Part shown: positions 1 to 64,000 of the stretch, piece after piece
Numbering within the stretch: the stretch's first letter is position 1
How the letters are laid out: each line of letters starts with the position of its first letter
IMG/VR virus record: IMGVR_UViG_3300001798_000005
Strand: one strand, 5' to 3'
DNA length: 64,000 nt
DNA from: a virus
Taxonomy: Duplodnaviria; Heunggongvirae; Uroviricota; Caudoviricetes
The notes under the pieces: generated by a model
What the model was told of the DNA's origin: nothing
The model's database searches: none
Seen by the model: the letters and a program-made list of their open reading frames with translations, nothing else
Program-made: the position numbers and the translations under genes

Positions 1-169
1 GTGATAGAGATCCCCGAGGGGGTGGATTTTGAGATACTGGATTACGACGGCTGGGAGTGGGTGGCGGAACGCCATCGGCGGTGGCCTGGATGACTTGGTT
101 TGAGGCTTTTCTCTGGACCCTTGCTGGGATCTGGATTGCAGAAAATTTAACAAAAAGAAAGGAAACAAA

Positions 170-451
170 ATGCAAACAATGAGTTTTGAAATTCCCCTCG
201 GGAGTGACGTTCAGGATGTCGTGACCGGCTTTAAGGGGCGGATTGATTCGGTTTGCCTGTGTCTAAATGGCTGCATCCGCTACAGTGTGACGCCGATGGT
301 CAAAGATGGCGGCATCGGGGAGGGCTATTGGTTTGACTCCCAGAGGATCGAACTCCTCGGACCAGGCATTAACGCCACCAAGCCCCAAGAGCAAACGGGG
401 ACCGGTGGGCCGATGACACGGAGCCTAATGGAAAAATCAGCCCGGGGGTGA
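170..451 (+). CDS. hypothetical protein (93 aa)
   Basis: ORF with AGGAAAC-N5-ATG RBS; no recognisable motif. Confidence 0.5.
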   Translation: MQTMSFEIPLGSDVQDVVTGFKGRIDSVCLCLNGCIRYSVTPMVKDGGIGEGYWFDSQRIELLGPGINATKPQEQTGTGGPMTRSLMEKSARG

Positions 452-461
452 GAATATGATA

Positions 462-527
462 ATACTCATAGAACTCCCTTATGGATTCTGGTATTATAAT
501 TGTATACCAGAAAGGGAAAGAGGAACG
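462..527 (+). promoter_or_regulatory. Conserved early promoter/operator copy 1: ATACTCAT box, TATAAT (495..500) centred in dyad CTGGTAT-N9-ATACCAG, RBS AAAGAGGAACG
   Basis: 44-nt stretch 484..527 is exactly repeated at 57978..58021; related copies at about 1510 and about 59592. Confidence 0.6.
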
Positions 528-531
528 CCCA

Positions 532-837
532 GTGAACGCCATCGAAACTGCCCAAGCCATCATCGCCAAAGCCCAAGCCACCCTGGCAGATCCCAGTGCT
601 GAACGCGCCAAAGGCGAGGCTTATGTGGACGCCTTGGCGGCTTCGGGAAATCAAGTCAACCAAGCCCTGGCGGCTGGGCTTGACCGGCACCACAGCGCCA
701 ATATCATCGCCCAAACGGATTTTGAATTTGATCGCCGGGACGCCTTCGGGCCTAAAGGAACCGTTCAAGATAGCCGAGAAAACCGCATTGAAGCGGCTGA
801 CCTCTTGGACGCCTTCGAAGAGGAAATGGGCTGGTAA
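532..837 (+). CDS. hypothetical protein (GTG start, about 101 aa)
   Basis: GTG at 532 sits at the same spacing after the conserved RBS as the ATG of the 58026 gene. The upstream ATG at 481 lies inside the promoter element. Confidence 0.5.
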   Translation: MNAIETAQAIIAKAQATLADPSAERAKGEAYVDALAASGNQVNQALAAGLDRHHSANIIAQTDFEFDRRDAFGPKGTVQDSRENRIEAADLLDAFEEEMGW

Positions 838-849
838 AAAAATAAATAT

Positions 850-885
850 ACCGATCGGTAGATTAATTTCTACCATAATAGAAGT
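850..885 (+). promoter_or_regulatory. Two adjacent palindromes (TACCGATCGGTA; GGTAGA-N6-TCTACC) in an AT-rich leader, candidate operator of the downstream RHH gene
   Basis: Perfect dyads read directly, about 60 bp upstream of the 938 ATG. Confidence 0.4.
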
Positions 886-937
886 ATAAACTATGCCATA
901 AGTATATACTATTGAGTTAATATGTAAAGGGGAAGTC

Positions 938-1312
938 ATGCCAAAAAACAACCCAGAGCCCAGGACGGCGCACATCTTCTCAATTCCGGATCGTGAATTT
1001 CAAGCCCTCAAGAGCTTGGCCGCCCAGGCGGGGGTTTCGATTGCTCAATACTGTGAGGACCTAATCATGCTCAATCCCGATATTGAGATTGAGAGAAAAG
1101 AAAAGTGCAAAAACAGAAATATCAACATGTCGGCCACCACCTGGGCGCGGCTCAAAGAGCGGGGAGACCAACTTGGAGTTTCGGCTTGCTCGGTCCTGAG
1201 GGGGTTAATCGGCCCAGCGGCCTTGGTGGATGTCAGATTCATGCAGAATGGTATTCATGTTGTGGCCTCCCCGATGGTCAAGAAGGTGGTCTATAACGCC
1301 CCAGGGGGGTAG
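938..1312 (+). CDS. tandem ribbon-helix-helix (CopG/Arc-like) DNA-binding protein
   Basis: Two RHH-like segments (FSIPDREFQALKSLAAQAGVSIAQYCEDLI and NMSATTWARLKERGDQLGVSACSVLRGLI). Confidence 0.45.
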   Translation: MPKNNPEPRTAHIFSIPDREFQALKSLAAQAGVSIAQYCEDLIMLNPDIEIERKEKCKNRNINMSATTWARLKERGDQLGVSACSVLRGLIGPAALVDVRFMQNGIHVVASPMVKKVVYNAPGG

Positions 1313-1509
1313 ATAAAGTCACCTGGAAGGCGAACCTAGACCCCTTAACTGGACCTCAGAAACCATTGCGCGGGCTCCCGCTCCCCCAAATGACACCAGG
1401 ATACAAGCCAGACATTTGGATGATGGGGGAAGCTTATCCTTCTTTGGAATAATTTTATTTACACAATACCCCTTAGCGAGCGCCAATAGGCGCTCTTTCC
1501 TTTTGTGAT

Positions 1510-1569
1510 AATCCTCATAGAAATATTGATCAAAACTATGGTATAATATCCTCATACCAGAAAGAAAAG
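1510..1569 (+). promoter_or_regulatory. Conserved early promoter/operator copy 3 (ATCCTCAT box 1511, TATAAT 1542, TGGTAT-N9-ATACCAG dyad)
   Basis: Shares box, -10 and dyad with copies 1, 2 and 4. Confidence 0.5.
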
Positions 1570-1599
1570 TTTATCAGTGCCCCTGAAAGGAGCCTACCG

Positions 1600-1803
1600 A
1601 TGCCTACCCCAACTCAACTCTGCCGCCTTAAAGGTCACTTAAAGGAACAATTCCTTCAGGCTCCAATCACGGTCATCACCGGAGAGGCAAGCGAGGCTTT
1701 CCCTCACCGGTGGGTGGCGGAACGTTATCCTGCTTCAATTTGCTTAACCTGGCAGGCCAAAGTAGATTATTGCCAAGAATGCTTTATTGAGCTTCCCGCC
1801 TAA
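1600..1803 (+). CDS. hypothetical protein (67 aa)
   Basis: ORF after GAAAGGAG RBS, downstream of promoter copy 3. Confidence 0.45.
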   Translation: MPTPTQLCRLKGHLKEQFLQAPITVITGEASEAFPHRWVAERYPASICLTWQAKVDYCQECFIELPA

Positions 1804-2077
1804 AGCGGCTCAGCCGCACCCCTGCGTGCCTCGCAACAAGCGGGGCACTTTAGGTTTTCACCCTTTCGGGCTGGCCACTCCTTGGCGGCTGAGTTGTAGT
1901 GTTCGTCCCAGTGGGTCGGGATCACACCTGAGGGGTTGGCTCTGGTCTTTTGACGATTGCCGCCCTGACCGTCCAGTTGGTCCTCGGCTGATGCCTCCAT
2001 CTTGCGGGTCTGTTGGGTCTTGATGTGTCGAGTATTCCAGTGGTGACAAACCCGAGGGTTGCGACGGGTACGGCTCA

Positions 2078-2404
2078 TCAATCCCACCAGTGGTTGCCGA
2101 GTCGGGCCACCATTTGCCAGATCCGATCCCAGTGGTATTTTTCCAGTTTTTCAGAATTTTCATACTGGGCACGCGCCAGTAACGCTTCACCGAAGCGCTT
2201 TTCAATCTTCCAGCCGTCAGGATCTTTAATACAATCCAGCTCCACCACTCCTGTACACAGCCACGGTGAATTCTGGTATCGATCAATATGGGTCCTCATT
2301 ATGGCGATCTGTTCCGCCCTTTTGGCCCCATCGAGCCTGTAGCCGTCCTGGACCGAGGCCTCTAGACGTTTCAGCTTAAAAGACATTATAGGCAAAATTG
2401 CCAA
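2078..2404 (-). CDS. hypothetical protein (108 aa)
   Basis: ORF only; lies in a GC-rich stretch with overlapping ORFs in all frames. Confidence 0.25.
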   Translation of the reverse strand: MAILPIMSFKLKRLEASVQDGYRLDGAKRAEQIAIMRTHIDRYQNSPWLCTGVVELDCIKDPDGWKIEKRFGEALLARAQYENSEKLEKYHWDRIWQMVARLGNHWWD

Positions 2405-2471
2405 AAAGTCAAAGTCATTATCTCACCAGATAATCGGTAGCCAATCCCAGGTTCGGCTTCTCTAATTCTCT

Positions 2472-2885
2472 TCATCTCCTGACCCACCCACGCGGTACAG
2501 GGCGGCCCTCTGATCTAAAGTAATAGGGTTGGACCCCCAATATTGAAATCATGTGCCTTAATGCCTCGCTGGGGGTATGGAAAAATCTCTTTACGTTCTG
2601 GAAGACCAGAATATTCCGATCCCGATAGTGTTTTCTTGCTTTTGGATCCCGATAGCCTCTTTTGACCTGGAGGCGTTTTGTGCGGATCTGATCGACGTCG
2701 AGGTATTCGATTTTGAAATCAAAGCCACTCCCGTCCTCAATAGAACCCATACGGGACCGCCGATAACGGATCAGATAGTCCCGATCCTGAGCCCGTCCCA
2801 GGAGGGCCTCCACGAAGTGCTCAGCCGCCAGGCCGAGCTGGCTAATGGGATCGTCGTAATTATGTTTAGTTTTGGTTTTCTTCAA
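2472..2885 (-). CDS. hypothetical protein (137 aa), possible nuclease-like fold
   Basis: ORF; weak D..E.K-like pattern (GFDFKIEY..QVK). Confidence 0.4.
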   Translation of the reverse strand: MKKTKTKHNYDDPISQLGLAAEHFVEALLGRAQDRDYLIRYRRSRMGSIEDGSGFDFKIEYLDVDQIRTKRLQVKRGYRDPKARKHYRDRNILVFQNVKRFFHTPSEALRHMISILGVQPYYFRSEGRPVPRGWVRR

Positions 2886-3039
2886 TGACCCATAACCTCG
2901 GGAAGCCGTCTATGAGGAGTTTCTGACCTTCAGAATCCCACCAGAGGGAGAAGGTAAAGAACTCTATTACTTCTGTAACTGTTTTTTGCATCATGTGGAT
3001 ATTTTATTATTTTTCTGAAATTTACGCAAGATGACCCAG

Positions 3040-3189
3040 CTACTGCCGGGCCATCTGCTCAATTTTTTCCTTATTGGCTTTGATCCATGCGTGTGCCTCG
3101 CGGGACATCCGGTGGCCGTAGATGACCTTCACCTCCTCTGGTGGCTTGGGTGGGCGGCCACGAGGGCGCTTGGGGGTTGAGTCAGGCAT
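3040..3189 (-). CDS. small AT-hook-like basic protein (49 aa)
   Basis: ATG overlaps the stop of the upstream gene (ATGCCTGA); RPRGRPPK motif. Confidence 0.3.
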   Translation of the reverse strand: MPDSTPKRPRGRPPKPPEEVKVIYGHRMSREAHAWIKANKEKIEQMARQ

Positions 3190-3544
3190 CGCGCTCAACC
3201 TCTATGCTAAGGCTCTCGCATAGGGCTAGTAGCTTTCTGGGCGGGGTATCCCCCTTCTTATTCCGCTCTGCTAGCGTGGCCAGTACCAGTTTTTTAAAAG
3301 CCTCTTTGCAGAGCACAGTTGATCTCCTGTATGTCAGTATGCCTGTGGACGGGCAATAGTCAATGTCTCTGACTAGAGGATCAGCTTCTAGATGAGAGGT
3401 CTGTGGGGGCTGGTATCCGAAGCCAACCAACCATTCAGCGTGGGTTATTTTGACAGAATCAAAATGGTATGACTCTCCGACACGCACAGCTTCATATATA
3501 CAGCCAGCTCTGTGTTGGCCCCTCTTGATGGCCTTTTTGCTCAT
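3182..3544 (-). CDS. hypothetical protein (120 aa)
   Basis: ORF only. Confidence 0.45.
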   Translation of the reverse strand: MSKKAIKRGQHRAGCIYEAVRVGESYHFDSVKITHAEWLVGFGYQPPQTSHLEADPLVRDIDYCPSTGILTYRRSTVLCKEAFKKLVLATLAERNKKGDTPPRKLLALCESLSIEVERDA

Positions 3545-3675
3545 TGGGTTACGTCCTTTCTGGCGGGATTGCCCGCAGCTCTTGGGTATGTAAGTATTAT
3601 CGTCGAGACGGGAAAGAAATGCAATAGTTTTTTGTCGTTACGTTTAATATTTCTTAAATTTTTGTTCTGTAAGAT

Positions 3676-3972
3676 CTATTTAGACAGGGGGAAGAAATAG
3701 GAAGCACGTGCTCTTGTCTGGACTTGTATTTTTTGCTCATCGATTAATTGATTAATCAAGCTATTTCGTTGGCTCTTATTTAGCCATTGAGTCTTTCTAG
3801 TTAGATCCATTTTGTAAATTCCACAATTATCTGAAATTATTTTATAAATTTTATCTTTCTCACTGTGCCGAGTTGGCTTAAACTCCCCCCTGGTGGTTAT
3901 TATTTCAATTATTTTATCCAGCTTCTCCTCCAGGGTGGTTATTTTGCTTAAAATGAAGTCAACAGTATCCAT
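3676..3972 (-). CDS. small wHTH-like protein sharing the C-terminal motif of the primase-polymerase (possible origin-binding regulator)
   Basis: C-terminus LTRKTQWLNKSQRNSLINQLIDEQKIQ versus primase C-terminus LTRKTQNLNKRRRTEILNDLVESHQIQ. Start assigned to the second ATG (AAAGGAG RBS). Confidence 0.5.
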   Translation of the reverse strand: MDTVDFILSKITTLEEKLDKIIEIITTRGEFKPTRHSEKDKIYKIISDNCGIYKMDLTRKTQWLNKSQRNSLINQLIDEQKIQVQTRARASYFFPLSK

Positions 3973-3999
3973 ATATGGCAATCTCCTTTGATAATTCAA

Positions 4000-4306
4000 G
4001 TATTATAATTGATTTTTTTGATTTTGTAATTCATGAAGTGTATTATTAAGAAAAATATACAACTACAATTGTAGCAATATACATGTGTAATAATATATAT
4101 ATAATATTAATATATATATTATTAATATTATATATAGTATAGATCATCTAGTACACTTCATCAACTTCACGCTTCAACCCCGGTACTGTCTCAGATACCG
4201 GGGTATGGATTTTTGGCTTGAAGCGTGAAGTGTGGGGTTGAAAACTTGTGGGTGATTGACTTTCAGCGATATTGAAATCTGACTGAAACGGGCTGAAGCG
4301 TGAAGC
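4000..4306. other. Candidate replication origin: AT-only tract 4081..4140, then iterons TGAAGCGTGAAG (4218, 4294 forward; 4167 inverted) and inverted repeat CCCCGGTA-N10-TACCGGGG (4178..4203)
   Basis: Read directly; lies immediately 3-prime of the primase/helicase gene and 5-prime of the wHTH paralog. Confidence 0.5.
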
Positions 4307-6502
4307 CTAAACTGGCTGGAAGATCCGCCAAATAGACGTCTTGCCATCATTATCGCATTGGATCTGGTGAGATTCAACCAGGTCATTCAGAATTTCGGTC
4401 CGGCGTCTTTTATTCAAATTTTGGGTTTTTCTCGTCAGGGCGGCCTGGGTGATTCCCTGATGGGCCTCGATGATCCGCAATACTTTTTTCAGCTCGCCCT
4501 CGGTTTCGTTGTCGCTGACGTGTTGGCTCACCATGGCCGCCATCCGGTCCGCTGACATCAGGGCGACGTCATTTGCCCAGCTGATTAGGTCTTTTGTGAT
4601 TACGCCATCCCAGGAGGCCGTGAGGGCGATTTTAGCCGAATGCTCAAAGGATCTCGACCAACACCCCTCCAGACCTGACTTGAGACGGATTTCTTCCGCC
4701 TGTCTGGCCCGGCAGGCGATCATGAAGTCATCCCAAGCCTTCTGGGCCTCTGGGGTCATGAGGATCACTTGAGGCCGGATGGCTGGTTTGCCCAGACTAC
4801 TGAGGTCTATCGCGACATGACCGCCCCTCGGGTGGGCATTGGTCGGCATCGCAGCCAGCTCCTTGATGGCGGATACGATCCCCTCTGGGGGTTCCCCGAT
4901 CCCCTGGCGGCAATGGGGGACGAGTTCAAAGCCTTTTTCTTCAAAATAGAGCCACCGGGCCATAAAGCCATCGCTGGACTCTGAACTCGACAGGGCCTCA
5001 TGGATGTGTTGCGGCACAGAAGTTGCATGAACGTTGAGGCACGGCTGGTCGATATCGGTTCTTCCACGCTTGCCGTCGGCGTTCCCGTACTCGGTTCCGG
5101 CGTAAATCTCGTTTGCCTCGCTGAAGAGCTTCAGCATGAGGGTAGTGATCCCCGCCTGGGGACCGGCGTTTTTTCCCGACATGTGCTTCAGGGTCCGGCC
5201 AAACTCGTCCAATTGCAAAAACGCCCGCCCGTTCCGTTCCGCCAAGGTCTTGAGCAATCCGGCCCCCGAGGCGGGGTCTCCCCCGATCAGGCCCGTCAGA
5301 CCGGCCTCAATCAGAAGAATATTGGCGCATTTTCGATTGTGGTCCTTTCCGGCCCCCGAGGCCGCCATCCCGAGAGTATAAAGGTTGGTCCTGAGGTCTG
5401 ATTCGGTCGCGACCCGATGAGCCCGAACGGCTCCCAGCATCGGTAGAGCTGCCGCCATGGCGAGTTCGGCCGACGGCCATGGGGCTCGGTCCATCATCCA
5501 CCGCACGATATCGCCCAACAACCCCGGTGCCCGCAGGAGGAGGTCATTTTGGACAATAGGGACTTCTACCCTTGGGAGTATATTCCCCCCTGGGATGATA
5601 CAGCCCCGATCTACCGGTGGGGGGGCGGGCTTGACCCAGCCATTTTCATAAGCCCAATAGAAGATCGATTCAATTTTCTTTTCATTTCTCTTAAAGGATT
5701 TCCACTTGCCCGGCTGACGCTTTTCCTGATACTTCAGACTGCTACGGCTCCACTGGTCCCAGAGGGGGAACCCCTGATCGCCCAGGTGGGTCTTGAGCGC
5801 CATCCCGACCTCGATCCAAGTATTGTAGTCATCCGCTGGAATACAGGACAGAGCGGACTCGATCTCCTGATCTGAGGTCCAACTGTAGTCTTGCTGGATC
5901 GCGTATGCCGCAGCGGGCTTGAAGCGCCGAAAAATATCGTCAACCCTTTCGCAAAAGTCAACCGGCAGTTGGGGAATTTTCTCAAAATCAACAGTCGTGA
6001 GGTCTTCCTCGGTGAGCCAGCGGTATTCTGCCCCGCAGGGGTGGACCGTCGGGGGGAGGACGGTCTGACGGCCATCTGAGAGGAGTTCAACCACCATATC
6101 GCCATGGAGTTTCCACTGGTGGGTTTCCTCCCCGGAATGGAGGTAAAAGGCCGTGAAGCCCTTTTCGCCCATCTTCTTTACTGGCGAATCCGGCACCATG
6201 GCCTGAATCTCTGCGTGGATGCCTTCGGCGTCAAAGTCATAATCCAAGGCCACCAGACACCCCAGCGGCCCGAGGGTCATCCCGATCCCGGCGTCGGGCC
6301 ATTTCTCCCAGGCTTCGATCTCAGACGGACTAGCGAGCCGGTGGCTGTAGTGCTTGGTCCACTCCCGCATCTTGCCCCAACGGTATTGCTGGATCTCGGG
6401 ATCAAAGTAGTAGCTCCCTGGAGCTTTCGTCCCTGGACAGATCGGGATAACGGGGAGGTCCTTTTCAACGTACCGGCGGGCGACTTGGGCGAATTTTGAC
6501 AT
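4307..6502 (-). CDS. primase-polymerase (prim-pol) / replicative helicase-like protein with C-terminal wHTH
   Basis: 731 aa. N-terminal prim-pol-like region (VIPICPGTKAP...LDYDF), central P-loop-like GMAASGAGKD, C-terminal wHTH. Confidence 0.55.
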   Translation of the reverse strand: MSKFAQVARRYVEKDLPVIPICPGTKAPGSYYFDPEIQQYRWGKMREWTKHYSHRLASPSEIEAWEKWPDAGIGMTLGPLGCLVALDYDFDAEGIHAEIQAMVPDSPVKKMGEKGFTAFYLHSGEETHQWKLHGDMVVELLSDGRQTVLPPTVHPCGAEYRWLTEEDLTTVDFEKIPQLPVDFCERVDDIFRRFKPAAAYAIQQDYSWTSDQEIESALSCIPADDYNTWIEVGMALKTHLGDQGFPLWDQWSRSSLKYQEKRQPGKWKSFKRNEKKIESIFYWAYENGWVKPAPPPVDRGCIIPGGNILPRVEVPIVQNDLLLRAPGLLGDIVRWMMDRAPWPSAELAMAAALPMLGAVRAHRVATESDLRTNLYTLGMAASGAGKDHNRKCANILLIEAGLTGLIGGDPASGAGLLKTLAERNGRAFLQLDEFGRTLKHMSGKNAGPQAGITTLMLKLFSEANEIYAGTEYGNADGKRGRTDIDQPCLNVHATSVPQHIHEALSSSESSDGFMARWLYFEEKGFELVPHCRQGIGEPPEGIVSAIKELAAMPTNAHPRGGHVAIDLSSLGKPAIRPQVILMTPEAQKAWDDFMIACRARQAEEIRLKSGLEGCWSRSFEHSAKIALTASWDGVITKDLISWANDVALMSADRMAAMVSQHVSDNETEGELKKVLRIIEAHQGITQAALTRKTQNLNKRRRTEILNDLVESHQIQCDNDGKTSIWRIFQPV

Positions 6503-6668
6503 CAGGCGACCTTTCTCTATATGGGTTTTTGATCGTACTCTATTGAGTCAAAAAGGTCAAAAAACAATCATTAAAAAATTCACTTGACCGATCGGATATT
6601 CTTTCGTAAGATTTTGGAATCGGAAAGCATCGCTTTTTGATACTTTATGAAAATGAAAAGGAACGCCC

Positions 6669-7496
6669 ATGCTCGATCTTAAACAGCTCAAGCCAAAAGT
6701 AACGCACGATCCCCCCCGGTTGGTCTTCTATGGTCCCCCCGGCAAGGGAAAGACCTACACAGCCGCCCAGGCGGGCGAGCATATCTTTCTGAATATCAAT
6801 GATGGCCTCGGGGGCATCCCCCATACGGCTTTCCCGATCCGGGGCGCCGACAAGGGCGATGATATCTTCAAGACCTACGATGAGATCATCTGGGCCCTGG
6901 ACGCCATCCTGAATCAGGATCATGACTTTCGGGTCCTGATCATTGATGGTCTCTCTGACCTGGAGGAGCTCATCCACCGCCAGATCTGCGCCGCCTCGGG
7001 GGTGAGTACGATCGCCAAGGCCTGCGGGGGATACGGGAAGGGCTACGTTGAGGCCATGAACTCCTGGAATGAGGTCTTGTCCCTCTTGAGCCAGATTCGG
7101 CAAAAGCGGAACATGGTCATTGTCCTGTTGGCCCACTCGAATATCAAGTCCTACGCTGACCCGATGGCGGACTCCTATGACCGCCATGTCCTAAAGCTCC
7201 ATGACGCTGCAGCTTTTCGGATCCGAGAATGGGCGGATGCGGTTTTGTTTCTTGATCAGAAGGTCTATATTGACAAATCCCAAGAGGGCATGAAGAAAAT
7301 CGCCAAGGCGAATTCCTTGGGGCTAACGTTTTTCACCTCTGAGAATCCCCGCCATCAGGCTAAAAACCGATACGGGCTGCCCTCGGAGATCCCTATGTCG
7401 TGGCAGGGGCTCATGGCCGCCATGAGCGAAGCCGCGACAAAAGCGAACACCGTAACAGCAAGCGAGAGAGAGAACACACACAATGGCACGATTTGA
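6669..7496 (+). CDS. Sak4-like RecA-fold ATPase (AAA_24-type)
   Basis: Walker A VFYGPPGKGKT; size and adjacency to a DUF669-like gene. Confidence 0.6.
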   Translation: MLDLKQLKPKVTHDPPRLVFYGPPGKGKTYTAAQAGEHIFLNINDGLGGIPHTAFPIRGADKGDDIFKTYDEIIWALDAILNQDHDFRVLIIDGLSDLEELIHRQICAASGVSTIAKACGGYGKGYVEAMNSWNEVLSLLSQIRQKRNMVIVLLAHSNIKSYADPMADSYDRHVLKLHDAAAFRIREWADAVLFLDQKVYIDKSQEGMKKIAKANSLGLTFFTSENPRHQAKNRYGLPSEIPMSWQGLMAAMSEAATKANTVTASERENTHNGTI

Positions 7497-7962
7497 ATTT
7501 GACGCCACCGGGCAGCCTCAGCGGGAGGAATTCACCATTCTGCCCGACGGGAGCTATTCGGCGGTCTGCACGGCCTCCGAGATGGTGGCGAATAAATCCG
7601 GTGAAGGTCAACACCTTCTTTTGAAATTCAGCGTCTTTGAAGGCCCCCGAGAGGGCGCTTTCGTTTCGGACCGGCTGAATCTCGTCAACCCCAACCCCCA
7701 GACGGTCGAGATTGCCTATAAGGTTCTGACTGACCTCCTGCTGGCCATGGAGGGCGTTCGGGGGACCGCCAAAGTTGAAAATACGGATGACCTAATCGGG
7801 CACCCGGTGGTGATCAAAGTCGGGACCAACAAGGCGACTGAGCAGTATGGCCCCTCTAACAAGATCACCAAGTATTCCCCCTGGGTGGCTGGGTCTGCCC
7901 CGCAGCCCGTGGCCGTTGCGGTCGCGGCAGGACCGCCCGCGAAGGCGCCTTGGGAAAAATAG
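7483..7962 (+). CDS. DUF669-like protein (putative ssDNA-binding partner of Sak4)
   Basis: MARFEFDATG N-terminus and about 150-aa size typical of DUF669; gene order. Confidence 0.5.
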   Translation: MARFEFDATGQPQREEFTILPDGSYSAVCTASEMVANKSGEGQHLLLKFSVFEGPREGAFVSDRLNLVNPNPQTVEIAYKVLTDLLLAMEGVRGTAKVENTDDLIGHPVVIKVGTNKATEQYGPSNKITKYSPWVAGSAPQPVAVAVAAGPPAKAPWEK

Positions 7963-8379
7963 CGCAACAGCGCACAAGAAGCCGGGAGCGAAAAGCCAGG
8001 CCCCCAGTAAGCATAGCCTTCGGGCCGCTCCTGATCTGGGGAGGTTACTCCACCGTCATGGGCCTCTAGGGTTGATTCGCCCGAATGAGGATCTAGACCC
8101 AGCGAGGAGTGGATCAAAAGGCTCGGGAAAGCCTTAAGGGGATGCCGTTGGGCAAAATGGCACAGCGGCATTCTCTCCCACCCCTCACTGGAGCGCTTTG
8201 ATAAAGCGTGGTCCAGGACAGCCGGAGGCCTGTCGTCTCCCCTGACCCCGGCAGGGTGCGTAAGCGCCGGGACATGGGGCTGATTGGATTTGAATGGGTC
8301 TAAAGCCGCTTGTCGGAGGGCTCATCACGGCGGTTCGACTCCGCCCAGCTCCAATATTTTGCAAAAAAGGAGACACAAT

Positions 8380-8739
8380 GTGATCAACCCCGCACCCAAT
8401 CTTGTCGTGATTGAGCTTGACTATCGCCTCATGACCCACAAGGGCCAGGATGTTGACGTCACGGGCCAGATCTGGATCGACCTCAACGACGTTGGGATCA
8501 TCAGGACTGAAGTCCACAACGGCGAGACCTTCACTACCACTTTTCAGGACAAGCGGAATGGCTCAATCGTTGAACTCGGACCGGCTGGATCGAAATCATT
8601 TTTTGAAAAGTGGGAACGATACTGCGCCGAGAAGGATCTGATCCGCGAGCGGGATCTTCCGGCTCAGAAGACCGGAAGCTTGATCGCAACCCCCTTGGGG
8701 GAATTCAACCCCAACGGGGGACGGATTGTTAAAATATAG
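8380..8739 (+). CDS. hypothetical protein (GTG start, about 119 aa)
   Basis: AAGGAG 7 nt upstream of GTG at 8380. Confidence 0.45.
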   Translation: MINPAPNLVVIELDYRLMTHKGQDVDVTGQIWIDLNDVGIIRTEVHNGETFTTTFQDKRNGSIVELGPAGSKSFFEKWERYCAEKDLIRERDLPAQKTGSLIATPLGEFNPNGGRIVKI

Positions 8740-8823
8740 TTGACACACTTTAAAAAATTTCATAACATGATAGCACAGCAAGCGACCGGACATCTACGAA
8801 CACGCAAGGGATACGAGAGAGCT

Positions 8824-8851
8824 CCCCGGTCGAGAGATCGGGGATTTTTTT
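8824..8851 (+). terminator. rho-independent terminator candidate
   Basis: CCCCG-N10-CGGGG followed by ATTTTTTTA. Confidence 0.45.
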
Positions 8852-9310
8852 ATGGATAGACAGGACTTCAATGCCCTCTTGGCTGAGATCCTTCATGAAA
8901 GTAAGCGTTACGTCGATTGCCGCTCTCGTGGGCTCCTGAACCTCCGGCAAATCGGTCAAGGTGGCGATATTACTCTAGAGGATGGGATCCTAACCCTTGT
9001 GATTTGTGTTCTTGAGCTCCAGGTTGGCCACGGCGGGACGGCTGAAGCCATCCAGGTCCTGGAGGAGTTGACCTCAGAGGGCCGCACCCTGATGGATGCC
9101 CTCAATAGGGCGCTCCACAGTCCTGACCCACAGGATTGGGAACAGACCAAGCTGATCCTGGACCTCAATTTGCGCTTTGCGGATCTGTTCCTCTGTGAGG
9201 AGGGCTGTCCCCCGAGGCGGTATCACTTCGGCGAGGGTGTCCCGGAAAAGTCCAGACGAGCCCATTTGGCGGGATCGATCTTCCGCAAGCTCAGAAGGGC
9301 TTTCTCATGA
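8852..9310 (+). CDS. hypothetical protein (152 aa)
   Basis: ORF; no SD, starts directly after terminator T-run. Confidence 0.35.
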   Translation: MDRQDFNALLAEILHESKRYVDCRSRGLLNLRQIGQGGDITLEDGILTLVICVLELQVGHGGTAEAIQVLEELTSEGRTLMDALNRALHSPDPQDWEQTKLILDLNLRFADLFLCEEGCPPRRYHFGEGVPEKSRRAHLAGSIFRKLRRAFS

Positions 9311-10152
9311 CCGCCATTCCGTTGCCGCCGCATGACATTCGGGAAAAGATCTTTGATGCCTGGAAGGCCCGTGAGGCCTCGGCCCGATCAGATCCTCGGG
9401 TCCACCTGGGGGCAAGTGAGATCGGAAAGCCCTGCCTGAGGGCGGCCTGGTACACTTTCCGATGGGCTGATGCGGAAGAGTTTGACGGGCGGCTATTGAG
9501 GCTCTTCCGAACCGGTGAGCTGGAGGAGGACCGCTTGGCTGATGATCTGATGATGATCGGTTGTGAAGTCGTCCAGCTCGATGTCAGAACCGGTAAACAG
9601 TTTCGGGTCTGGCACCCCTGGGGGCATTTTGGGGGAAGCTTGGATGCGGCAATCCACCACGTCCCCGATGGCGGGGACAAGTGGCACGTTGGCGAATTCA
9701 AGACCCATAATGCAAAATCTTTTGCTAAATTACAGAAGCTTGGCGTGAAGGCCGCCAAGTGGGAGCATTTTTGCCAAATGGTGATCTATATGGGCTTCAC
9801 TGGGATGGATCGCGCCCTCTATGGAGCAAAGAACAAGGACAACGATGATCTTTATTTTGAGCGCGTCAGATTTGACGAGACGCTTTTTGCGGATCTTTGC
9901 CGCAAGGCCATGTCGGTCATCAGATCCCCAGAACCCCTGGGGCGAGTCTCTGAGGATCCAGAATCCGATGAATGCCGTTATTGCCCCTTCCGGGCGGTTT
10001 GCCATTTCGGGAAGCCGATCAAGAAGTCATGTCGGACCTGCCGACACGCAACTCCCGAGGAGGGGACGACTTGGAGATGTGGATTTCATCAGCGCGGGAT
10101 AGCGGTCCCGGAGCAAGCAGTAGGCTGTAGTGAGTGGTGGGAGATCAAATGA
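9307..10152 (+). CDS. Cas4-like PD-(D/E)XK exonuclease with C-terminal Cys cluster
   Basis: D..EFK motif (LDAAIHH...VGEFKTH) and Cys cluster DECRYCPFRAVCH...CRTCRH. Confidence 0.6.
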   Translation: MTAIPLPPHDIREKIFDAWKAREASARSDPRVHLGASEIGKPCLRAAWYTFRWADAEEFDGRLLRLFRTGELEEDRLADDLMMIGCEVVQLDVRTGKQFRVWHPWGHFGGSLDAAIHHVPDGGDKWHVGEFKTHNAKSFAKLQKLGVKAAKWEHFCQMVIYMGFTGMDRALYGAKNKDNDDLYFERVRFDETLFADLCRKAMSVIRSPEPLGRVSEDPESDECRYCPFRAVCHFGKPIKKSCRTCRHATPEEGTTWRCGFHQRGIAVPEQAVGCSEWWEIK

Positions 10153-10766
10153 GAGAGAAAGTCAACAAAGGCAAATATGTCATTCTGCTAGGTGGGAAAA
10201 TGTATTCCGGCAAGAGCACCGCTGCGGCGGGGATCGCTCAGGGGAGTGAGTTCCGGTGGGCCATCACACCTTTGGCGGGGTGGATCAAGAAACTCATCAA
10301 TCTCTATCATGGCGTGACGCCCGAGGAGGCGCTTTTGAGGAAAGAGGAAATCCGTCCCGATTATCAAAAATTTGGAACTGAGGTAGTCCGGGACGGCTTT
10401 GCGACTGATTTTTGGGTTCGGACCTGCATGAACCAAAACGGCAAGCTGAAAATCATTGATGATTGCCGATATGGGGACGAGATGGCGACCATTAGGGAAA
10501 TGTCGGCAAAACTGATCACGATCTGGATTGATGCTGATGATTCAGTCCGACAACGGCGCTGTGAGGCGCAGGGGAGGCAATGGATGCCTGAGAGCTCCAG
10601 CCATGCGAGTGAGAAAGGTTTTACCGGGGAAGAGGACTTTTGGGATTATCGGCTTGAAAACAACCTAGATAGCGTCTTTCCCCTCCTTCAGGTCCTTGAT
10701 CCGATCATTGATCTCATTGATCGGGACGTAGACGATCTGAATATCCGAAAGTCGGCCTTCCGATGA
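10149..10766 (+). CDS. deoxynucleoside monophosphate kinase-like P-loop kinase (T4 gp1-like)
   Basis: P-loop GGKMYSGKST and PLAGWIKK resembling the gp1 LAGPIK motif; ATGA overlap with the upstream gene. Confidence 0.45.
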   Translation: MREKVNKGKYVILLGGKMYSGKSTAAAGIAQGSEFRWAITPLAGWIKKLINLYHGVTPEEALLRKEEIRPDYQKFGTEVVRDGFATDFWVRTCMNQNGKLKIIDDCRYGDEMATIREMSAKLITIWIDADDSVRQRRCEAQGRQWMPESSSHASEKGFTGEEDFWDYRLENNLDSVFPLLQVLDPIIDLIDRDVDDLNIRKSAFR

Positions 10767-10966
10767 GCTATTGGGAAGACAAGAAGTATCACGTTGAGCT
10801 TGAGCTGGCCTGCTTGAACCTGGAGCGGCTAAATGCCGCATATGAGCTTAATCGGCTCACTGGGCTGATGGCATCCCTTCATGCGGAGCTTAACCGCATT
10901 AATCTCCGCTTGACACAATCGTCCTGAATCTTGCATAATAATTTTATGCAGTTCAGGAGAACAACC

Positions 10967-11173
10967 GTGGAAATTGTATTTTTAATGGTGGGATTAGTTA
11001 TCGGCGCGATGGCGGTCGGCGTCGTGGCTGGATCGATGATCGATGAAGTCAATTCTGATAAAGAATACCTTCTTGATCTCCTCCAGCAGTACAATGGCGG
11101 CCAGGAGATCCCCCACCGGGATCAGTGGGCCTGGAAGGCTTTTCGAGAAGCCAGAAAGGAATTTAAGGCATGA
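10967..11173 (+). CDS. small membrane protein (about 68 aa)
   Basis: AGGAG-N7-GTG; TM segment VFLMVGLVIGAMAVGVVAG. Confidence 0.4.
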   Translation: MEIVFLMVGLVIGAMAVGVVAGSMIDEVNSDKEYLLDLLQQYNGGQEIPHRDQWAWKAFREARKEFKA

Positions 11174-12525
11174 TGGCGTTCAAGTATGACGAATGGTTGG
11201 AGGACGAAAAATCCAACTATACAGAGTTGCCGGATGATTTTGCCATGCCGGATCTAATTACAGATTTCGAGTCCCTTTCTGAATCCCAGCAGGCCGCCAT
11301 TGAGGCGATTGATCACGGTCACAATATGCTGATCACCGGCCCGGCTGGCTCGGGGAAATCTTATCTAATCGAATATCTGAAAAGGCACCATCGGGCAACC
11401 GTGACGGCCTCCACAGGATTGGCGGCCCTCAACGTGGGCGGGACCACGATCCACAAATGGGCCGGAATCGGGATTGCCGAAGGGGATCCTGAAGAGATTG
11501 CGGAGAAGATCCAAAACGCCGGTTGGTCAAAAGATATCAAGCGCCGCATTTCGGATGCCAGACTGTTGATCATTGATGAGATCTCAATGATCAGTGATAA
11601 AGTTCTGACCTGCCTGGATGTGGTCTTTCGGCGTATCCGGTTTTCTGATGAGCCCTTTGGAGGGATTCAGATGCTTTGCTTTGGGGACTTCTTTCAGCTC
11701 CCCCCGGTCAGTCGAGCCGGTGAGACCTTTTGCTTCAAAAGCCCAACCTGGGAAAGGTCTGGTTTTAAATATTGTGAATTGACAAAAGTTTTCCGGCAGG
11801 CAGATGGCCCTTTCTCCTCGGCCCTCCAGCGGATCCGGCGGGGAATCTGTAGTCCTGCCGATGCGGCGATTCTGAGATCCCGCGATGGCCTGATACCAGA
11901 GGGTCTCAAGCCTGTCTATCTCTTCCCCACCAACGCACAAGTGGACGAGATGAACATGCGGGAAATGCTCAAGATTCCCGGTCCGACGAGGGTTTACCAC
12001 CCCAGTGATGTCCTGAACGCCAAATCACCCGCCCAGGAGAAATTGTTTCTCGATCAACTCAACCGGGACTGTCTGGCCAGCAATCCACTGATCCTCAAGG
12101 AGGGCGCTCAGGTGATGTTGCTGAAAAATCTTACCCCATCATTGGTCAATGGCTCCATGGGGATCGTAATCGAGATGGCCGAAAGCTCTGTCAAGGTTCA
12201 ATTTACCGATCAGGAGATCTGGATTGAGCCCAAAGAATGGACCCTCCAAGAGGGCAATACCCTTCAGGCCACCCGGAAGCATATCCCCCTGAGACTCGCC
12301 TGGGGGTTGAGTATCCATAAATCACAAGGCCAAAGTCTGGATCGGGTTTACTTGGACTTGACGAAGATTTTTGAAAAAGGACAGGCCTATGTGGGGCTTT
12401 CGAGATGCAGATCCCTGGAGGGGCTGTTCCTGAATGGCTTTCATGAATCCGCCATCCAGGCCCACCCGGACGCAATAGAGTTTTATCAACAACAGGAGAT
12501 GCAAAATGAAACACATCATGCTTGA
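11170..12525 (+). CDS. Pif1/RecD-like SF1 DNA helicase
   Basis: Walker A LITGPAGSGKSYLI, Walker B LLIIDEISMI, FGDFFQLPPV. Confidence 0.7.
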   Translation: MMAFKYDEWLEDEKSNYTELPDDFAMPDLITDFESLSESQQAAIEAIDHGHNMLITGPAGSGKSYLIEYLKRHHRATVTASTGLAALNVGGTTIHKWAGIGIAEGDPEEIAEKIQNAGWSKDIKRRISDARLLIIDEISMISDKVLTCLDVVFRRIRFSDEPFGGIQMLCFGDFFQLPPVSRAGETFCFKSPTWERSGFKYCELTKVFRQADGPFSSALQRIRRGICSPADAAILRSRDGLIPEGLKPVYLFPTNAQVDEMNMREMLKIPGPTRVYHPSDVLNAKSPAQEKLFLDQLNRDCLASNPLILKEGAQVMLLKNLTPSLVNGSMGIVIEMAESSVKVQFTDQEIWIEPKEWTLQEGNTLQATRKHIPLRLAWGLSIHKSQGQSLDRVYLDLTKIFEKGQAYVGLSRCRSLEGLFLNGFHESAIQAHPDAIEFYQQQEMQNETHHA

Positions 12526-13063
12526 TCTCGAAACCCTCAGCGCCCAAACCGATGCCGCGATCGTCTCCATTGGGGCGGTGAAGTTTAGCCCCAATGGAGC
12601 AGACGATGAGGCCACCATGCGGGACCAGGATCGGTGTCTGGACATCAGGATCGATCTTGACTCAGCCATGGCGCATGGCCACGTCAGCGGATCCACGCTC
12701 CAGTGGTGGTTTAAACAGGACGCCATGGCGATTCACAAAACCTTTTCAGATCCCAATAACAAACCCATGAGTCTTCGAGACGCCATGGATGCCTTCTATG
12801 ACTTCAGCCAGGGCTGTGTCTACCTGTGGGGCAATGGGGCGAATTTTGACAATCCCATTATCCGCAATGCTTGGAGTAAGGTCTCCCAGGCGGATTTTCC
12901 GATTGCGTATAACAAGGATCTGTGTTACCGGACCGTGAAGGAGCTGGTGCCGGTAGGCAAGATGCCGATGATCCCTAAATGTGGCACGGCCCACAATGCA
13001 CTTGACGATGCCATCTATCAAGCCCGGCACCTTCAGGCCATGTATGGGGTGATGGAGTGGTGA
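12506..13063 (+). CDS. DnaQ-like DEDDh 3-prime-5-prime exonuclease
   Basis: MLDLETLS (Exo I), C-terminal H..DDA motif. Confidence 0.6.
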   Translation: MKHIMLDLETLSAQTDAAIVSIGAVKFSPNGADDEATMRDQDRCLDIRIDLDSAMAHGHVSGSTLQWWFKQDAMAIHKTFSDPNNKPMSLRDAMDAFYDFSQGCVYLWGNGANFDNPIIRNAWSKVSQADFPIAYNKDLCYRTVKELVPVGKMPMIPKCGTAHNALDDAIYQARHLQAMYGVMEW

Positions 13064-14844
13064 TCCTCCGCCCCTACCAACAGGCTGCCATCTCGGCCCT
13101 TTATAGCTATTTTGCCGCCCATGACGGCAATCCCTTGATCGTTATGCCGACAGCTTCCGGGAAGTCCCCCACGATGGGGATGTTCATCAAGGAGGTCATT
13201 CAGTCTTACGATAATCAAAAGATCCTCATGGTCACACATGTTCAAGAACTCATTGAGCAGAATGCGGCGGAGCTTCAAGGGATCTGGCCCCAGGTCCCCC
13301 TGGGGATCTATAGCGCTGGTCTGAATCGGCGGGATACCATATTCCCCATCACGATGGCGGGCATTCAGTCGGTTTACCGGCATGCTGAAAAATTTGGATT
13401 TGTCCACTTGATGCTCATCGATGAGGCTCACCTGCTCAGCAATGAAGATTCATCCATGTATCGAATTTTCATTACTGAATTAAAAAAATACAATCCAAAC
13501 CTGAAGGTCATTGGCTTCACCGCCACCCCGTATCGGACCAAGGGCGGCCCCCTGACGGCTGGCGAGAAGGCGTTATTTACAGATGTCGCGTATGAGGTGG
13601 AGATCTCTGATCTGATCCGACAGGGCTATATCTGCCCCCTGGTGAGTAAATCATCAGCCGTTCAGGCTGATTTATCCAATGTCCATAAAAGAGGCGGTGA
13701 ATTCATCGCCAAAGAAGTCGAAGAGGCCTTTAATGTCTTGGACCTCACGGAAAGAGCCCTGGATGTGGTGCTTGACCTCGGACGGGGCCGCCGGGCTGGC
13801 TTGGTGTTCTGCTCTGGTGTCGCCCACGCTCAGGACGTGGCCGAACGGATTCGCCAACGCGGGAAGACCTGTGAGACTGTCACGAGCGACACCCCGAAGG
13901 AAGAGCGAGCCAGAATACTTGAAGACTTCAAGGCGGGGAAATTAGACTTTGTAACCAATGTCGGCGTACTCACCACCGGGTTCAACGCTCCGAATTGCGA
14001 TCTTCTGGTCCTCCTGAGGGCCACCAACTCTCCAGGACTTTTCTGTCAAATGCTCGGAAGAGGCTTCCGCCCCAACGGCAACGGCATGGCGGAGTCAATC
14101 CAGAACGGCAAGACTGATTGTCTGGTGTTGGACTTTGGCGGGAACCTTATGCGCTTCGGGCCGGTCAATATGCTGGACCCGAAGGAACCCCGAGTCATCC
14201 CCGGGAAAGAATGCCCTGAGTGTGGTGAGGTTTGTGCCGGCTTGGCACTGTACTGTCGGGCCTGCATGTACCGCTGGGGGGAGATGCCGACTAAGACATG
14301 CCACAAGTGCGGTCAAGAGTGCCATGCTGCAGCCCGGATGTGCAAAAACGAGACAGAAGCCGGGATCTGCAATACTGAATTTCCAAAGTCAACCATGCAT
14401 GATGTCTATGCCGCCGATGGGACCATTGTGGCAATGCTCCCCAGTGAGGCCGGGGAAGACTATCCGGTGAGTCACCTGGAGGTGATCGAGCATCGAAAAT
14501 CCAATACCGCCACCCCGTCCCTGAAGGTGACCTATTATTCCGGGACCGACATGCAAAAATTCTCCGAATGGGTCTGTTTTGAGCATCAGGGATTCCCGCG
14601 CCGCAAGGCAGCCCAGTGGTGGGCCGCCAGGACTGAACTCGGTTCCCCGACTCCCCAGAGTGTTGCGGAAGCCCTGGGGAGAATGGAGGAATGCTTCCAT
14701 CCTCAAGTGATCCGGGTCAAGCGGGAAGGTAAATATTTCCGCATCGATCAGGCTCGGGACTTTATTGACCGCCCTTTTGATGTCCTGATCAAACGGCTCG
14801 ATCCCCCCGAGGGGCGTCCCTACGCGGACCAGGTTCCATTCTGA
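13057..14844 (+). CDS. SF2 DEAD/DEAH-type helicase with C-terminal Cys-rich zinc-ribbon region
   Basis: PTASGKS (motif I), LIDEAH (motif II), FTATP (motif III); multiple CxxC pairs at 14200..14350. Confidence 0.65.
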   Translation: MVILRPYQQAAISALYSYFAAHDGNPLIVMPTASGKSPTMGMFIKEVIQSYDNQKILMVTHVQELIEQNAAELQGIWPQVPLGIYSAGLNRRDTIFPITMAGIQSVYRHAEKFGFVHLMLIDEAHLLSNEDSSMYRIFITELKKYNPNLKVIGFTATPYRTKGGPLTAGEKALFTDVAYEVEISDLIRQGYICPLVSKSSAVQADLSNVHKRGGEFIAKEVEEAFNVLDLTERALDVVLDLGRGRRAGLVFCSGVAHAQDVAERIRQRGKTCETVTSDTPKEERARILEDFKAGKLDFVTNVGVLTTGFNAPNCDLLVLLRATNSPGLFCQMLGRGFRPNGNGMAESIQNGKTDCLVLDFGGNLMRFGPVNMLDPKEPRVIPGKECPECGEVCAGLALYCRACMYRWGEMPTKTCHKCGQECHAAARMCKNETEAGICNTEFPKSTMHDVYAADGTIVAMLPSEAGEDYPVSHLEVIEHRKSNTATPSLKVTYYSGTDMQKFSEWVCFEHQGFPRRKAAQWWAARTELGSPTPQSVAEALGRMEECFHPQVIRVKREGKYFRIDQARDFIDRPFDVLIKRLDPPEGRPYADQVPF

Positions 14845-15312
14845 AAAAGGGATGAGACTTACGTTGGAGGACGTCGCCGGGGAAAGCGCGGAAGGGGAGC
14901 GGAAGGTAAAACCCCGGTAATCGGCATTGTGGAACGTGGTGGGGAAGTCAAAGCCATTGTGTCCACCGATACTAAAGCCGCAACTATACTACCGTTTATC
15001 TGCGAAAACGTAGAGCCCGGTTCTCAGATGATGACGGACGAGTACGCATCCTATAGCAGGATCTCATTGAACGGTTTCACTCACCAGCGCGTGAACCACG
15101 GTGTTGGTGAGTACGTGGCGGGCATCGTCCACACAAACACAATCGAAGGATTCTGGAGCCAGTTAAAGCGCTCCATAAACGGGACTTATCACTCGGTTAG
15201 TCCGCGTTATCTTCAGTCGTATGTGAATGAGTTTGCGTATCGTTATAATCGTCGCCACGTCCAGGAGCATCCTTTTCACGCTTTGACTTCAACGGCTGCG
15301 CGGCTCGTGTAA
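14845..15312 (+). mobile_element. IS1595-family (ISXO2-like) transposase DDE-domain fragment, in frame after the helicase TGA; lacks start codon and N-terminal Zn-ribbon (pseudogene/remnant)
   Basis: KRDETYVGGRRRGKRGRGAEGKTPVIGIVERGG ... VSTDTKAA ... HTNTIEGFWSQLKRSINGTYHSVS..YLQSYVNEFAYRYNRR. Confidence 0.7.
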
Positions 15313-15345
15313 GGATACGATCAAACTCTTCTTCAGTGATCGACA

Positions 15346-16119
15346 TCACACCTCCAACTTATTTATTTGAGTTGCTTCTAAAATGCTAATGATTTTTTCG
15401 CCCAAAGGGGAATTGCGATAGACAGGAGTTGCATAAATCTTTACGGGTAAATTATTCCTAACTTCCTCCTCAAGAAAAGCATTGTCTTGAATCGCGCACT
15501 TATATGACTTAGAAGCACCGTCCAATTCTACAAAAAATCGGCAAGTCCTCTTTTCCCAATCAATACTCCGAAGCTCTCCGGTCAATTCTTGAGGTTCTCC
15601 GCGCTCTGTTTGAGGCTCTGGAGTCGATATAGGCTCAGCCTCAATAAGTTTAGGCTTAACCTCTTCACTTGAAATTGAATATATAGGTTCTGGGTTTTCA
15701 TCTTCAAAGGCTTCAGCGCTCTTTATAAAACCGGCAAGAAATGGGGCGGCAAGTCTATCAGTCACACGTTTAGGCAGACGACTTTTACGTGTCGTTGTGG
15801 TAGTTGTAGTTTCCGTCTGTTCAAATGTATCCATTCCGTTCAGCCGATCATTCACTTCTGTTGCCATTTTTGTCAGGTAACTTTGAGTTAATGGAAGTAC
15901 CGTTTGCAAACCTTGAACTAAAAAATCGAATTCCCACGAACCGTGGTAGACATCAATGAGTCGCAATTCAGGAATTGAACCATTTTTCTGCTCTTCCCTT
16001 ATAATTATCCCTAGTGTTTCTTGATGCGCCATAAAGAAGTCGCGCAACATATCTATAGAGATGCCATCATTTCCCTCGGGCTCAAGACGTATCTTTAGTT
16101 TGACAGATTCCACACTCAT
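15346..16119 (-). CDS. hypothetical two-domain protein (257 aa) in AT-rich passenger region
   Basis: ORF with poly-Thr linker; lower GC than flanks; TTGACA-type promoter candidate at about 16174. Confidence 0.45.
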   Translation of the reverse strand: MSVESVKLKIRLEPEGNDGISIDMLRDFFMAHQETLGIIIREEQKNGSIPELRLIDVYHGSWEFDFLVQGLQTVLPLTQSYLTKMATEVNDRLNGMDTFEQTETTTTTTTRKSRLPKRVTDRLAAPFLAGFIKSAEAFEDENPEPIYSISSEEVKPKLIEAEPISTPEPQTERGEPQELTGELRSIDWEKRTCRFFVELDGASKSYKCAIQDNAFLEEEVRNNLPVKIYATPVYRNSPLGEKIISILEATQINKLEV

Positions 16120-16516
16120 TTTCCATGACCTGACTCAGTTACTACGAGCGTCATGGTATCACAAACACATACCTGTCAAGAGGGGATAGTTACCAATGAT
16201 CTAGTTAATAAAATCTGCTCCTGAGCCACATCAGGACCTCCCAGAGGGCGATCAGGCAAAGGCCAAAGCCCGCCATCCGCATTCCCAACAGGGCACCCTC
16301 AGGCAATTTTGTAATCCTGAATTGAGCCATTCACCAAGGCCCAATGATCGCCCTGATAGGCCTGGACGGCGTCCATCTGGGCGGCTTGGATCTGATGATT
16401 GATTTCCCGCTTGAGTTCGGGATTAAGTTTGAATTTTCTTTCAATGTTTGCCATATAGTTTTGAAACACTTCTCGATCCTCCTGTTAATTACATAATATC
16501 AGATCGATGTAGGGTG

Positions 16517-17125
16517 TCAATACTTTTTGCCATGCTTATGGGGCCGCCGGGCATTGTATTCAAGCTTTCTGCCGATTGTCTTCCCGATTGTGCGCTGGTC
16601 TGAGTCAGCATGCCCGGTTGAGGCCAGGCAGTCCAAAAGGCGAATAAAGACATCAGCTCCCTCGACCTCCCAGCCCTTGCGGTCCGGTAGGTGGGAATCC
16701 ATCAAGTCCTTTCGATCCGCTTCCAGCATTTCAGAAAGCTCACTATGGATCAGGGCAATCATACGAGCACGTCGCATGGGTTCAATGATGGGGTGGAGGC
16801 TTTCAACAAGCGCGTCCAGATAGGGGACTATGTTGATCGTGGGATCTGTAGCCTCAACCGCAATGGCCCACTTGTTAATAATGGAATTAATTTCTCCCCA
16901 AGTGTCAAAGCCCTTTGCCTTATTGGCGGCCTGGATCTCAATAGCCCATTGGTCAATGCCTTCAAAGACCTCATAGGCCTCCAGGGGATCAGTCAGGGAG
17001 GCCTCTACACCGGGAGCATTTTTCGGGAAATGCATTACTACTGGCATATCGGCCAGCTTTGAAGCAAAGAAATCACTCATGGCCTTGTTGGCCTCTGGTG
17101 ATTTGTCACAAAAGAGATCCATCAC
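16517..17125 (-). CDS. MazG-like all-alpha NTP pyrophosphohydrolase-like protein
   Basis: ALIHSELSEMLEADRK and EVEGADVFIRLLDCLA resemble MazG/HisE EExxE-type motifs (from memory). Confidence 0.35.
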   Translation of the reverse strand: MMDLFCDKSPEANKAMSDFFASKLADMPVVMHFPKNAPGVEASLTDPLEAYEVFEGIDQWAIEIQAANKAKGFDTWGEINSIINKWAIAVEATDPTINIVPYLDALVESLHPIIEPMRRARMIALIHSELSEMLEADRKDLMDSHLPDRKGWEVEGADVFIRLLDCLASTGHADSDQRTIGKTIGRKLEYNARRPHKHGKKY

Positions 17126-17273
17126 TTTCCTCCATTTTTACGCTGTCATGTTTTTCCCGAATTAATTCCCTCAGCAGGGCCGAGTATCGAATCTGCAATT
17201 TTTGCTCAAGCCATTCAAGCATTTGGACGGTTTCCCGATCGAGGGAATAGGTTTTGCGAATATGCTTAATCAT
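17106..17273 (-). CDS. ribbon-helix-helix (CopG/antitoxin-like) protein, 55 aa, overlapping the start of the MazG-like gene
   Basis: MIKHIRKTYSLDRETVQMLEWLEQKLQIRYSALLRELIRE; ATGATTAA overlap with upstream gene stop. Confidence 0.4.
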   Translation of the reverse strand: MIKHIRKTYSLDRETVQMLEWLEQKLQIRYSALLRELIREKHDSVKMEESDGSLL

Positions 17274-17547
17274 CGTCTTCCCTTGGGCAAAATTGCTCTT
17301 GAACGTCTCTGGGGTTAATGTCTGTTGGCCAATTCATGATTTGGCCAGTGTCGATATTGATATCAAAGATCAGGTAATCGCCAAAATGCTCCCCTGGGAA
17401 GAAGCTCGGCACATATTCATCATCGATGGACCCAATCAGCTCCCCCTGGGCGTCAAAGAGACTCCCGGAAAAACGATCTGAAATCTTGATGTGCATTTTG
17501 AGGATCTTTGCGTCCACTTTTATTTTTTTGTATTGTTCAATTTCCAT
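17266..17547 (-). CDS. hypothetical protein (93 aa)
   Basis: ORF only. Confidence 0.4.
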   Translation of the reverse strand: MEIEQYKKIKVDAKILKMHIKISDRFSGSLFDAQGELIGSIDDEYVPSFFPGEHFGDYLIFDINIDTGQIMNWPTDINPRDVQEQFCPREDDD

Positions 17548-17747
17548 CAGCGTCCCAGCTCTTTCAATGTGTTTTCAACTTGGTTGATCATCCCGGCCTT
17601 GGCACAATACAGAGCGGCTTCTTGTCCGATCTGAAGGGTGGCCCGAGTGGTGAAGAGAGCATTAGAGACCAATAAGACCAGCAGGACTGATGAAATTATT
17701 TTCCATTTCTTGATTTGCTTCTCCAGGGCGGTGAAAGTGGCTTCCAT
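17547..17747 (-). CDS. small membrane protein
   Basis: TM segment IISSVLLVLLVSNALF; large overlap with ligase 3-prime end lowers confidence. Confidence 0.25.
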   Translation of the reverse strand: MEATFTALEKQIKKWKIISSVLLVLLVSNALFTTRATLQIGQEAALYCAKAGMINQVENTLKELGR

Positions 17748-18408
17748 TAGGTTTCTCCTTTTCTGCAAAGTCACTACATTTCAGTTTTGTGATAATCCGA
17801 TTGCCTGATCGGGTCTTGAGTTCAACAACTGGGCGGGCCACGACGCCTTCAGCCCGGAAGGCCCCTCCATGGGTCCAGGTGGAATTGAATCCAACTTTGA
17901 CAAATTCAACCATTTCCAGCAGATTCCCTCGACCAACGATCGGAACGACCGAAAGGCCAAAAGTAGATGCTACATTTTCCAGATCAGGTCTTTTGAGCCA
18001 CCAATTGCCAACTTTGACGTCAAAGAGTACAAAGTCTTGATCGGGGCGATACAGTGCCCCAACTTTTTGGATCTTAGCCCCATAGCCCTCTCCGTAGAGG
18101 ACTGCGCCATTTGGAAAATCCTCATTGAGCTTTGCACTCTGATGGAAAAAGAGTTCTTCCAACCTGTTGATCAGGCTTGCTGGAATTTGAGCGTTAGCGG
18201 TCCGTCCCCCGAAGGATATCCTACCCCCATTGGCGATAGGGTCGACGATGATCCGAATATTGGTCCCATCGACTTTCTCGGTCCAGACCCAATCCATCAG
18301 CGCCAAATATTCAAAATATTCATTACTGTACTGCCCTTCCAGAAGGGCTTTTGATTTATTTTCAATATCCCGCTTGAAGACCGTGTTGATTTTGTGGTAT
18401 TCAGACAT
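17662..18408 (-). CDS. ATP-dependent RNA ligase-like nucleotidyltransferase (Rnl2-like)
   Basis: Motif I KVDGTN (KxDG), EGYG, FDVK, EGVVARP-like motifs; 248 aa. Confidence 0.55.
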   Translation of the reverse strand: MSEYHKINTVFKRDIENKSKALLEGQYSNEYFEYLALMDWVWTEKVDGTNIRIIVDPIANGGRISFGGRTANAQIPASLINRLEELFFHQSAKLNEDFPNGAVLYGEGYGAKIQKVGALYRPDQDFVLFDVKVGNWWLKRPDLENVASTFGLSVVPIVGRGNLLEMVEFVKVGFNSTWTHGGAFRAEGVVARPVVELKTRSGNRIITKLKCSDFAEKEKPNGSHFHRPGEANQEMENNFISPAGLIGL

Positions 18409-19051
18409 GGATTAACTCCTTTCCTGAACAGTTCCAACCGGGATATTCCCGCCGGGCAAATAATTCATATTTCTTTTCAACACCAGGATACATGGCCTCA
18501 ATGAGGGGATGGATGTCGGGCTTGCGGGAATGTTCCATGATTTTCTCCCGAATGATCGAGGGGGTCATCCGCTTGCCCCCAAAGGCCGCAGGCGTGACGC
18601 CTTGCCCCCGCGTGGCGATTATGCATATTTCGGCATTGGAAGCAGTATAGTGGCCAGGGCCATATTTAAGCTTTCCAGACCCTTTCTGTTCCTTTGTCCA
18701 CACAAAGCCAATGGTCGAGTATTCAAATCCCCACCCCTGGAGGACCGTCAGGGCATCATTGGGGCGGGTCCAGGTCTGAGTGGGCTTCCAGGAGGGTCGG
18801 CGACGCTGGCCATCGTACATCATCGGAAATGTCATCCACATGAACAGGATTGACCTCGGTCCCGCCAGGGCGGGGACGTCATACGTGATCGCAGGGTTGA
18901 TGATGTCCTGGGCCTTGAGGCATTCATAATGCCCGTCTGCCCCAGAGCCGAACCGGGTCCGGCCTCCACCGGTTAGGCGGTTGGCGTATTTCCAATTCGG
19001 ATCGGCCAAGAGGAGGGTCGCCTCAGGGAGCGGTTTTGTGATTTTAATCAT
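18401..19051 (-). CDS. MT-A70-family N6-adenine DNA methyltransferase
   Basis: LLADPNW (DPPW-type motif IV). Confidence 0.65.
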   Translation of the reverse strand: MIKITKPLPEATLLLADPNWKYANRLTGGGRTRFGSGADGHYECLKAQDIINPAITYDVPALAGPRSILFMWMTFPMMYDGQRRRPSWKPTQTWTRPNDALTVLQGWGFEYSTIGFVWTKEQKGSGKLKYGPGHYTASNAEICIIATRGQGVTPAAFGGKRMTPSIIREKIMEHSRKPDIHPLIEAMYPGVEKKYELFARREYPGWNCSGKELIHV

Positions 19052-19089
19052 TGTCTATCCTGTAATGGATTCGATTATGGCGCTTGAGT

Positions 19090-19260
19090 TTAATGCTTAC
19101 AAAATAAATCGGACGACTCACTCCCCTGGAGACAATTCAAGCATGCGTATCCCCTTTTATATTTAGGATTGCTGAAGCCTCCCAAGATTCCGAAAGCACA
19201 GACAAAGGAAGAAATTGCCAATATTGTAATCGCGAAAATAGCAGGGCATTCATTTATCAT
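19090..19260 (-). CDS. micro-membrane protein (56 aa) translationally coupled to the SPFH gene
   Basis: ATG overlaps SPFH stop (AAATGATAA); hydrophobic AIFAITILAISSFVCAFGILGG. Confidence 0.35.
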   Translation of the reverse strand: MINECPAIFAITILAISSFVCAFGILGGFSNPKYKRGYACLNCLQGSESSDLFCKH

Positions 19261-20021
19261 TTCTTCAACCCCATAATGATCGAGCTATTGCCCGCCACGG
19301 TCTCGGGGAGCTTGCCGTCCCATTTCTCGACCCACTTAAGCTCAACCAACTTGGGGGAGTTCGCCAGAGCTTGACTTTGTAGCCGAATGGACTCGGCCTC
19401 GGCCTGAGCCTTGGCAACGGTGATTTCAGCCTGTTTCTTTTCCCGGTCAAGCTCGTACTGCTTCTTTTTAGCGGAAATCTCCATCTCCTGCTTCTCAATG
19501 ACAGCTTTCTGGAGCGCCTCCGGCAGCTCAACGTGAGTGATCGGAATATCGATGATCTCGATCTGCCCCTTGATGGATTCTCTCACCATGGCCAGAACCT
19601 GTGCCTTGATGGCATTCACGCCACCCGTGACGGCCTCGGCCTTGTATTGAGATACGATTTGGCGGAAACTTTCCTGCACCTGCGGGGCAACGAGGACCTG
19701 ATAGGGGTCGCCTTGAACGTTTTGAAAAAGGTTAAGGAGTTGCCCCTCTGGGAGCCGGTACTGCACCCGGAACGAGATCGCCAGCGGTTGTTGATCAGAC
19801 GTCAGTGGATTGGCCGAACCCTCAACGGCGACCTGTTTGGTCGTGAAGGTGTGGATGCGTTCCGTGAAGGGGTTATACCCGAACAGGCCAGGGCTGAGGA
19901 GATCCTTCTTTACTGCGCCAAGCTCGACTTTGATCCCGCGCTCGCCGGGGTCAATGGTCGCGCAACCAGTCAGCCCCAAGGCCATCAGGGCCGTGAGGGG
20001 GAAGATTAAACTATTTTTCAT
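19257..20021 (-). CDS. SPFH/band-7 (prohibitin/HflC-like) lipoprotein
   Basis: Lipobox LTGC after signal peptide; SPFH-like core then charged coiled-coil tail (EKQEMEISAKKKQYELDREKKQAEITVAKAQAEAE). Confidence 0.55.
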   Translation of the reverse strand: MKNSLIFPLTALMALGLTGCATIDPGERGIKVELGAVKKDLLSPGLFGYNPFTERIHTFTTKQVAVEGSANPLTSDQQPLAISFRVQYRLPEGQLLNLFQNVQGDPYQVLVAPQVQESFRQIVSQYKAEAVTGGVNAIKAQVLAMVRESIKGQIEIIDIPITHVELPEALQKAVIEKQEMEISAKKKQYELDREKKQAEITVAKAQAEAESIRLQSQALANSPKLVELKWVEKWDGKLPETVAGNSSIIMGLKK

Positions 20022-20142
20022 TTGTGTCCTTTCCGAGTAATTTATCAATGAGTCCCTGAAGGCGCCCCATGCCCTGTAAGATCACTGCCAGGGTGACGCC
20101 CACGAGCAGGACGGCCAGAAATTCAAATGCAATCATTTTCAT
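20011..20142 (-). CDS. micro-membrane protein (43 aa) immediately upstream of and overlapping the SPFH gene
   Basis: AAGGTGGAGG RBS, MKMIAFEFLAVLLVGVTLAVIL. Confidence 0.35.
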   Translation of the reverse strand: MKMIAFEFLAVLLVGVTLAVILQGMGRLQGLIDKLLGKDTNEK

Positions 20143-20176
20143 AATGCCTCCACCTTACGTAAATTTTATCCCGATG

Positions 20177-20530
20177 TCAAGATTTCCTTTTCCTTTCTGA
20201 GTTCTCTTTTGCAGTCTTGGCCTTGTGGCAATCTAGGCAGAGTGTCTGCATGTTCTCCAGCCCCTTTGATCCTTGATCGATCAGCGGGATGATGTGATCA
20301 AGTTGCCATCTCGGATCATAAGCCCCACAGGCTGCACAGGTCCCCCGGTCGCGCTTAAAGATGATCGTTCGAGCATGGCTGGGCCATGCTTGAATTTTGT
20401 ATTCCTCGACACAAATAGGGTGCCACCCGGCTCGACGATTGATGGTCCCATTCTTGTAAATAATCTTTCCACACCATTTACAATACCCGGGTTTTACAGA
20501 TTTCTTTTTGGGTTTTCGGTGATCAGGCAT
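20177..20530 (-). CDS. HNH endonuclease
   Basis: CKWC...HPICV...CAAC..DHIIP...N...LC..CH. Confidence 0.65.
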   Translation of the reverse strand: MPDHRKPKKKSVKPGYCKWCGKIIYKNGTINRRAGWHPICVEEYKIQAWPSHARTIIFKRDRGTCAACGAYDPRWQLDHIIPLIDQGSKGLENMQTLCLDCHKAKTAKENSERKRKS

Positions 20531-21107
20531 ACTCGACTAGTTCAACAGACTGCTCAAGATTAGAGATAAAGGCATAAATCGAATCCCAACTATCATGCCT
20601 GATGAAGTTATCATATTCGGCGTTATAGGGCTGAGTGAATAAAATGGGCCATCGGTCCTCAACGGGGCGATATTGATCCCAATGTTGTCGCCACTTCAAG
20701 AGGTTCTTACCATGGTCTTCAATCAAGATATCGACATCAATGAGTTCCTTCTTCCAGGTGAAGATACAGTTTTTCTCACTGATTCGAGGAATATGATTTT
20801 TTAACCACTGAAGCTTGCACTCCTGACCGGTCCGGCAGGCGGAGATGATGATAATCTCATGGCCGTCATCGATCAGTCGATTGACATTCTCAACGGCTCC
20901 CCTGATGGGCGCCAGATGGCGGAAAAAGCCAGGCTCACAAAAGTATTGAAATACATCCTCACGAGTCGCATTTTTACAATTTTTCTGAAAATCGTATTTC
21001 GTGATATCCTCCACTGACAGCGACTCCCCATGATAGCGATTCAGCTTTTCCACCACTGAGGCCGTAAGGTCACACAAGACCCCATCCATGTCAATTCCTA
21101 TTCTCAC
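20523..21107 (-). CDS. 5-prime(3-prime)-deoxyribonucleotidase (HAD-type, NT5C-like)
   Basis: N-terminal IGIDMDGVL (DxDGVL) HAD motif, about 190 aa. Confidence 0.55.
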   Translation of the reverse strand: MRIGIDMDGVLCDLTASVVEKLNRYHGESLSVEDITKYDFQKNCKNATREDVFQYFCEPGFFRHLAPIRGAVENVNRLIDDGHEIIIISACRTGQECKLQWLKNHIPRISEKNCIFTWKKELIDVDILIEDHGKNLLKWRQHWDQYRPVEDRWPILFTQPYNAEYDNFIRHDSWDSIYAFISNLEQSVELVEYA

Positions 21108-21193
21108 TGCTGTCTCCTTCTGTGATGATGTGTATTAATTTTTCCAAATAGGGATCACCGGCCCAAAAGCCGCTATAGAGTAATTCTTCAAAT

Positions 21194-21700
21194 TCAAACA
21201 GAGCTGGTGACCAATCCAATGACGATCTCCTTTATGTGTTCCAGGATGGCCTTCGGGGCTGGTCGGCGGGTCAGGATGATGTGAATCCCTCTCTTACCCT
21301 CTGGCTGCCTGATAGGGCTGAGCCATGGCAGTGGTGCCTCAATCTGCTTATCGTTGACGATAATCCCGGCATCCTGCATGGCATCCTGGACGGCCTTGAG
21401 GTAATTATCGGCGTCTCCTCTCGGTGAAGAACAAAAGAACTCACAGATCATGAAATATCGGTTATCCTTCACGTAAGCGGTCTTGCCTTTCTCGTCATAC
21501 CGGAAGGCATGTGTGGCTTCTAGCCAGAGATCTGAAAAGGCAGATTTGAACATTGTCGCCAACGTTTTTTTGTATTCAGTGTACTCTTTTCTGTTGTAGA
21601 CATTTTTTACACCCGCTCGGGGCCGGGGCGTCGGCATCGGGTCAATGGGAAAATCGATAAACCATGCATCACGCCGCCTAGGGGTTTCGATGACCTCCAT
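21194..21700 (-). CDS. RusA-like Holliday junction resolvase
   Basis: GDADNYLKAVQDAM (D.DN..K...D). Confidence 0.6.
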   Translation of the reverse strand: MEVIETPRRRDAWFIDFPIDPMPTPRPRAGVKNVYNRKEYTEYKKTLATMFKSAFSDLWLEATHAFRYDEKGKTAYVKDNRYFMICEFFCSSPRGDADNYLKAVQDAMQDAGIIVNDKQIEAPLPWLSPIRQPEGKRGIHIILTRRPAPKAILEHIKEIVIGLVTSSV

Positions 21701-21777
21701 CAGGCTCCGAGGAGCGCAGCGGCGCCAAAATAGGATATTCCGATGATGATCACCAACAGGAATAATTGTCTTAACAT
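21700..21777 (-). CDS. 25-aa hydrophobic peptide coupled to rusA-like gene (TGATG overlap)
   Basis: GGAGAG-N5-ATG; MLRQLFLLVIIIGISYFGAAALLGA. Confidence 0.2.
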   Translation of the reverse strand: MLRQLFLLVIIIGISYFGAAALLGA

Positions 21778-21898
21778 TTCTTCATCTCTCCATCGCTGAT
21801 TTATTCATCATAAGATTAATCTTACATAAGGTCAAGGCTTGACATGAATTTTCAAATTCAATATCATTAAGGCCCTTATAACTCTTACTTCTCTTCAG

Positions 21899-21922
21899 CC
21901 GCCCTTGGGCGGTTTTTTCTTT
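21899..21922 (+). terminator. plus-strand-oriented rho-independent terminator (CCGCCC-TTG-GGCGG + TTTTTTCTTT)
   Basis: Read directly; sits in a minus-strand gene block. Confidence 0.45.
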
Positions 21923-22376
21923 AAAAGCGCTTGAACCAATTTAGAGGGAAGAGGATGACGGCCCACTTGTATTTTTCCGCCTCAACTCTCGCAATACCGG
22001 CGAACTGCGCATCGAGGGACAAGAAGCTGTTCGTGGCCGGAGTATGCCAGGGCGAAAGGTCCGGGTTCCACTCACCCTTGGAGTTCTGGGTTTCAAAACG
22101 AAACAATTCGGGGTGGGGGAACTTCCCTTTCTCTTGCCAGAATCTATCGTGCCAGAGGGATGGGCCATCCCAGGGGCCATCAGGGCGGGCGACCCCCCAG
22201 AGGGGACGAGGGACTGAGGCCTTGTCGTATTCGTAGCCTGCGGCCATAAAGAGGCGTTTTCTGAACCCTACAGGCCCCCACTCTTGAGTGTAATCCTCAT
22301 CGAGCCGGTAAAGATTAGTCGCCTCATCGTACTGAAGGACGGGACTTTTGTAATTTTCTTGTGTGCTGTATGTCAT
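21921..22376 (-). CDS. DUF1353-like phage protein
   Basis: YEYDKASVPRPLW-type motif (from memory of DUF1353). Confidence 0.35.
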   Translation of the reverse strand: MTYSTQENYKSPVLQYDEATNLYRLDEDYTQEWGPVGFRKRLFMAAGYEYDKASVPRPLWGVARPDGPWDGPSLWHDRFWQEKGKFPHPELFRFETQNSKGEWNPDLSPWHTPATNSFLSLDAQFAGIARVEAEKYKWAVILFPLNWFKRF

Positions 22377-22858
22377 AGTACCACCAAGTCGATCACGGGC
22401 GATTCATCAGAAATGCCGCGCAAGACAGCAAATAACTTTTCCACTTGTGCTCTCTCCAGTGGATTACGGCCCAATAGCACGATACAGCCAGCCGAGCCCG
22501 GCTTGGTATTCTCAGGGTGGAGGCCAATATCGAAGCGCTGATAATTATTGCGCTTGTGATCATAGATTCGTCTGGTATTGCTGGAATCGGTGAAGATTTT
22601 GAAAAACTCACCAATACCATCATAGTCAGACCACTTCCCGGCCTTGAGGGAATGGAGATCGATCTGATGCCTCCCAAACGGAACTGGGCTCTTGCCCCTC
22701 ACCCAATCGGTTCCCTCATAGCCCTTCTGTCCCGAACGGGCCGCCATGCGGTGAAAGAGCGTTCTGGCCTTCTTGGTATCGGGATCATAAGCCTGAAGGG
22801 TCAGGGCGCCATCAATTGAATGGACCTGCTTGTCAAAATAAAGCGTAAATTTATCCAC
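22373..22858 (-). CDS. L,D-transpeptidase-fold (YkuD/DUF2778-like) protein, candidate endolysin
   Basis: GLHPENTKPGSAGCIVL resembles H...S.GC[IV] catalytic motif; GTG start overlapping holin-like stop (GTGGATAA). Confidence 0.35.
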   Translation of the reverse strand: MDKFTLYFDKQVHSIDGALTLQAYDPDTKKARTLFHRMAARSGQKGYEGTDWVRGKSPVPFGRHQIDLHSLKAGKWSDYDGIGEFFKIFTDSSNTRRIYDHKRNNYQRFDIGLHPENTKPGSAGCIVLLGRNPLERAQVEKLFAVLRGISDESPVIDLVVL

Positions 22859-23108
22859 GCGGCCCAGCCTCACAGTTCTGGCAGTGACCACAGATCTCCA
22901 TGATCTTAAGCCGAATATCAGCCAACAGGTCAGGCGTGGAGGCATGGTGCTCCTTCAACGTGATGGCTTCAACGATCAATCGGTCCATCTTGTCTTCAAT
23001 CCGATTCATGGCCCCCGACATGGCAAAAACAACCAACAAGGCGAGCCCGATTCTGGAATTAAGGATCTGGCCAATAACTTTAAGCGTCGCGGGGTTCGGG
23101 ATCTTCAT
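22851..23108 (-). CDS. holin-like small membrane protein
   Basis: 85 aa, TM IGLALLVVFAMSGAM, adjacent to lysin candidate. Confidence 0.35.
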   Translation of the reverse strand: MKIPNPATLKVIGQILNSRIGLALLVVFAMSGAMNRIEDKMDRLIVEAITLKEHHASTPDLLADIRLKIMEICGHCQNCEAGPRG

Positions 23109-23235
23109 TGCTCTTTTCCTGCGTTTCGAGTAAACGTTTCATTTCACCGAGGCGGCGTGTCACTGTATCCAAAGGCCAAAGCCTTATCATGCCTTACCCG
23201 ATCCGTTTTACCTTGGAGGGGTGCTTGGGGTCCAT

Positions 23236-23559
23236 TTAATTACTCTCTGTCGGGGCTGTGAATAAACTTAGCATCTCGTCTCTCGCCGCACTGAGGGGAC
23301 CTTCTGCAACAGGCGCGTTTTGGATGATCGCCACGGCGGCAAGTATGTCCCCGGACTCTAGGGCGAGCTTCACTCCGGCCTTCAAAGGGTAGAACGCCCC
23401 CCGCTCTTCTGGAGAGAACGACATAAAGATTTTTTCTAATGCTTCTGGGATCGCTTGGGCGGCTGTAATCTGTTGTGCCTTTTCCACGTTGATCTTAATT
23501 CCCATCAGCGTACTCCCATGCATTTCGGGCGGATCTATCTGTCGGTAGATCCTGAACAT
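23236..23559 (-). CDS. hypothetical protein
   Basis: ORF only. Confidence 0.4.
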   Translation of the reverse strand: MFRIYRQIDPPEMHGSTLMGIKINVEKAQQITAAQAIPEALEKIFMSFSPEERGAFYPLKAGVKLALESGDILAAVAIIQNAPVAEGPLSAARDEMLSLFTAPTESN

Positions 23560-23767
23560 CTACAATCTGGAATGGTTTACCGGCTGGAACATCCTTCATG
23601 GCTATATCTTCTGGTGTTACCAACCTAAAGCCGATCGGTAACTCGTCTGTGATTTTAATTAGAGGTATCCATTGACCTGTGATTGGATTGATAGCGTTGT
23701 TAAGTGCTGGAATCAACACAACAACTGAACCATCGTCTAGGGGGTATATAATTCGTTTATTATCCAT
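23495..23767 (-). CDS. hypothetical protein
   Basis: ORF only; start uncertain. Confidence 0.35.
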   Translation of the reverse strand: MDNKRIIYPLDDGSVVVLIPALNNAINPITGQWIPLIKITDELPIGFRLVTPEDIAMKDVPAGKPFQIVDVQDLPTDRSARNAWEYADGN

Positions 23768-24993
23768 TATTGATCTCCATAGAAAGCGGCATATGCACGG
23801 GTTTGGTCCTGGGCGCTCCCTGAGGAGTTAAAACAAACCATTCGTATAAGGGAAGCCGTAGGGGTTGTTGCGCTTGAGAAAGCATTCCAGCTTCCATCGG
23901 AAGCCCCGGTGTTGTATCCCCCAATCACCCCACAATAATTTGCGTCTGAAAAGGCCGTGGTGAAGTTAATGGTGTAGTCGCCTGTGCCGTTATCCCCAAC
24001 AGAGCTTACGTTGTAGCTTTTATTAATGGTAACCGTCCCCGTGCCAACAAAATAAACCCAAGCCTTCGCAGCGGATGGGTGGTATTGTTGACGCCCTGGG
24101 GAGACAAAAGCAGTTAAAGAGCTTCCCGTTTCCTGTTCCGCCTGAGTTGCGGCAGCGTTGGCGCTTTTTCCCACAAAAGCGGTATAGTTAGTGCCTCCAC
24201 TGAAGATAATGGCGCCATCGCCAGTATTGAGCACCAGGGTCGCGGCGCCGTTAATCGTGGAGGTCGTGGGAGTGATCGTCACCGCCCCAGCGCCGAGGTT
24301 GTGAGTGAAATAAGCCCAGCCGGATTCAAACCCCGCCCCGGCCTGAGGAAGCGTGACTGCGATCGCGGATCCGTTGGAGTGGGTGACGAGTTTATTTCTG
24401 TCGGTTGTCAATACCGTGTAAGTTGTGCCCGTTTGGGCATTGGTGTAATAGGCAGGCGGCAGGCCCCCGAGGAGCATTAAATTTGTCCCATCATAGGCCT
24501 GAAGCTGGAAAGAGGCCGCCGGGAGATCCCCCGAGATCGGGTCATTCCCGTCTGGGCGTTTGAAGGACTTGGCCCCCACGGCGTTGTAGTTCATCGTGGC
24601 CGCGCCGGTGTTGACCGTGTTGAGTTTGGTCAGGACCAGCTCCCCAGTCGTGTAGGCGGTCCGGGCGGGTGAGAGCGTTACCGCGTAAGTGTCATTTGAT
24701 CCCGCATCGGCGGCATAATTCCGGGAGCCGTCATACAGGGCGGCAGTCGTGGGGGTAAAGACATTCGTGGTGGAATTGATGGTCCCCATTGAGATCGAGT
24801 CGGTCCCATCATACCAGTTTACTGTCCAGATCGGGTTAGCGGTATCGTCGATCCAAATTGTGCCCGCTTCGGCATAAGCGGGAATTGAGCTCCCCTTGTG
24901 GTGACACATGAGGGCCTGCTTGCCGTCATTGTCCAATCCCCGATACTGTGTACCGGTTTTCCCAGATCCGATTGTATAAGTCGCCTGTGGCAT
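23767..24993 (-). CDS. tail fiber / receptor-binding protein
   Basis: 408 aa, Gly/Thr/Ser/Asn-rich, directly downstream of the J-like gene. Confidence 0.55.
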   Translation of the reverse strand: MPQATYTIGSGKTGTQYRGLDNDGKQALMCHHKGSSIPAYAEAGTIWIDDTANPIWTVNWYDGTDSISMGTINSTTNVFTPTTAALYDGSRNYAADAGSNDTYAVTLSPARTAYTTGELVLTKLNTVNTGAATMNYNAVGAKSFKRPDGNDPISGDLPAASFQLQAYDGTNLMLLGGLPPAYYTNAQTGTTYTVLTTDRNKLVTHSNGSAIAVTLPQAGAGFESGWAYFTHNLGAGAVTITPTTSTINGAATLVLNTGDGAIIFSGGTNYTAFVGKSANAAATQAEQETGSSLTAFVSPGRQQYHPSAAKAWVYFVGTGTVTINKSYNVSSVGDNGTGDYTINFTTAFSDANYCGVIGGYNTGASDGSWNAFSSATTPTASLIRMVCFNSSGSAQDQTRAYAAFYGDQ

Positions 24994-25003
24994 GTTCTAC
25001 TCC

Positions 25004-28000
25004 CTAGGGGACAATTGCCCCATATCCTTTTGCGATCCAGTCCATGGTCCGCTCGACACCCGTACCGGCAGCATTGAAGAATCGAACAGTAAAGCCTGCT
25101 GCGGATTTTGATGAAATTGTGACATAATCTCCAGTAGCGAGATCCTGGCCCGTGACGGCAATTGCCGGAATAGCCTTAAAGGCCTGTGAAAAGGTGATTG
25201 TCGATCCGGCTGCGGGACAGACGACATCCTCGGCGGCAATGATCCGATCCGGCATGTCGACTGTAACAGACAAAGCAGTGACGATAGGGCTGATTCCATC
25301 CTCATATGAATACAGGACAGCCTTAAACTGAAAAGCCCTTGCGGAGTAATCTCCGACAATGAGGGCCGTCCATGCGCTCCAGGTCGGAGTCCCTGAGGGG
25401 TCATCATTTGTTGTCCTGACAAAAATCGTTACTCCCCATTGAGATGCATCGCCGCCATCCCAGTTTGTGATCGCATCAATATCATTTCTCAGATCCATGT
25501 TATCGTACAGATCAGACCCACTGGCGGTTATCGATCCTGTTAAACGACTGGTATAGACACTTCCGAGATCCAAATATGTCAACCCGCCCGGATAGGAAGA
25601 GAAATCATAAGTCCCGATCGTGGTAATTCCCGCAAGCCCAATATCCCAATTCAAAATATCGTCTATATTAGTCCAATCATCTACAGTATCGGCACCGGTG
25701 AGCTGGAGCGCCCCATCGAGGGTTGAACAGTCAGTGCAGGTTCCGGTGAATCCGGGATCCTCCTGCAGGGTTACGATAACATTCAACCCCTGCAACTCGG
25801 CCACATTCGTGATAATCTCGGTGGCGTTATCGGATTCAATACCTGAAGTGTCAACTGCCTTAATGAGATAGGTTCCAATCAACAGGGGAGCTGATATCCC
25901 AGTAGCGTCTCGGGAGACTTGACTGATTAGGATATTGGACGTCCCCCAGGTAGCGCTGCCGTCGGTCAGGGGGGAAAATCGAATGACGTAATGATCCAAG
26001 TCCAGGTCTGTCACGGCATCCCAGGACAGATATGCGGCATCATTAATGACCTGCATGTTGAAATTATCTACATCCCCCGGTGGCGCCAAAAGCCCAGTAG
26101 CGGAACTCGTGGACGTAATATAAGTTGATCTCAGACTTCCCAGCCCCCCAATGGCCCTGACCCTGAAGTCATATTGTCCCGGAGCGGTATCGAGAAGATC
26201 AATTGAATTCCCCGAAGTCGTCCCGATCAATTGATAAGTGCTTGAGGATGCGGCCTTATAGCCGACTTCATACCGTTCTGCCCTGGCGTCAGAGCTGAAG
26301 GTCCACGATATAGTAATTGCTGATCTGATGTTGGCCCCAGATTGATAAAGATATTCCAGAAATTGCAAATCAGCCGGAGGTAATAGCGCTCCAGTGGGTA
26401 ATGTCGAATAGCTCGGCGTCTCAAGCGTAATATTGCCTTCAACCCGATCATATTTATCGGGGTCATAGAAGAGAGCCGAGACTTCAATAATGTGTTTATC
26501 AGTCTCCCGAACGGCTAAAACGCGAAATTGCCTCGGGAGAACATCAGTCCCAGTGATGACCCAAACCGCTCCCACGATAGGGGTTTGGGAAAAAACACTT
26601 TCAATCGTCAGTGCCGTGTAGGTCCCTGCTGCGTCGGTAATGTCGCGGTCCTCGATCGTTCCATCTGGCATCGTGACGGAAATTGAATAAGTTTCCCCAA
26701 CGGCCAACACGACAGAACTGTCAAGGGTAACGGTTGTGCTGGCAATTGCGGATAATCGACCACCGTAGCGGATTCCAGCATAATGGGGATCCTGGACTTT
26801 GATAATCTGACCTGGCCGGATATCAAAATGGTCCATCCCAGCCCTAAAGGTAACAGTCTCGGTTTCATATTTTTCGCTATCAAGGATCCATTTCCCGACC
26901 CGGTATGCCTGCCCCTTGGACGTGCAGCCATAAGCGACTGTATCGATTTGTCGCCATCCGAATTGCGCGATCCCATCTGGGTCTTCAATGACGACAATAT
27001 CGGGTTTATAACCGGTATCGGGGTTGATGTAGGAAATTGCCGCGACAGTATGACGAGCCTTCAGGGCTGCTCCAGAGTATTCGAGATTGCCCCCAATGAC
27101 GTTGGATCTCGTAACAAGCTTACTGACATCCGTAGGGGCATCCATGGCGGCAGTGATGGATGCCGTTGCCCAATAGGTCATACCCCTGAAGCATGATGAA
27201 AGCGCCGTCAAGACATTAAAGGCCTCTTGTTGGGATGAAATTACGCCATTGAAAGTAAAGCGTGGCTCGACCCCACCGAAGCCATCATCAATCATTTCAT
27301 CACAATAAACCCCAATGGCATACAGGGCCGCTTTATCGATCTGAGATGCGGAAACATTTTCCCCACATCCATAACGTTTATTGACGATCATGTCATATAG
27401 GACCCATGCGGGATTATTTGAATAGGCGATTGTAAATGATCCACCCCAAACGCCCGAATAAGTTCTCAGGGTCGGATTATAGTTGTCAGGAACCTGAATT
27501 TTAATTCCCTTGATCTCATAAGCCCTTGCGGGCAAATTGGATCCAAATTGGCTGGAGTCCACCGTCAGGCCAACAAGAGCGGTATCGTTATGCTTTAATT
27601 TAACATCTTTAATAATTGTATAACTTGACCAAAAGCTTTGTCCCTGTTGTCCCGATCCCGGCTCTGCATTGGCGCGTGTGACTCGAATATCCCAAGGGTT
27701 GCCCCCTGCGGGGAGATTAAGCCTATAGCTCACCTCGTATGGAGATGTTGTTTTCCCATTGATCTCTACTGGATTAGTGACATTTGTCATTGAGGCCAGG
27801 ACATAACCGCCTCCATTGCTCTGGACTTCAAACTGAATAAATACTTGAGAACCATAAACGTTCCCGGTGGCGGTATCCTGACTGTATAGTGCCGGAATTC
27901 TGATCTTGATCCGTGCAGCATCGGCTTCAGAATCGGTTATCTGTCGGACCACTGGGGTCCCGAAAATGACTTGAGTCCCTACGGTGACTTCAGTTTCAAC

Positions 28001-28330
28001 CCCGCTATAGCCCGGAAGGGGATCCTGGTCCGCTACCCCGGTCAATTCAGAATAAGACACCCCTGAAAAATTGTATGTCCCGCTTGAGTCCTGTAATGGG
28101 GTTTCGTCCAGGAAGATAGATTTCGCCCCATTGACGAGGCCAGAAATCTCCCCCTCGGAGAGGACATCAATCAGTCTGGCTGTTGTTTTACTCTGGAGGG
28201 TGTTTGGCGCTTCTATGGGGGTCTGGACTGATGTTGCAAGATTGCTTTCCCGGCGCTGTTTCCCTCCCCCGGAGCCATAAACGCCCCATAATTGAGATTG
28301 GCGCCTTGCATGTTTTTTAGACAGCTTCAT
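25004..28330 (-). CDS. lambda gpJ-like host-specificity / central tail tip protein
   Basis: 1108 aa; N-terminus LIDVLSEGEISGLVNGAKSIFLDETPLQD parallels lambda J. Confidence 0.75.
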   Translation of the reverse strand: MKLSKKHARRQSQLWGVYGSGGGKQRRESNLATSVQTPIEAPNTLQSKTTARLIDVLSEGEISGLVNGAKSIFLDETPLQDSSGTYNFSGVSYSELTGVADQDPLPGYSGVETEVTVGTQVIFGTPVVRQITDSEADAARIKIRIPALYSQDTATGNVYGSQVFIQFEVQSNGGGYVLASMTNVTNPVEINGKTTSPYEVSYRLNLPAGGNPWDIRVTRANAEPGSGQQGQSFWSSYTIIKDVKLKHNDTALVGLTVDSSQFGSNLPARAYEIKGIKIQVPDNYNPTLRTYSGVWGGSFTIAYSNNPAWVLYDMIVNKRYGCGENVSASQIDKAALYAIGVYCDEMIDDGFGGVEPRFTFNGVISSQQEAFNVLTALSSCFRGMTYWATASITAAMDAPTDVSKLVTRSNVIGGNLEYSGAALKARHTVAAISYINPDTGYKPDIVVIEDPDGIAQFGWRQIDTVAYGCTSKGQAYRVGKWILDSEKYETETVTFRAGMDHFDIRPGQIIKVQDPHYAGIRYGGRLSAIASTTVTLDSSVVLAVGETYSISVTMPDGTIEDRDITDAAGTYTALTIESVFSQTPIVGAVWVITGTDVLPRQFRVLAVRETDKHIIEVSALFYDPDKYDRVEGNITLETPSYSTLPTGALLPPADLQFLEYLYQSGANIRSAITISWTFSSDARAERYEVGYKAASSSTYQLIGTTSGNSIDLLDTAPGQYDFRVRAIGGLGSLRSTYITSTSSATGLLAPPGDVDNFNMQVINDAAYLSWDAVTDLDLDHYVIRFSPLTDGSATWGTSNILISQVSRDATGISAPLLIGTYLIKAVDTSGIESDNATEIITNVAELQGLNVIVTLQEDPGFTGTCTDCSTLDGALQLTGADTVDDWTNIDDILNWDIGLAGITTIGTYDFSSYPGGLTYLDLGSVYTSRLTGSITASGSDLYDNMDLRNDIDAITNWDGGDASQWGVTIFVRTTNDDPSGTPTWSAWTALIVGDYSARAFQFKAVLYSYEDGISPIVTALSVTVDMPDRIIAAEDVVCPAAGSTITFSQAFKAIPAIAVTGQDLATGDYVTISSKSAAGFTVRFFNAAGTGVERTMDWIAKGYGAIVP

Positions 28331-28985
28331 TTGTCAACCCCAAGCTTACCACCACTGAGCCGGTGCGGATTTGGCCATAAACGACCGGAACAGGAGAGCC
28401 TTGCTCAAATCTATTCGTCGGTGCATTGAGGAGAAATGATGGGCGCTGATCGGCTAATTCTCTAGTGTCGTAATTCTCCTTTCCTGGCTTGAGATCCAAC
28501 CTGGGGGCCGTGACGGCACTAATACCGGCAATGGTCAGTCCGGCGCCAATCAGCGCGATTGTCCCATAGGACAGAGTCGCCCCCGCGATGCTGACACCAG
28601 CCGATAGCCCCGCCCCAAAACCTGCCGCAGCCCCTACGGCCCCAAAGGCGGCAAATCCCAGACCGGTCGCCAGTAGCGCGACCCCGAGGACGAGTTTAAC
28701 AATTCCCCCCGCTCGGCTGCCACCGCCCGCGCCAGCCACCCAGGGGATGATGTGCAGTTCTGAAGCGCTTCCGAAGCTAAGCTCTAATTGATCTTCAGAA
28801 AGATCAGGACCCGCTTCAGGCTTGCCGTAGACGAGCCTGAAAGTCCCCGGTTCAATGGCGGCCCAGAAGCCCTTAAGCTGATGACCTAGCATCGATACTG
28901 CCATACGGGCATTGGGGATCTCGAATTCAAATTCAGATCCGAATTTTTCCGCCAAATAGCCGTGTAGAAAAACTTTTTTCTTCAT
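28317..28985 (-). CDS. lambda gpI-like tail assembly protein
   Basis: Gly/Ala-rich hydrophobic C-terminal half, position between K and J. Confidence 0.6.
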   Translation of the reverse strand: MKKKVFLHGYLAEKFGSEFEFEIPNARMAVSMLGHQLKGFWAAIEPGTFRLVYGKPEAGPDLSEDQLELSFGSASELHIIPWVAGAGGGSRAGGIVKLVLGVALLATGLGFAAFGAVGAAAGFGAGLSAGVSIAGATLSYGTIALIGAGLTIAGISAVTAPRLDLKPGKENYDTRELADQRPSFLLNAPTNRFEQGSPVPVVYGQIRTGSVVVSLGLTNEAV

Positions 28986-29706
28986 GATCTCTCCCTTTAT
29001 GATCATAAGTCAGGAAATGACTGATCGTTTTTTCCCAATGGCCATAAAGGCTTTGCCGGGATTGGTGATCTTGAATTTGGTGCAAAATGTGCGCCGAGGA
29101 GGTAATGATTCCGACGTGATTCGTCACGGGAGAATGGACTTTCATGAGCACAATGTCATGGATTTGTAGATCATTTTGTTCAATTTCTCTGAACCCATAC
29201 TGGGTGAAATTTTCAACAAATAGATCTTCACCCTTCTCCCACCAGAGGAATTCTCTCGGATACTCTGGTAAAGTGATTGATAGTTGAAGCTTGTAATAAT
29301 CCTTCAGGAGCGCGAAGCAATCCCCACCCCCATCGGTTCCGCTTGGCCCCCATCGGAAGTCCCGCTCGATCAATTTTGGAATCGGGACTCCGTCGCCGTA
29401 AAAGAATAAATAGGGTTTTCGGCCATCGCTAGGCATCACGACAATCCCCCACGGGACCGCAGTCCTGATCTGGCCCGCCTGATCGTCGATAGTCGGATAT
29501 GGAGTCCCGCAGGGGTGAGAATGGACGACGGCCTGAAGACCCCTCAAGGGGCAATGACTGTCAGGAATTTCAAAATAATTTCTGGGGTCAGGATGGACAT
29601 TGGGGGCGGGGATATATTGCCCATCGACAATAAAACCACATGACTCCTCTTTCCCGCACGAGAGCGCATGAGTGATGATCTTTTGCTCTACGTCTGGCCC
29701 AAACAC
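28933..29706 (-). CDS. lambda gpK-like tail protein (JAB/MPN + NlpC/P60 domains)
   Basis: EESCGF...HSHP (JAMM) and GGDCFALL...H (NlpC/P60 Cys-His); GTG start overlapping L stop (TAGTG). Confidence 0.65.
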   Translation of the reverse strand: MFGPDVEQKIITHALSCGKEESCGFIVDGQYIPAPNVHPDPRNYFEIPDSHCPLRGLQAVVHSHPCGTPYPTIDDQAGQIRTAVPWGIVVMPSDGRKPYLFFYGDGVPIPKLIERDFRWGPSGTDGGGDCFALLKDYYKLQLSITLPEYPREFLWWEKGEDLFVENFTQYGFREIEQNDLQIHDIVLMKVHSPVTNHVGIITSSAHILHQIQDHQSRQSLYGHWEKTISHFLTYDHKGRDHEEKSFSTRLFGGKIRI

Positions 29707-30413
29707 TATAGGGCACCAATTCCAGGGAAGCCCCCAAAGGGGAGATCCCCGTGTTGGCCAAATCTCAACCGGCAAGCTGAAAGTGTTTTGTTGCAAATAT
29801 CATTTGCCTCGGTGGTCGCGACCCCATCGCGTGTAAAGTAACTCGCTCCTGCGTACGGGCATGGCATGACCGCCGAAACGTCAAAAGAGCTTCCATTCCA
29901 TCTCCGATAGCGGAGATTGCAAAAGTTTTTGAAAATTTGGCGCCCAGGGAGCATTTTCCCCTGCTGGTCAAGTGATGATGCCAACTCCCATTCAATCTGA
30001 TTGCTATTTTGAGAAGACTTTCGATCAACTGTATAGACGTCAAGGGGGAGTGTATGATTACCAGGGTTAGACCCCCCGTCGAGGAATTCCCCAAAAGTCC
30101 TCATCCGGGTCAAGGTTGCGCCCAAGAGATCAGAAAATTCAATTGCCGCCGCCTGCGCGACTTTATTGACATTGGAAATTTTTATTCTCGGTCGGGGCTG
30201 AGGGCCTTTTCCGCTATATTCAAATCCAGTTGCTTCAAAGTCAATCGGCGTATAGTCCTGCCCCTGAAAGGCGATCGGAGCCCCCCCGAGATCAGTGGAG
30301 GTAAAATAAAAAGTTGGCCCACCGGCAAAATTACTGGCATCCAAGATATACAGTGCCACCAATTCACCTGGCTCAAAGCGTTGAATTCGATTTGCAATAG
30401 TCGAATCCGTCAT
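29706..30413 (-). CDS. lambda gpL-like minor tail protein
   Basis: Order and pattern resemble lambda L incl. C-terminal Cys cluster (CNKTLSACRLRFGQ...FGGFPG). Confidence 0.65.
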   Translation of the reverse strand: MTDSTIANRIQRFEPGELVALYILDASNFAGGPTFYFTSTDLGGAPIAFQGQDYTPIDFEATGFEYSGKGPQPRPRIKISNVNKVAQAAAIEFSDLLGATLTRMRTFGEFLDGGSNPGNHTLPLDVYTVDRKSSQNSNQIEWELASSLDQQGKMLPGRQIFKNFCNLRYRRWNGSSFDVSAVMPCPYAGASYFTRDGVATTEANDICNKTLSACRLRFGQHGDLPFGGFPGIGAL

Positions 30414-30760
30414 ATCAGATCGAATTCCTCCAGGAATGTTGCCTGAACGGTCAGTCCGCCCGGTGCTGGGGTGGCTTGGGTCCAGTGGTCACAGGTGAAC
30501 AGGATTGGCGTCGATTCGTTAGGGGGGGTGTAGTAAAAGGATGTATAACCCGCCCGGGCGGTCAGGAAAGTAACAAGATCATCAGATTCGGTTTGGGTCA
30601 AGCCCTTCCAGGTAAAATTATATTTCCTCTGTAGCCCATTCAATCCATCGGCTGCTCTTTGGGAATACCCATCTCCAAATTGGGCTTTCAGGATCCTGGC
30701 TTGGGTATCCTTGTTTGAATCAGTCGATGGTGCGACAGTTGTCGTTAGTGTAACGGTCAT
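30410..30760 (-). CDS. lambda gpM-like minor tail protein
   Basis: FGDGYSQRA motif shared with lambda M. Confidence 0.65.
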   Translation of the reverse strand: MTVTLTTTVAPSTDSNKDTQARILKAQFGDGYSQRAADGLNGLQRKYNFTWKGLTQTESDDLVTFLTARAGYTSFYYTPPNESTPILFTCDHWTQATPAPGGLTVQATFLEEFDLI

Positions 30761-33700
30761 GAGGCAATTCCCGGATTAAGTTGACCACCTTGACGGAGAT
30801 TTTCTTGAATTTGCTCCTGGATGAGTCCTTTCATGGTTTCATGAACGGCTTTGGCGACCTGATCCCCCATTGCTTTGTCCCTATTGGGATCTCCAGAGCC
30901 AGATCCTCCCTGAACGGTGACATTAATCTGAGGAGCAAAGACATTCCCTCTGCCAGAACCAACGGCCCTGACCCCCAGGGACCCGTCAGACATCCTCTTG
31001 AGGGGCATTATCGCTTCAGTGCCACGCTCGCCCATCAACCCGGTTTTTCCGCCGCCCATCGGGAACGCCGTTGCGCCACTGGTCAGTCCGCCCTGGGCGA
31101 AGGGGATAACGTTTCCATTGCGGAAGGCCCCACCGCTGGCGAAACCCGAGGGGGCCGCGATACTCCCAAGGGAGAGCGCCCCCGGCCCGGCACCCAGGAG
31201 GCCCCCGGCCCCGGTTGACACGCCAGCCACTCCACCGAATAACCCATTCAGTGAGGCGTAGATGGCTTTTTGAATCAAGGCCTGTAGGATCATTTTGAAT
31301 ATTTGTTTTGAAAGGTTGCCTAAGATGTCTGAAACCTTGGCTGAACCGGTGGCGATCTGATCAAAAGCGTTCACGAATGCATCCCCGAGGGACTTGGCCA
31401 ATTGGAGCATTTTCTCTTGTTTTTGAATTACGCCATCAAGAGATAGTTGAGAATTCTCGGTCTTGCGGGCATCCGCAAGGGCGGCAAGTCCACTAGTGGA
31501 ATTAAGATCATAGCCCTGATCGGCCAAAGACTTACGCCGGTTCTGTTCCCGCTGGGTCTCCTCATATGAGAAGAAGCTCATCTCGCCCGTAAAGGGATTT
31601 CGGGAAAGCCCCTGCTGGCGGGCTGAGATGAGGGCAAGATTATTTTCAATCGTGACCTGATTTTCCATTTGCCGATTAAGGTCTTCCCTGGCGAATTTCT
31701 GATCCGAAAGTGCTTTCGTGATATCCCGGATTGATTGCGCGTGGGCTGAATTCTCACTTATCCCGAGTCTAATGATCTCAGCATTTGCGCTATTGAGAGC
31801 CTCGGCGTCCCTCAGGGCATGGTTGCCCTTCAGCCGTGCCTCATAGAGGCCCTGCTCAACATCAATGGCTTTCTTTTGGGCATCAACATAATGTGCCACT
31901 TCATCCTCAAGTGATACCGCCTGGCCGCGCATCAGGGCGGAGGACAATAGCCCTCCTCTTTTGCTCTCGGGGCTGATGCCTTTGGCCTTGAGGGCGTTTT
32001 CGATTTCTTGTCTGTTTTTGGTTTCCCGAAGCCCAACAGTGCCGCCGGTCTGGAATGCCTCAAGACGAGCGGCAGCCTGTAAGGTCGCGTCCTGGGCGGC
32101 CTGAATGGCCGACACCTCCTCGGTGGCCCTACTGAGTTCTTTGGTTCGGAGAATCTGTTCCACCAGAGCTTCTGTCTGGGCCTTTGTGATCTTCAGATGG
32201 GCTTGTCTAACTTTGTCCTCAGCCTCTATGCGGTCTTTCATTTTTTGGGAAGCTAGATCCCCACCTTGGATTTGAGCATTCAGGAGCCTTTGGGCTTCGG
32301 CTTCCCTGGCGTTGGAGTCCTCGATGAATTGGCGGATCTTTTTGGCGTCGGCTGATTCTTTACCGGCTGCGCCGGGGAAAGATTTAATTTTATTATCACC
32401 CCCGAGGTCTGATTTAACCCCCCTCAGTGGGGTTTCCATTGCCGCAGCCAATTGAACTAAAGATCTCTTTCTGGCCTCACCTCGGGCTTTCCATTTATTG
32501 GATACGGCAGCCTCGGCAGAATCAAACGCGGCCTCTCCGAGGTTGAAGGCATCGCTCCCAAATGTCCCATTTTTAATACTCTCAAGGGTGAAGACAAATC
32601 GCTTCATCGCAATTCCACTAATGGTTATGCTGGTTGACAATCGGTCAAATAACCCTGACACCTCGGCAATGAAACCCGCCACCCCAAGGGTTAGCATTTT
32701 CCCCAGATAGGAAAGGAGCTGACTCATAGAGCCCCCCGTGAGATTCCCAATGGCTTTATCGAGCCTCATTACAGAATCCACGGCTTCTTGGAATATTTTC
32801 CCAAATGGCTCCCTGATGCGCTGTAGCCATTTATCCAGATCCGCAATGCTTTTCGATATCCCCTCCAGTCCCGCGCTCGCGAGCGCCGTGACGTGGAACA
32901 TTCTATTCAACGTATCGATCAATAGCAAGCTGGAATTTTGGACCTTGCCGAATGCTCTCTCAACTGAAGCTGGAAGATTTTTGAACTGCTCCTCAATTAA
33001 TTTTTCATTTTTCAAAATACCATTCAGGACCACATCAGAAGTTATCTTGCCGTCGGCGGCAGCCTTCTTGAATCTCCTGAATGCCTCTTCTGAAGTTTCC
33101 CCGGTTTTTCGGATCTGCTCACTTAACATGCGGGCAACTTTAGGCATTCCCTCCATGACTGAACGGAGTTCATCCCCCCGGAGGGTTCCAGAGGCCAGGC
33201 CTTGCGACATTTGGATCATGGCGTTCTTGATCTCTTCCGCTGTAGCGCCGGAGACAATACCGGCCTTGAGGAATGTTTCCTCAAACCGCAAGAGCTGATC
33301 CGTGGACGCGCCGATCGATTGAGCTGCGGGCGCTAACCGCGTGAAGGATTGAGCGACGCTTTGGATCGATATCCCTGTTTTGTCAGAAATCCCAATCAGG
33401 CGGGCCATGGTGCCGTCGAACTGGTCGAGATTGGGAAGAACGTTTTTAACCTTTGCTTGTAATTGATTAAACTCATCTGCAAGTGAAACGATTTTTAAAA
33501 GCCCAAGAGTTGCAATTAAACTCGTCAAAGCGCCAATGATGGCCTGGAATCCTCCCTGCATGGAAGAAAGTGTTGCGCTCATACCCTTTAGGCTTGAATT
33601 GCTTTTATTCTGTGCATCATTTAATCTCTTAAGCTGTTCCTCCAGCCTTTTTGCGGCAAGCTCTTGGCGCTTAATGGCATTTTCGGCCTTCATCTGCTCA

Positions 33701-33885
33701 GCAATCAGCTTTCTGGTTGAATTGGAATTTTTTTCAAAGGCAAGGACATTTCTCTCCCAGGCCCGCTGCGTCTTTTGGGTTTGTAGCTCAAGTTTCTGAC
33801 CAGCATCGGTCAGCTTTTTGAATTCTACCGTTGCCTTCTTGGCTGGCTCAGAATTAATGGTAACTTGTAAATTGGCGAGGTCCAT
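30757..33885 (-). CDS. tail tape measure protein
   Basis: 1042 aa coiled-coil-rich with Gly-rich C-terminus; position between GT and M. Confidence 0.8.
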   Translation of the reverse strand: MDLANLQVTINSEPAKKATVEFKKLTDAGQKLELQTQKTQRAWERNVLAFEKNSNSTRKLIAEQMKAENAIKRQELAAKRLEEQLKRLNDAQNKSNSSLKGMSATLSSMQGGFQAIIGALTSLIATLGLLKIVSLADEFNQLQAKVKNVLPNLDQFDGTMARLIGISDKTGISIQSVAQSFTRLAPAAQSIGASTDQLLRFEETFLKAGIVSGATAEEIKNAMIQMSQGLASGTLRGDELRSVMEGMPKVARMLSEQIRKTGETSEEAFRRFKKAAADGKITSDVVLNGILKNEKLIEEQFKNLPASVERAFGKVQNSSLLLIDTLNRMFHVTALASAGLEGISKSIADLDKWLQRIREPFGKIFQEAVDSVMRLDKAIGNLTGGSMSQLLSYLGKMLTLGVAGFIAEVSGLFDRLSTSITISGIAMKRFVFTLESIKNGTFGSDAFNLGEAAFDSAEAAVSNKWKARGEARKRSLVQLAAAMETPLRGVKSDLGGDNKIKSFPGAAGKESADAKKIRQFIEDSNAREAEAQRLLNAQIQGGDLASQKMKDRIEAEDKVRQAHLKITKAQTEALVEQILRTKELSRATEEVSAIQAAQDATLQAAARLEAFQTGGTVGLRETKNRQEIENALKAKGISPESKRGGLLSSALMRGQAVSLEDEVAHYVDAQKKAIDVEQGLYEARLKGNHALRDAEALNSANAEIIRLGISENSAHAQSIRDITKALSDQKFAREDLNRQMENQVTIENNLALISARQQGLSRNPFTGEMSFFSYEETQREQNRRKSLADQGYDLNSTSGLAALADARKTENSQLSLDGVIQKQEKMLQLAKSLGDAFVNAFDQIATGSAKVSDILGNLSKQIFKMILQALIQKAIYASLNGLFGGVAGVSTGAGGLLGAGPGALSLGSIAAPSGFASGGAFRNGNVIPFAQGGLTSGATAFPMGGGKTGLMGERGTEAIMPLKRMSDGSLGVRAVGSGRGNVFAPQINVTVQGGSGSGDPNRDKAMGDQVAKAVHETMKGLIQEQIQENLRQGGQLNPGIAS

Positions 33886-33886
33886 T

Positions 33887-34629
33887 TTACTTCTCTGTCA
33901 TGATTCGGATAAAACGATTATCAAGATCCCGAATGATCCGCAATTCCCACCGGTGGGGGTGGGTCAGGAAACATTCCCTCCATGCCATGATATCACTCCA
34001 ACTAATCGGCTGAGGACCCGACATAGAGTATTGGCGGCCCTCAGAGAGTTCCTCGAACCATTGAACGATATAAAACAACTCCCTGGGGGGATCTGGCATA
34101 TCGAGTTCCGGGACATCGATCCCTTGGGAGGCGACTTGCTCCAGATGATCCCTAACCGAACCCCCACCGTCTTGTGGCCTGGAGAGGCGGAAGAATGCTT
34201 CTGCCCATTCCAGCAACTCACTTATGAGGGATTGAAAAAATTTGAGCTTTCGGCAACAAAATCAGCTACCTGGCGACGAATCCAAGGGAATTCAGAAAAG
34301 AGTTTTGTCGCATTGGCAGCCGTGAAGGTTAAGGCTTCACCCGATACCGTGATATTTCGGAAGTCCACCACGCAAGCGGTAAGTTTAGCCAGTTCCTCTT
34401 TATCAAGCTCCTCAATGGTTACTTTATCGGCCTTCTGTTTAGCCCGCGCTTTATTGAGTCTCCGATTCAATAACTCTCGTTCTTTTTGAATAAACGGATC
34501 ACTGTCGGTCCCGACAACCGTTAAACCAATAGACTCCCCCGCCTCCGTCTTGAGGACTTCATCGGTTCCGGGATGACGCAGCTCCATGAACACCGGCTCA
34601 TTGGCGGTTGAAAATTGATTGAGATCCAT
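33887..34629 (-). CDS. gpGT-like chaperone fusion produced by programmed -1 frameshift at 34237..34243
   Basis: G-frame TCA AAT TTT TTC contains A_AAT_TTT; the -1 frame is open from there into ORF 33887..34216. Confidence 0.5.
34222..34629 (-). CDS. gpG-like tail assembly chaperone
   Basis: Position before tape measure; slippery heptamer near 3-prime end. Confidence 0.6.
   Translation of the reverse strand: MDLNQFSTANEPVFMELRHPGTDEVLKTEAGESIGLTVVGTDSDPFIQKERELLNRRLNKARAKQKADKVTIEELDKEELAKLTACVVDFRNITVSGEALTFTAANATKLFSEFPWIRRQVADFVAESSNFFNPS
34237..34243 (-). other. -1 ribosomal frameshift slippery heptamer AAATTTT
   Basis: Read directly. Confidence 0.5.
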
Positions 34630-34650
34630 TATGTGTGTCCCCTCTGTTGA

Positions 34651-35559
34651 TTATGATTTAACAACTTTAATCGTGGTGGCGTCGCTGGCATTATATAAGG
34701 CGTGGAAGGGCATCGTGATGATCCGGCTTTGTTCATTCGCCAGCGGGACGTCTCCACCTGTGTATTTGACAGTCCCCATTGTGAAGGTATAGGTGTTACC
34801 GGTTGTGGAATCCGTCACGGCGATCACAAGGGAGCTGGATGTTTCATTCAGGAATTTATTTAACATCGTCGCATCCTGATAATAGAGTTGCATAGAGCCG
34901 GTCACTTTAGCCCGACCATATTCGAGTTGTGGGGTCGTCGAGGATCCAATTACAAAAGTGGGCTGCAGGGAATTGTCAATCGTCATATCGAGTGAGGTCA
35001 CAATGGCAGAAGCTCCGCCGCCCTCAGTCAGGACAGCCGTGAAGGAATCAAAAGGTTCATTAGTCGAGGACGACGTAATGGTGGCATCAACAGAGGTTCC
35101 GCTCTGGGCCATATTTTTACCAATGAGGCCAAATGTCCCTTTGACGATTGCATTTGGATTTACTGACATTGAAAAAGTATTGACGGCGCAGCCGGTAAAG
35201 AGTCGATATTGGGCAATGTCGAGAGCCCGATCTTCAATGGAAAAATATTGAGGAGTCGTTCCAGCTTTCAGGACGCCAGCGGTGGTGAATTGGCCAAAGA
35301 AAGCGCTTTCGAGAAAGTCATCAAAATCATCAGCTCTGAGGTCGACCGCAATGTCACCTTGAACTTTCCGGTTCCCATGTCGGAGTAATGCGATCTGTCG
35401 GTCAGGTCTAATCTCGTCAGACTCGATCCCTTCCTTTATCAGGGACAGCGAATGGCTATTGATCGGCAGCGATAAAAATACCGGAGTCGCGGGAGTGGTC
35501 CCGAAGGTCGATTCCACCATGTAGGATAAGCCAGATCGGCTACCTTGTGCGAATGCCAT
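34651..35559 (-). CDS. major tail protein (gpV-like)
   Basis: 302 aa, position between U-like and G. Confidence 0.6.
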   Translation of the reverse strand: MAFAQGSRSGLSYMVESTFGTTPATPVFLSLPINSHSLSLIKEGIESDEIRPDRQIALLRHGNRKVQGDIAVDLRADDFDDFLESAFFGQFTTAGVLKAGTTPQYFSIEDRALDIAQYRLFTGCAVNTFSMSVNPNAIVKGTFGLIGKNMAQSGTSVDATITSSSTNEPFDSFTAVLTEGGGASAIVTSLDMTIDNSLQPTFVIGSSTTPQLEYGRAKVTGSMQLYYQDATMLNKFLNETSSSLVIAVTDSTTGNTYTFTMGTVKYTGGDVPLANEQSRIITMPFHALYNASDATTIKVVKS

Positions 35560-35609
35560 TTTTTATCCCTCAAATCTCAGGGGGGTTTCCCCACGTCACT
35601 AATATAATT

Positions 35610-36017
35610 TTAAACCCCGAATGCATACCACCCGATATAAACGGTCCGCATGTACCAATCAGGATCCTCTCCCGGCTGCGGTGCGGGTTCACAGTACGCG
35701 ATATGGACAGACTGACCGGATGCGGTCAGGATCGTGCCTTTCGGGAATGCGGTCCTGATGTTTCCCATCATCGTCTCAGCTGCCTGGGATCCCGCATTGG
35801 GGGGATAGAAGAGATCAAGGATCATCACGCCATCGGCGCGATCCGGTATCCCGACCCCCACGCCCGCCGTGCGGACCCGTGCGGTCATGACAGTACAGCT
35901 CAGCCATGGCGTCCCCGGCGTGGGTCGGTAAACGACATTTTCATATCTGATTGCCGGAACACTTGAGACGGTTGCCAACTGAGTCTCCAGAGCGGTGCGG
36001 ACCTGTAGGATCGTCAT
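35610..36017 (-). CDS. tail terminator (gpU-like)
   Basis: 135 aa, position. Confidence 0.5.
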   Translation of the reverse strand: MTILQVRTALETQLATVSSVPAIRYENVVYRPTPGTPWLSCTVMTARVRTAGVGVGIPDRADGVMILDLFYPPNAGSQAAETMMGNIRTAFPKGTILTASGQSVHIAYCEPAPQPGEDPDWYMRTVYIGWYAFGV

Positions 36018-36457
36018 AACTTGTTCAAGACCTCTTGCGCGATCTGTTGGGCCTCTGCGAGCGTGACAGCCACCATGCCCGCAGGGGCCTGCTGGGAGTG
36101 ACCCTTTTCAAGGGCCTGGATGTATGAGGCATTGTTGGCCAGGATGATGACATCGCCCATCTTGGCTTGGCCGATTGTGACCGTCAGGGCCGCAAAAGGT
36201 GTCGAGACACTCCCCGCCCCCCCGGTTTTCCCCTTATAGGTTTCCCATTGGGGCTGGTTGGGATGCCCCCCAAGATTGCCCAGGCTGGCCCACCAGGAGG
36301 CTCGGGAAAATCCAGTCTTCACTGGGTTACGGGTAATGATCCGTAGGGCTATCTCCTGAGAGACAGTTTTTAGAAACGCATCTGCTTTTTTCTCAACCTT
36401 ATTGAAAAATTTCGTCAGGTCTGCTGTAAAGGTCTGGGTCATGACTTCACCACACAC
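36014..36457 (-). CDS. tail completion / head-tail joining protein (gpZ / HK97 gp10-like)
   Basis: Position and size. Confidence 0.4.
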   Translation of the reverse strand: MCGEVMTQTFTADLTKFFNKVEKKADAFLKTVSQEIALRIITRNPVKTGFSRASWWASLGNLGGHPNQPQWETYKGKTGGAGSVSTPFAALTVTIGQAKMGDVIILANNASYIQALEKGHSQQAPAGMVAVTLAEAQQIAQEVLNKL

Positions 36458-36786
36458 ACATAAGCGATCACGGTCGTCCCCTCGGTGAGGGTCTGGACAT
36501 CCTCGATCGAATAACTGACGCTGCTCTTGATGATCAGATCATTGATCGTCGGCGCAACCGACAAGCCCTGGCCGGATATGATTATTTTTTTCTGGCCCGC
36601 CTGGGCGAGGCCCTTCCCTTTAGCGTAATCTGAAAATTCAATCAACTTGGCCGTGACGGTATAGTCTGTATTTGTTGGGGTGCTGGGGCCGGTTCCGGCA
36701 GTATAGGTTCGATTGCCCAATTTTCTCAACGTCAAGCTCTCCCCCTTGAGGAGGAGCAATCTATAGACCGGATACGTCAGATCCAA
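36439..36786 (-). CDS. head-tail adaptor (gpFII-like)
   Basis: Position and size. Confidence 0.35.
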   Translation of the reverse strand: MDLTYPVYRLLLLKGESLTLRKLGNRTYTAGTGPSTPTNTDYTVTAKLIEFSDYAKGKGLAQAGQKKIIISGQGLSVAPTINDLIIKSSVSYSIEDVQTLTEGTTVIAYVCVVKS

Positions 36787-37445
36787 TAGGCCCCCCAGGG
36801 GTCACCATCAAAGAGCTGATGGGGTTTTGGGTCGCCGTGGAAATAAACGATCCGTGCGTCTGCAGTTGGGCCGTTCTGGTCCCGAATGTCAGCCTTGTAG
36901 GACAGAATCTGACCAGGGAATTCGTCCTGAAGGATGATGGTTTCCGAGATCGGAATATTGCCATCCAGCCAGATCATATCAGAGACGCAATTCATCATCT
37001 GAAAGCGGTTTTTGTTCACATCTGATTGAAATTTTTCGTAAATCTCTTGACCCTTCTCGACTGAAAAGCTCATCACCCCACTGGCCCGCCGGGGGAAGTA
37101 AGGATCCCGGATCATCGCAAAGTCAGGGCGAAATTCAGCAATGTGATCAATGTCGCCAGTGATAATGGTATCCAGGCCCATAAAGAGCCGATGCCCGCCT
37201 CCGTAGGACCCCCGGAGGGCTTCCAGGAGGCAGAACATATTTCTGAAATCATTTTCAAACCGAACGGGACGGATATCCTCCTTGAAGTCATAATCCTGAT
37301 CGACCAGACAGACAAACTCAAAATCATCACAAAAGCGATTAATCCCCCGGTAGAGCTTATCGGCCCAAGTGGCGTCAAAGATATGGCGGGAATGTTGCGG
37401 GACGTCTTGGCCCTGATATAAGGCGGTCACGATGGTAACTGACAT
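36777..37445 (-). CDS. GT-A fold (GT8-like) glycosyltransferase-like protein
   Basis: IVTALY N-terminus, DXD-like LVDQD/DGD, C-terminal IVYFHGDPKPHQ resembling the GT8 H..G..KPW motif. Confidence 0.4.
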   Translation of the reverse strand: MSVTIVTALYQGQDVPQHSRHIFDATWADKLYRGINRFCDDFEFVCLVDQDYDFKEDIRPVRFENDFRNMFCLLEALRGSYGGGHRLFMGLDTIITGDIDHIAEFRPDFAMIRDPYFPRRASGVMSFSVEKGQEIYEKFQSDVNKNRFQMMNCVSDMIWLDGNIPISETIILQDEFPGQILSYKADIRDQNGPTADARIVYFHGDPKPHQLFDGDPWGAYWI

Positions 37446-38065
37446 AATTCCTCCAGGGTGATTTTCTGAAAAGCTTCAACCCGACTCTCCGGGGAGGCGT
37501 TCATGACTATTATCCCAGCCCTTTCGAGAGGCTCTTTCGTCGCCATGAAGTCTTCAGCCCATCCCTTATAGAGTCTATCCTGCATGGGGGAATCCCAATG
37601 ATAGCCCCCGTGCCAGTGCGATTGCTCCCCGATCCCCATATCGATCCCGAGGAGGATAATCCTTGCCGCGCCTTTAGAGTATGTGATATTGAGCGCTCCA
37701 TGACCGGTATTCCGACCCGCGACATCAGGGGGTTCCGTCAGACCCTCGGCGCGGGATCGCCGGAGATAATGAGCACCTTCGACCTTTTCCCCATCACATC
37801 CATGCCCGGGGTCATTCGCGGGGCTAATGATCAGGAACCGATCGCCCGGAAAGGCAATCAATTCTTTCTTCATGTTGTTGATGAAATTATGGTCCATCGA
37901 AACAATGCCATCACACTTGGCGGCTGGCATGAGCCCCGAGGCGTTACAGCCAAGGCGATAACCTGGCGGCAATCGATCGAAGTCAAAGCCCCTCAGGGAG
38001 TCTCCGCCGCCGATGATAAAAACTGTTTGGCCTTCCCAGGACCTATCCAGAACCGAATAACTCAT
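37427..38065 (-). CDS. DUF115 (Maf/MptE-like) putative glycosyltransferase
   Basis: FIIGGGDSL...GCNASG...DGIVSMD pattern recalled from DUF115/motility-accessory-factor proteins; start at internal Met. Confidence 0.35.
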   Translation of the reverse strand: MSYSVLDRSWEGQTVFIIGGGDSLRGFDFDRLPPGYRLGCNASGLMPAAKCDGIVSMDHNFINNMKKELIAFPGDRFLIISPANDPGHGCDGEKVEGAHYLRRSRAEGLTEPPDVAGRNTGHGALNITYSKGAARIILLGIDMGIGEQSHWHGGYHWDSPMQDRLYKGWAEDFMATKEPLERAGIIVMNASPESRVEAFQKITLEELCQLPS

Positions 38066-38498
38066 CTGCCTGTTCTCCACTGGGCGGATTGTGGAATTTA
38101 TCTCGACTGAAGGCCGCCGCCGGTCGGTCTGTGTCTTCCCTGACGTTCTCGATTTCGGAAATCGACACCCCTCCGACGTATGGCGACCCAAGGCCACCAT
38201 AGAGAGAGTTTTGCGCCGCTTGGGTCGTCAGGATGCCAATCAGGCCCCTGTAGTGTTCATATTGCTGATTGGCCGATACCCTGACGGATTCGATCGCGGT
38301 ATCGCACAACCGAGAATATTTAGCTGCCAATGATTGAGCGCAAAATATCGCCGCTGTATACTTGTCAGAAGTGGCCGCAATGGCGAAATTGATCTCAGCG
38401 TCTTGGAGCTGTTGATCATTGGTATCAGTGTCACCGATCAGAAACCGAACCGCCGCCAACGTGGAGGCTGCTGGGTCTCCGGCGTAGGTCCAGGTCAT
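38043..38498 (-). CDS. head-tail connector (gp6-like)
   Basis: Size and position upstream of adaptor genes. Confidence 0.4.
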   Translation of the reverse strand: MTWTYAGDPAASTLAAVRFLIGDTDTNDQQLQDAEINFAIAATSDKYTAAIFCAQSLAAKYSRLCDTAIESVRVSANQQYEHYRGLIGILTTQAAQNSLYGGLGSPYVGGVSISEIENVREDTDRPAAAFSRDKFHNPPSGEQADELFGSG

Positions 38499-38500
38499 CG

Positions 38501-39040
38501 TTACAACTCGACGTAATGAATGTAAGCGTATCCGGCGATCGCGGTCGCGGCCCCGGAGGCCACAGAACCCGTGATGGCTTGAGTGGAGGTGAAGAGCTTA
38601 ATGGTCTTGCCATTGGAGCCCGCATTGGCGATGTTGGTGAAAATCCCTGAAGAGACTCCAGTGGAGGCGGCTACGTTGGCCCCATCGATGAGCGAATCAC
38701 TCAAGGTGGTCTCGTCAGTCGCCACTCCTACATCAACCGTACAGGCGGCAGAGGTCAGGGTAGTGATATTCAGGACCACCAGGTGGACATATCCGGCCAC
38801 GCCGGGCGTGAAGGCAAAAACACCGCCAGCGGTCCCGACTGCCGCCAAGGCGACTTTCTTAACCTTAATGGGTCGTTTGGTCCCCGTGCTGGGCATCGCT
38901 AAATCGGCAGCCGTAACGGTTCCGGCACTCGTGATCCCTTCGGTGATGGTCAAAAGGCTAGAAGATGACCGGGCAACGGTTTTGAGGCATTCCATTATTT
39001 TCTGGACCGCATCAGATCCGGGTACTCTGTAACCGGGCAT
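38501..39040 (-). CDS. hypothetical virion protein (Thr/Ala/Gly-rich)
   Basis: ORF between capsid and connector genes. Confidence 0.4.
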   Translation of the reverse strand: MPGYRVPGSDAVQKIMECLKTVARSSSSLLTITEGITSAGTVTAADLAMPSTGTKRPIKVKKVALAAVGTAGGVFAFTPGVAGYVHLVVLNITTLTSAACTVDVGVATDETTLSDSLIDGANVAASTGVSSGIFTNIANAGSNGKTIKLFTSTQAITGSVASGAATAIAGYAYIHYVEL

Positions 39041-39321
39041 TATTTGACCTCTTTCTTTTCAGCCGACTTTTTGACAGGTTTTTCAAGTTTAACTTCAGGA
39101 GCCCCGATCAGCTCTGGTTCTGGTTCAGAAACCAACGCCGGGATATCGGGGTGATCGATGAATCGGTGATCCCACAGTTGGGTCATCCGGCGGGTATTGA
39201 CCGCCAATTGTCTCCAGGGGAAATCTTGCCCGATCCCCATCGGGTGCCCGTTGGCCGTAAAGGCCTTGCGGACCACGAATGTTTTCTTTAAATCAAAATC
39301 TATTCTGGCGCGAGGGCGCAT
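39040..39321 (-). CDS. hypothetical protein (start at internal Met; exact coordinate plus or minus 1)
   Basis: Longer ORF overlaps capsid gene 3-prime end; ends in Lys-rich tail. Confidence 0.3.
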   Translation of the reverse strand: MRPRARIDFDLKKTFVVRKAFTANGHPMGIGQDFPWRQLAVNTRRMTQLWDHRFIDHPDIPALVSEPEPELIGAPEVKLEKPVKKSAEKKEVK

Positions 39322-39367
39322 AAGACCTCCAAGGGGGAGAAGCGGGGAACAGAGTTCCCCGCTTGCT

Positions 39368-40354
39368 TTAAGCCACGATACTGGTAAAGAAATATCCCAG
39401 GTTTGCAGAAATGAGTTTTTGATCAAAAGCCATTTCACCTTCAACGCGGTCAGAGGCTTCTTTCTCAATTCTGAATTTTTTAATCCGAAGCCCATTAGAA
39501 CCGGCGCCGAACATACCCTTCCAGGAGAAGGTATAACCACCACTGGGGGTCATCAGGCCCGGACGAGGGGCGCTGTAGACCAAGAGGGCAGTTTTGCCGG
39601 TGATGAAGGCATGACTGTTGGTCACGGTTTCAGCCGCCGAGTTGTAGATCGCCGAACCGACAAGGATTTCGTCAAGTTCAAGGATCTGGGCAACAGCTTC
39701 CTTGGAGACCATTGCGGGTCTTCCGGCGGTTTGGCCGTATTTGACCCGATCGATGATGTCGGGGTGATCAACCAATTTGTCCCAGACTTCTTGACCGAGC
39801 ACCAATTTATTAGGGCGGAATCCGGTGGATTTGTGAACCACAGTCGCTCCCGCCCGAACGTCACTCAAGGGATCGGAGTTAGTGTAGTCACTCCACTGGT
39901 AGAGTTGACCAGTCGTCGGGGAAGCGGCACCGGTTTTGTCAGTCGTCCAGACGGAAGTCGTCATGAAAGAAGAGACGAATTTGGCTTCCTTCCTGATCAG
40001 CAATTTGGTCGTGACAAACTCAGTAGCTTCCATGTCGAGGTTCAACGGCACATCAGCGTTAGCGCGGATCTGATCCGGCACGTCTTTGTGCCAAGCCCAG
40101 ACGTTGGCGAAATAGCTGGGGGTATTGTCGATCCGGTAATCACCTCCGGCAGATTCAGCCCCAGGGGCCCGTACACGAGCTTCATCCCGGTTGAAATCCC
40201 CACGGTCGTATGTGAAAAAACGATCGGATTGTTTGTCTACAGGGATATTAGGGAAGACCTTATCGGCGATAAAGGCATCCTGGTTTTGCAAAAACGCGAC
40301 ACTGATCATTGTCAGCGGGGCGTTTACGTGGACATCTGATGCGGTAGGGTTCAT
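39368..40354 (-). CDS. major capsid protein (lambda gpE-like)
   Basis: 328 aa, pattern and order (D-like gene immediately upstream). Confidence 0.6.
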   Translation of the reverse strand: MNPTASDVHVNAPLTMISVAFLQNQDAFIADKVFPNIPVDKQSDRFFTYDRGDFNRDEARVRAPGAESAGGDYRIDNTPSYFANVWAWHKDVPDQIRANADVPLNLDMEATEFVTTKLLIRKEAKFVSSFMTTSVWTTDKTGAASPTTGQLYQWSDYTNSDPLSDVRAGATVVHKSTGFRPNKLVLGQEVWDKLVDHPDIIDRVKYGQTAGRPAMVSKEAVAQILELDEILVGSAIYNSAAETVTNSHAFITGKTALLVYSAPRPGLMTPSGGYTFSWKGMFGAGSNGLRIKKFRIEKEASDRVEGEMAFDQKLISANLGYFFTSIVA

Positions 40355-40379
40355 TCCCTAAATCTCCTCTTACTTCTAA

Positions 40380-40760
40380 TTACGCGGTGGCGGATGCGGC
40401 TTTGGCGCGGGGGTGGAACAAGATGGCGATCACGTTACCGCTTGCGCCAGTCTCCAGAGCCTCACCGAGGATCACGTCATTGGTCGCACAAGCGACCGCT
40501 TGACCATTAGTGTCACTCGCGACGGGGTTACCTTTAGTGATCGTGCCCGCGCAGGAGACCTTGGTGATTCCGCCGACACAAACCGAGGCCGCCCGACCGG
40601 CAGCCGCAGGAGTGTTTTGCAAAACCCCAATAGCGAATAGGCCATCACCGGCGGGATCGACTTGACCGTCAGACGAGACGTCAACAAAGTAATATTGCTT
40701 GGCTGACAGATCTGCACCCGCTTCAAAGTCAACGATTTGCATATTTTGCGAAAAAGACAT
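40380..40760 (-). CDS. head decoration protein (gpD-like)
   Basis: 126 aa, Gly/Ala-rich beta protein immediately upstream of capsid gene. Confidence 0.55.
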   Translation of the reverse strand: MSFSQNMQIVDFEAGADLSAKQYYFVDVSSDGQVDPAGDGLFAIGVLQNTPAAAGRAASVCVGGITKVSCAGTITKGNPVASDTNGQAVACATNDVILGEALETGASGNVIAILFHPRAKAASATA

Positions 40761-40782
40761 TCTCTTACTCTCTCCTCAGCTC

Positions 40783-41559
40783 TTAAACGACAGGATTCAA
40801 TTTGTCGTAAAGTTTCACACCCTCATCTGAAAACAGCGCTTTCGTGTAAGCTTGCTCAAAAGTTAGGCTTGGGTTTTTATCAACAATTTCTTTCGCCATA
40901 GCGGTTAGGCGGTCCTGAGGGGCTTTTTTCTCAACAGAAGCCTTGCCGACTTCCTTAAAGGCAGAACCCAGGGACTCATTGGCGGATTTCAAAACCTGAA
41001 GGGCGTATTCTTTATTATCGCCATCGAGGCCAGCCAAGGCTTTCAACAGTTGAGCCTTTTGGACTTCATCCCCAGGGAGGTTGGGGATTTCGGCATTTGC
41101 CTGTTTGGCAAATGCATTCAATTCCAGGACTTCCTGTTGGGACTTCAGGGTTTTGGCCATTTCAAGATTTTGTTTCACAACAGCTTCAAGCTGTTTCTGA
41201 ATGGTTTCCGAAAGCCCCTCTTTGGCAACTTCAGCGGCCTTGGCCTCAGCGGCCTCCTTGTCGGCGATCGCTTTAGCGACTTCCTGGGCGGCATCGGCTT
41301 GAGATTTGGCGAGTTTGTCCTCAGCGGTTTTTTGATCCGCCTGGGCCTGCTCAAGAGCTTTTTGCATTTCTTCCAAGGTCATTTTAGGGACTCCCTCATT
41401 AAATTCTGCATCTGTTTTAATTTCAGATTCCTCGATCATAGCATCCGAATCACACGATCCGTTTTTTGTCAACAGCATGTTGGCAAATTGATTTGCTCCA
41501 ATGGTGACATTTGATACTTCAGTGAGGATCAGCTTGTGACATTTCTTTTTAGCTTTCAT
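40783..41559 (-). CDS. scaffolding protein
   Basis: Ala/Glu/Lys-rich coiled coil between protease and decoration genes. Confidence 0.55.
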   Translation of the reverse strand: MKAKKKCHKLILTEVSNVTIGANQFANMLLTKNGSCDSDAMIEESEIKTDAEFNEGVPKMTLEEMQKALEQAQADQKTAEDKLAKSQADAAQEVAKAIADKEAAEAKAAEVAKEGLSETIQKQLEAVVKQNLEMAKTLKSQQEVLELNAFAKQANAEIPNLPGDEVQKAQLLKALAGLDGDNKEYALQVLKSANESLGSAFKEVGKASVEKKAPQDRLTAMAKEIVDKNPSLTFEQAYTKALFSDEGVKLYDKLNPVV

Positions 41560-42562
41560 CTAATTTTTCCCATACGGCATTGCCGCCTATTGAAAACATT
41601 TTGAGGTTGCCATCCTTGATGGATTTCCAAACCTCTGAATCGTCAATCTTCACACCAATCAGCCAGCCGACCTTTTTTAGATCAATCCCTAAAACCTTCT
41701 GAAGCTCTTTAGTGAACATCATCGATTCAACAATGGTTCCGGTGGATTCACCGACGTGCATTGTTTTATTGGATCTGGAGTCCTGCATGAATTCCACAAC
41801 CGCATCAGCCAAAACGTCTTCCGGGATGATGTCACCATGTTGGTCGATGACTTCTTTCCCGTCTTTCTCCACCACAGAGGCCCACCCATAGACGAGCTGT
41901 TTGTCAGTAGCGCCGGTCTTGATGATCTCCCCCTCCATCTTGAGGGTATCGGCCCAGTCGGTCCGGTAGGGCATCACTTCTTCCGCCTCGAAGGAAAGCT
42001 CAAAAGTCGGGAGCTTTACTTTAGAAAGATCAAAATTAAGTCCCACATTATAAGAGACCGTCACATGTGGCTCCCGGTATTCCGCCCAATCGAAATCCAT
42101 CCCGAGGGCAATTGCCTTCGTGTTTTGTTCATCTACCTCATGGCAGGGGAAGCTCAAAACCAAGGCCTCACGGTTTGGCCCAACGAACTTCAGAGAGTAA
42201 GGGGGGTATTCGTCATTTAACCCAATCTGTACCCGGATAGGGTTAACGAGCGGTTCATACCCGGCAAAACCATCAGGGGACCTGATGACGGTACAGTGAA
42301 GGAGTTCAGCCGGGACCGGGTTGGGGATCTTATTCTCTTCCGCCCATCTGGAAAGATTCACCTCAGTGGTGGCGTCGGGTTTCATCCATGAATAGATGCC
42401 GGCCGATTCCTTCCAGGTCCGTTCAGGAGATAAAAAACCCTGCTTCTCGACGGCGATCCAAGCGGCAAAGGATCGGTGGATCTCCCCCTGGTTGGGGGCA
42501 GCCAGGTAAGCCTTGTAGAAGGCTTCACGGGCTGGCATGTTGGGGATTTGGTTAAAGTCCAT
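41549..42562 (-). CDS. fusion of N-terminal 2H phosphoesterase (LigT/CPDase-like) domain and C-terminal XkdF-like (S78) prohead protease domain
   Basis: Two H-x-T-x motifs (LHCTVI, PHVTVS) about 79 aa apart; C-terminus LVYGWASVVEKDG...HGDIIPED...HVGESTG resembles XkdF-type proteins (from memory). Confidence 0.45.
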   Translation of the reverse strand: MDFNQIPNMPAREAFYKAYLAAPNQGEIHRSFAAWIAVEKQGFLSPERTWKESAGIYSWMKPDATTEVNLSRWAEENKIPNPVPAELLHCTVIRSPDGFAGYEPLVNPIRVQIGLNDEYPPYSLKFVGPNREALVLSFPCHEVDEQNTKAIALGMDFDWAEYREPHVTVSYNVGLNFDLSKVKLPTFELSFEAEEVMPYRTDWADTLKMEGEIIKTGATDKQLVYGWASVVEKDGKEVIDQHGDIIPEDVLADAVVEFMQDSRSNKTMHVGESTGTIVESMMFTKELQKVLGIDLKKVGWLIGVKIDDSEVWKSIKDGNLKMFSIGGNAVWEKLDES

Positions 42563-43569
42563 CAGTCACTCAAATAATCAATTTTGTAAAATACCGTACA
42601 GCGGCATTGCACCGTCAGGGCCGCAGGGGCACGGGGATCGCCCGGATATTGGATCAGATATCCCCCAGGGGCCTTGAAGGGTTCCCGGAGCCCCACCCCG
42701 TCGGGGTTCAGAGCCGGAATCCCCCCATGGGCATGCGCGGGTCTGGTTTTCCCATCTTTAGTATAAATCCACAAACGGCGGATCCGCTTTTCCTCAACCT
42801 GGCCCTTCTCTGCCATATCTTCCCAGAGGGCCTGGCCGGACATGCTGAGGGATCGGATCGATTCCGTGCGGGCGATGACTTCAGATCTGTACTTCAGATA
42901 CCGGTCCCGATACCGGGCCGTCATTCGGTCAATCTGTTCACCCTTCAGGGCCTTATCTTTTAAATTCAGAATCGTCCGATCAAACCGTTTATCCCGAAGC
43001 GCTCTGTTAAGCGCTTCGGATGGCTTGTTGATCAATGCCTGCCGGTAGTTCGATACTGCCCGATCCTGTGATGCCGTCAGGCCAATGTGATTTTTTATCT
43101 CCCTGGCGGTCTCGATGGGGTTGATCCCACCCTGGAGGGAGCGGGATACAATCTGCTCAATCGTGGTTCGGGTTTCATCCGTCAGGCCACGGATCAGGGA
43201 CCTCTTATACTGATCCAGCACCCCGGTCAGTTTTGGGTTTGCCTGATCGAAATAAACATGGGTGTCGACCCGAACGCCCTGCCCGAATGGATCCCGCGCT
43301 TGCGGGAGCGCCGGAACTTCTGCCGCGATAGCCTTCCCGGAAGTAACAAAGCTTTCACTTATCTGCTCCCCAAAGGGCTGAAAGGCGGCTGAAATGTTGG
43401 TTTCACTGATCTCCCCCAGTAGGAGATCCACTCGGCCCCGGCTGAGGAGATCCGTTATCTCAGTTTCCGGGATGACGGCTTGAAGGCGATCGAGGGAAAG
43501 CAAAAATGAGGCCGCCAGTGCTTTCTCATTTGCCGATTGAACGGTCTGGAGGTTCTGGCTTTGGTCCAT
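42562..43569 (-). CDS. phage Mu F-like / SPP1 gp7-like minor head protein
   Basis: ARTESIRS motif, C-terminal CRCT; directly downstream of portal. Confidence 0.6.
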   Translation of the reverse strand: MDQSQNLQTVQSANEKALAASFLLSLDRLQAVIPETEITDLLSRGRVDLLLGEISETNISAAFQPFGEQISESFVTSGKAIAAEVPALPQARDPFGQGVRVDTHVYFDQANPKLTGVLDQYKRSLIRGLTDETRTTIEQIVSRSLQGGINPIETAREIKNHIGLTASQDRAVSNYRQALINKPSEALNRALRDKRFDRTILNLKDKALKGEQIDRMTARYRDRYLKYRSEVIARTESIRSLSMSGQALWEDMAEKGQVEEKRIRRLWIYTKDGKTRPAHAHGGIPALNPDGVGLREPFKAPGGYLIQYPGDPRAPAALTVQCRCTVFYKIDYLSD

Positions 43570-44959
43570 TTTGTTCCCCTTGTTGTAGCGCTGGAGGTGT
43601 CATCTGGTCCCGATAGGTCATGATGTCTTCCGGTTGAATCTCCTCGGGGAGATCCGCCGCCTGGCGGAGAACCTTTTCAGTCTCGATGTCACCGCCAAAG
43701 ACCATCCCGGCGGAAGCGAGCTTAGAGACGTAATCACCGAGTTCAACCAAATCTTGAGGGGCAATCTGTCCCGGGGTGAAGATCGGCAAAAAGATCGGAT
43801 CAAACCCATTGATCCTCCACAACTTCGGCAGGAGATCGCGGTTAATGGTGTCGGCAATCCCCTTGACCATGCCCTCAATGGCCTTAATGAAAAGCTGAGT
43901 CTTTGATTTCGAGAGCGCAAAGGACCCCGCGTCAGTTGAGCCAAGCATGATAAAGTCAGCTAAAAAGGTTGTCGCGATCGCGCGATTGTACCGGAGGATA
44001 GTGTCATTAGTGTTAATCGCCCGTGAGCCGCCAGAGGTGATAAGGCTGACGTCAACCATTGGGGTGCTGCTCAAACTCCCATCTTCATTGGACCACAGAT
44101 CGGAGGGGATCACGATCCCGCCTTGCTCGTTAAACTTCATGTCCCGAGCCATCTTTTTATAAAGCGCCAAGGCGGCGGAATTGATCGGATTGGTGATGAT
44201 CTCCGACGGGATGCGGATAACCGGCAAGCCAGCCAGATCCCGCTCAATCCCGATTGCCTCGGTCCATTCAATATTCTTTTTAAAGTACCAAGGCCGGTAG
44301 CAGTTTCTCAGAAGGGATCGGCCTTCTGGGTTGTCCTTACGGGACGTGGTGCGGAACAGGATAGCCTTCTCCATGGGGATATAGATATTAGGGGCGCCAT
44401 TGGGGTCTTGTTGATAAAATCCCAAGATATCCCCATTGGGTGCCCGTTCCCATCGGTCGATACTTTCTTGACCCCGAGGGGCGAGTTTGTGGAGGCCGAT
44501 CCGGCCATCTGAATAATTGCTCGCCGCCATCCCGGCAGCAGGGCTTAACCCGTCCCGGCGCTTATAGACGGTTTCAAAGACCGAAAATCCAAAAACATTC
44601 TGAGTCAAGACCTCTGCCAAGAATTCACTCAAAGGTTGGTCCATATCGGATAAACACTCATCGGTGAACTCCGCATATTCGCCCGACGTGTCGGCCCCGC
44701 TGGGGCTAGACTTCCAATCGATGGCCTGAATGAGCCGCTCAATTCCGTTCAGGACGGCGCCGATGACGTCATCGTTATCAGCCATCTCACGATAAGTCTT
44801 TCGGCCACGGTCGCCCTGAAGTTCTGGGACAAATTCCTCCCAGATATACCCATTGGCGATCCTCAGACCCGTAACGCCCATTTGGGCCGTCGGGTCAATC
44901 GGAGGGGTTGCCTCGACCGGTTGGGCTGGCTTTGGTTTAAAGAAAGACATAATATCCAT
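43526..44959 (-). CDS. portal protein
   Basis: 477 aa between TerL and MuF-like gene. Confidence 0.65.
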   Translation of the reverse strand: MDIMSFFKPKPAQPVEATPPIDPTAQMGVTGLRIANGYIWEEFVPELQGDRGRKTYREMADNDDVIGAVLNGIERLIQAIDWKSSPSGADTSGEYAEFTDECLSDMDQPLSEFLAEVLTQNVFGFSVFETVYKRRDGLSPAAGMAASNYSDGRIGLHKLAPRGQESIDRWERAPNGDILGFYQQDPNGAPNIYIPMEKAILFRTTSRKDNPEGRSLLRNCYRPWYFKKNIEWTEAIGIERDLAGLPVIRIPSEIITNPINSAALALYKKMARDMKFNEQGGIVIPSDLWSNEDGSLSSTPMVDVSLITSGGSRAINTNDTILRYNRAIATTFLADFIMLGSTDAGSFALSKSKTQLFIKAIEGMVKGIADTINRDLLPKLWRINGFDPIFLPIFTPGQIAPQDLVELGDYVSKLASAGMVFGGDIETEKVLRQAADLPEEIQPEDIMTYRDQMTPPALQQGEQNGPKPEPPDRSIGK

Positions 44960-44968
44960 GAATCTATT

Positions 44969-46474
44969 CTATCTCGCGTATGGGTTGTAATGGGTCAGAC
45001 CACTCTGGAGATCATTGTCCCGAAGCGCCCTAGGGGCCTGCTGTTCATTCCCGGTCGTGATAGGGCCACAGGTGATCGCTTTTGGCTGACGGGACCATTT
45101 CATGATACGGCTCAAATATTGCGACATCGCGTCAACGTCATCATCATGAGTCACGTTGGGGAAATTGCACCAGTTCGCCACCGTGGCCTTTACCCATGGC
45201 TTGTTCCTGGGGACAAAGACCTTTCCGGCCTCAAAGTACGTTGAGACAAAATTGACCCGTTCGGTCTTGCTCATCCCCATGTTCTTGCCGGGCATCATGG
45301 CGATCACCGGGATGGCGGAATCGGCCCGCATGTCCTGAATGAGCTGTTGCCCTGAGGCCTTATCCTCAATGAGGGCCTCCAGGGCGGGGTATTGTCTCCA
45401 TTGGTCCCTGAAGGTCTTCTTAAGCTCCGGGTATGGCATCTTACGCTTAACCTGCTCAACCAGATAATGCCCATTGTCGCACTCGGCCCAGAGCTGACCG
45501 ACTGAATAGTCATTCTCCTGTTTTTCCTTGATCGCGGTGTCCCAGGACCACCGGAAAGCCTTCACGGGCGGAAGCTCATCCCAGTATTGGATCCATTCCG
45601 GTAAGAGGATACCCTTGCCGGGGCTGACATTCCAGTTTCCCCCCAGGAGTTGCTCTCGGTCGATTCTCGGCAGGGCCATCAGGTTAGCGAGATAGCCGGG
45701 ATCTTTTTCCATCAGGATCTTATTGTCATAAATGGAGGCCGCGATAAAGGTGAAGGACTTGGGAAGCGTTGGAAGTTCTGGGGTTGAGGGATACTTTTCC
45801 AAAAGTTCTTCAGCAGTGTCGCCCCAGAGGAATTCGTCTTCTCTGACGATGAACCACCGGATTTTACCCGACCGCTCTGGAATCGGCAGGCCATCTTCGC
45901 CGATCCACCAATCAATCAACTCCCTGACAAATGAATCCGAATCAGGGTTGCAGGTGGCCCGGATGTAAGGTTTGACCCCACAGGTGGAGCGATTCCGAGA
46001 AAACATATAGAAGAATTGCCCCCGGGTGAAGTGGGTCAACTCATCGAAACCCATCATGGGCAGCTCAGACCCCTGATAGGACAGCTTGTCCTTCTCGTGC
46101 TCCATATGGGCGAAGGTCACGCTTGCCCCGCTGGGGAAAGTCCACTGAAGCTTGGAGATCAAGGGCTTCCCGCCCAGTTGGGGAAACATGGCTTGGCTCT
46201 GATCCCAGAGTGAACCTTGTTTTTTGATCTGTGGAGAGGTCCTGCGGAATATGACAGCGCCGAAGTTGGGGTTATCGGTGTTGCGAAATGACTCAGCGAG
46301 AAGGCTCCAGGATTTTCCACCCCCCGCCGCCCCGCCATAAATGGCTACGTCAGCGGATGTTGACAAGAATAACTCCTGCGGGCCTGGCTGAGGGGACATC
46401 TCTATAGTCAAAATAGCCTCACTTGTTGAGCCTCTGAGATAAGGTTTTTCCAGCTTTAGGCTTCTGTTGTTCAA
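44969..46474 (-). CDS. terminase large subunit
   Basis: Walker A YGGAAGGGKS, Walker B GFDELTH, C-terminal nuclease-like region. Confidence 0.8.
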   Translation of the reverse strand: MNNRSLKLEKPYLRGSTSEAILTIEMSPQPGPQELFLSTSADVAIYGGAAGGGKSWSLLAESFRNTDNPNFGAVIFRRTSPQIKKQGSLWDQSQAMFPQLGGKPLISKLQWTFPSGASVTFAHMEHEKDKLSYQGSELPMMGFDELTHFTRGQFFYMFSRNRSTCGVKPYIRATCNPDSDSFVRELIDWWIGEDGLPIPERSGKIRWFIVREDEFLWGDTAEELLEKYPSTPELPTLPKSFTFIAASIYDNKILMEKDPGYLANLMALPRIDREQLLGGNWNVSPGKGILLPEWIQYWDELPPVKAFRWSWDTAIKEKQENDYSVGQLWAECDNGHYLVEQVKRKMPYPELKKTFRDQWRQYPALEALIEDKASGQQLIQDMRADSAIPVIAMMPGKNMGMSKTERVNFVSTYFEAGKVFVPRNKPWVKATVANWCNFPNVTHDDDVDAMSQYLSRIMKWSRQPKAITCGPITTGNEQQAPRALRDNDLQSGLTHYNPYAR

Positions 46475-46582
46475 AAACGCTCGATAGTTCCAAGAATTCC
46501 TTCAACCCCGGCAAGGTCTTAGCGGGCTCTTCCAGAGCCTTACAGAATTTTTCCCACGCCTCTGCGTCTAACCTTGCCTCGC

Positions 46583-46789
46583 TCACAATACCCTCAGATG
46601 GCTTTCTTTTTTTTTGTAAAAATCACAATTCCTGACCCCGAAGGCATCGTCAATAAAGACCACCTGGGTCACTAGGGCCTCCAGGAGGGGGCAGAGAGGC
46701 TCCTCCTCTGTTCTTTTTCCGCCATTCGTGCAGGTCCCGCACTGGTCATCTTTTTCGATACAGATTTGGCCATTATCGCCCAAAAACAT
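46583..46789 (-). CDS. small Cys-rich protein (68 aa)
   Basis: CIEKDDQCGTC...C pattern. Confidence 0.3.
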   Translation of the reverse strand: MFLGDNGQICIEKDDQCGTCTNGGKRTEEEPLCPLLEALVTQVVFIDDAFGVRNCDFYKKKESHLRVL

Positions 46790-48354
46790 CAGCCCCTCCA
46801 GCGGTTACCAGAAATGAAAAATATAGTCGTCGCCCCCGAGGGGTACATCCCGACATGAGCTTTGGCCCAAGTACTATAGCCCATGTTATACCCGAGATTG
46901 TATTGACTTGACGTCCCGGCCTGGATGGCTCGGTTCTTCTTTCCTGGTCCGTGGCCGTGGCCCCCTGAGGCGGCCCTGCCGGTCTTGGCCATCCCGGCCA
47001 GACTCCCCCGGGAACCATTGACGCCCTTGTCGAAGTGTTGGTTAAAATCCACCCCAAGGATTTCTACTTTTTCAGATCTGTCATGAAAGATGACACTTTC
47101 GGGATTTCGGATTCGTGATTCCATATAAAGCTTCAGCGGATGGGGGATAGAGATCTCCATTCCCCGGCAGGTGATCCCCTGGAGGACTTGAAGATTTAGC
47201 TCGTGATAGATCAGGGCATTCTCGGGATCCTGCCTGATATCGGCTTCTTTGAGCCACCGCTGAAGGGCGTCATTGTGGTTTGAGGGGACGATGTGGTAAA
47301 TCGTATCGGGTCGATTCAGGCAATCAGAAAAGAAGTCCACCAGCCGGGTAAGCTCATCATCGACTGAATTTAGCCCCCAGTGGTGCTTGGCGAAGTTCAG
47401 ATGAACATCCCCCCGGTGGTGGTGATTGGCTGAGAAGAAGTCCAAGACGTCATGATGGAATTCATGCTCGGGGTTCAGGACCTCAGTGATGGATCCCGCC
47501 CCCCAGGTGGCGGCCTTCACGCCTGGATCGATAAAGTCCAAATGGGTATCCCCGCAACTTAACGCCTTGAGGCGATGCTGCCCAGTAGTGCCATCAGGAG
47601 AATAGTAGCTATCAAGATCGTAGAATCCCCCATGGGGGTCGGCCTCAATATTCCTTAACCAGAAGTCTTCTCCATCTCGCTCCACCACCACGGCCCCACA
47701 GGCATGGCGGGCTGTGGCCTTCATGCCTGCGACTGATTCACTGTAGCGGGATTCCGTCACGGCGCCGGTGGTCATGAAGATCCGGGGGTTGTCCCCGACA
47801 GGGCGGGCGGCGGTTTTAGTCTCGATCGTGGGGTGGCCGATGACAAAGCTCCTCTGGGGGTCCAGGATATCCAGACCCGCCAGGGGGCTGGCGGCGGTGG
47901 CCTGGATGAAGGAATTGCCCATGATAGTCAACAAACCATTCACCTCGAATGAGTCAAGATGGATGTCATCCCGGAGTTCTCTGGCCCACCAGGTGGCTCC
48001 ATCCTGCTTGGCCAAGTAGGCGGAAACGTTCTTATACCGGATGGGGATCACGAGGAGCTTTGCCCCCCGGTGCTGGCAGTATTGGCGCAAGCTGGCCAGA
48101 AATGGCTCATTAATGGCGGTATTGTTAATCGCGCAAGTGACGATGAAGATTGATTTTTCATTATTGACAATGGGGGTCTGGACGCCCGGGGAGCTGAGTC
48201 GGGTTTTCTTCTTTATATTTAATTCTGAAATCCAATCGAAAAAAGTAGACTTTGCGACGCCGAGGAGCTTGGCGGCCTTTCTGACAGACCCGGCTCTCTC
48301 TAGAGCCTCGATGATTTCGCCAGTAGGAGGTTTAGCCGTTTTTGGACTTGACAT
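46789..48354 (-). CDS. N-terminal HTH + calcineurin-like metallophosphoesterase domain protein (521 aa)
   Basis: HTH AAKLLGVAKSTFFDWI; motifs GDTHLD and VPSNHND (GNH[DE]-like); sits between TerS and TerL. Confidence 0.4.
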   Translation of the reverse strand: MSSPKTAKPPTGEIIEALERAGSVRKAAKLLGVAKSTFFDWISELNIKKKTRLSSPGVQTPIVNNEKSIFIVTCAINNTAINEPFLASLRQYCQHRGAKLLVIPIRYKNVSAYLAKQDGATWWARELRDDIHLDSFEVNGLLTIMGNSFIQATAASPLAGLDILDPQRSFVIGHPTIETKTAARPVGDNPRIFMTTGAVTESRYSESVAGMKATARHACGAVVVERDGEDFWLRNIEADPHGGFYDLDSYYSPDGTTGQHRLKALSCGDTHLDFIDPGVKAATWGAGSITEVLNPEHEFHHDVLDFFSANHHHRGDVHLNFAKHHWGLNSVDDELTRLVDFFSDCLNRPDTIYHIVPSNHNDALQRWLKEADIRQDPENALIYHELNLQVLQGITCRGMEISIPHPLKLYMESRIRNPESVIFHDRSEKVEILGVDFNQHFDKGVNGSRGSLAGMAKTGRAASGGHGHGPGKKNRAIQAGTSSQYNLGYNMGYSTWAKAHVGMYPSGATTIFFISGNRWRG

Positions 48355-48713
48355 TTAAAATCCTCATGCTACCCATGGCACAATAGTATCATTTTAAAAA
48401 CAAACGATCAAAGGATTGACAAATATAGAATGTGATGTAAGATATATTTAACTGAACGGTTGGTGGGCTGATTAATACCAGTAAGCCAATCAGTAAATCC
48501 TGCTCTTGAGTCGAAAAGGGATCGCCCCGTGCCTTCAGGGGGTATCGTTTCTGAAGGCGCCAGTCTTGGCTGATTGACTCTCGCGCCGGTTTACGCCGGA
48601 ATCTGATGAAAGAAGCCGAAGTCCCTTGGCTAGGGGGACTTGATACCCTAGCCACCTTTTACTTTGGCGTCTGGACCTTGTAACTCCCGACAAGAGTAAA
48701 TGCCGGCTTTTCT

Positions 48714-49004
48714 TTATTCTTCATACCTTGTCCCCCGGCAGGACCGACAGACTATCCAGATCTCCATCCCGGCGGGCCAGTGCTGAAGCTCCCAGGCCGA
48801 CAGGAGATCAGCCGGGACACACAAGACCTCAAGGATCTTGCCCCGCCCACCGCAGTCCTGACACCGTCTGGCCTCAACGTTTTTTCGCATCCTTCTTGGC
48901 CTTCTGGTTTGCAACTTTTGCCGCCTTCTTGGCTTTATTGATCGCCTCAGTCCCGTTCGCCTTATAGGCCTTACACTTCTCCTTGTTCCGGCCCTTTTTC
49001 GCAT
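48714..49004 (-). CDS. Arg-rich basic protein with C-terminal CxxC...CxxC zinc ribbon
   Basis: First 45 residues more than 40 percent Arg/Lys; CQDCGG...CRSCRG; alternative Lys-rich frame 48874..49014 also open. Confidence 0.35.
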   Translation of the reverse strand: MRKRAGTRRSVRPIRRTGLRRSIKPRRRQKLQTRRPRRMRKNVEARRCQDCGGRGKILEVLCVPADLLSAWELQHWPAGMEIWIVCRSCRGTRYEE

Positions 49005-49387
49005 TGCCCGCCATTGTTGGATCTCCCATTGTCGGGCAGATACAGGGTTACCCTGGTGGCCCCGTCTCCGCCGGTTTCTGTCACTTCATGTTTTTCAGAC
49101 CAGTTAGCCCGGTTCTTCATGTTGAGTTCCCAAACCTTGGTGTTGAAATTTTTGATCTTGCCAAACATGGCATTCATCCCGGCGTTCTCCATCATTAGAA
49201 GATACTCTGCTTCCCCGAACTCTTTTGCCTCGGCGAATTCGGGGACAATTTTCAACCAATTGTGCATTGTCGCCATCTTGACGCGAATCACAGCGGCGAA
49301 GGATGAGAAAGATTTACCTTTCTTCATATGCTCAATGAGCTGTTCCGCATATTCGCGCCTGTAAGTATATGGCTTCGTGGGTGGCAT
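48971..49387 (-). CDS. terminase small subunit
   Basis: HTH-like N-terminus and C-terminal ...TLYLPDNGR motif recalled from TerS proteins. Confidence 0.5.
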   Translation of the reverse strand: MPPTKPYTYRREYAEQLIEHMKKGKSFSSFAAVIRVKMATMHNWLKIVPEFAEAKEFGEAEYLLMMENAGMNAMFGKIKNFNTKVWELNMKNRANWSEKHEVTETGGDGATRVTLYLPDNGRSNNGGQCEKGPEQGEV

Positions 49388-49457
49388 TTTGCCTCCTAGA
49401 GAAACGCGGGCCTAAACCCGCGAGGAACAACAGTGGAAAGGAAAGGACACAATTCTA

Positions 49458-49769
49458 TTATAAATCCTCGCTGACACTCTGCCAGCCTTCATCCCAAGCC
49501 CGATGCTCACTGCTAGCCTCCGGGTAGGGGTTCCAAACCCTTTGGGCGTTATGTTCGCTTCGGCTGACATAACCTTCCCGGTGGGCTTTGGCGATCGGGT
49601 CGGGGCCGGTGGCCTTGATCTCAGGAGTCTCTTCACCCATGAGCATTTTTTCAAACCCCACCATGGAAACCTGAAAGTCGCCATCATCTCTCATCTGGTC
49701 CAGGAGGGTGATGATGATGTCTGTGGCGTACATGGTTTTGGGCATTTTTTCAAGATCGGGTTTCATCAT
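49458..49769 (-). CDS. hypothetical protein
   Basis: ORF only. Confidence 0.4.
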   Translation of the reverse strand: MMKPDLEKMPKTMYATDIIITLLDQMRDDGDFQVSMVGFEKMLMGEETPEIKATGPDPIAKAHREGYVSRSEHNAQRVWNPYPEASSEHRAWDEGWQSVSEDL

Positions 49770-49969
49770 CCATCCTTTCGGGGCCGACTCATTATAGAGT
49801 CAGCTAAAATACTAACATCCTTTTGCATCTCGACCAAGTGCGTCGATAGCTTAATCGCCTGCTTGGTGTGGGGGCCGATCTGTTCCTCAAGCTCCCTTAT
49901 TCGGATCAATAGAGCCCCCAGGCGAGACGTCAAAGCCACTAACCAAATAATGACAATCCACTCAAACAC
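49766..49969 (-). CDS. small membrane protein
   Basis: TM FEWIVIIWLVALTS. Confidence 0.35.
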   Translation of the reverse strand: MFEWIVIIWLVALTSRLGALLIRIRELEEQIGPHTKQAIKLSTHLVEMQKDVSILADSIMSRPRKDG

Positions 49970-50786
49970 TCAAGGCCTCCTTCCGGCCCAGGAGGTTATA
50001 ACATTCTTCCCGCTCGGTTCCTTGGGGCCACGGAGACAGCTTCCTGAAAGATTGGCCTTTCTTGATATTGTAAACCGTTGATGCCGATATCCCGGTTAAT
50101 TTTGCAATTGTCTTATGATCGGAAGTAACTTCCAGAAGCGTCTTGACATTTCGGGCGAGATTCTCATCCAGGCGTTTTTCGATAAAACTGCGTTCCCGAT
50201 GGGGAGCATTAGTGCATTTTTGCGGTTTCATCCCAACCCTGTAGAGTGTTCCGCCATACCGGCGATCCTCTTTAATGTAATTGACAAAATCAATGCGACA
50301 TTGCCCTATTGGGGGAATGGTGTAAATCTTGGCCCCATTCTGGCTAACTGAAGTCACCCCAGGGCAGATCTTCCAAAAGAATTTACTGAAAGGAGTCTGA
50401 CCGATTGGTGAAGTGATCCCAGTTTGGGACTTGTGGGCATAATCAGCATACAGGTTTTGAAAGGATACTTTAGAGCCGAAAATAGGATCCAAGTCATTGT
50501 TCAATAATGATTCCCACCATGATTTTACGCCAGAATAAGTTAAGGTGATGTCTGATAATGCCCCAGATGTGCAATTTATTTTCATAAGAGGCGCTGTAAT
50601 CTTCCTATTCTCAAGGGACTCCTCAAGGCCTTGAAAGATTTGACTCTTGAGGGCTTCCTGAATCCGATCTTTTTCGCTGCTCATGCGATCATCGAGATAC
50701 GATGAATATTTTTCAAATTTTTCATTTATTTTTGCGTCAATCTTTTTGTCAATTGCTTCCCAGATTTTATCCCATGGAAAGATCAT
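49962..50786 (-). CDS. hypothetical protein with C-terminal HTH
   Basis: HKTIAKLTGISASTVYNIKKGQ. Confidence 0.45.
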   Translation of the reverse strand: MIFPWDKIWEAIDKKIDAKINEKFEKYSSYLDDRMSSEKDRIQEALKSQIFQGLEESLENRKITAPLMKINCTSGALSDITLTYSGVKSWWESLLNNDLDPIFGSKVSFQNLYADYAHKSQTGITSPIGQTPFSKFFWKICPGVTSVSQNGAKIYTIPPIGQCRIDFVNYIKEDRRYGGTLYRVGMKPQKCTNAPHRERSFIEKRLDENLARNVKTLLEVTSDHKTIAKLTGISASTVYNIKKGQSFRKLSPWPQGTEREECYNLLGRKEALSV

Positions 50787-50961
50787 TCATTTTCTCCTTC
50801 AACTGTTCTGCTCTCTGCTTTAATTTCTCTAGTGCGGGGCCGGAGGCCAGCATGGCATCACCTGAAAGTCGGCCTTCCTCACGGGCCTCCAGGATATCGC
50901 AATAGGTCTCCCGCAAGAGACGTAAATATTCATTATCGTTCATTTGTCCAGTATTGCACAT
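50767..50961 (-). CDS. hypothetical protein (64 aa)
   Basis: ORF at divergent switch point. Confidence 0.35.
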   Translation of the reverse strand: MCNTGQMNDNEYLRLLRETYCDILEAREEGRLSGDAMLASGPALEKLKQRAEQLKEKMNDLSMG

Positions 50962-51010
50962 ATGGGAATGTTATGCAACAATAGCGGCAATGGTAAGTTT
51001 GGGAGTAAAA

Positions 51011-51346
51011 ATGAAAAACCACGCGGAAATTTATCAAGCACTTTTGGATGGAAAAAAATTGACGTTCTCTCAAAAATCCTACGTCTGGCTCGAAGACGGA
51101 ACCCTTGTCAATCAGGCCGGCAACTGCCCAGAGAGCAACTTTTTATTCCCGGAAGACTGGGAAATCTACAAAGAGCCCAAAAAGAGCCTGACTTATGAGG
51201 AAGCGATTGCTTGCCGAAAGGTGAGGATCGTGTGGCCGAATGGGTGTGGGCAGGTTGTGGACCGCAATTCTGGAATGGATTGGGCGCTGACTCGCTTTGA
51301 CCTTGCCGAGCGCCGTGGGTATTTGATGGAGGAGGAGGTGGAGTGA
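51011..51346 (+). CDS. hypothetical protein
   Basis: GGAG-N5-ATG. Confidence 0.45.
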   Translation: MKNHAEIYQALLDGKKLTFSQKSYVWLEDGTLVNQAGNCPESNFLFPEDWEIYKEPKKSLTYEEAIACRKVRIVWPNGCGQVVDRNSGMDWALTRFDLAERRGYLMEEEVE

Positions 51347-51492
51347 TAATCTGTGATTTTTGCTTTAAATCGCAGTACGCAGTCAAACTGCTTATAGCAG
51401 GGCCAAATGTGATGATTTGCAATGCATGTGTGGATATTTGCAATGAAGTTGTGGCGGAACACGCCAAGGAAGGGACGAAAACCAATGACTGA
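51343..51492 (+). CDS. ClpX N-terminal zinc-finger (zf-C4_ClpX)-like micro-protein, 49 aa
   Basis: GGAGGAGGAGG SD then GTG; CDFCFKSQYAVKLLIAGPNVMICNACVDIC closely matches the ClpX ZBD pattern C.FCGK....KLIAGP.V.IC.EC...C. Confidence 0.55.
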   Translation: MIICDFCFKSQYAVKLLIAGPNVMICNACVDICNEVVAEHAKEGTKTND

Positions 51493-52012
51493 CAAGATGA
51501 CGCCGGAAGAAGATTATCAACATTGGCTTGAAAGTCTGTCTGGTTCAGATCTTCATGAGGACTGCTATTTTGTGACAAGTGACGAGATTTTGGAGCTAGA
51601 TACAATCATCGTCAATGAACGCGCCCAGGCCGTGGAGGAGTATCGACAAGATCTAATCCGTCGTGGCATTAGTGCGCTAGAGGACACAGATCGCAATCCT
51701 GCAATGATCCTCGTACTAGAGATCTATCGCGCCTTTGGCTGGCAAGGTGGCACAATCCATCAAGTGATCGCCGAGATAAAAAGGCTTCGTGAGGTGGGAA
51801 AAGGCCACCAGTGGCAGCCGATTGAGACCGCGCCGAAAGATACCAGCCAATATATACTTGCCTCCAGAACAACCGGAAGAGCATACTGGATTGTGTTTTG
51901 GCACCCAATGAAGGACGGCTGGTTTATCCCTGGGGCAAATACAAGCGTTTGTCCCACCCACTGGATGCCGCTGCCAGAGCCGCCACAGAGTCAGATGAAG
52001 GAGGGGATCTAA
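51485..52012 (+). CDS. DUF551-like domain protein
   Basis: C-terminal WQPIETAPKD...WMPLPEPP. Confidence 0.45.
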   Translation: MTDKMTPEEDYQHWLESLSGSDLHEDCYFVTSDEILELDTIIVNERAQAVEEYRQDLIRRGISALEDTDRNPAMILVLEIYRAFGWQGGTIHQVIAEIKRLREVGKGHQWQPIETAPKDTSQYILASRTTGRAYWIVFWHPMKDGWFIPGANTSVCPTHWMPLPEPPQSQMKEGI

Positions 52013-52362
52013 TGCCTTTTTACGAGTTACCCGGCCCAAAGGTTGTTGAAAAGTACACTGAATATCTTCGTATAGCAAAGGCAGACCCAAATGGTGAATG
52101 GAATTCAAATGAATATTGGATGAGTTGTGGCTTTAAGGCCGCCTGCACAATGTTTTTTGGCACTGTGTACGCTGGCTCTCTTATAATGCAGTCCGATAGT
52201 TTGCTTGAGGAGGAGACAGCCCAGGCCGTCCAGACCTTCCCTGAGGCCTACGAGGGCGCCAAGGCCAGACAGCCACTAGTGGGCGAGATTCTGCAACTTT
52301 CCCCGATTCCGGGAAAGTTGGATGTGCCACGCTTCTCCAGCACAGATGAGCCGGGGGTGTAG
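52013..52362 (+). CDS. hypothetical protein
   Basis: ORF. Confidence 0.4.
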
Positions 52363-52366
52363 GCGG

Positions 52367-52936
52367 ATGAAGGTACTTGTTGGCTGCGAATTCAGTGGGA
52401 TTGTGCGGGACGCCTTTCTGATGGCTGGTCACGAGGCTGTATCCTGCGACCTTCTTCCCACGGAAAGCCCAGGGCCTCACATTCAAGGTAATATTCTGGA
52501 TCATTTGGATGACGGGTGGGACCTAGGCATTTTCCACCCGCCTTGCACCTACTTATCGAATAGCGGGGTCCGCTGGCTGCATTCCGACCCGAAGCGGTGG
52601 GAACTTATGGCCGATGCGGCTCATTTTTTCAACACGATCTTGTCCGCTAATATCCCCTCGATCTGTGTCGAAAACCCGATCCAACATAAATACGCGCGGG
52701 CGCTTATCCCATTGTATCAACAGATCATACACCCGTGGCAGTACGGACACCCGGAATCAAAGACGACTTGTCTTTGGCTTAAGAACCTACACCCCTTAGT
52801 GACAACAAGAATCATGGAGGAGCGGGAACAAAGGCTTTGGAAGCTGCCGCCCAGCCTAACCCGCTGGAAGAAGCGCAGTGTTACTTATGCCGGAATCGCT
52901 CAGGCGATGGCAGAGCAATGGAGCAAGTATGCATAA
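52367..52936 (+). CDS. short DNA (cytosine-5)-methyltransferase-like protein lacking an obvious target-recognition domain
   Basis: Motif I-like GCEFSG, motif IV PPC (FHPPCTYLS), motif VI ENP (ICVENP); only about 190 aa. Confidence 0.4.
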   Translation: MKVLVGCEFSGIVRDAFLMAGHEAVSCDLLPTESPGPHIQGNILDHLDDGWDLGIFHPPCTYLSNSGVRWLHSDPKRWELMADAAHFFNTILSANIPSICVENPIQHKYARALIPLYQQIIHPWQYGHPESKTTCLWLKNLHPLVTTRIMEEREQRLWKLPPSLTRWKKRSVTYAGIAQAMAEQWSKYA

Positions 52937-53093
52937 TAATAAATTTTTACAACGGGCAATGCCGCAAAAATTGATTGAACAGAAGGAGGACCCCCAACCG
53001 TGACCAAATTTAGCGCCCACCTGGATCGCGTATCAGCCATTGTGGACAAGTGGCCCGAATGGAAACGTAATATTTTTGGAGGAAACGAGAAAA

Positions 53094-53276
53094 ATGACAC
53101 ATTTATTTTGGGAATCCTATGAGTCCGAAATAAGCCCTGAAGGCTATCGTATTGTGCAACTGGAGGGCGAGGTTGAGCGGCTGAAGGAAAGCGTAAAGTG
53201 GTATGACAGCCATTTAAGCGCCGTCAATGTGGTTTTTTTATCCAAAAGGGGGCGGGTAGTTGCGTCTATTTTCTGA
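53094..53276 (+). CDS. hypothetical protein (alternative overlapping frame from GTG 53000 also possible)
   Basis: Two overlapping short ORFs each with SD. Confidence 0.25.
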   Translation: MTHLFWESYESEISPEGYRIVQLEGEVERLKESVKWYDSHLSAVNVVFLSKRGRVVASIF

Positions 53277-53381
53277 GATGCTGGTACACCCTCGTCCAGG
53301 CCTACTGGGACGTCAGGCAGGGACACGAGCGGGCAAAGCTTTGGCAACGTATTGGTAAGGATTTGAAGGAAAAGAACAAAA

Positions 53382-53798
53382 ATGCTGACAAATGAGGAAT
53401 TAAATGCGATTCACAAGCGCTACCCGTTTAATCAGGATGGGGATATCTGGCATTTGCTGGCCCACATCACCGAGCAGCAGGAGGCCATTGAGAAGCTGCG
53501 GGAGGCGCTGAAGTGGTACGACTTTAAAGACATTCCGGGCAAAGAGAGCTATGATCAGTGGAAAAATAGGACTAAAGTCAAAGCGGGAGAGATTGCGGAA
53601 ACGGCCCTCGCCACCCCCATCGCCCAAAAGGCCCAAGCGGAGGCGAGGGTGCTGGAAGCGGCGAAGGGGATGGTGGCGGAGATGGAAAGACGCGGGATTG
53701 ACACGCACGGGGAGAGTTTCAATCCTCTTTATCGGCATATTGTTGATGCCGTCGAAGCCCTCCGGGCGCTGGAAGGGGGCGGTAGATGCTTTGGATAA
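53382..53798 (+). CDS. hypothetical protein, paralog A (MLTNEEL...LLAHITEQ family)
   Basis: Shares N-terminus and AHITEQxExIxKLR motif with 54087..54560; 21-nt DNA identity at 53455 and 54389. Confidence 0.5.
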   Translation: MLTNEELNAIHKRYPFNQDGDIWHLLAHITEQQEAIEKLREALKWYDFKDIPGKESYDQWKNRTKVKAGEIAETALATPIAQKAQAEARVLEAAKGMVAEMERRGIDTHGESFNPLYRHIVDAVEALRALEGGGRCFG

Positions 53799-53838
53799 AT
53801 CAGATTTTTTGTAAGCACAAATGGGAATACAGGGGTGA

Positions 53839-54072
53839 ATGGAAAAACTTCTTCGGGGCCACAGCAACACGATACCAATGCAAACATTGCAAAAAAATCA
53901 TTCACGAGGAGGGATAGAAATGCTGTTGAGACTCCTTAAATTCTTGATTGGCTGGGAACCTTGCCGACATCAATATGAAAAGGTGGCAAATGTTTTTGAG
54001 GATGGTGATTACACCCTTCCCATACATATCAAATATCGCTGTGTCCATTGTTGCAAAGTCAAAAAAGTTTAG
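53839..54072 (+). CDS. small Cys/His protein
   Basis: CRHQ...CVHCC. Confidence 0.35.
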   Translation: MEKLLRGHSNTIPMQTLQKNHSRGGIEMLLRLLKFLIGWEPCRHQYEKVANVFEDGDYTLPIHIKYRCVHCCKVKKV

Positions 54073-54086
54073 GGAAGGATTAAAAA

Positions 54087-54560
54087 ATGCTGACAAATGA
54101 GGAATTGCAGGCGATAGCCGAGCTTGAGGAAAGAGCCACTAAAGGGCCTTGGTTTATAAAAACCGACTCCTGTGATTGTGGAGACGGCTATGGATGCTCT
54201 CACAGGGCGTGGGGCTATGAGCTTTATCGTGTAGATCCAGAACCAGATCCCGAATGGGGAGACATGGAAACAAAAGCCCGCCAATGCCTTTCCGGTCTAT
54301 ATCAGCGTCCGGTTGCTGAAGATATTATAATAAGCGTTGATGATGGTGAATTCTGTGCCACCGCCCGCACAAACATCCCCGCGCTCCTGGCCCACATCAC
54401 CGAGCAGGCGGAGACCATTGGGAAGCTGAGGGACGTAATCAGAAAATCTACCACCTATCGATACCAGACGTGTGATGGCACTTGGTGTACAGGGTGCTGG
54501 AAAGACTTGGCACGCGATACCCTCGCCGAAACAGCCGCGTTTGAGACCAACAATGTTTAA
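54087..54560 (+). CDS. hypothetical protein, paralog B with Cys-rich insert
   Basis: See paralog A. Confidence 0.5.
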   Translation: MLTNEELQAIAELEERATKGPWFIKTDSCDCGDGYGCSHRAWGYELYRVDPEPDPEWGDMETKARQCLSGLYQRPVAEDIIISVDDGEFCATARTNIPALLAHITEQAETIGKLRDVIRKSTTYRYQTCDGTWCTGCWKDLARDTLAETAAFETNNV

Positions 54561-55131
54561 AAAAGCTAAAATAGATCTCAACACTTATCTGATCGCTGAT
54601 CTCCATCTCGGCCATAAGGGAATTATCAAATTTTCCAGAACTGAATTCGAGACCCTCGACCAGCACCACGCGGCCATTGTTGAGAGATGGAACTCAGTCG
54701 TTTGCCCCAATGACAAAATACTGATCCTGGGCGATCTAGCGTTTACGATCCCTGAGCTTGAAATCCTCCATGACCTGAAAGGGAGCAAGATCCTCGTCAT
54801 GGGGAACCATGACCTTAACAGCGCCTCCAGGTATTTGAAGTATGTCGATGACATCGGAGGCGCAGTCAACTGCACCATAGGGGATAAACGGCTGATCTTC
54901 ACCCATATCCCGATTCACCCAAATTGCATGCGATGGGATCTCAATATTCACGGCCACCTCCATGGGGGGCAGATTTTGGATCATACGCAAGTGGACAAGC
55001 CAAGGGATTTGCGATATTATTGCGTAAGTTGGGAGATCCTAAACGGATATCCCGTGAAGTTAGGAACAGTACTGGAAAGGATTGATAATGAAAATCACCA
55101 TCCCGGCGGAATTAATCCCCAAGAGCATTGA
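54553..55131 (+). CDS. calcineurin-like metallophosphoesterase
   Basis: DLHLGH, GDLA, GNHD, GHLH motifs. Confidence 0.55.
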   Translation: MFKKAKIDLNTYLIADLHLGHKGIIKFSRTEFETLDQHHAAIVERWNSVVCPNDKILILGDLAFTIPELEILHDLKGSKILVMGNHDLNSASRYLKYVDDIGGAVNCTIGDKRLIFTHIPIHPNCMRWDLNIHGHLHGGQILDHTQVDKPRDLRYYCVSWEILNGYPVKLGTVLERIDNENHHPGGINPQEH

Positions 55132-55345
55132 AATTCAATGCAACCCGGATGGGTCCCTCTCTCCACTGGTGACAATAAGATTTGCCATCTCGCCACAACG
55201 GGAAGGCGTCTCTGGGAGAGAAAGTATCTACACTTATTCAAATTTCATTTCTGCCGCCCTGGTGGGGAGGCTCGTTGAAGAAATCACCCAAGGGGTTGAG
55301 GAGAAGCTCATAAAAGATCTTTCAGAAGACCTGGGGGAGGAATGA
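55082..55345 (+). CDS. hypothetical protein
   Basis: ORF. Confidence 0.35.
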   Translation: MIMKITIPAELIPKSIEIQCNPDGSLSPLVTIRFAISPQREGVSGRESIYTYSNFISAALVGRLVEEITQGVEEKLIKDLSEDLGEE

Positions 55346-55551
55346 GCCATCCTGAGCCGAGAATCAATATAGCGCCCCTCAGGGATGCCGGTTATACCTT
55401 TATTTTGCGCCAGAGCAACACGGATGGACACTGGAAGTATAAAAACGGCCCCCTGATGAGTACTGCCAATGCCCTGAAGGACCTAGAGAAGAGGAAAATT
55501 GCTATCCATAGCCGCAAAGTTATGAAGCGACCCGCCTGGGAGGGGATTTAA
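55342..55551 (+). CDS. hypothetical protein
   Basis: ORF. Confidence 0.35.
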   Translation: MSHPEPRINIAPLRDAGYTFILRQSNTDGHWKYKNGPLMSTANALKDLEKRKIAIHSRKVMKRPAWEGI

Positions 55552-55832
55552 CCAGCAGGGAGGATAATGGAGGAAGCAATGTCGTTTTCCCGAGGTAACC
55601 ATGGTCAGCGCCATTTATGTCTTCACCGGTGATCGGACCACCTATGTCTACCTCCCCCAGAGGGGGCTGCCCAACGGGGCTGCGTTGGCGGAATGGGTTT
55701 TCAGATACCTACATGAATATTACTATTTATTTACTTTATAGATCCATGGTGGATAACATGGAGGGTTAGGGATTATTGACACCAGGTGGAATTTTAGATA
55801 AAATTACGTAATATCAGCAGAAGGAAACAGCA

Positions 55833-56177
55833 GTGAATTATAAAGAATTTATCACCCTGGCCAGTCAGGGGAAAAAGCTCCGAGATAAAACTTGGGGTAA
55901 GGAACTGTGGATCCAGATGAGGGATGATGGGACTTTTATCAGCTCGGACGGTCGGGCAATGCACTATCAGGCTGGGGCAGACGTTTCTGAATTTGAGATC
56001 TTTATCGAGCCCGTGACCTTTGAGGCATGTCTGGCTGCGCAAAGTGTCAATATTATATTTCCCGGCGGAAACGGATCTTCTGATGATAGCTATACTCAAT
56101 CAGGCGGTTGGACCCTCCAGGAGCTTTCAGTTTTTGATCTCGCCATCCGGTATGGTTGGGAAATCGAACTCTCATGA
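55833..56177 (+). CDS. hypothetical protein
   Basis: ORF. Confidence 0.4.
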   Translation: MNYKEFITLASQGKKLRDKTWGKELWIQMRDDGTFISSDGRAMHYQAGADVSEFEIFIEPVTFEACLAAQSVNIIFPGGNGSSDDSYTQSGGWTLQELSVFDLAIRYGWEIELS

Positions 56178-56884
56178 TCGCCATCCCCGACATTCATGGC
56201 CGCTATGATCGCCTTCAGGCCATTCTGAAACTGTTAAAAGAGGCCGGAAAGGCCGATCCCAAAAATATGATCTTCCTCGGGGATTATGTAGACCGAGGCC
56301 CGGAGTCGGCCCAAGTGGTCTCGACCCTGCGGGAGTTTCAGCGCCAAGGGGCTATTGTCCTTAAGGGCAATCATGAGGGGCTGATGTGTGATGCGGTTTT
56401 AAAGGGCCACTTTGAAGCAACTTCCCTTTGGGAGATGAACGGCGGGGGTGAGACAAGGCGATCCTATCATGCGACCTATCAGGACCCCAGCGCAGCCCTG
56501 AGGTATGATGCCAAGTGGCTGCAGGATCTGCCGCTCTATCACGAGAACGAAACGGAGTTCTTCTCTCACGCGCCCCTGCCACCGCTGTTAGAAAAATCTT
56601 CTCAATTCCCAGATTGGCGCTTGGCGCTCCTGAATGAGCAGATTATGACCTGGAGCTACTTCCAGCCAGAGAATGCCGCCTTCAAGGTGCCGGGCAAGGA
56701 TGCCTATTGCGGCCACGTCCACGCCCTCCGGGCCAATATCTGGTTACCTCGCTTTTATGAACGCTATGCCTACCTGGATGCCGGGTGCGGTTGCCTCCCT
56801 GATGCTAAACTGGTGGCTTTCGATACTGAAGAAAAGAGACTTTATGTTGATGACCTGGAGAAACAATATGGAACCTTTGAGTAA
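56174..56884 (+). CDS. lambda-type Ser/Thr protein phosphatase (PPP family)
   Basis: DIHG, GDYVDRG, GNHE and LWEMNGGGETR parallel lambda PPase motifs. Confidence 0.65.
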   Translation: MIAIPDIHGRYDRLQAILKLLKEAGKADPKNMIFLGDYVDRGPESAQVVSTLREFQRQGAIVLKGNHEGLMCDAVLKGHFEATSLWEMNGGGETRRSYHATYQDPSAALRYDAKWLQDLPLYHENETEFFSHAPLPPLLEKSSQFPDWRLALLNEQIMTWSYFQPENAAFKVPGKDAYCGHVHALRANIWLPRFYERYAYLDAGCGCLPDAKLVAFDTEEKRLYVDDLEKQYGTFE

Positions 56885-57242
56885 AGACAAAGAACTAGCG
56901 GAAGACTGGCGGGAGCTGGCGGAGGCTTTTCTAAAATTGCAGGATGTGGCCCAGAGGATGGTACCATTAGTGGTCGATCATGCTGAGGACCTGAAAAAGC
57001 GCCTTGCCCACAAGAGCGCCTCTTGGTCTGCCCTGAAGCACAAGGGCAAGAATCAGCGGCACGAGCTGGATCGTCAGCAAAGGAGGCTCCAGAAGCAAAA
57101 GCGAAAAATCGAGGAATTGACCCTTGAGAACCAAGGATTGAAACAGCTCATCACCATTAGGGCGATGGACAGTATGGGCTATAAAGTTGCCGAGGCTTTT
57201 TCACCGGACTCTGGCAGGTCCCCTGAAGGCATTGACGATTGA
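56868..57242 (+). CDS. coiled-coil protein
   Basis: ORF with heptad-like basic region. Confidence 0.35.
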   Translation: MEPLSKDKELAEDWRELAEAFLKLQDVAQRMVPLVVDHAEDLKKRLAHKSASWSALKHKGKNQRHELDRQQRRLQKQKRKIEELTLENQGLKQLITIRAMDSMGYKVAEAFSPDSGRSPEGIDD

Positions 57243-57511
57243 AAGACGACATTGCAGCCGCCATGGAGATTGTCCTGAAGGGGGGCGGAAGTATCCCGAC
57301 ATTGCTCTTTATCCCCGGGCACGGATTCTTGGACGCTCAGGGGATCCGGGATCTCCTGATGGGGCTCAATGATTCTTCTTTAGATTTTCTCAAAAAACTC
57401 CAAACCTGTCACCCAGTAAGGGTTTTCAAAGGCAAGTCTCAGCCGATCCCCGGCGGCGGCTTCGGGGGAAGGTTAAAGCTCAACCGCCTCAGCGACAAAA
57501 AGGATCCCTGA
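57239..57511 (+). CDS. hypothetical protein
   Basis: ORF. Confidence 0.35.
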   Translation: MKDDIAAAMEIVLKGGGSIPTLLFIPGHGFLDAQGIRDLLMGLNDSSLDFLKKLQTCHPVRVFKGKSQPIPGGGFGGRLKLNRLSDKKDP

Positions 57512-57841
57512 CGTCAAGGCCCCAGAGGACTGGATGACCAACGCAGCAGCGGATTCGGTGGCGAGGATGAAGCTATCGACGTCCCCACAGGGGACCGAAA
57601 CCTGTAGGCCATCATTGGCGGCCAGCTCAGGGATGCAGAGCGTGGTGGAGCCGCTTTTGAACGTAATGTTCATCGCGGTGCCATCGCTGATCCAGGCTCC
57701 GACGAGAAAGATTTTAGCAACCCCGGTGGGGGTTCGGATGGTCAGATCTGCCCCGGTGGTGTCGATAACGACTTTATACCCGTAGACGGTGGCCTTGCCC
57801 CGGCGGGTAATGGTGCTGACGAGTGTTGCTGAATTGGCCAT
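57473..57841 (-). CDS. hypothetical beta-rich protein, divergent from promoter copy 2
   Basis: ORF only. Confidence 0.4.
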   Translation of the reverse strand: MANSATLVSTITRRGKATVYGYKVVIDTTGADLTIRTPTGVAKIFLVGAWISDGTAMNITFKSGSTTLCIPELAANDGLQVSVPCGDVDSFILATESAAALVIQSSGALTSGILFVAEAVEL

Positions 57842-57955
57842 AAGGATCTCCCTGTCTGTTTATTTGATCATAAGCCATGGATCTGCTATGATGACTCCAC
57901 CATAGCTAAACCTTTATCCTTATCTGGCCGCAAGAAATTGTGGCTTTTCTTTGTG

Positions 57956-58021
57956 AATCCTCATTTGACTGTCATTTGATTCTGGTATTATAATTGTATA
58001 CCAGAAAGGGAAAGAGGAACG
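57956..58021 (+). promoter_or_regulatory. Conserved early promoter/operator copy 2 (ATCCTCAT 57957, TTGACT 57965, TATAAT 57989, dyad, RBS)
   Basis: 57978..58021 identical to 484..527. Confidence 0.6.
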
Positions 58022-58025
58022 ACAG

Positions 58026-58250
58026 ATGAACAGCCCGAAAACGAAACCAGAACGCCTTCAAGAAGAACTTGAACTTTCCCTGGATGTCCTTGACTCACTC
58101 CAGGAGAAAATTGCCGCAATGCGGATCCTCTTGGAAACCGGCAAGGCTGATCAGTATGCTGGCCGAGAGCTTCGATTCGCTGAAGCGTCCCTGCCGGGGG
58201 CTGAGTATGATATCCGGCGGTTTCAAGAAGCGATTGCCCTTTCAGCTTAG
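58026..58250 (+). CDS. hypothetical protein (74 aa)
   Basis: ATG at conserved spacing after repeated RBS. Confidence 0.5.
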   Translation: MNSPKTKPERLQEELELSLDVLDSLQEKIAAMRILLETGKADQYAGRELRFAEASLPGAEYDIRRFQEAIALSA

Positions 58251-58886
58251 GCTGAAGGGCTCGCCGTTGCGGGTGATCGGGAGGGTGGGGTAAACTCTTC
58301 TAACTTTATAGAGCATCTCATCACACGCCTGCGGGCTGCCAGAACCAACAATGAGCTGGTGTGTGCCTATGTCAAAAATATCACCCGGTTGACAAAATCC
58401 AGTTTCAGGCGCCTGTGGGGGCGGGGCCATTGGAGCTTCCAACTCCTCAACGGATTCCCCCAAGTCCAGATCGGGGAAATTGATCTCATCCAGCAATTCT
58501 GAAAGATCTATATCCTCCACGAAGGCGTCAAAGCTCTCCTGGGTGATGGTGCCGTGCTCGCTTGATGCCTGGAGGACCAGGGCCTTCGCGCCTTCGATGG
58601 ACTCGGCCCATATCTCGACAACCGGGAGGTCTGGCACGGTATAACCTTCGGCCTCTAGTTCCGCCAAGGCCTTGCAGCGCCCAGCGCCGTCGATGATGAG
58701 GCGGTGATCGGCCCAGACGTAGAAAGGAAAGCAGAATCCACGGTTGACTATTGCGTTTTTGAGTTTTGAGATATCTCGGTCCTCAACGGCCTTGAGGGTA
58801 TTGGCCTCGAAGGTCTTCAGCTCCCCCCAGGAGAGGGTTGGAACGTTTTGGACCTGAATGGGGAAGGTCTTTTGTTTCTTGGCCAT
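58242..58886 (-). CDS. ParB/Srx-like N-terminal nuclease-domain protein
   Basis: NAIVNRGFCFPFYVWADHRLIIDGAGRCKAL; acidic C-terminal half. Confidence 0.4.
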   Translation of the reverse strand: MAKKQKTFPIQVQNVPTLSWGELKTFEANTLKAVEDRDISKLKNAIVNRGFCFPFYVWADHRLIIDGAGRCKALAELEAEGYTVPDLPVVEIWAESIEGAKALVLQASSEHGTITQESFDAFVEDIDLSELLDEINFPDLDLGESVEELEAPMAPPPQAPETGFCQPGDIFDIGTHQLIVGSGSPQACDEMLYKVRRVYPTLPITRNGEPFSLS

Positions 58887-58894
58887 GTGTGTCT

Positions 58895-58917
58895 CCAATT
58901 AGGAAGTTCCTAATTGG
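58895..58917. promoter_or_regulatory. 23-nt palindrome CCAATTAGGAA-G-TTCCTAATTGG overlapping the RBS of the ParB-like gene (operator or parS-like site)
   Basis: Perfect 11-bp arms read directly. Confidence 0.45.
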
Positions 58918-58959
58918 ATTTTACTTGCCAGATGGGCGAAGTTATGTAACAATTGGAAT

Positions 58960-59109
58960 ATGAAACAATTCCTTTCCAACCGGCAAAAATCCCGCACCCC
59001 GAGAGGTGGCGGCTTTTGGTGCGTGAATTGTGATCGATGTATCGTTTCAGCGGGGCAGAGATGTCCTGTCTGTAGAGTCAGAAACGGAAAAAAGAGAGAT
59101 AAGCCTTGA
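58960..59109 (+). CDS. basic zinc-ribbon micro-protein (49 aa)
   Basis: CVNCDRC...CPVCRVRNGKK. Confidence 0.3.
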   Translation: MKQFLSNRQKSRTPRGGGFWCVNCDRCIVSAGQRCPVCRVRNGKKRDKP

Positions 59110-59462
59110 AGATAATCGTTTGTGGCGGCAGAAATTACACCGATAAGTCTTTTGTCTTTGAGTGCCTGGATGAGCTGAACGCGACAGGATTTATTGATCA
59201 GATCATTAATGGCGGAGCCAATGGCGCTGACGCCTGGGCCGAACTATGGGCAAAAGAACGGGGCAAGGATTGTGTCACTATCCCGGCCAATTGGCTAAAA
59301 TTTGGCAACCAAGCCGGGCCAATCAGAAACGCGCAAATGATCCAAATGAAGCCGGATCTCGTGGTGGCGTTCCCAGGGGGTAAGGGCACGGCCAACATGG
59401 CCCGGCAGGCAGTCTCGGCAGGTATAGAAGTCTGGAAAATGGAAAGGGATAAAAGTGACTGA
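59106..59462 (+). CDS. DUF2493/YspA-like SLOG-family protein
   Basis: IIVCGGRNYTD...INGGANGADAWAELWA...VVAFPGGKGTANMARQA pattern recalled from DUF2493; TTG start. Confidence 0.4.
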   Translation: MKIIVCGGRNYTDKSFVFECLDELNATGFIDQIINGGANGADAWAELWAKERGKDCVTIPANWLKFGNQAGPIRNAQMIQMKPDLVVAFPGGKGTANMARQAVSAGIEVWKMERDKSD

Positions 59463-59591
59463 ACCTTACAATTCCCATAAAGCTGGTAAAGATTTGGCCG
59501 CCAAGGTTAGGCCCTTATTCCGGGCGGGCCTTCTTGGCAGCCATGGAATCTTTCCCGGCTACAAGAATTATCTTTTGGTTCGATAACTGAT

Positions 59592-59655
59592 AATCCTCAT
59601 ACAATTCCATAAATCGTTTTAGTATAATAACCATATACCAGACAACAGAGGAACG
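59592..59655 (+). promoter_or_regulatory. Conserved early promoter/operator copy 4 (degenerate left arm)
   Basis: TAATCCTCAT 59591, TATAAT 59623, ATACCAGACAACAGAGGAACG. Confidence 0.45.
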
Positions 59656-59659
59656 CTCA

Positions 59660-59821
59660 ATGATTCTTTACGCCGGAACCCTGCACCAAACCCCCGCCAT
59701 CAGCTCTACTGATGCCCAACCGTGCCCGCACTGCGAAGGTTCCGGGGTCATCTGGGGCGGGGAAGATGACCTGACCTGCCTGGACTGTGATGGCTTGGGC
59801 CATCGGGTGGTGGAGCTGTGA
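59660..59821 (+). CDS. zinc-ribbon micro-protein (53 aa)
   Basis: CPHCEGSG...CLDCDGLG; stop overlaps next GTG. Confidence 0.35.
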   Translation: MILYAGTLHQTPAISSTDAQPCPHCEGSGVIWGGEDDLTCLDCDGLGHRVVEL

Positions 59822-60108
59822 AGGTCGTAATTTCTGAATGTCATGGGGGCTTTGGGTTGTCTGAGGCCGCCCAGATGTGGATCGCGGAAAAGGGATTGAA
59901 CCCTGATGCCCTCTTGGCCCAGTGGACCGCTGGGGAGCTGCGGGGGCTCCAGGTCCTAGTTGATTGCGTGGAAGCCCTTGGGGAGCGGGTCAACACCTCT
60001 TTCTCAAAGCTCTCCGTGATAGAGATCCCCGAGGGGGTGGATTTTGAGATACTGGATTACGACGGCTGGGAGTGGGTGGCGGAACGCCATCGGCGGTGGC
60101 CTGGATGA
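59818..60108 (+). CDS. hypothetical protein
   Basis: ORF; its 3-prime end is window positions 1..93 in the left copy. Confidence 0.45.
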   Translation: MKVVISECHGGFGLSEAAQMWIAEKGLNPDALLAQWTAGELRGLQVLVDCVEALGERVNTSFSKLSVIEIPEGVDFEILDYDGWEWVAERHRRWPG

Positions 60109-60184
60109 CTTGGTTTGAGGCTTTTCTCTGGACCCTTGCTGGGATCTGGATTGCAGAAAATTTAACAAAAAGAAAGGAAACAAA

Positions 60185-60466
60185 ATGCAAACAATGAGTT
60201 TTGAAATTCCCCTCGGGAGTGACGTTCAGGATGTCGTGACCGGCTTTAAGGGGCGGATTGATTCGGTTTGCCTGTGTCTAAATGGCTGCATCCGCTACAG
60301 TGTGACGCCGATGGTCAAAGATGGCGGCATCGGGGAGGGCTATTGGTTTGACTCCCAGAGGATCGAACTCCTCGGACCAGGCATTAACGCCACCAAGCCC
60401 CAAGAGCAAACGGGGACCGGTGGGCCGATGACACGGAGCCTAATGGAAAAATCAGCCCGGGGGTGA
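60185..60466 (+). CDS. duplicate of 170..451
   Basis: identical. Confidence 0.5.
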   Translation: MQTMSFEIPLGSDVQDVVTGFKGRIDSVCLCLNGCIRYSVTPMVKDGGIGEGYWFDSQRIELLGPGINATKPQEQTGTGGPMTRSLMEKSARG

Positions 60467-60546
60467 GAATATGATAATACTCATAGAACTCCCTTATGGA
60501 TTCTGGTATTATAATTGTATACCAGAAAGGGAAAGAGGAACGCCCA

Positions 60547-60852
60547 GTGAACGCCATCGAAACTGCCCAAGCCATCATCGCCAAAGCCCAAGCCACCCTG
60601 GCAGATCCCAGTGCTGAACGCGCCAAAGGCGAGGCTTATGTGGACGCCTTGGCGGCTTCGGGAAATCAAGTCAACCAAGCCCTGGCGGCTGGGCTTGACC
60701 GGCACCACAGCGCCAATATCATCGCCCAAACGGATTTTGAATTTGATCGCCGGGACGCCTTCGGGCCTAAAGGAACCGTTCAAGATAGCCGAGAAAACCG
60801 CATTGAAGCGGCTGACCTCTTGGACGCCTTCGAAGAGGAAATGGGCTGGTAA
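60547..60852 (+). CDS. duplicate of 532..837
   Basis: identical. Confidence 0.5.
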   Translation: MNAIETAQAIIAKAQATLADPSAERAKGEAYVDALAASGNQVNQALAAGLDRHHSANIIAQTDFEFDRRDAFGPKGTVQDSRENRIEAADLLDAFEEEMGW

Positions 60853-60952
60853 AAAAATAAATATACCGATCGGTAGATTAATTTCTACCATAATAGAAGT
60901 ATAAACTATGCCATAAGTATATACTATTGAGTTAATATGTAAAGGGGAAGTC

Positions 60953-61327
60953 ATGCCAAAAAACAACCCAGAGCCCAGGACGGCGCACATCTTCTCAATT
61001 CCGGATCGTGAATTTCAAGCCCTCAAGAGCTTGGCCGCCCAGGCGGGGGTTTCGATTGCTCAATACTGTGAGGACCTAATCATGCTCAATCCCGATATTG
61101 AGATTGAGAGAAAAGAAAAGTGCAAAAACAGAAATATCAACATGTCGGCCACCACCTGGGCGCGGCTCAAAGAGCGGGGAGACCAACTTGGAGTTTCGGC
61201 TTGCTCGGTCCTGAGGGGGTTAATCGGCCCAGCGGCCTTGGTGGATGTCAGATTCATGCAGAATGGTATTCATGTTGTGGCCTCCCCGATGGTCAAGAAG
61301 GTGGTCTATAACGCCCCAGGGGGGTAG
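60953..61327 (+). CDS. duplicate of RHH gene 938..1312
   Basis: identical. Confidence 0.45.
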   Translation: MPKNNPEPRTAHIFSIPDREFQALKSLAAQAGVSIAQYCEDLIMLNPDIEIERKEKCKNRNINMSATTWARLKERGDQLGVSACSVLRGLIGPAALVDVRFMQNGIHVVASPMVKKVVYNAPGG

Positions 61328-61614
61328 ATAAAGTCACCTGGAAGGCGAACCTAGACCCCTTAACTGGACCTCAGAAACCATTGCGCGGGCTCCCGCTCCC
61401 CCAAATGACACCAGGATACAAGCCAGACATTTGGATGATGGGGGAAGCTTATCCTTCTTTGGAATAATTTTATTTACACAATACCCCTTAGCGAGCGCCA
61501 ATAGGCGCTCTTTCCTTTTGTGATAATCCTCATAGAAATATTGATCAAAACTATGGTATAATATCCTCATACCAGAAAGAAAAGTTTATCAGTGCCCCTG
61601 AAAGGAGCCTACCG

Positions 61615-61818
61615 ATGCCTACCCCAACTCAACTCTGCCGCCTTAAAGGTCACTTAAAGGAACAATTCCTTCAGGCTCCAATCACGGTCATCACCGGAGA
61701 GGCAAGCGAGGCTTTCCCTCACCGGTGGGTGGCGGAACGTTATCCTGCTTCAATTTGCTTAACCTGGCAGGCCAAAGTAGATTATTGCCAAGAATGCTTT
61801 ATTGAGCTTCCCGCCTAA
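61615..61818 (+). CDS. duplicate of 1600..1803
   Basis: identical. Confidence 0.45.
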   Translation: MPTPTQLCRLKGHLKEQFLQAPITVITGEASEAFPHRWVAERYPASICLTWQAKVDYCQECFIELPA

Positions 61819-62486
61819 AGCGGCTCAGCCGCACCCCTGCGTGCCTCGCAACAAGCGGGGCACTTTAGGTTTTCACCCTTTCGGGCTGGCCACTCCTTGG
61901 CGGCTGAGTTGTAGTGTTCGTCCCAGTGGGTCGGGATCACACCTGAGGGGTTGGCTCTGGTCTTTTGACGATTGCCGCCCTGACCGTCCAGTTGGTCCTC
62001 GGCTGATGCCTCCATCTTGCGGGTCTGTTGGGTCTTGATGTGTCGAGTATTCCAGTGGTGACAAACCCGAGGGTTGCGACGGGTACGGCTCATCAATCCC
62101 ACCAGTGGTTGCCGAGTCGGGCCACCATTTGCCAGATCCGATCCCAGTGGTATTTTTCCAGTTTTTCAGAATTTTCATACTGGGCACGCGCCAGTAACGC
62201 TTCACCGAAGCGCTTTTCAATCTTCCAGCCGTCAGGATCTTTAATACAATCCAGCTCCACCACTCCTGTACACAGCCACGGTGAATTCTGGTATCGATCA
62301 ATATGGGTCCTCATTATGGCGATCTGTTCCGCCCTTTTGGCCCCATCGAGCCTGTAGCCGTCCTGGACCGAGGCCTCTAGACGTTTCAGCTTAAAAGACA
62401 TTATAGGCAAAATTGCCAAAAAGTCAAAGTCATTATCTCACCAGATAATCGGTAGCCAATCCCAGGTTCGGCTTCTCTAATTCTCT

Positions 62487-62900
62487 TCATCTCCTGACCC
62501 ACCCACGCGGTACAGGGCGGCCCTCTGATCTAAAGTAATAGGGTTGGACCCCCAATATTGAAATCATGTGCCTTAATGCCTCGCTGGGGGTATGGAAAAA
62601 TCTCTTTACGTTCTGGAAGACCAGAATATTCCGATCCCGATAGTGTTTTCTTGCTTTTGGATCCCGATAGCCTCTTTTGACCTGGAGGCGTTTTGTGCGG
62701 ATCTGATCGACGTCGAGGTATTCGATTTTGAAATCAAAGCCACTCCCGTCCTCAATAGAACCCATACGGGACCGCCGATAACGGATCAGATAGTCCCGAT
62801 CCTGAGCCCGTCCCAGGAGGGCCTCCACGAAGTGCTCAGCCGCCAGGCCGAGCTGGCTAATGGGATCGTCGTAATTATGTTTAGTTTTGGTTTTCTTCAA
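62487..62900 (-). CDS. duplicate of 2472..2885
   Basis: identical. Confidence 0.4.
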   Translation of the reverse strand: MKKTKTKHNYDDPISQLGLAAEHFVEALLGRAQDRDYLIRYRRSRMGSIEDGSGFDFKIEYLDVDQIRTKRLQVKRGYRDPKARKHYRDRNILVFQNVKRFFHTPSEALRHMISILGVQPYYFRSEGRPVPRGWVRR

Positions 62901-63196
62901 TGACCCATAACCTCGGGAAGCCGTCTATGAGGAGTTTCTGACCTTCAGAATCCCACCAGAGGGAGAAGGTAAAGAACTCTATTACTTCTGTAACTGTTTT
63001 TTGCATCATGTGGATATTTTATTATTTTTCTGAAATTTACGCAAGATGACCCAGCTACTGCCGGGCCATCTGCTCAATTTTTTCCTTATTGGCTTTGATC
63101 CATGCGTGTGCCTCGCGGGACATCCGGTGGCCGTAGATGACCTTCACCTCCTCTGGTGGCTTGGGTGGGCGGCCACGAGGGCGCTTGGGGGTTGAG

Positions 63197-63559
63197 TCAG
63201 GCATCGCGCTCAACCTCTATGCTAAGGCTCTCGCATAGGGCTAGTAGCTTTCTGGGCGGGGTATCCCCCTTCTTATTCCGCTCTGCTAGCGTGGCCAGTA
63301 CCAGTTTTTTAAAAGCCTCTTTGCAGAGCACAGTTGATCTCCTGTATGTCAGTATGCCTGTGGACGGGCAATAGTCAATGTCTCTGACTAGAGGATCAGC
63401 TTCTAGATGAGAGGTCTGTGGGGGCTGGTATCCGAAGCCAACCAACCATTCAGCGTGGGTTATTTTGACAGAATCAAAATGGTATGACTCTCCGACACGC
63501 ACAGCTTCATATATACAGCCAGCTCTGTGTTGGCCCCTCTTGATGGCCTTTTTGCTCAT
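63197..63559 (-). CDS. duplicate of 3182..3544
   Basis: identical. Confidence 0.45.
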   Translation of the reverse strand: MSKKAIKRGQHRAGCIYEAVRVGESYHFDSVKITHAEWLVGFGYQPPQTSHLEADPLVRDIDYCPSTGILTYRRSTVLCKEAFKKLVLATLAERNKKGDTPPRKLLALCESLSIEVERDA

Positions 63560-63690
63560 TGGGTTACGTCCTTTCTGGCGGGATTGCCCGCAGCTCTTGG
63601 GTATGTAAGTATTATCGTCGAGACGGGAAAGAAATGCAATAGTTTTTTGTCGTTACGTTTAATATTTCTTAAATTTTTGTTCTGTAAGAT

Positions 63691-63987
63691 CTATTTAGAC
63701 AGGGGGAAGAAATAGGAAGCACGTGCTCTTGTCTGGACTTGTATTTTTTGCTCATCGATTAATTGATTAATCAAGCTATTTCGTTGGCTCTTATTTAGCC
63801 ATTGAGTCTTTCTAGTTAGATCCATTTTGTAAATTCCACAATTATCTGAAATTATTTTATAAATTTTATCTTTCTCACTGTGCCGAGTTGGCTTAAACTC
63901 CCCCCTGGTGGTTATTATTTCAATTATTTTATCCAGCTTCTCCTCCAGGGTGGTTATTTTGCTTAAAATGAAGTCAACAGTATCCAT
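63691..63987 (-). CDS. duplicate of wHTH gene 3676..3972
   Basis: identical. Confidence 0.5.
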   Translation of the reverse strand: MDTVDFILSKITTLEEKLDKIIEIITTRGEFKPTRHSEKDKIYKIISDNCGIYKMDLTRKTQWLNKSQRNSLINQLIDEQKIQVQTRARASYFFPLSK

Positions 63988-64000
63988 ATATGGCAATCTC

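Follow-up and report, generated by a model that had tools for sequence, protein, structure and literature searches.

To our knowledge, the enclosure of FtsH by HflK/HflC is the only well-understood model of a periplasm-facing SPFH cage. SPFH proteins with small, operon-encoded membrane partners are known from NfeD-stomatin pairs (PMC2636767) and from B. subtilis YdjI, which has no TM anchor of its own and depends on its partners YdjG/YdjH for anchoring (PMC8581546); such partners anchor the SPFH protein or make its assembly complete. Phage SPFH proteins have been mentioned repeatedly and left unexplained (PMC1524935, PMC7150955, PMC10269572, PMC13239085), and why a phage should carry such a gene "remains unclear" (PMC13239085). 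In Kayvirus, a coupled small TM protein upstream of the SPFH gene is already on record, as MbpV/MbpS (PMC7150955). We give a probability of about one half to the reading that the locus analysed here is a two-gene membrane-scaffold cassette of cellular origin, belonging to the auxiliary gene set of a virulent-looking siphophage and followed by a third, lineage-specific small membrane gene.

The window, that is the whole 64,000-nucleotide stretch analysed, contains a tailed-phage genome of 60,015 bp in full and runs on beyond its end: compared with itself, the window is identical at 1..3985 and 60016..64000. The genome encodes terminase, portal, major head, tape-measure and J-like tail proteins, and the element carrying the SPFH locus is a phage. 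It holds no second SPFH gene in its 60 kb. A contig of 60,156 bp exceeds these 60,015 bp by 141, an excess that resembles the end-overlap left by an assembler on a circular assembly; a contig of 238,674 bp is also reported to carry identical SPFH and 43-aa proteins. The locus consists of three minus-strand genes joined by overlaps, coding in order for a 43-aa protein, the 254-aa SPFH protein and a 56-aa protein, with the following features:

20147..20156, minus strand: Shine-Dalgarno-like AAGGTGGAGG, 4 nt upstream of the 43-aa start codon (ATG), read from the sequence
20011..20142, minus strand: gene of the 43-aa bitopic micro-membrane protein (ORF)
20011..20021, minus strand: 11-nt overlap of the 43-aa stop with the SPFH start (translational coupling), from the sequence
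19257..20021, minus strand: SPFH/band-7 (prohibitin-type) lipoprotein of 254 aa, from Pfam Band_7, phrog_200 and AF2/Foldseek
19962..19973, minus strand: lipobox L17-T18-G19-C20 (predicted signal peptidase II site), from the sequence and the alignment of Cys20
19362..19520, minus strand: long charged alpha-helix, residues 168-220, from the AF2 secondary structure
19257..19260, minus strand: ATGA overlap of the SPFH stop with the 56-aa start, from the sequence (GAAGAAATGATAAATG)
19090..19260, minus strand: gene of the 56-aa bitopic protein (ORF)

The first-pass annotation had described a 43-aa TM ORF with a strong SD and a stop overlapping the next start, then a lipobox-bearing SPFH/band-7 protein with a long charged coiled-coil tail, and finally a 56-aa TM/Cys protein whose ATG overlaps the SPFH stop. 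Coordinates and sequence agree at both junctions: the TAG of the 43-aa gene (20013..20011) lies 11 nt inside the SPFH gene, whose ATG is at 20021 (ACAAATGAAAAATAG), and the SPFH TGA is overlapped by the ATG of the 56-aa gene. The SPFH assignment, for which a profile search had been proposed as the test, was borne out by a match to Pfam Band_7 (PF01145; E=5.7e-28, 98.6 bits for a cut-off of 23.6) that aligns residues 22-205 with positions 2-174 of the 176 in the profile. The tail is found again in the AF2 model (mean pLDDT 74), in which beta-rich SPFH elements are followed by an uninterrupted, E/K/Q/A-rich helix 168-220 and by a helix 223-233. As to the lipobox, a signal peptide with a basic n-region and a hydrophobic core (MKNSLIFPLTALMALGLTG, directly ahead of the C) ends in L-T-G-C, in agreement with the pattern [LVI][ASTVI][GAS]C, and Cys20 is invariant in 25/25 aligned phage and bacterial homologues. 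Cys20 is thus the predicted lipidated N-terminus of the mature protein. We set aside a plus-strand ORF of 158 aa inside the SPFH gene (19533..20009) as a by-product, since homologues of the minus-strand frame number in the hundreds.

We identify the 254-aa protein as a prohibitin-type (SPFH4-like) SPFH protein. Its nearest solved structures by sequence are prohibitins (9urz, E=1e-12; 8rrh) and then HflK, and the top full-length Foldseek matches of the AF2 model are human prohibitin (8rrh), HflC/K (7vhq), stomatin and erlin, with a probability of 1.0 and a TM score of about 0.6; the best of these, over the full length, are PHB1/2. The protein is a relative, not an orthologue, of HflK/HflC, as the NCBIfam equivalog cut-offs are missed by far (TIGR01933, 36.1 bits vs 159.4; TIGR01932, 40.0 vs 134.4). 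In the model, helix 168-220 corresponds to the wall helix (CC1) of SPFH cages; a conserved K-W-D-G-K-L-P motif follows it near the C-terminus, with W234, G236 and P239 invariant in the alignment. The protein has all the elements of a cage-forming SPFH protomer, namely anchor, SPFH domain, wall helix and C-terminal segment. A lipoprotein signal takes the place of the N-terminal TM helix, which would make the mature protein an exported, lipid-anchored one with a periplasmic SPFH domain. The gene has the lowest dN/dS among eight neighbouring genes (0.037), and its product is 95% identical between two phages, whereas the neighbouring proteins are only 60-85% identical with dS of 0.6-2. Such strong purifying selection fits a self-assembling scaffold or a conserved host target.

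The same annotation had given the impression of a rarity, which the databases dispel. Scans of viral and genome contigs with the single protein found no close relatives, and profile-based scans were therefore needed: residues 1-247 match positions 81-351 of the 379 in phrog_200, a family labelled "lipoprotein" (E=3.8e-47), and tblastn finds SPFH matches in 784 of the 50,697 phage records of GenBank, among them Kayvirus, N4-like, Vi01-like, phiCbK-like and crAss-like phages and haloarchaeal viruses. Phage SPFH lipoproteins are a large family, to which the locus adds a further member; it is not a new kind of system.

The product of the upstream gene (MKMIAFEFLAVLLVGVTLAVILQGMGRLQGLIDKLLGKDTNEK) combines the motif M-K-M-I-A-F-E at its N-terminus with one TM helix, a hinge rich in Gly and a short charged helix, the single hydrophobic helix spanning about residues 4-24. 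It belongs to no family in Pfam, PHROG, NCBIfam or PADLOC; phmmer, run exhaustively against 1.84 billion representative proteins, returned its own cluster only, a word-indexed homologue search returned 3 proteins and tblastn against the phage collection gave no match. The family (41-44 aa) is essentially unannotated, and its conservation was therefore read from six-frame ORFs of the fetched loci. In each of four further diverged phage contigs (L001, L008, L009 and L010) an orthologue immediately precedes the SPFH gene; the SPFH proteins there are 61-95% identical and the flanking genes differ. The two genes overlap there by 11 nt (L001), 14 nt (L009) or 8 nt (L010), or are separated by a 4-nt gap (L008), and residues M1, K2, M3, A5, F6, E7, G26 and Q29 are invariant among the orthologues. 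The 43-aa gene differs from that of L001 by 12 synonymous and 8 non-synonymous changes (dN/dS 0.147, Fisher p=1.2e-4); to judge from these substitutions, the ORF is a real gene under selection. The pair-bearing loci form one subclade in a neighbour-joining tree, and the 43-aa family follows the SPFH phylogeny. The conserved unit is the micro-TM protein with the SPFH protein, the two being co-inherited across diverged phages.

These data bear directly on whether there is a module at all. The overlaps could reflect nothing but the tight packing of phage genes, the three genes being unrelated neighbours: overlapping starts and stops are common elsewhere in this genome (e.g. NT5C/HNH and MT-A70/RNA ligase), small TM ORFs are frequent near phage SPFH genes (9/31) and conservation of the 56-aa gene stops at the nearest relative. 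We nonetheless regard the absence of any module as unlikely, since a 43-aa family that is kept beside SPFH in four diverged contigs with different flanks, and that tracks the SPFH phylogeny, is hard to explain without functional linkage. Small ORFs with an N-terminal TM helix also overlap or abut the SPFH start in three further loci of the clade (L011, L019 and L037) and in a bacterial one (L023). A general rule that phage SPFH genes have an upstream TM micro-gene is unproven: such an ORF lies directly upstream in 6/11 diverse annotated phage SPFH loci, compared with 9/31 among other nearby small genes (Fisher p=0.13).

The downstream gene behaves differently. Its 56-aa product has one TM helix and 5 Cys, with a Cys-rich tail (C40-x-x-C43 ... 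C54-x-H56) that is predicted to be cytoplasmic, the flank charges (N 0+/1-, C 3+/0-) following an N-out/C-in pattern. Over 54 residues it aligns gap-free, at about 35% identity, with an 81-aa ORF in the same position in L001 (z=12 against 3000 segment-preserving shuffles; synonymous sites saturated), which carries a zinc-ribbon-like CxxC...CxxC; the ATGA overlap at the SPFH stop is found there too. By this alignment the 56-aa ORF, too, is a real gene. The protein has no family matches (for the 56/81-aa proteins, a match to zf-ChsH2 at E=0.04 is below the cut-off), and tblastn of the 56/81-aa proteins against phages gave no credible match (Listeria, E=0.5). A homologue was found only in L001, the closest relative, while L008, L009, L010, L011 and L019 carry unrelated, non-membrane genes at this position. 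The tripartite module proposed by the first-pass annotation is not supported: with a homologue in the closest relative only, what is conserved is two genes rather than three. The conservation of the small ORFs in related genomes, on which that proposal had been made to depend, extends over L001, L008, L009 and L010 for the 43-aa gene and to L001 for the 56-aa gene, and neither of the two results named as refuting the proposal was obtained outright. The 56-aa gene is a lineage-specific neighbour rather than a conserved partner, and for this gene "unrelated neighbour" is already the favoured view.

The pair can be followed outside phages. The nearest cellular homologues of the SPFH protein are encoded by chromosomal genes of Melainabacteria (58% identity), chromosomal homologues being 55-62% identical and located among housekeeping genes. 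In the Melainabacteria MAGs GCA_003963305.1 and GCA_018266255.1, as in about 10 loci from metagenomes, the gene immediately after that of the SPFH lipoprotein codes for a protein of ~95 aa with an N-terminal TM helix and a coiled coil. The M-I-A/V-V/F-E N-terminus of this partner aligns with the phage micro-protein (hhalign probability 81%, P=1.2e-5, 24 columns), and in a reciprocal HMM search SPFH-adjacent phage micro-proteins were among the first non-family matches of 4771 ORFs. Convergence is nevertheless possible, because the similarity covers only the hydrophobic helix and has E values of 0.3-3 in plain HMM searches, and because the gene order is inverted, the partner being upstream of SPFH in the phages and downstream in the bacteria. 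The ~95-aa partner has no curated family: its matches to PspB, TatA and generic coiled coils are all sub-threshold, so that neither PspB nor TatA is retained as its identity, and 77/77 database members found for it are unnamed or "hypothetical". The SPFH gene itself appears host-derived, with a traceable cellular source in Melainabacteria. This hints at Melainabacteria as the host of this uncultured phage; in the literature searched we found no report of a phage of Melainabacteria.

What might the cassette do? The most likely role, we infer, is that of a periplasmic cage-forming scaffold with an in-trans TM element, which modulates an inner-membrane machine. In the infected cell, the lipoprotein would oligomerise into a ring or dome like that of HflK/C or prohibitin, lying against the inner membrane on its periplasmic side, and the micro-protein would supply in trans the TM element that HflK/C and prohibitin carry in cis, making a "split" protomer. 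The assembly could fence off a membrane patch or a client machine, the first candidate being an FtsH-type AAA protease, by analogy with HflK/C and mitochondrial prohibitin. Fenced in this way, phage or host membrane proteins would be stabilised and the integrity of the envelope maintained during infection, with the 56-aa TM/zinc-knuckle protein as an optional accessory or an unrelated neighbour. The mature SPFH protein has Ala at +2, which by the E. coli lipoprotein sorting rule would mean the outer membrane. Sorting there would separate it from its inner-membrane partner. One might speculate further that there exists a general "split HflK-like" two-component cage with its TM fence supplied in trans, in which the cytoplasmic coiled coil of the bacterial (Melainabacteria) partner reports on the periplasmic cage or couples it to the cytoplasm. 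Phages would have captured the pair once and kept only a TM stub, giving an uncoupled or dominant-negative cage that hijacks the host SPFH system, possibly with an FtsH-type client, and N4 gp19/gp20 and Kayvirus MbpV/MbpS would work on the same principle; we consider this extension improbable.

Lipoproteins of phages are known to act in superinfection exclusion (T5 Llp, phi80 Cor, TP-J34 Ltp), and the lipoprotein with its TM partner could block entry of incoming DNA at the inner membrane or mask a receptor. A phage-encoded, predicted exported lipoprotein would suit this role, and in Moo19, an N4-like phage of Shigella, gp31 (the SPFH gene, "similar to N4 gp20") and gp30, the 2-TM gene upstream of it, lie one gene from an annotated P22 gp17-like exclusion gene. 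However, the SPFH protein matches no exclusion family in PADLOC or PHROG (at E<=0.01, none of the three proteins matches a PADLOC-DB defence profile). Its dN/dS of 0.037 and its 58% identity to chromosomal homologues in a housekeeping context are unlike fast-evolving exclusion proteins, and the complete architecture of a cage protomer has been kept; exclusion is therefore unlikely as the function of the pair.

A role in lysis, in which the module would tune holin triggering and lysis timing or, through a membrane domain, aid the export of a cell-wall hydrolase, is suggested by the neighbourhood. A putative lysis region lies about 2 kb upstream of the module on the same strand:

23108..22851, minus strand: 85-aa TM protein (putative lysis region)
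22945..22373, minus strand: 190-aa protein with a YkuD/L,D-transpeptidase-like HPENTKPGSAGC motif (Pfam Tlde1, E=5e-4, below the cut-off)

Kayvirus mbpV-mbpS sits between the endolysin gene lysK and the secreted transglycosylase gene tgl, help with Tgl export having been proposed for it (PMC7150955), and a crAss-like phage has genes for a 2-TM protein and a peptidoglycan hydrolase after its SPFH gene. Here, however, the RusA, NT5C and HNH genes and a 220-bp gap containing a promoter-like site lie between the module and the putative lysis region, the SPFH loci of the relatives (L008-L011 and L019) lie among recombination, replication or methylase genes, and there is no similarity to the holin, antiholin or spanin families of PHROG. 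We thus doubt that lysis is what the pair serves. The promoter-like site (21835..21807) is only a hint, a scan for promoters and terminators having given counts not above those of shuffled sequences. A spanin reading fails, as there are no matches to spanin PHROGs and the lipoprotein is a 254-aa SPFH protein; a unimolecular spanin is ruled out because this lipoprotein has no C-terminal TM helix. Holin and defence-system readings find no profile support.

Among the accessory genes of tailed phages, those for SPFH/band-7 lipoproteins are relatively common, and none has an assigned function. The locus contributes an SPFH gene that is clearly under strong purifying selection, evidence that selection acts on SPFH together with a tiny, usually unannotated membrane protein, and a traceable source in Melainabacteria, where SPFH is accompanied by a longer protein whose N-terminus is of the same type. 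Should the pairing be functional, the two genes will have to be studied together in tractable phages such as N4 and phage K.

Among phages, the members of phrog_200 (Kayvirus MbpS, i.e. phage K ORF28, and the N4 gp20-like and Vi01-like gp200 proteins) belong to the same profile family as the SPFH protein of the locus, to which they are about 25-30% identical over the full length (members in cultured phages, below 31%). Many of them are annotated as lipoproteins, and they share with it the C-terminal W-D/N-G-x-x-P motif. A small TM gene also overlaps the SPFH start in phage K (ORF29/MbpV), Moo19 (gp30), Klebsiella P18-100, CcrBL10 and AvesoBmore (gp145). The locus protein nevertheless falls in a clade separate from the members in cultured phages, its nearest relatives being the chromosomal genes of Melainabacteria, and its micro-partner is of a distinct 41-44-aa family that is absent from the phage collection. 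In the Melainabacteria pair the SPFH protein is 55-58% identical with the same lipobox, and its partner starts with the same M-I/V-A-V/F-E-hydrophobic helix, but is encoded downstream and continues into a ~70-residue cytoplasmic coiled coil, which the phage 43-aa protein lacks.

The likeness to NfeD-stomatin and YdjGHI lies in the small partners. The QmcA-YbbJ structure (8z5g) is among the fold matches of the SPFH protein, but these systems face the cytoplasm, whereas the SPFH protein of the locus is predicted to be exported. No NfeD-family gene lies beside it, neither flanking protein matches Pfam or NCBIfam, and the 43- and 56-aa proteins are too short for the OB fold of NfeD. E. coli HflK/HflC-FtsH has an SPFH domain facing the periplasm and a long wall helix, as predicted for the locus protein; HflK/C structures 7vhq, 7wi3 and 9cz2 are among its fold matches, and 7vhp, 7wi3 and 9cz2 (HflK/C-FtsH) among the sequence and fold matches. 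HflK and HflC, however, are paired, while the locus has a single SPFH gene, whose product would be homo-oligomeric at best and has no TM helix of its own. The best matches in both sequence, among solved structures, and fold are prohibitins, a group with prokaryotic members (SPFH4, Hinderhofer et al. 2009, PMC2636767) and the eukaryotic PHB1/PHB2. As with prohibitins, there is no NfeD partner, and the predicted location is the periplasmic side, equivalent to the intermembrane space. Prohibitins have an N-terminal TM helix and form the PHB1/PHB2 pair, whereas the SPFH protein of the locus has a lipobox anchor and is encoded by a single phage gene coupled to that of a micro-TM protein.

The central gene of the trio encodes a prohibitin-type SPFH protein in which the N-terminal transmembrane (TM) helix is replaced by a predicted lipid anchor, and which is thus predicted to be periplasmic. 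The trio lies within a run of co-oriented genes:

21700..21194, minus strand: RusA gene, first of the run
21107..20523, minus strand: NT5C nucleotidase gene
20530..20177, minus strand: HNH endonuclease gene, directly before the trio
20142..20011, minus strand: 43-aa gene, starting 4 nt after AAGGTGGAGG and ending 11 nt within the SPFH gene
20021..19257, minus strand: 254-aa SPFH gene, with signal peptide, lipobox L-T-G-C (Cys20) and Band_7 domain
ATG at 19260, minus strand: 56-aa gene, its start and the SPFH stop having ATGA in common
19051..18401, minus strand: MT-A70 DNA methyltransferase gene, after the trio
18408..17662, minus strand: RNA ligase gene, after the MT-A70 gene

The Band_7 domain covers residues 22-205 of the 254-aa protein (Pfam, E = 5.7e-28), a continuous charged helix occupies residues 168-220, and the PHROG family phrog_200, "lipoprotein", matches with E = 3.8e-47. 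Profile search and the Cys20 lipobox thus uphold the first-pass annotation, which had proposed an SPFH protein with a lipobox and a long charged helix. The HflK and HflC equivalog models score far under their cut-offs, and a search with defence-system profiles gave no match to this protein. Among sequences of solved structure, prohibitins come nearest, followed by HflK, and an AlphaFold model (25 homologues, mean pLDDT 74) matches the full-length protomers of prohibitin, HflC/K, stomatin and erlin. All 25 close homologues retain the lipobox cysteine. Compared with L001, the closest related phage contig, the gene has a dN/dS of 0.037, the strongest constraint among eight neighbouring genes, and its product is 95% identical, as against 60-85% for the neighbouring proteins. 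The protein fits the "SPFH4 / p-prohibitin" subfamily, which has been described as unstudied, without an NfeD partner and probably oriented towards the periplasm (PMC2636767).

Full-length SPFH homologues (20-31% identity, tblastn) are found in 784 of 50,697 GenBank phage records, including Kayvirus (phage K ORF28/MbpS), N4-like ("similar to N4 gp20"), Vi01-like, phiCbK-like, Bruynoghevirus, crAss-like and Lak phages and Halorubrum viruses. Such genes have been reported without function in T4-like phages (PMC1524935), Kayvirus (PMC7150955), Burkholderia CSP3 (PMC10269572) and Vi01-like phages (gp200; PMC10892097). Given these records and the repeated mentions in papers, it is ordinary, though unexplained, for a phage to carry an SPFH lipoprotein, and the initial impression of rarity does not hold. 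The window gene adds a new and divergent member to a phage gene family that is known but uncharacterised, and we make two modest additions: a conserved, unannotated micro-partner and an origin that can be traced, with some likelihood, to Melainabacteria.

Both small flanking genes are present as first described, the 43-aa gene with its ribosome-site-like AAGGTGGAGG and a stop inside the SPFH gene, and the 56-aa TM/Cys gene with its ATG overlapping the SPFH stop. Both are coding, as indicated by comparison of the window with L001 (same gene order; inter-genome dS 0.6-2). In the 43-aa ORF, 12 of the differences are synonymous and 8 non-synonymous (dN/dS 0.147; Fisher p = 1.2e-4). The 56-aa ORF aligns with an 81-aa ORF of L001 without gaps over 54 residues, 19 of them identical, at a score 12 SD above segment-preserving shuffles, with the conserved pattern F-G-x-x-G-G-F-x-N-P-x-x-K-x-G-x-A-C-x-x-C. 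Its product has one TM helix, a C-terminal C-x-x-C ... C-x-H and a clear N-out/C-in charge pattern that would place the Cys/His cluster in the cytoplasm; a second C-x-x-C in the L001 protein gives a zinc-ribbon pattern.

The two genes differ in how they travel with the SPFH gene, as seen from six-frame ORFs in 40-odd loci with close SPFH homologues. The 43-aa family (invariant M1, K2, M3, A5, F6, E7, G26 and Q29) immediately precedes SPFH in L001, L008, L009 and L010, whose SPFH proteins are 95%, 65%, 63% and 61% identical, respectively, to that of the window. The two genes overlap by 11 nt in L001, 14 nt in L009 and 8 nt in L010 and stand 4 nt apart in L008; the genes flanking the pair differ among these contigs. 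Their SPFH proteins form one subclade (neighbour-joining tree, no bootstrap) within a larger clade of phage-borne copies and a few sequences of unknown context. The 56-aa family is confined to the window and L001, and an unrelated soluble gene lies downstream of SPFH in the other loci. Mere packing of unrelated genes is thus a likely explanation for the 56-aa gene, whose product may be a client, an accessory or unrelated, and an unlikely one for the 43-aa gene. Judged by gene order and sequence, the conserved unit is the 43-aa/SPFH pair, so that the proposed tripartite module is reduced to two genes.

Elsewhere in the clade, small ORFs of other sequence with an N-terminal TM helix likewise overlap or abut the SPFH start. 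They are found in L011, a phage that also has ERF, Dam and RusA genes; in L019, an IMG/VR phage encoding DUF2800 and an Enc34-type SSB (overlap 80 nt); in L037; and in the bacterial locus L023 (PrmA, PIN/Phd). Among 11 diverse annotated phages, a small TM protein is encoded directly upstream of SPFH in six (phage K ORF29, Pseudomonas HHBS55_2, CcrBL10, Klebsiella P18-100, Moo19 gp30 and AvesoBmore gp145) and nearby in two more (BIS47, two genes upstream; a crAss-like phage, directly downstream). As 9 of 31 other small genes in these stretches also encode TM helices (Fisher p = 0.13), a universal rule is not supported. A second micro-protein family (~64-66 aa, two TM helices, motif P-x-x-V/I-S-A/M-K/S-D-T/S-x-x-V; L048 832..1032, L051 1010..1204, L053 1008..1208) goes with SPFH in two Klebsiella phages, BIS47 and P18-100, and in the N4-like Shigella phage Moo19, overlapping the SPFH start in two of the three; Moo19 gp30 is annotated "similar to N4 gp19".

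Closer SPFH homologues (55-62% identity) are found on bacterial contigs of 0.3-1.3 Mb amid housekeeping genes. In some ten such loci, 9-90 nt after the SPFH lipoprotein gene, comes a gene for a protein of 90-105 aa that has a TM helix at its N-terminus and a coiled coil (invariant Glu5, Gly19, Arg53, Leu57 and Gln72). This conserved, uncharacterised pair is seen in L004, L025, L027, L029-L032, L038, L039, L041, L056 and L057. No Pfam or NCBIfam family accounts for the bacterial partner, whose PspB- and TatA-like scores fall under threshold, and its profile retrieves 77 database proteins, all unnamed or "hypothetical". Named sources are Candidatus Melainabacteria, Obscuribacterales, Cyanobacteria bacterium SZAS-4 and two MAGs labelled Drouetiella; in two Melainabacteria assemblies the partner adjoins an SPFH gene whose product is 58% identical to the phage protein. 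The first residues of the partner, M-I-A/V-V/F-E before a hydrophobic helix, are similar to the phage micro-protein, and the two align over 24 columns (hhalign probability 81%, P = 1.2e-5). In a reciprocal search of 4771 ORFs, the first non-family matches (E = 0.3-1.7) include L009, L001, Bacillus phage AvesoBmore gp145, the window protein and the L011 ORF. Homology is plausible though unproven, since the alignment covers a TM helix and the two genes stand in opposite order in phages and bacteria. Both genes of the pair are likely of cellular, Melainabacteria-type origin. Melainabacteria are an uncultured, non-photosynthetic sister group of Cyanobacteria; that the closest cellular SPFH homologues and the only named partner carriers are Melainabacteria/Obscuribacterales MAGs suggests that the phage infects them. 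Superinfection exclusion would suit a predicted exported phage lipoprotein, and the N4-like SPFH context adjoins a gp17-like exclusion gene, but this role agrees poorly with the closeness of SPFH to chromosomal genes and with its very low dN/dS.

The window holds a complete 60,015-bp phage genome continued past its own end (1..3985 identical to 60016..64000). A 60,156-bp metagenome contig (ENA ERZ27300258) has a 13-kb stretch in the same gene order; its surplus of 141 bases could be explained by an end-overlap that the assembler left in a circular assembly. A contig of 238,674 bp, ~4x the genome length, is reported to encode SPFH and 43-aa proteins identical to these; it may be a prophage within a host contig, a concatemer or a mis-assembly. 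The genome encodes large and small terminase, portal, major head protein, tape measure, a lambda-J-like central fibre, primase, helicases, a Sak4-like annealing protein and a Cas4-like exonuclease; a tRNA search of the window found no tRNA genes. The best terminase match, to Rhizobium phages, is only 44% identical, and thus there is no close cultured relative. Three DNA methyltransferase-like genes (18401..19051, 52322..52936, 58242..58898; one MT-A70, one phrog_757, one phrog_498 with a ParB-like profile), the RNA ligase (17662..18408) and two phosphoesterases (54472..55131, 56156..56884; one NinI-like) look like anti-restriction and RNA-repair equipment. Between the HNH and 43-aa genes, L001 carries an extra 105-122-aa gene (4515..4883) where the window has a 34-nt spacer (20143..20176), and the free-standing HNH gene may mark a gene-exchange site. 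A putative lysis region (21921..23108, minus strand) directly follows the tail-fibre genes:

23108..22851, minus strand: 85-aa single-TM protein
22945..22373, minus strand: 190-aa YkuD/Tlde1-like enzyme with YkuD/L,D-transpeptidase-type motif HPENTKPGSAGCIVL (Pfam Tlde1 sub-threshold, E = 5e-4)
22376..21921, minus strand: DUF1353 protein

For an endolysin, an L,D-peptidase fold would be out of the ordinary; the other window ORFs scanned include no canonical endolysin, holin or spanin. The 220-bp DUF1353-RusA gap contains a promoter-like TTGACC-17-TATGAT (21835..21807, minus strand) and a plus-strand GC-rich hairpin with T-run (21897..21914), and may divide two transcription units upstream of the block holding the module, although such sites show no excess there over shuffled controls. 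The position of this putative lysis region, 2 kb upstream of the module, together with the Kayvirus (PMC7150955) and crAss SPFH contexts, suggests a role in lysis; yet the module stands apart from it, and those of its relatives sit amid DNA-metabolism genes.

Our data describe a predicted exported, lipid-anchored SPFH protomer, strongly constrained, whose gene is inherited together with, and to all appearances translationally coupled to, that of a single-pass micro-protein. We propose that, at the inner membrane, the lipoprotein would assemble on the periplasmic side into a ring like those of prohibitin and HflK/C, and that the TM element, present in cis in HflK/C and prohibitins, would be supplied in trans by the micro-protein. 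The charge distribution of the latter weakly favours N-out/C-in, which would bring the conserved Glu7 to the outer face of the membrane, close to the SPFH domains. Such an assembly might wall off a membrane patch or a client; the foremost candidate for the client is FtsH, a choice based solely on the analogy with HflK/C and prohibitin (solved structures; PMC2636767). The proteins whose protomers the SPFH model matches, prohibitin, HflC/K, stomatin and erlin, are all membrane-cage formers.

Follow-up and report, generated by a model that had tools for sequence, protein, structure and literature searches.

A variable pair of Maf/GT42-like and GT8-like transferase genes between the head and tail genes of a phage: a candidate virion glycosylation cassette

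Two overlapping transferase genes lie between the head-to-tail adaptor gene and the head closure gene of a Caudoviricetes virus (IMG/VR record IMGVR_UViG_3300001798_000005), of which a stretch of 64,000 nucleotides, hereafter the window, was analyzed. On balance, we think it probable that they form a modular cassette, expressed late, for the glycosylation of virion proteins with nucleotide sugars of the host. ORF1 and ORF2 are real, strongly constrained genes, and their identities as a GT8-like glycosyltransferase and a Maf/GT42-like transferase are well supported. Virion proteins as the target are what we infer from the placement of such genes in late or morphogenesis operons of several unrelated lineages, from the swapping of partner enzymes, and from the glycoproteins of the XacN1 virion. 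The cassette is carried by an apparently virulent siphophage with a genome of roughly 60 kb. The genes of the region are listed from the head block to the tail tube:

40380-40760, minus strand: cement/decoration protein gene, upstream head gene
39368-40354, minus strand: major capsid protein (MCP) gene, upstream head gene
39040-39342, minus strand: 100-aa gene in the upstream head block
38501-39040, minus strand: p179, Ser/Thr-rich orphan of 179 aa in the upstream head block, adjoining the adaptor gene
38043-38498, minus strand: head-to-tail adaptor gene, 151 aa, phrog_1732; upstream border of the variable slot
37427-38065, minus strand: ORF2, 212 aa; single-domain Maf/GT42-like (PF01973/DUF115-type) transferase
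36777-37445, minus strand: ORF1, 222 aa; GT-A-fold, GT8-like glycosyltransferase
36439-36786, minus strand: head closure Hc1 gene, phrog_161 (7.7e-15); downstream border of the variable slot
36014-36457, minus strand: tail completion/Neck1 gene, phrog_169
35610-36017, minus strand: tail terminator gene, PF13554
34651-35559, minus strand: tail tube gene, PF18906; product with 23% Ser+Thr

Gene order and constraint in the neck operon

An earlier note, made from the sequence alone, had described the pair as wedged between connector and joining genes, and the profile matches bear this out, with the adaptor upstream and Hc1, Neck1, terminator, and tube downstream. Among solved virion head-to-tail proteins, the adaptor profile (A3) matched the neck protein of Sf14 (9c39_C, E = 1.4e-13), and it also matched gp72 of Pakpunavirus P7-1, annotated as 'Head to Tail protein' (E = 2.4e-8). 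Family matches in the upstream head block (38501-40760) were to PF09956, phrog_1005, and PF03864. The comparison with insert-free relatives that the note had proposed was run and confirms its reading of the pair as an insert: in three sister phages (L016, L022, and L025), the slot between adaptor and Hc1 is empty of glycosyltransferase genes, and Hc1 follows straight after the adaptor gene.

The overlaps taken as operon-like in the same note are found at all three junctions (23 nt between adaptor and ORF2, 19 nt between ORF2 and ORF1, and 10 nt between ORF1 and the head closure gene), and Shine-Dalgarno-like GGAG and GGAGG sequences stand upstream of the starts of both ORF1 and ORF2. Promoter- and terminator-like sites within 33500-41800, a region that includes the pair, were no more common than in shuffled sequence. 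The open frame of ORF2 extends over 37427-38200, and a conserved ATG at 38065 gives the 212-aa product (MSYSV...), in agreement with the gene call in an 89%-identical relative (L008). Orthologs occur in the same order on two independent metagenomic contigs, at 86%–91% identity for ORF1 and 70%–89% for ORF2, and gene order is conserved in L007 and L008. Measured against L008, dN/dS was 0.04 for ORF1 and 0.05 for ORF2, compared with 0.06 for the MCP and 0.03 for the tail tube; across the cassette genes, it spans 0.04-0.10, on par with the capsid and tube genes. When the 6.5-kb region was searched at the nucleotide level against phage isolates, no match was returned. Pseudomonas RSP/KPP23 and Roseobacter RDJL Phi1 came closest among the isolates, with an MCP identity of only about 50%, and were rejected as comparators, their neck and tail modules being different and the glycosyltransferase genes absent; metagenomic relatives were therefore used in their place.

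Identities of the two enzymes

All Pfam matches of ORF1 and ORF2 fell below threshold, and neither matched NCBIfam. ORF1 matched phrog_1962 'glycosyltransferase' in PHROGs (1.6e-33), and its family profile matched glycogenin-1 (1.8e-6) and the Skp1 alpha-galactosyltransferase (2e-4). The structure prediction suggested for it gave a glycosyltransferase fold (AF2 pLDDT 94.1; GT-A, Rossmann-like), and a Foldseek search with the model was led by glycogenin, the GT6 enzyme BoGT6a, and GTA/GTB (E = 6e-9 to 5e-8), with glycogenin-1 as the best match (E = 5.7e-9, TMq 0.62). The proposed GT-A/GT8-like nature of ORF1 is thus one on which profile matches and fold agree. Its YFHGDPKPH stretch, noticed earlier as H..GDPKPH, lines up with the GT8 motif HFxGxxKPW: the nearly invariant Y201-F-H203-G-x-x-K207-P-H209 stands opposite VVHFLGQTKPW, a motif that in GT8 contributes the third metal-ligand His and a phosphate-binding Lys. 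The DXD motif that had also been claimed did not hold up, because the 'DQD' at residues 49-51 lies elsewhere in the fold, with only D49 conserved. At the DXD position itself, which in GT8 ligates Mn2+ and the diphosphate of UDP, the profile alignment places G90-L91-D92 of ORF1 opposite D-A-D of glycogenin, and among 50 family members, G90 is nearly invariant and L91 invariant.

ORF1 shares with glycogenin and GT8 the GT-A fold (TM about 0.6), and its profile match to glycogenin takes in the C-terminal (Y/H)FxGxxKP(H/W) motif. It differs not only in the G-L-D triplet but also in that the metal-ligand His of GT8 (His211 in glycogenin) aligns with Tyr201, H203 lying two residues further on, and in that the DGGDQG catalytic loop of glycogenin is an insertion relative to the ORF1 family. 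Lacking the first DXD Asp and carrying Tyr in place of the metal-ligand His, ORF1 may differ in its chemistry from GT8; judged from these differences, it may work without a metal, as BoGT6a does, or with another set of ligands. It is presumably a retaining enzyme. Glycogenin acts on a protein side chain.

For ORF2, the suggested kinship to DUF115/Maf-type transferases stands, with Maf as the best structural match (184 of 212 residues aligned) and sialyltransferases as the best sequence matches. Cst-II was the best match in the PDB profile search (E = 2.3e-4), and Cst (1ro8) ranked first in Foldseek (E = 1.5e-4). The IIGGGDSL and GCNAS pattern that had prompted the suggestion aligns with IAGNGPSL and FRCNQ of Cst-II. 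In terms of the GT42 motifs, G20-G-G-D-S24 corresponds to the N-terminal, CMP-binding GNGPS, N41 to N31, D58 to N51, N119-T-G to TSG, and G140-I-D142 to GID. The two proteins are alike in a series of aligned pairs (IAGNGPSL/IIGGGDSL, CNQ/CNA, TSG/NTG, and GIDFY/GIDMG) at an overall identity of about 15%. The HMM alignment stops before the catalytic base His188 of Cst-II, and the candidate catalytic residues H150 and H152 of ORF2 are not invariant, being N and Y in P0099 and P0100. Against PF01973, ORF2 scored 14.5 bits (gathering cut-off 34.6); since its homologs P0094-P0098 have precomputed matches to this family, the kinship is real but distant. The central sialyltransferase-like catalytic fold of Maf is present in ORF2, and relative to Maf (PF01973/MAF_flag10; 5mu5, Magnetospirillum magneticum), ORF2 is this domain alone (212 versus about 630 aa), whereas the flanking N- and C-terminal substrate-binding domains are missing. 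Its donor is predicted to be a CMP-activated sugar. No flagellar, flagellin-linked, or CMP-Pse/Leg (NulO) synthesis genes were found in the window.

The fold of ORF2 is also common to the pyrophosphokinases MptE and TPK. One or both proteins could have a role other than building a virion glycan, with ORF2 as a nucleotide-binding or pyrophosphokinase-type enzyme, or with the pair acting on a small molecule or on a cytoplasmic protein of the host, for instance as a moron that counters host defense. We consider this improbable: the Maf and sialyltransferase matches of ORF2 speak against it, and the recurrent pairing of the Maf-like family with GT8-like, sulfo-, methyl-, and acetyltransferases points to glycan assembly.

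Recurrence of the pair and exchange of its partners

Sister phages carry different gene sets at the slot. The Maf-like gene is alone in L036 and L060, accompanied by a sulfotransferase gene (PF13469, 8.9e-11) in L015 and by an FkbM Methyltransf_21 gene in L030, and joined by a sulfotransferase-like and two GT8-like genes in L011 and L012. All partner enzymes are glycan-tailoring ones, namely sulfotransferase, TylF and FkbM O-methyltransferases, and hexapeptide acetyltransferase. This swapping of sugar-decorating enzymes suggests that a variable glycan may cover the phage's own particle, and the Maf-like enzyme, as the constant member of the slot, is probably the initiating one.

Enzymes of these kinds are found in unrelated prophages and in PAJU2, XacN1, and P1, mostly inside morphogenesis operons. 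In PAJU2, the Maf-like gp10, gp11, and a methyltransferase lie between Hc1 and Neck1. Maf-like, LbH acetyltransferase, and GT8-like genes are located between a portal-associated gene and the adaptor gene in a Mesorhizobium prophage, and between MuF-like and protease genes in Henriciella prophages. At seven of 12 GT8-like loci in bacterial genomes, a Maf-like gene lies no more than about 1.5 kb away. In P1, PmgQ is a homolog of ORF1 (27.6% identity, E = 1e-12; HMM 4e-35), and PmgO and PmgP are homologs of ORF2 (HMM 1.6e-24 and 1.2e-9, respectively). As here, pmgO, pmgP, and pmgQ, named for a 'putative morphogenetic function', share one operon; it has an annotated late promoter upstream and tail genes adjoining. 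Unlike here, this is a separate operon that includes the Ppp phosphatase and lies outside the neck block. We know of no report of glycosylation in P1 virions. CRISPRi and knockout screens showed the P1 pmg homologs to be non-essential (PMC10695390). XacN1 encodes homologs of both ORF1 and ORF2, and at least two glycoproteins have been detected in its virion (PMC5852040).

In IMG/VR, where the Maf-like family has at least 531 loci, most of its genes are of a T4-like type beside clamp-loader and replication genes, so not all members of the family are associated with structural genes. GT8-like genes, too, can adjoin the terminase gene or lie among those for replication (L003, L004). A GT8-like gene within 8 kb of the Maf-like gene was present at none of the best 80 of the at least 531 IMG/VR loci. 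The pair is therefore recurrent but not obligatory, occurring in this lineage, P1, XacN1, L001/L002, and the seven bacterial-genome loci.

Targets of the enzymes and comparison with known systems

The pair probably shares a transcript, and is coupled in translation, with the genes for head-tail joining, the Neck1, terminator, and tube genes following downstream on it, and the enzymes would thus be made as virion proteins accumulate. By analogy with the action of Maf on flagellin, the substrate of the Maf-like enzyme would be Ser/Thr of a virion protein exposed at the surface, to which it would link an ulosonic or nonulosonic acid (Kdo, Pse, Leg, or Neu type) supplied in CMP-activated form, and the GT8-like enzyme would add an alpha-linked hexose from a UDP-sugar onto that glycan or at a second site. 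The host would provide the sugar donors, given that no sugar-nucleotide synthesis genes were found among the window ORFs scanned. Swaps of tailoring enzymes between relatives would diversify the particle-exposed glycan, and with it would change how sticky or stable the particle is, or how host or environmental factors recognize it. Candidate acceptors are the tail tube, p179, the cement protein, and loops of the MCP. With 23% Ser+Thr, p179 had no match among families, isolated phages, or PDB entries; as it has no homolog in the phage collection or the PDB, it was rejected as a member of a known decoration family, and because it is confined to the closest relatives, it cannot be a lineage-wide acceptor. 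In MCP and tube alignments that compared carriers of the cassette with relatives lacking it, no Ser/Thr-rich extension or insertion tracked the cassette.

Several observations count against a virion target. They include the Maf-like loci among replication genes, the non-essential P1 genes, and the lack of Ser/Thr tracking, as well as the atypical DXD of ORF1, the fold that ORF2 has in common with pyrophosphokinases, and the GT8-like phage enzymes that act on DNA glycans.

If the target were the host envelope, ORF1 and ORF2 would act late in infection on LPS core, O-antigen, capsule, or flagellin, with receptor masking, sparing of progeny from debris and infected cells, or exclusion of competitor phages as the benefit. 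The LPS-core transferases WaaJ, WaaO, and LgtC belong to GT8, Maf enzymes act on flagellin, and Cst-II, to which ORF2 is closest in sequence, has a lipooligosaccharide sugar as the acceptor that it sialylates. Moreover, PHROGs places the GT8-like family of ORF1 in the category 'moron, auxiliary metabolic gene and host takeover', and in P1, whose receptor is the LPS core, the homologous operon has a C1-controlled operator besides its late promoter. We nonetheless hold such a role to be unlikely. A search for transmembrane segments in ORF1 and ORF2 found none, so both proteins are soluble; a flippase, GtrA/B-type, or polymerase partner is absent; the genes sit repeatedly within head/neck blocks rather than in lysogenic-conversion or early regions; and an envelope change minutes before lysis would be of limited value. 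No integrase or lysogeny module was found, with the integrase scan covering all ORFs of at least 250 aa (two of them without a family match), which argues against lysogenic conversion in particular.

Glycosylation of replicated phage DNA against restriction, comparable to the T-even and 5hmC glycan pathways, is very unlikely, as the window revealed no TET/5mYOX dioxygenase, dCMP/dUMP hydroxymethylase, or thymidylate-synthase homolog, and no 5hmC/5hmU pathway domain in the ORFs scanned against Pfam and PHROGs (all but a few small ones), P1 has homologs of both enzymes and ordinary, restrictable DNA, we know of no Maf/GT42-type enzyme that acts on DNA, the cassette lies in the neck operon away from DNA-metabolism genes, and the enzymes that stand beside them in relatives (a sulfotransferase, FkbM, and an LbH acetyltransferase) are of kinds usual for glycans on proteins or lipids. 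What speaks for it is that both families occur among replication genes in T4-like contigs, that genes for a dNMP kinase, a 5'-deoxynucleotidase, and three DNA-methyltransferase-like proteins are present in the window, and that the GT8-like GT-A enzymes GT14I and GT43I add secondary sugars to 5hmC-linked glycans of phage DNA (preprint 10.1101/2023.12.21.572611).

Returning to virion glycosylation, a broader and decidedly more tentative proposal is that a glycan locus, hypervariable and O-antigen-like, is built around the single-domain Maf-like enzyme in head/neck operons of many phages of Gram-negative bacteria, P1 with PmgO/P/Q included. There, it would attach a host ulosonic or nonulosonic acid (e.g., Kdo or pseudaminic acid) directly to virion proteins, for elaboration by GT8-like, sulfo-, methyl-, and acetyltransferase partners, and the resulting acidic, sometimes sulfated glycans would diversify under selection. 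If such enzymes do glycosylate virions in phages of Gram-negative hosts, this would give a first function to pmgO, pmgP, and pmgQ of P1 and would define a variable surface-glycan locus with possible effects on how stable and adhesive therapeutic phages are, on their host range, and on their recognition by the immune system, while providing compact (about 210 aa) protein-glycosylating enzymes for engineering. Should the target instead be the host envelope or DNA, the locus would still represent an undescribed use of a Maf-type enzyme.

To our knowledge, phage-encoded virion glycosylation has been experimentally proven in mycobacteriophages only, where it shields particles from antibodies. Like the phage described here, mycobacteriophages (Che8 gp110, Corndog gp36-38, Myrna) carry phage-encoded glycosyltransferase genes inside the virion structural operon, with Corndog gp36-38 directly upstream of the MCP (major head) gene, and in both cases, soluble enzymes would draw on host nucleotide sugars, with methyltransferase-type partners in some phages. 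According to PMC12363180 and PMC12619734, which cite Freeman 2023, the structural-operon glycosyltransferases of mycobacteriophages glycosylate capsid and tail-tube proteins. The enzyme families differ, being Maf/GT42-like and GT8-like here. In a homology comparison with positions 18000-42000 of the Corndog record, which take in gp37 and gp38 in full and the final 222 nt of gp36, the HMMs of our two families (A1 and A2) found nothing at E <= 1. The donors also differ, with UDP- or GDP-sugars there and a predicted CMP-sugar for ORF2, and so do the hosts, relatives of this phage infecting Gram-negative bacteria. Glycosylation is proven in the mycobacteriophage systems and inferred from genes in this phage. 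The locus suggests that an unrelated set of enzymes, a Maf/GT42-like and a GT8-like one with exchangeable sulfo-, methyl-, and acetyltransferases, plays a mycobacteriophage-like role in phages of Gram-negative hosts.

A gene pair in the neck region of the morphogenesis operon

Bases 1-3985 of the window are 100% identical to bases 60016-64000. The phage genome is therefore 60,015 bp long and the window runs about 4 kb beyond its end; the assembly behind it is circular, circularly permuted or terminally redundant. The features of the first 4 kb all occur twice. ORF positions and family matches define a long morphogenesis operon on the minus strand.

Genes of the morphogenesis operon, in operon order
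44969-46474, minus strand: large terminase
then, minus strand: Mu-type portal, MuF-like protein, prohead protease, scaffold and cement protein, in that order
39368-40354, minus strand: major capsid protein (MCP)
between the MCP and p179 genes, minus strand: 100-aa gene
38501-39040, minus strand: p179, a 179-aa orphan
38043-38498, minus strand: 151-aa head-to-tail adaptor
37427-38065, minus strand: ORF2, Maf/GT42-like
36777-37445, minus strand: ORF1, GT8-like
36439-36786, minus strand: head closure protein Hc1
then, minus strand: tail completion/Neck1, tail terminator, tail tube, chaperone, tape measure and distal tail genes, in that order

The adaptor was assigned using a profile of the 151-aa protein and 11 relatives, which matched neck proteins from virions of known structure: 9c39_C of Sf14 (1.4e-13) and gp72, the "Head to Tail protein" of Pakpunavirus P7-1 (2.4e-8). 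Consecutive genes overlap (adaptor/ORF2 by 23 nt, ORF2/ORF1 by 19 nt, ORF1/Hc1 by 10 nt), a Shine-Dalgarno-like motif stands at the start of both ORF1 and ORF2, and promoter-like and terminator-like sites in the region scanned (33500-41800) did not exceed their frequency in shuffled sequence. Judging from their conservation, ORF1 and ORF2 are real genes: two independent contigs (L007 and L008) carry orthologs in matching gene order, at amino-acid identities of 86-91% for ORF1 and 70-89% for ORF2, and dN/dS against L008 (0.04 for ORF1, 0.05 for ORF2) is indistinguishable from that of the capsid (0.06), adaptor (0.06) and tube (0.03) genes. Their G+C content is that of the flanks, and membrane segments are absent from both.

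Elsewhere in the operon, the product of the prohead protease gene (41549-42562, minus strand) is a fusion of two domains: residues 55-205 form an N-terminal Acb1 anti-CBASS domain (PF23474; 67 bits, cut-off 27) and residues 213-330 a serine protease domain of S78/XkdF type. This fusion, also found in L008, joins a counter-defense phosphodiesterase to a virion maturation protease.

Two transferase-fold enzymes at a variable slot

Profile matches support both enzyme assignments of the earlier note, which took ORF1 as GT8-like and ORF2 as Maf-type. ORF1 matches PHROG 1962 ("glycosyltransferase," 1.6e-33), and its family profile (50 sequences) matches glycogenin-1 of CAZy family GT8 (1.8e-6) and Skp1 alpha-galactosyltransferase (2e-4). 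In Foldseek, its confident AlphaFold2 model (pLDDT 94.1) comes closest to glycogenin and to the GT6 enzymes BoGT6a, GTA and GTB (E 6e-9 to 5e-8, TM ~0.6). The GT8 motif HFxGxxKPW has its aligned counterpart in the nearly invariant Y201-F-H-G-x-x-K-P-H209, with Tyr201 falling at a glycogenin ligand His. The DXD proposed in the note is D49-Q-D51, but alignment places the catalytic DXD position at G90-L91-D92, of which G90 is nearly invariant and L91 and D92 are invariant. ORF1 is thus GT8-like by fold and part of its active site, and is not classed as a canonical GT8 member because one defining feature of that family is missing.

ORF2 matches PHROG 4603 ("alpha-2,3-sialyltransferase," 9e-21) and, weakly, PF01973, which its remoter homologs carry outright. 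Its profile also matches Campylobacter Cst-II of GT42 (2.3e-4), with the motif pairs (ORF2/Cst-II) GGGDS/GNGPS, CNA/CNQ, D58/N51, NTG/TSG and GID/GID. On these matches ORF2 is a stand-alone Maf/GT42 catalytic domain, unlike bacterial Maf proteins, which have flanking domains.

Relatives were fetched via the adaptor protein and a Maf-like profile and mapped with the window's structural proteins; their capsid, adaptor and tube proteins are ~35-55% identical across all. In L016, L022 and L025 the adaptor-Hc1 slot is empty and the two genes directly abut. It holds a Maf-like gene alone in L036 and L060; Maf-like and sulfotransferase (PF13469, 8.9e-11) genes in L015; Maf-like, 108-aa and FkbM-type methyltransferase genes in L030; a Maf-like gene, a sulfotransferase-like gene, a 310-aa unknown and two GT8-like genes in L011 and L012; and the Maf-like/GT8-like pair in L007, L008 and the window itself. 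What stays constant in the slot is therefore the Maf-like gene, and its partners are interchangeable. In L033 and L090, a Maf-like gene, or a second copy, lies on the opposite side of the adaptor gene; two Maf-like paralogs flank that gene in L033 (3653-6780), the second being 322 aa with an N-terminal extension. The two-gene insertion read in the earlier note is borne out by the empty slots, and its coordinates (36777-38065) bound exactly two genes, with the adaptor gene on one side and head-closure and tail-joining genes on the other.

Predicted virion glycosylation and its alternatives

Two constrained, soluble, transferase-fold enzymes are thus encoded in operon position among neck genes, at a single slot polymorphic for cassette presence and for partners, all of glycan-tailoring enzyme types. 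The pair very probably forms a functional glycan-building cassette, and we lean toward the prediction that it glycosylates virion proteins. Maf transfers sugar onto flagellin; on that model, the Maf-like enzyme would initiate by attaching a ulosonic or nonulosonic acid, drawn from a CMP-activated donor, to a virion protein at Ser/Thr, and the GT8-like enzyme would lengthen the glycan using UDP-hexose. Both would be made late, alongside virion proteins, donor sugars would come from the host, and partner swapping would vary the exposed glycan. No sugar-nucleotide synthesis genes were found among the window's scanned ORFs.

Putative acceptors include the tail tube and p179 (each 23% Ser+Thr), the cement protein and MCP loops; alignments of relatives with and without the cassette revealed no MCP or tube feature tracking with its presence. 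Rich in Ser, Thr, Ala and Gly, p179 has no Pfam, PHROG, PDB or isolated-phage homolog, is present only in the two closest relatives (L007 and L008), and could be a head fiber, a decoration protein or a glycosylation target.

GT8 and GT42 precedents act on LPS and LOS, but it is unlikely that the pair alters the host envelope or masks a receptor, as both proteins are soluble, export partners are absent, no lysogeny module was found in the window's scanned ORFs, and the genes are embedded in head and neck blocks. A non-glycan or non-virion role, in which the pair could be a counter-defense moron, is improbable as well: ORF2 does resemble pyrophosphokinases, yet its top matches are Maf and sialyltransferases, and glycan-tailoring partners recur. 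Glycosylation of phage DNA is very improbable, since no hydroxymethyl-pyrimidine pathway was found in the window's scanned ORFs, and we know of none in P1 and of no Maf-type enzyme acting on DNA, although phage GT8-like enzymes do extend glycans linked to 5hmC.

The last of these activities is described in a preprint (10.1101/2023.12.21.572611). The window carries three DNA-methyltransferase-like genes (18401-19051, minus; 52322-52936, plus; 58242-58898, minus), of MT-A70, phrog_757 and ParB-like/phrog_498 types, together with a dNMP kinase (10134-10766), an NT5C deoxynucleotidase (20523-21107) and an RNA ligase (17662-18408). The methyltransferase-like and nucleotide genes suggest that DNA is heavily methylated and the nucleotide pool manipulated; the scanned ORFs showed no hydroxymethylase or TET-type enzyme.

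Related gene sets in other phages and prophages

In Pseudomonas phage PAJU2, Maf-like gp10, an unknown gene and a methyltransferase sit between Hc1 and the next neck gene. Among bacterial genomes, where such loci are mostly alphaproteobacterial prophages, a Maf-like gene lies within ~1.5 kb of the GT8-like gene at 7 of 12 GT8-like loci. The Mesorhizobium prophage order is portal, portal-associated gene, Maf-like, hexapeptide acetyltransferase, GT8-like and head-tail adaptor, and Henriciella prophages hold the same trio between MuF-like and prohead-protease genes. The trio, with its hexapeptide-repeat acetyltransferase (phrog_5353), spans 4481-6621 in the Mesorhizobium locus L117 and 4885-6609 in the Henriciella loci L115/L116, and its insertion point in the head module differs between the lineages.

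The association with morphogenesis modules is not universal. The commonest type among the at least 531 Maf-like loci in IMG/VR adjoins clamp-loader genes in T4-like phages and lacks a nearby GT8-like partner, and GT8-like genes elsewhere lie beside a terminase gene or among replication genes. The T4-like contig L004 (5608-8744 and 16173-16744) has a GT8-like gene near a 2OG-Fe(II) oxygenase (PF13640) and two DruA-domain (Druantia-like) genes, a hydroxylase and GT pairing reminiscent of hydroxy-amino-acid glycosylation.

Virion glycosylation by GTs encoded within the structural operon has a precedent in mycobacteriophages, as described in two reports (PMC12363180, PMC12619734); profiles of ORF1 and ORF2 found no homolog (E <= 1) in the stretch of the Corndog GT region that spans the last 222 nt of gp36 and all of gp37 and gp38. 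Jumbo phage XacN1 (L029, 2936-5558) encodes Maf-like ORF375, ORF374 and then ORF373, a TylF-type O-methyltransferase fused to a GT8-like domain, all annotated as hypothetical. The study that detected at least two glycoproteins in the XacN1 virion credits them to two other GT genes, ORF328 and ORF334 (PMC5852040).

Phage P1 encodes PmgO and PmgP (Maf-like) and PmgQ (GT8-like) in a single operon adjoining tail genes, with an annotated late promoter upstream; the three genes are non-essential and their function is not known (PMC10695390). The window has genes for a Ser/Thr metallophosphatase of NinI/lambda type (56156-56884, plus) and for another phosphoesterase (54472-55131, plus). The homologous phosphatase gene of P1, ppp, lies between pmgP and pmgQ, and its position hints at a possible functional link between phosphatase and transferases.

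PHROGs and RefSeq already label both gene families glycosyltransferase, and actinobacteriophages are established examples of virion glycosylation, so the bare observation is unsurprising. Three things are new: a variable cassette, embedded among morphogenesis genes in phages with Gram-negative hosts, whose constant core is a stand-alone Maf-type domain; sulfotransferases among the partners of that domain; and the membership of P1 pmgO/P/Q in the same toolkit as ORF1 and ORF2, which provides a direct experimental handle.

Follow-up and report, generated by a model that had tools for sequence, protein, structure and literature searches.

Why would a tailed phage carry a 2H phosphoesterase on its prohead protease, and what would such an enzyme act on? 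The question is raised by one gene in the 64,000-nucleotide stretch of viral DNA analysed here (the window; record IMGVR_UViG_3300001798_000005, Caudoviricetes). A sequence-only reading had described positions 41549-42562 as a 2H phosphoesterase with two HxTx motifs fused to an XkdF-like prohead protease inside a head-assembly operon. These coordinates are correct, and the ORF list assigns the gene to the minus strand; translation of 41549..42562 on the plus strand is riddled with stop codons. The strand had not been given in that reading. The surrounding genes, listed from the large terminase subunit (TerL) to the major capsid protein (MCP), are as follows:

44969..46474, minus strand: large terminase subunit (PF03237, E 6.1e-23; PF17289, E 6.5e-12)
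43526..44959, minus strand: portal protein, Mu type (PF06074, E 2.3e-32)
42562..43569, minus strand: MuF-like head morphogenesis gene, directly upstream of the fusion gene (PF04233, E 1.1e-9)
41549..42562, minus strand: whole fusion gene, ATG start, 337 aa (ORF, with Pfam Acb1 and Peptidase_S78_2)
40783..41559, minus strand: coiled-coil scaffold-like gene, downstream, 258 aa (ORF; overlaps the fusion gene by 11 nt)
40380..40760, minus strand: cement or decoration protein (PF09956, E 8.1e-7)
39368..40354, minus strand: major capsid protein, lambda gpE-like (PF03864, E 1.1e-7)

Pfam matches and ORF context thus place the gene in a head-assembly operon, as proposed. The MuF stop codon and the start of the fusion gene share the sequence TGATG, and the gene sits between portal/MuF and scaffold/major capsid, a position that fits a prohead protease gene. 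The order TerL-portal-MuF-fusion-scaffold-cement-MCP is common to a relative with 46% identity, and an identical copy of the fusion protein occurs in metagenome contigs with its neighbours likewise unchanged. To judge by nucleotide comparison the phage is new, because megablast of positions 36000-50000 found no match among 50,697 phage records; the nearest portal relative is only 40% identical. In tblastn of the fusion protein against the phage collection no record covered at least 80% of the protein, and the matches fall on the domains separately, namely on T4-like Acb1 and on XkdF proteins, some of which are 'DNA methyltransferase/prohead protease' fusions. A scan of genome contigs gave XkdF-only relatives in MAGs and nothing else, without a clue to the host.

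In the protein, a short helical N-terminus is followed by a 2H phosphodiesterase of the Acb1 type and then by a prohead protease domain of the XkdF type. The part that precedes the protease comprises the following features:

42413..42562, minus strand: residues 1-50, two predicted helices (11-20 and 27-40), weakly ChaB-like (predicted structure)
41948..42400, minus strand: Acb1-family 2H phosphodiesterase domain, residues 55-205 (PF23474, PDB, Foldseek)
42284..42301, minus strand: first catalytic motif LHCTVI, residues 88-93 (H89, T91), aligning with H44/T46 of T4 and FBB1 Acb1
42053..42070, minus strand: second catalytic motif PHVTVS, residues 165-170 (H166, T168), aligning with H113/T115 in T4 numbering
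41954..41956, minus strand: W203, counterpart of the C-terminal lid tryptophan of Acb1 (T4 W147; alignment)

The ChaB likeness of residues 1-50 is only suggestive: residues 5-50 are matched with 14.8 bits by a local HMM built from ChaB-bearing XkdF relatives (P0010/20/22/23/63), and a Pfam scan does not detect ChaB in the fusion protein. Residues 55-205 match Pfam Acb1 (PF23474) with 67.3 bits (cutoff 27; E 1.6e-18), covering profile positions 2-143 of 144. In the PDB, Acb1 7T26 is matched at E 3.4e-9 by the single sequence (phmmer) and at 2.4e-22 with a profile. This is further supported by Foldseek of the predicted fold (pLDDT about 80-94 over the Acb1 domain), which ranks 7T26 (E 6.1e-10) and 7T27 (E 1.3e-9; target TM 0.69/0.76) first, followed by BCSR5 Acb1 9Q2Y and then by LigT at about 1e-3. 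The 2H phosphoesterase with its two HxTx motifs is therefore real and can be assigned more exactly to the Acb1 family; profile and structure comparisons of the N-terminal part with both LigT and Acb1 find the Acb1 fold, with LigT far below, and LigT_PEase and 2_5_RNA_ligase2 give no Pfam match at E<=1 in the fusion protein.

The two catalytic histidines, H89 and H166, are 77 aa apart. Of the 77 stop-free stretches in the window that reach 150 aa or more, only 1 has a hydrophobic-flanked HxT pair with a spacing of 60-100 aa. The motifs are also conserved in homologues: both are retained in 12 of 13 close fusion homologues, and H89, T91, H166 and T/S168 are each retained in 46/46 Acb1-XkdF cluster representatives. 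H89 and T91 are found in 105/105 members of a comparison set made up of 104 non-XkdF representatives and the query, P0001, as reference. The Pfam scores, the PDB match, the HxT-pair scan and this conservation confirm that the 2H/Acb1 observation lies far beyond chance.

Two relatives depart from the pattern. P0027 keeps the domain with both His residues lost, and in gp024 of Caulobacter phage Sansa, which gives no Pfam match, LKVNV replaces LHxTV. Because both keep the domain without HxT motifs, the 2H domain may serve a non-catalytic role as well, or have retained no other. It could in principle be mainly structural, helping the protease to assemble or acting as its spacer within the procapsid, with catalysis incidental or decaying. 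The persistence of degenerate copies at the same position would fit such a role, and XkdF domains in general carry many unrelated N-terminal extensions. However, the retention of all four positions in 46/46 fused representatives would hardly be expected unless catalysis were under selection, and we regard a mainly structural role as improbable. Sansa gp024 itself was considered as a cultured model for activity and found unsuitable, as its 2H motifs are degenerate and undetected by Pfam.

The residues that line the Acb1 pocket can be traced as well. By alignment, Y57 corresponds to T4 Y12, W159 to F107 and W203 to the lid residue W147; the lid and its stacking role have been described for Acb1 (PMC9117128). 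In the fusion, the W203 position is internal, about 10 residues ahead of the protease domain, which is a point against an anti-CBASS function, and it is occupied by Trp in 26/46 fused representatives versus 92/105 of the non-XkdF comparison set. These aromatics bear on the suggestion that the domain is an injected RNase which, by analogy with Usb1/Mpn1, cuts host RNA early in infection. PMC5512222 offers this alternative from parallel fusions of PBECR RNases to MuF and portal. Later work identified the family as Acb1, whose dinucleotide pocket is closed (PMC9117128), and the counterparts of the pocket aromatics Y12 and F107 and of the lid Trp are conserved in the fusion, arguing that an RNase function is most improbable.

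Two other positions differ from T4 Acb1. The position of T4 W74 aligns to K125, with F126 adjoining, and shows no conserved aromatic residue in the fused family, while that of T4 E141, which contacts adenine N6, is M197 here and variable (E, A, K, G) in fused and unfused relatives. Because of the change from E141 to M197 and of the W74 position, which is not clearly aromatic, the substrate range may differ from that of T4 Acb1. The same chemistry might then be directed at type III CRISPR cyclic oligoadenylates or 2'-5'-linked oligonucleotides instead of CBASS signals. The missing adenine-specific Glu and the altered W74 position are compatible with this, and 2'-5' oligoadenylate or CRISPR-linked signals are proposed as possible targets of head-fused 2H domains in PMC5512222 and PMC9503650. 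On the other hand, T4 and FBB1 Acb1 cannot accommodate rings above three bases (PMC9117128), and the nearest relatives in both sequence and structure are proven anti-CBASS enzymes, so that a different target appears unlikely.

The sequence-only reading had also connected the domain with RNA end-healing, in which it would open the 2',3'-cyclic phosphate on damaged tRNA for an RNA ligase to seal, as in Pnkp/Rnl systems acting against anticodon nucleases. That 2H enzymes such as LigT perform such chemistry is established knowledge and is also noted in PMC5512222. The genome does encode an RNA ligase at 17662-18408 (PF09414, E 1.3e-17), a Metallophos phosphatase at 56156-56884 and a PHROG 'phosphoesterase' at 54472-55131. 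Of the three lambda-type phosphoesterases that had been listed, the one at 56156-56884 stands by its Pfam Metallophos match, the ORF at 54472-55131 takes its name from its sole match, a PHROG labelled phosphoesterase, and the ORF at 46789-48354 has to be struck off as a 'DNA transfer protein' (phrog_1745, E 7.5e-124) with no more than a weak N-terminal HTH besides. The ligase lies about 23 kb away in another module, whereas the neighbours of the fusion gene are head genes. Moreover, the domain scores as Acb1 and not as LigT, it retains three of the nucleobase-stacking residues of Acb1, the lid Trp among them, and RNA repair offers no reason for a fusion to a capsid protease. In Iyer et al. 2017 (PMC5512222), 2H versions in polyvalent or head-fused proteins are described as never observed with RNA ligases. 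A Pnkp/Rnl-like repair function is thus not upheld and seems very improbable.

The remainder of the protein is formed by the protease and the segment that leads into it:

41903..41947, minus strand: short low-confidence linker, residues 206-220, TLKMEGEIIKTGATD (pLDDT <50 over residues 203-220)
41573..41926, minus strand: XkdF / Peptidase_S78_2 prohead protease domain, residues 213-330 (Pfam, fold search)
41843-41845, minus strand: invariant protease residue D240
41756-41758, minus strand: invariant protease residue H269
41591-41593, minus strand: invariant protease residue S324

The C-terminal third had been read as an XkdF-type prohead protease, and both Pfam and the fold search agree with this. 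Residues 213-330 match Peptidase_S78_2 with 66.1 bits (cutoff 24; E 3.8e-18), covering profile positions 4-123 of 126, and PHROG families of head maturation proteases match the fusion protein at 5e-14 and 3.7e-9. H269 and S324 are invariant across 88 homologues. The XkdF motifs MH and FSIGG correspond to NH65 and MS114VGF of HK97 gp4, in which we take H65 and S114 to be the catalytic residues. The fold of the domain is assemblin-like and is linked to T4 gp21 by fold search alone; a search of the PDB with the XkdF-domain sequence profile gave no match. As comparison by hhalign detects no similarity between the XkdF profile and the protease of T1 (DUF2213), DUF2213 is treated here as a family separate from XkdF. 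An internal start yielding free protease was considered and rejected, since neither a Shine-Dalgarno sequence nor any other internal start signal is visible upstream of M210.

Unlike HK97 gp4, the XkdF-type domain is short and stops 13 residues past the catalytic Ser, while the next conserved segment is encoded here by the opening part of another gene, that of the scaffold:

41464..41535, minus strand: scaffold residues 9-32, KLILTEVSNVTIGANQFANMLLTK, counterpart of the conserved HK97 gp4 segment LREISVCTFPANEQAGIAAMK after the catalytic Ser

When both ORFs are read end to end, E14 of the scaffold stands 27 residues past S324, which is the same spacing as that of E141 from S114 in HK97 gp4. 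The motif opens the downstream gene also in loci L002, L008 and L009, in Sansa and in Proteus phage PM-CJR, and it is present in cis in 0/88 XkdF homologues. The scaffold-like gene at 40783..41559 matches phrog_24785 at E 1.1e-13, has no Pfam match, and keeps its position in loci L001, L002, L008 and L009 and in phage Sansa. A programmed frameshift from protease into scaffold was considered and rejected in favour of two separate polypeptides, as no slippery site was found and the junction varies from locus to locus, the two genes overlapping by 11 nt or 4 nt in some and lying 1 to 4 nt apart in others. We infer that scaffold residues 9-32 may act as a tether, or as a fold-completing strand, for the protease. 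This split hints at how XkdF-type proteases and the cargo fused to them get recruited into procapsids, and such recruitment would be relevant to engineering phage heads as carriers of cargo enzymes.

Taken together, we favour the view, with a probability of roughly 0.6, that the gene encodes an Acb1-type anti-CBASS 2H enzyme fused to the prohead protease of the phage, made late and packaged in the head. Degradation of an immune signal by an enzyme 'delivered or expressed with the head genes' had been suggested alongside RNA repair; of the two, it is signal degradation that the homology to Acb1 supports as the best reading, consistent with what has been inferred in print for 2H-MuF and 2H-portal proteins. 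Acb1 is known to degrade CBASS signals (PMC9117128). The fusion protein would be expressed late from the head operon, its translation coupled to that of the MuF and scaffold genes. Its C-terminal domain would work as an HK97 gp4/T4 gp21-like protease using H269 and S324, probably with D240. By docking on the 'EVSxVxxGAN' segment at the N-terminus of the scaffold, the protease would enter the procapsid and digest the scaffold there. H89/T91 and H166/T168 would cut immune signals that are cyclic di- or trinucleotides, for example 3'3'-cGAMP or cAAA of CBASS, at their 3'-5' bonds and in a metal-independent manner. If the mechanism is that of T4 and FBB1 Acb1, attack of the 2'-OH would produce a 2',3'-cyclic phosphate intermediate and then a linear product. 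The signal-degrading enzyme would be made simultaneously with the protease and in a 1:1 ratio, and the fusion would carry it into the capsid interior, where the folded domain of ~17 kDa would be expected to remain and to exit with the DNA at the next infection. The fusion bears on the stage and the place at which phages use signal-degrading enzymes, whether these are injected before infection proceeds or made late.

To see how widespread this architecture is, an exhaustive profile search was carried out, which gave 4131 Acb1-like cluster representatives (clustering at 50% identity or below). Architectures were assigned to the best 150 of these, and the counts are biased towards fused forms, as the Acb1 domains that went into the query profile came from XkdF fusions. 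Within this sample, 46 representatives are Acb1-XkdF, about 10-11 have Acb1 fused to a T1-type protease (DUF2213, the head maturation protease of T1) and 2 carry Peptidase_S78. Portal fusions account for 16, and in those checked Acb1 forms the C-terminal end, which lies in the capsid interior. MuF accounts for 6, and polyvalent-protein domains are also present. The prohead protease is the commonest fusion partner in the best 150 of 4131, and by these counts the Acb1-XkdF fusion is widespread. Stand-alone Acb1 is a minority among the relatives closest to the fusion gene (about 15 of the best 150 in this biased sample), and most sampled copies are attached to capsid-interior proteins. Acb1 is the founding anti-CBASS enzyme, and it is the stand-alone form that has been studied hitherto. 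In the literature on Acb1 with XkdF, on the BCSR5 phosphodiesterase and on Acb1 with portal or MuF, we found no description of an Acb1-protease fusion.

Fusions to the protease gain interest because prohead proteases have been reported to trigger CBASS: T4 gp21 cleaves a loop of the CD-NTase, resulting in activation of CBASS (10.64898/2026.03.04.709575, a 2026 preprint). In addition, mutations that escape type I CBASS map to a T1-like scaffolding prohead protease (10.1101/2023.05.21.541620). Acb1 appears to be joined N-terminally to at least two and probably three protease families, i.e. XkdF, T1-type DUF2213 and HK97-type S78. A tentative interpretation is a 'trigger-linked antidote', in which the repeated joining of Acb1 to the protease N-terminus would let each CBASS-trigger molecule carry its own signal-destroying enzyme. 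The split protease could possibly add a second layer, if it is completed and tethered, perhaps activated, only inside the assembling procapsid; the Acb1 domain would in that case be taken into the head and from there reach the next cell. The fusions bear on how phages cope with the activity of the prohead protease as a reported direct trigger of CBASS, and they amount to a natural experiment, since one polypeptide may hold both the trigger and its countermeasure.

Comparison with known systems shows which parts of this arrangement are shared. With Acb1 (T4 gp57B and Erwinia phage FBB1, 7T26/7T27; PF23474) the domain has in common the 2H fold, both HxT motifs, the phage origin, counterparts of the stacking residues Y12, F107 and W147, and the overall domain length. 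Characterised Acb1 is a stand-alone protein of about 150 aa encoded beside dNMP kinase and gp57A, whereas the domain described here is internal to a 337-aa head-assembly protein, in which the lid is followed by the protease domain; unlike in T4 Acb1, E141 is replaced by Met and W74 is not clearly conserved. Among prohead proteases of the assemblin fold, T4 gp21 (PDB 5JBL), HK97 gp4 (Peptidase_S78) and PBSX XkdF (Peptidase_S78_2) were compared, and the fusion protein differs from all three in adding an N-terminal enzyme domain.

Capsid-packaged anti-defence proteins that are ejected with the DNA include T4 IPI* and P1 DarA/Hdf (see also PMC12810830). IPI*/Alt and DarA/Hdf reach the head through a cleavable capsid-targeting sequence or with the help of dedicated assembly partners, in contrast to the putative packaging here, which would come about through being part of the protease. 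The concept of a defence-countering protein loaded in the head and ejected with the DNA would be shared with T4 Alt, as presented in PMC5512222.

A closer parallel is the portal gp3 of cyanophage Pam3 (PDB 8HDS), found at E 3.8e-16 with a profile of the Acb1 family of the fusion. Like the fusion protein, it carries an Acb1-like domain (residues 449-619, with LHVTIAYS and SHISLS) on a head protein; unlike in the fusion, the carrier is the C-terminus of a portal and not a protease. The Pam3 structure paper (8HDS) does not mention the Acb1-like domain. Our census recovers the portal, MuF and polyvalent 2H architectures of Iyer et al. 2017/2022. In the passages of PMC5512222 and PMC9503650 considered here, 2H domains on MuF and portal proteins are proposed to be packaged and injected and to counter nucleotide-based defence signalling. 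The fusion resembles these 2H-MuF, 2H-portal and 'polyvalent' proteins in placing the same 2H clade on a capsid-interior protein, and it differs from the MuF and portal carriers given in those passages in that the carrier is the prohead protease. 2H fusions to head proteins were already known as putative counter-signalling effectors; for the protease as their carrier we found no earlier description.

Window positions 1-3985 are repeated exactly at 60016-64000, so the genome is circular or circularly permuted, with a length of 60,015 bp (GC 51%). No record in the phage collection matches it at the nucleotide level, and the closest portal shares 40% identity; it represents a new siphovirus-like phage. 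Its head operon is encoded entirely on the minus strand:

44969-46474, minus, TerL
43526-44959, minus, Mu-type portal
42562-43569, minus, MuF
41549-42562, minus, fusion ORF of 337 codons with an ATG start
40783-41559, minus, coiled-coil scaffold-like gene
40380-40760, minus, cement
39368-40354, minus, major capsid

The coordinates proposed by the earlier sequence-only reading frame the fusion ORF, its placement of the gene within the head-assembly operon holds, and the plus strand across 41549-42562 is blocked by stop codons. At its start the gene overlaps the stop codon of MuF (TGATG), and its last 11 nt are shared with the start of the scaffold gene. The head gene order is identical in a relative with 46% identity. 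This is the position expected of a prohead protease. A Pfam search of the protein at E<=1 returns exactly two matches, and the PHROGs assignments are equivalent:

Residues 55-205, Acb1 (PF23474), bit score 67.3 (cutoff 27), E 1.6e-18
Residues 213-330, Peptidase_S78_2 'putative phage serine protease XkdF' (PF14550), bit score 66.1 (cutoff 24), E 3.8e-18

Residues 1-50 (window 42413-42562, minus) form a helical hairpin that is weakly ChaB-like (14.8 bits, local HMM); the Pfam ChaB domain (PF06150) is N-terminal in several XkdF relatives.

The N-terminal domain had been proposed to be a 2H phosphoesterase of the LigT/CPDase type from its paired HxT motifs. Both can be read in the protein (LHCTVI, residues 88-93; PHVTVS, residues 165-170), and of the 77 long stop-free stretches that the window contains only 1 has a hydrophobic-flanked pair with this spacing, which is beyond chance. 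The 2H fold is borne out and the LigT assignment is not, as neither LigT_PEase nor 2_5_RNA_ligase2 matches the protein in Pfam at E<=1 and structural comparison ranks Acb1 first. The only match of a single-sequence search against the PDB is Acb1 of Erwinia phage FBB1 (7T26, E 3.4e-9); a profile from 13 fusion homologues improves this to 2.4e-22 and adds the entries of Burkholderia phage BCSR5 Acb1. An AlphaFold model built from the same alignment has a pLDDT of 80-94 over the domain, and Foldseek places it closest to 7T26 (E 6e-10) and 7T27 (E 1.3e-9), with target TM of 0.69 and 0.76, followed by BCSR5 Acb1 and then by LigT at only ~1e-3.

We aligned the domain with FBB1 and T4-like Acb1, taking residue roles from Hobbs et al. 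2022 (PMC9117128). Here H89/T91/H166/T168 take the places of the catalytic tetrad H44/T46/H113/T115, and Y57, W159 and W203 those of the stacking residues Y12, F107 and lid W147. The counterpart of W74 is not clearly aromatic, and E141, which contacts adenine N6 (PMC9117128), is replaced by Met197. Given the matching tetrad and stacking residues and the differing W74 and E141 positions, the predicted chemistry and pocket look Acb1-like, while the base preference may differ. The motifs are conserved among homologues, with both histidines and the Thr/Ser retained in all 46 Acb1-XkdF cluster representatives. We consider Acb1-like catalysis by this domain quite likely.

The assignment of the C-terminal third to the XkdF-type proteases is upheld by the Pfam score and by D240, H269 and S324. 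These three residues do not vary across 88 homologues and hardly vary among the 46 fused representatives, where S280 is not conserved. A model rebuilt from a deeper alignment, with 39 XkdF domains, was better (pLDDT 82.5). The motifs are colinear with HK97 gp4 (GWASV/GYASV, DxxGDII/DSDGDII, MH/NH65, FSIGG/MS114VGF), a comparison in which pairwise statistics are weak and the argument rests on motif order. The domain is a real prohead protease.

The XkdF ORF stops 13 residues past the catalytic S324. The next conserved segment of HK97 gp4, LREISVCTFPANEQAGIAAMK, starts 27 residues past S114, and its counterpart LILTEVSNVTIGANQFANMLLTK (window 41464-41535, minus) opens the scaffold gene. With both ORFs joined end to end it lies exactly 27 residues past S324, the HK97 spacing. 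The scaffold-opening consensus is EVSxVxxGANxxAxxLLxK, and at four further loci, as well as in Proteus phage PM-CJR, the gene that follows the protease starts with a motif of this type. The segment was located in these comparison loci:

L002:8915-9772
L007:2892-3851
L008:4560-5231
L009:6340-7176
L017:6153-6929 (Caulobacter phage Sansa)

In phage T1 the segment comes after the protease domain, and in the protease-scaffold protein gp58 of Bacillus phage BMBtp14 it is N-terminal within one chain; it is in cis with XkdF in 0 of 88 homologues. A single joined product was rejected, since junction geometry varies among loci and the protease/scaffold junction has no slippery site, features that favour reading protease and scaffold as two polypeptides. 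Because the scaffold segment matches that of gp4 at the same spacing, XkdF-type proteases look like split enzymes with their last conserved segment on the scaffold. The scaffold N-terminus may dock onto the protease domain or complete its fold; either would explain how the fusion protein enters procapsids.

A role of the 2H domain in RNA repair, together with an RNA ligase and three lambda-type phosphoesterases, had also been suggested. The genes concerned and their neighbours are:

16517-17125, minus, pyrophosphatase-like gene (PHROG 'pyrophosphatase')
17662-18408, minus, RNA ligase
18401-19051, minus, protein with a match to 'DNA methyltransferase' PHROGs in their C-terminal part
46789-48354, minus, 521-aa protein adjoining the terminase, phrog_1745 'DNA transfer protein' (E 7.5e-124), weak N-terminal HTH
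54472-55131, ORF matching only a PHROG labelled phosphoesterase
56156-56884, Pfam Metallophos / NinI-like phosphatase

The RNA ligase is real. Among the phosphoesterases, 56156-56884 stands, 54472-55131 has the PHROG label only, and 46789-48354 was rejected in view of its 'DNA transfer protein' match. Neither the ligase nor any phosphoesterase candidate is near the fusion gene. RNA repair is a very improbable function. The cluster at 16517-19051 (minus) possibly serves nucleic-acid repair or modification as a module of its own, with no relation to the head gene.

Metagenome assemblies contain the exact fusion protein and homologues with 84% and 68% identity, while no record in the phage collection has an intact full-length fusion. 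The cultured Caulobacter phage Sansa encodes gp024 (L017:4959-6149), with the same two-domain architecture and operon position; its HxT motifs are lost (LKVNV instead of LHxTV) and Pfam detects neither domain. From its sequence gp024 would be either a degenerate relic or a 2H domain reused non-catalytically. An exhaustive Acb1-domain profile search against 1.84 billion cluster representatives yielded 4131 at E<=1e-3 and 2702 at E<=1e-10.

Architectures among the 150 best of the 4131 representatives, a sample skewed to the query's relatives because the profile was built from fused proteins
Acb1 N-terminal to XkdF: 46
Acb1 N-terminal to DUF2213: about 10-11 (relatives P0166, P0137, P0209, P0182 and others)
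Acb1 with Peptidase_S78: 2
Acb1 on portals of three Pfam families: 16 (C-terminal in 7/7 checked)
Acb1 with MuF: 6
Acb1 with polyvalent-protein domains (ART, LPD37/38, Zeta toxin, NUDIX): several
Stand-alone Acb1 of about 150-165 aa: about 15

Despite this bias, the census places the fusion in a large and uncharacterised class. The solved portal gp3 of cyanophage Pam3 (PDB 8HDS chain A) likewise carries an Acb1-like 2H domain at its C-terminal end (residues 449-619; LHVTIAYS and SHISLS; profile E 3.8e-16), which goes unmentioned in the structure paper. In the relatives P0046 and P0082 another 2H family (2_5_RNA_ligase2 / LigT_PEase) is N-terminal to XkdF, and thus the protease acquired 2H enzymes more than once. 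Further N-terminal partners include MuF, ChaB, PF23719 and regions annotated as DNA methyltransferase, the last of these in phages of Rhizobium and Roseobacter.

Prohead proteases have recently been connected with CBASS. T4 gp21 is reported to cut an activation loop in CD-NTases and to suffice for CBASS activation, and such loops reportedly occur in about 24% of CBASS operons (2026 preprint, 10.64898/2026.03.04.709575); Type I CBASS escape mutations map to a T1-like scaffolding prohead protease (2023 preprint, 10.1101/2023.05.21.541620). As the T1 head maturation protease (L005:12620-13732, T1 ST50) is Pfam DUF2213, the 150-best sample has Acb1 joined to the two protease lineages implicated as CBASS triggers, gp21/HK97-like XkdF and T1-type DUF2213.

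We propose, with a probability of roughly 0.6, that the fusion protein is expressed late and has two functions in head assembly: its protease domain would mature the capsid, and its Acb1 domain would hydrolyse defence signals of the cyclic di- and trinucleotide type. The earlier sequence-only reading, which had considered degradation of immune signals, is supported in part. Two compatible explanations for the fusion both fit the data. Acb1 may be fused so as to enter the head, which is more economical since the portal, MuF and polyvalent fusions fall under it too; we give encapsidation an even chance. Acb1 may also be joined to the protease because proteases of this kind can trigger CBASS, which would account for both the surplus of protease partners and the constant N-terminal placement. 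As the selective reason for the fusion, such trigger coupling appears rather unlikely.

In their treatment of 2H domains, Iyer et al. 2017 (PMC5512222) describe versions in polyvalent proteins or fused to MuF or portal, never associated there with RNA ligases, and propose that they are RNases or degrade nucleotides from nucleotide-activated defence systems. Iyer et al. 2022 (PMC9503650) again take 2H head fusions to suggest packaging in heads and injection, which would counter signalling by SMODS/CBASS, cyclic mononucleotides and CRISPR. Stand-alone Acb1 was characterised by Hobbs et al. 2022 (PMC9117128), who counted a homologue as prophage-borne if a structural or packaging protein was encoded no more than three genes away. 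We found no description of Acb1 fused to a prohead protease in the literature, and UniProt automatic annotation names such fusions after one domain or the other. The fusion is common in metagenomes, yet unstudied, and ties into the newly reported sensing of proteases by CBASS. It is a variation on two known things, Acb1 and the head-fused 2H effectors.
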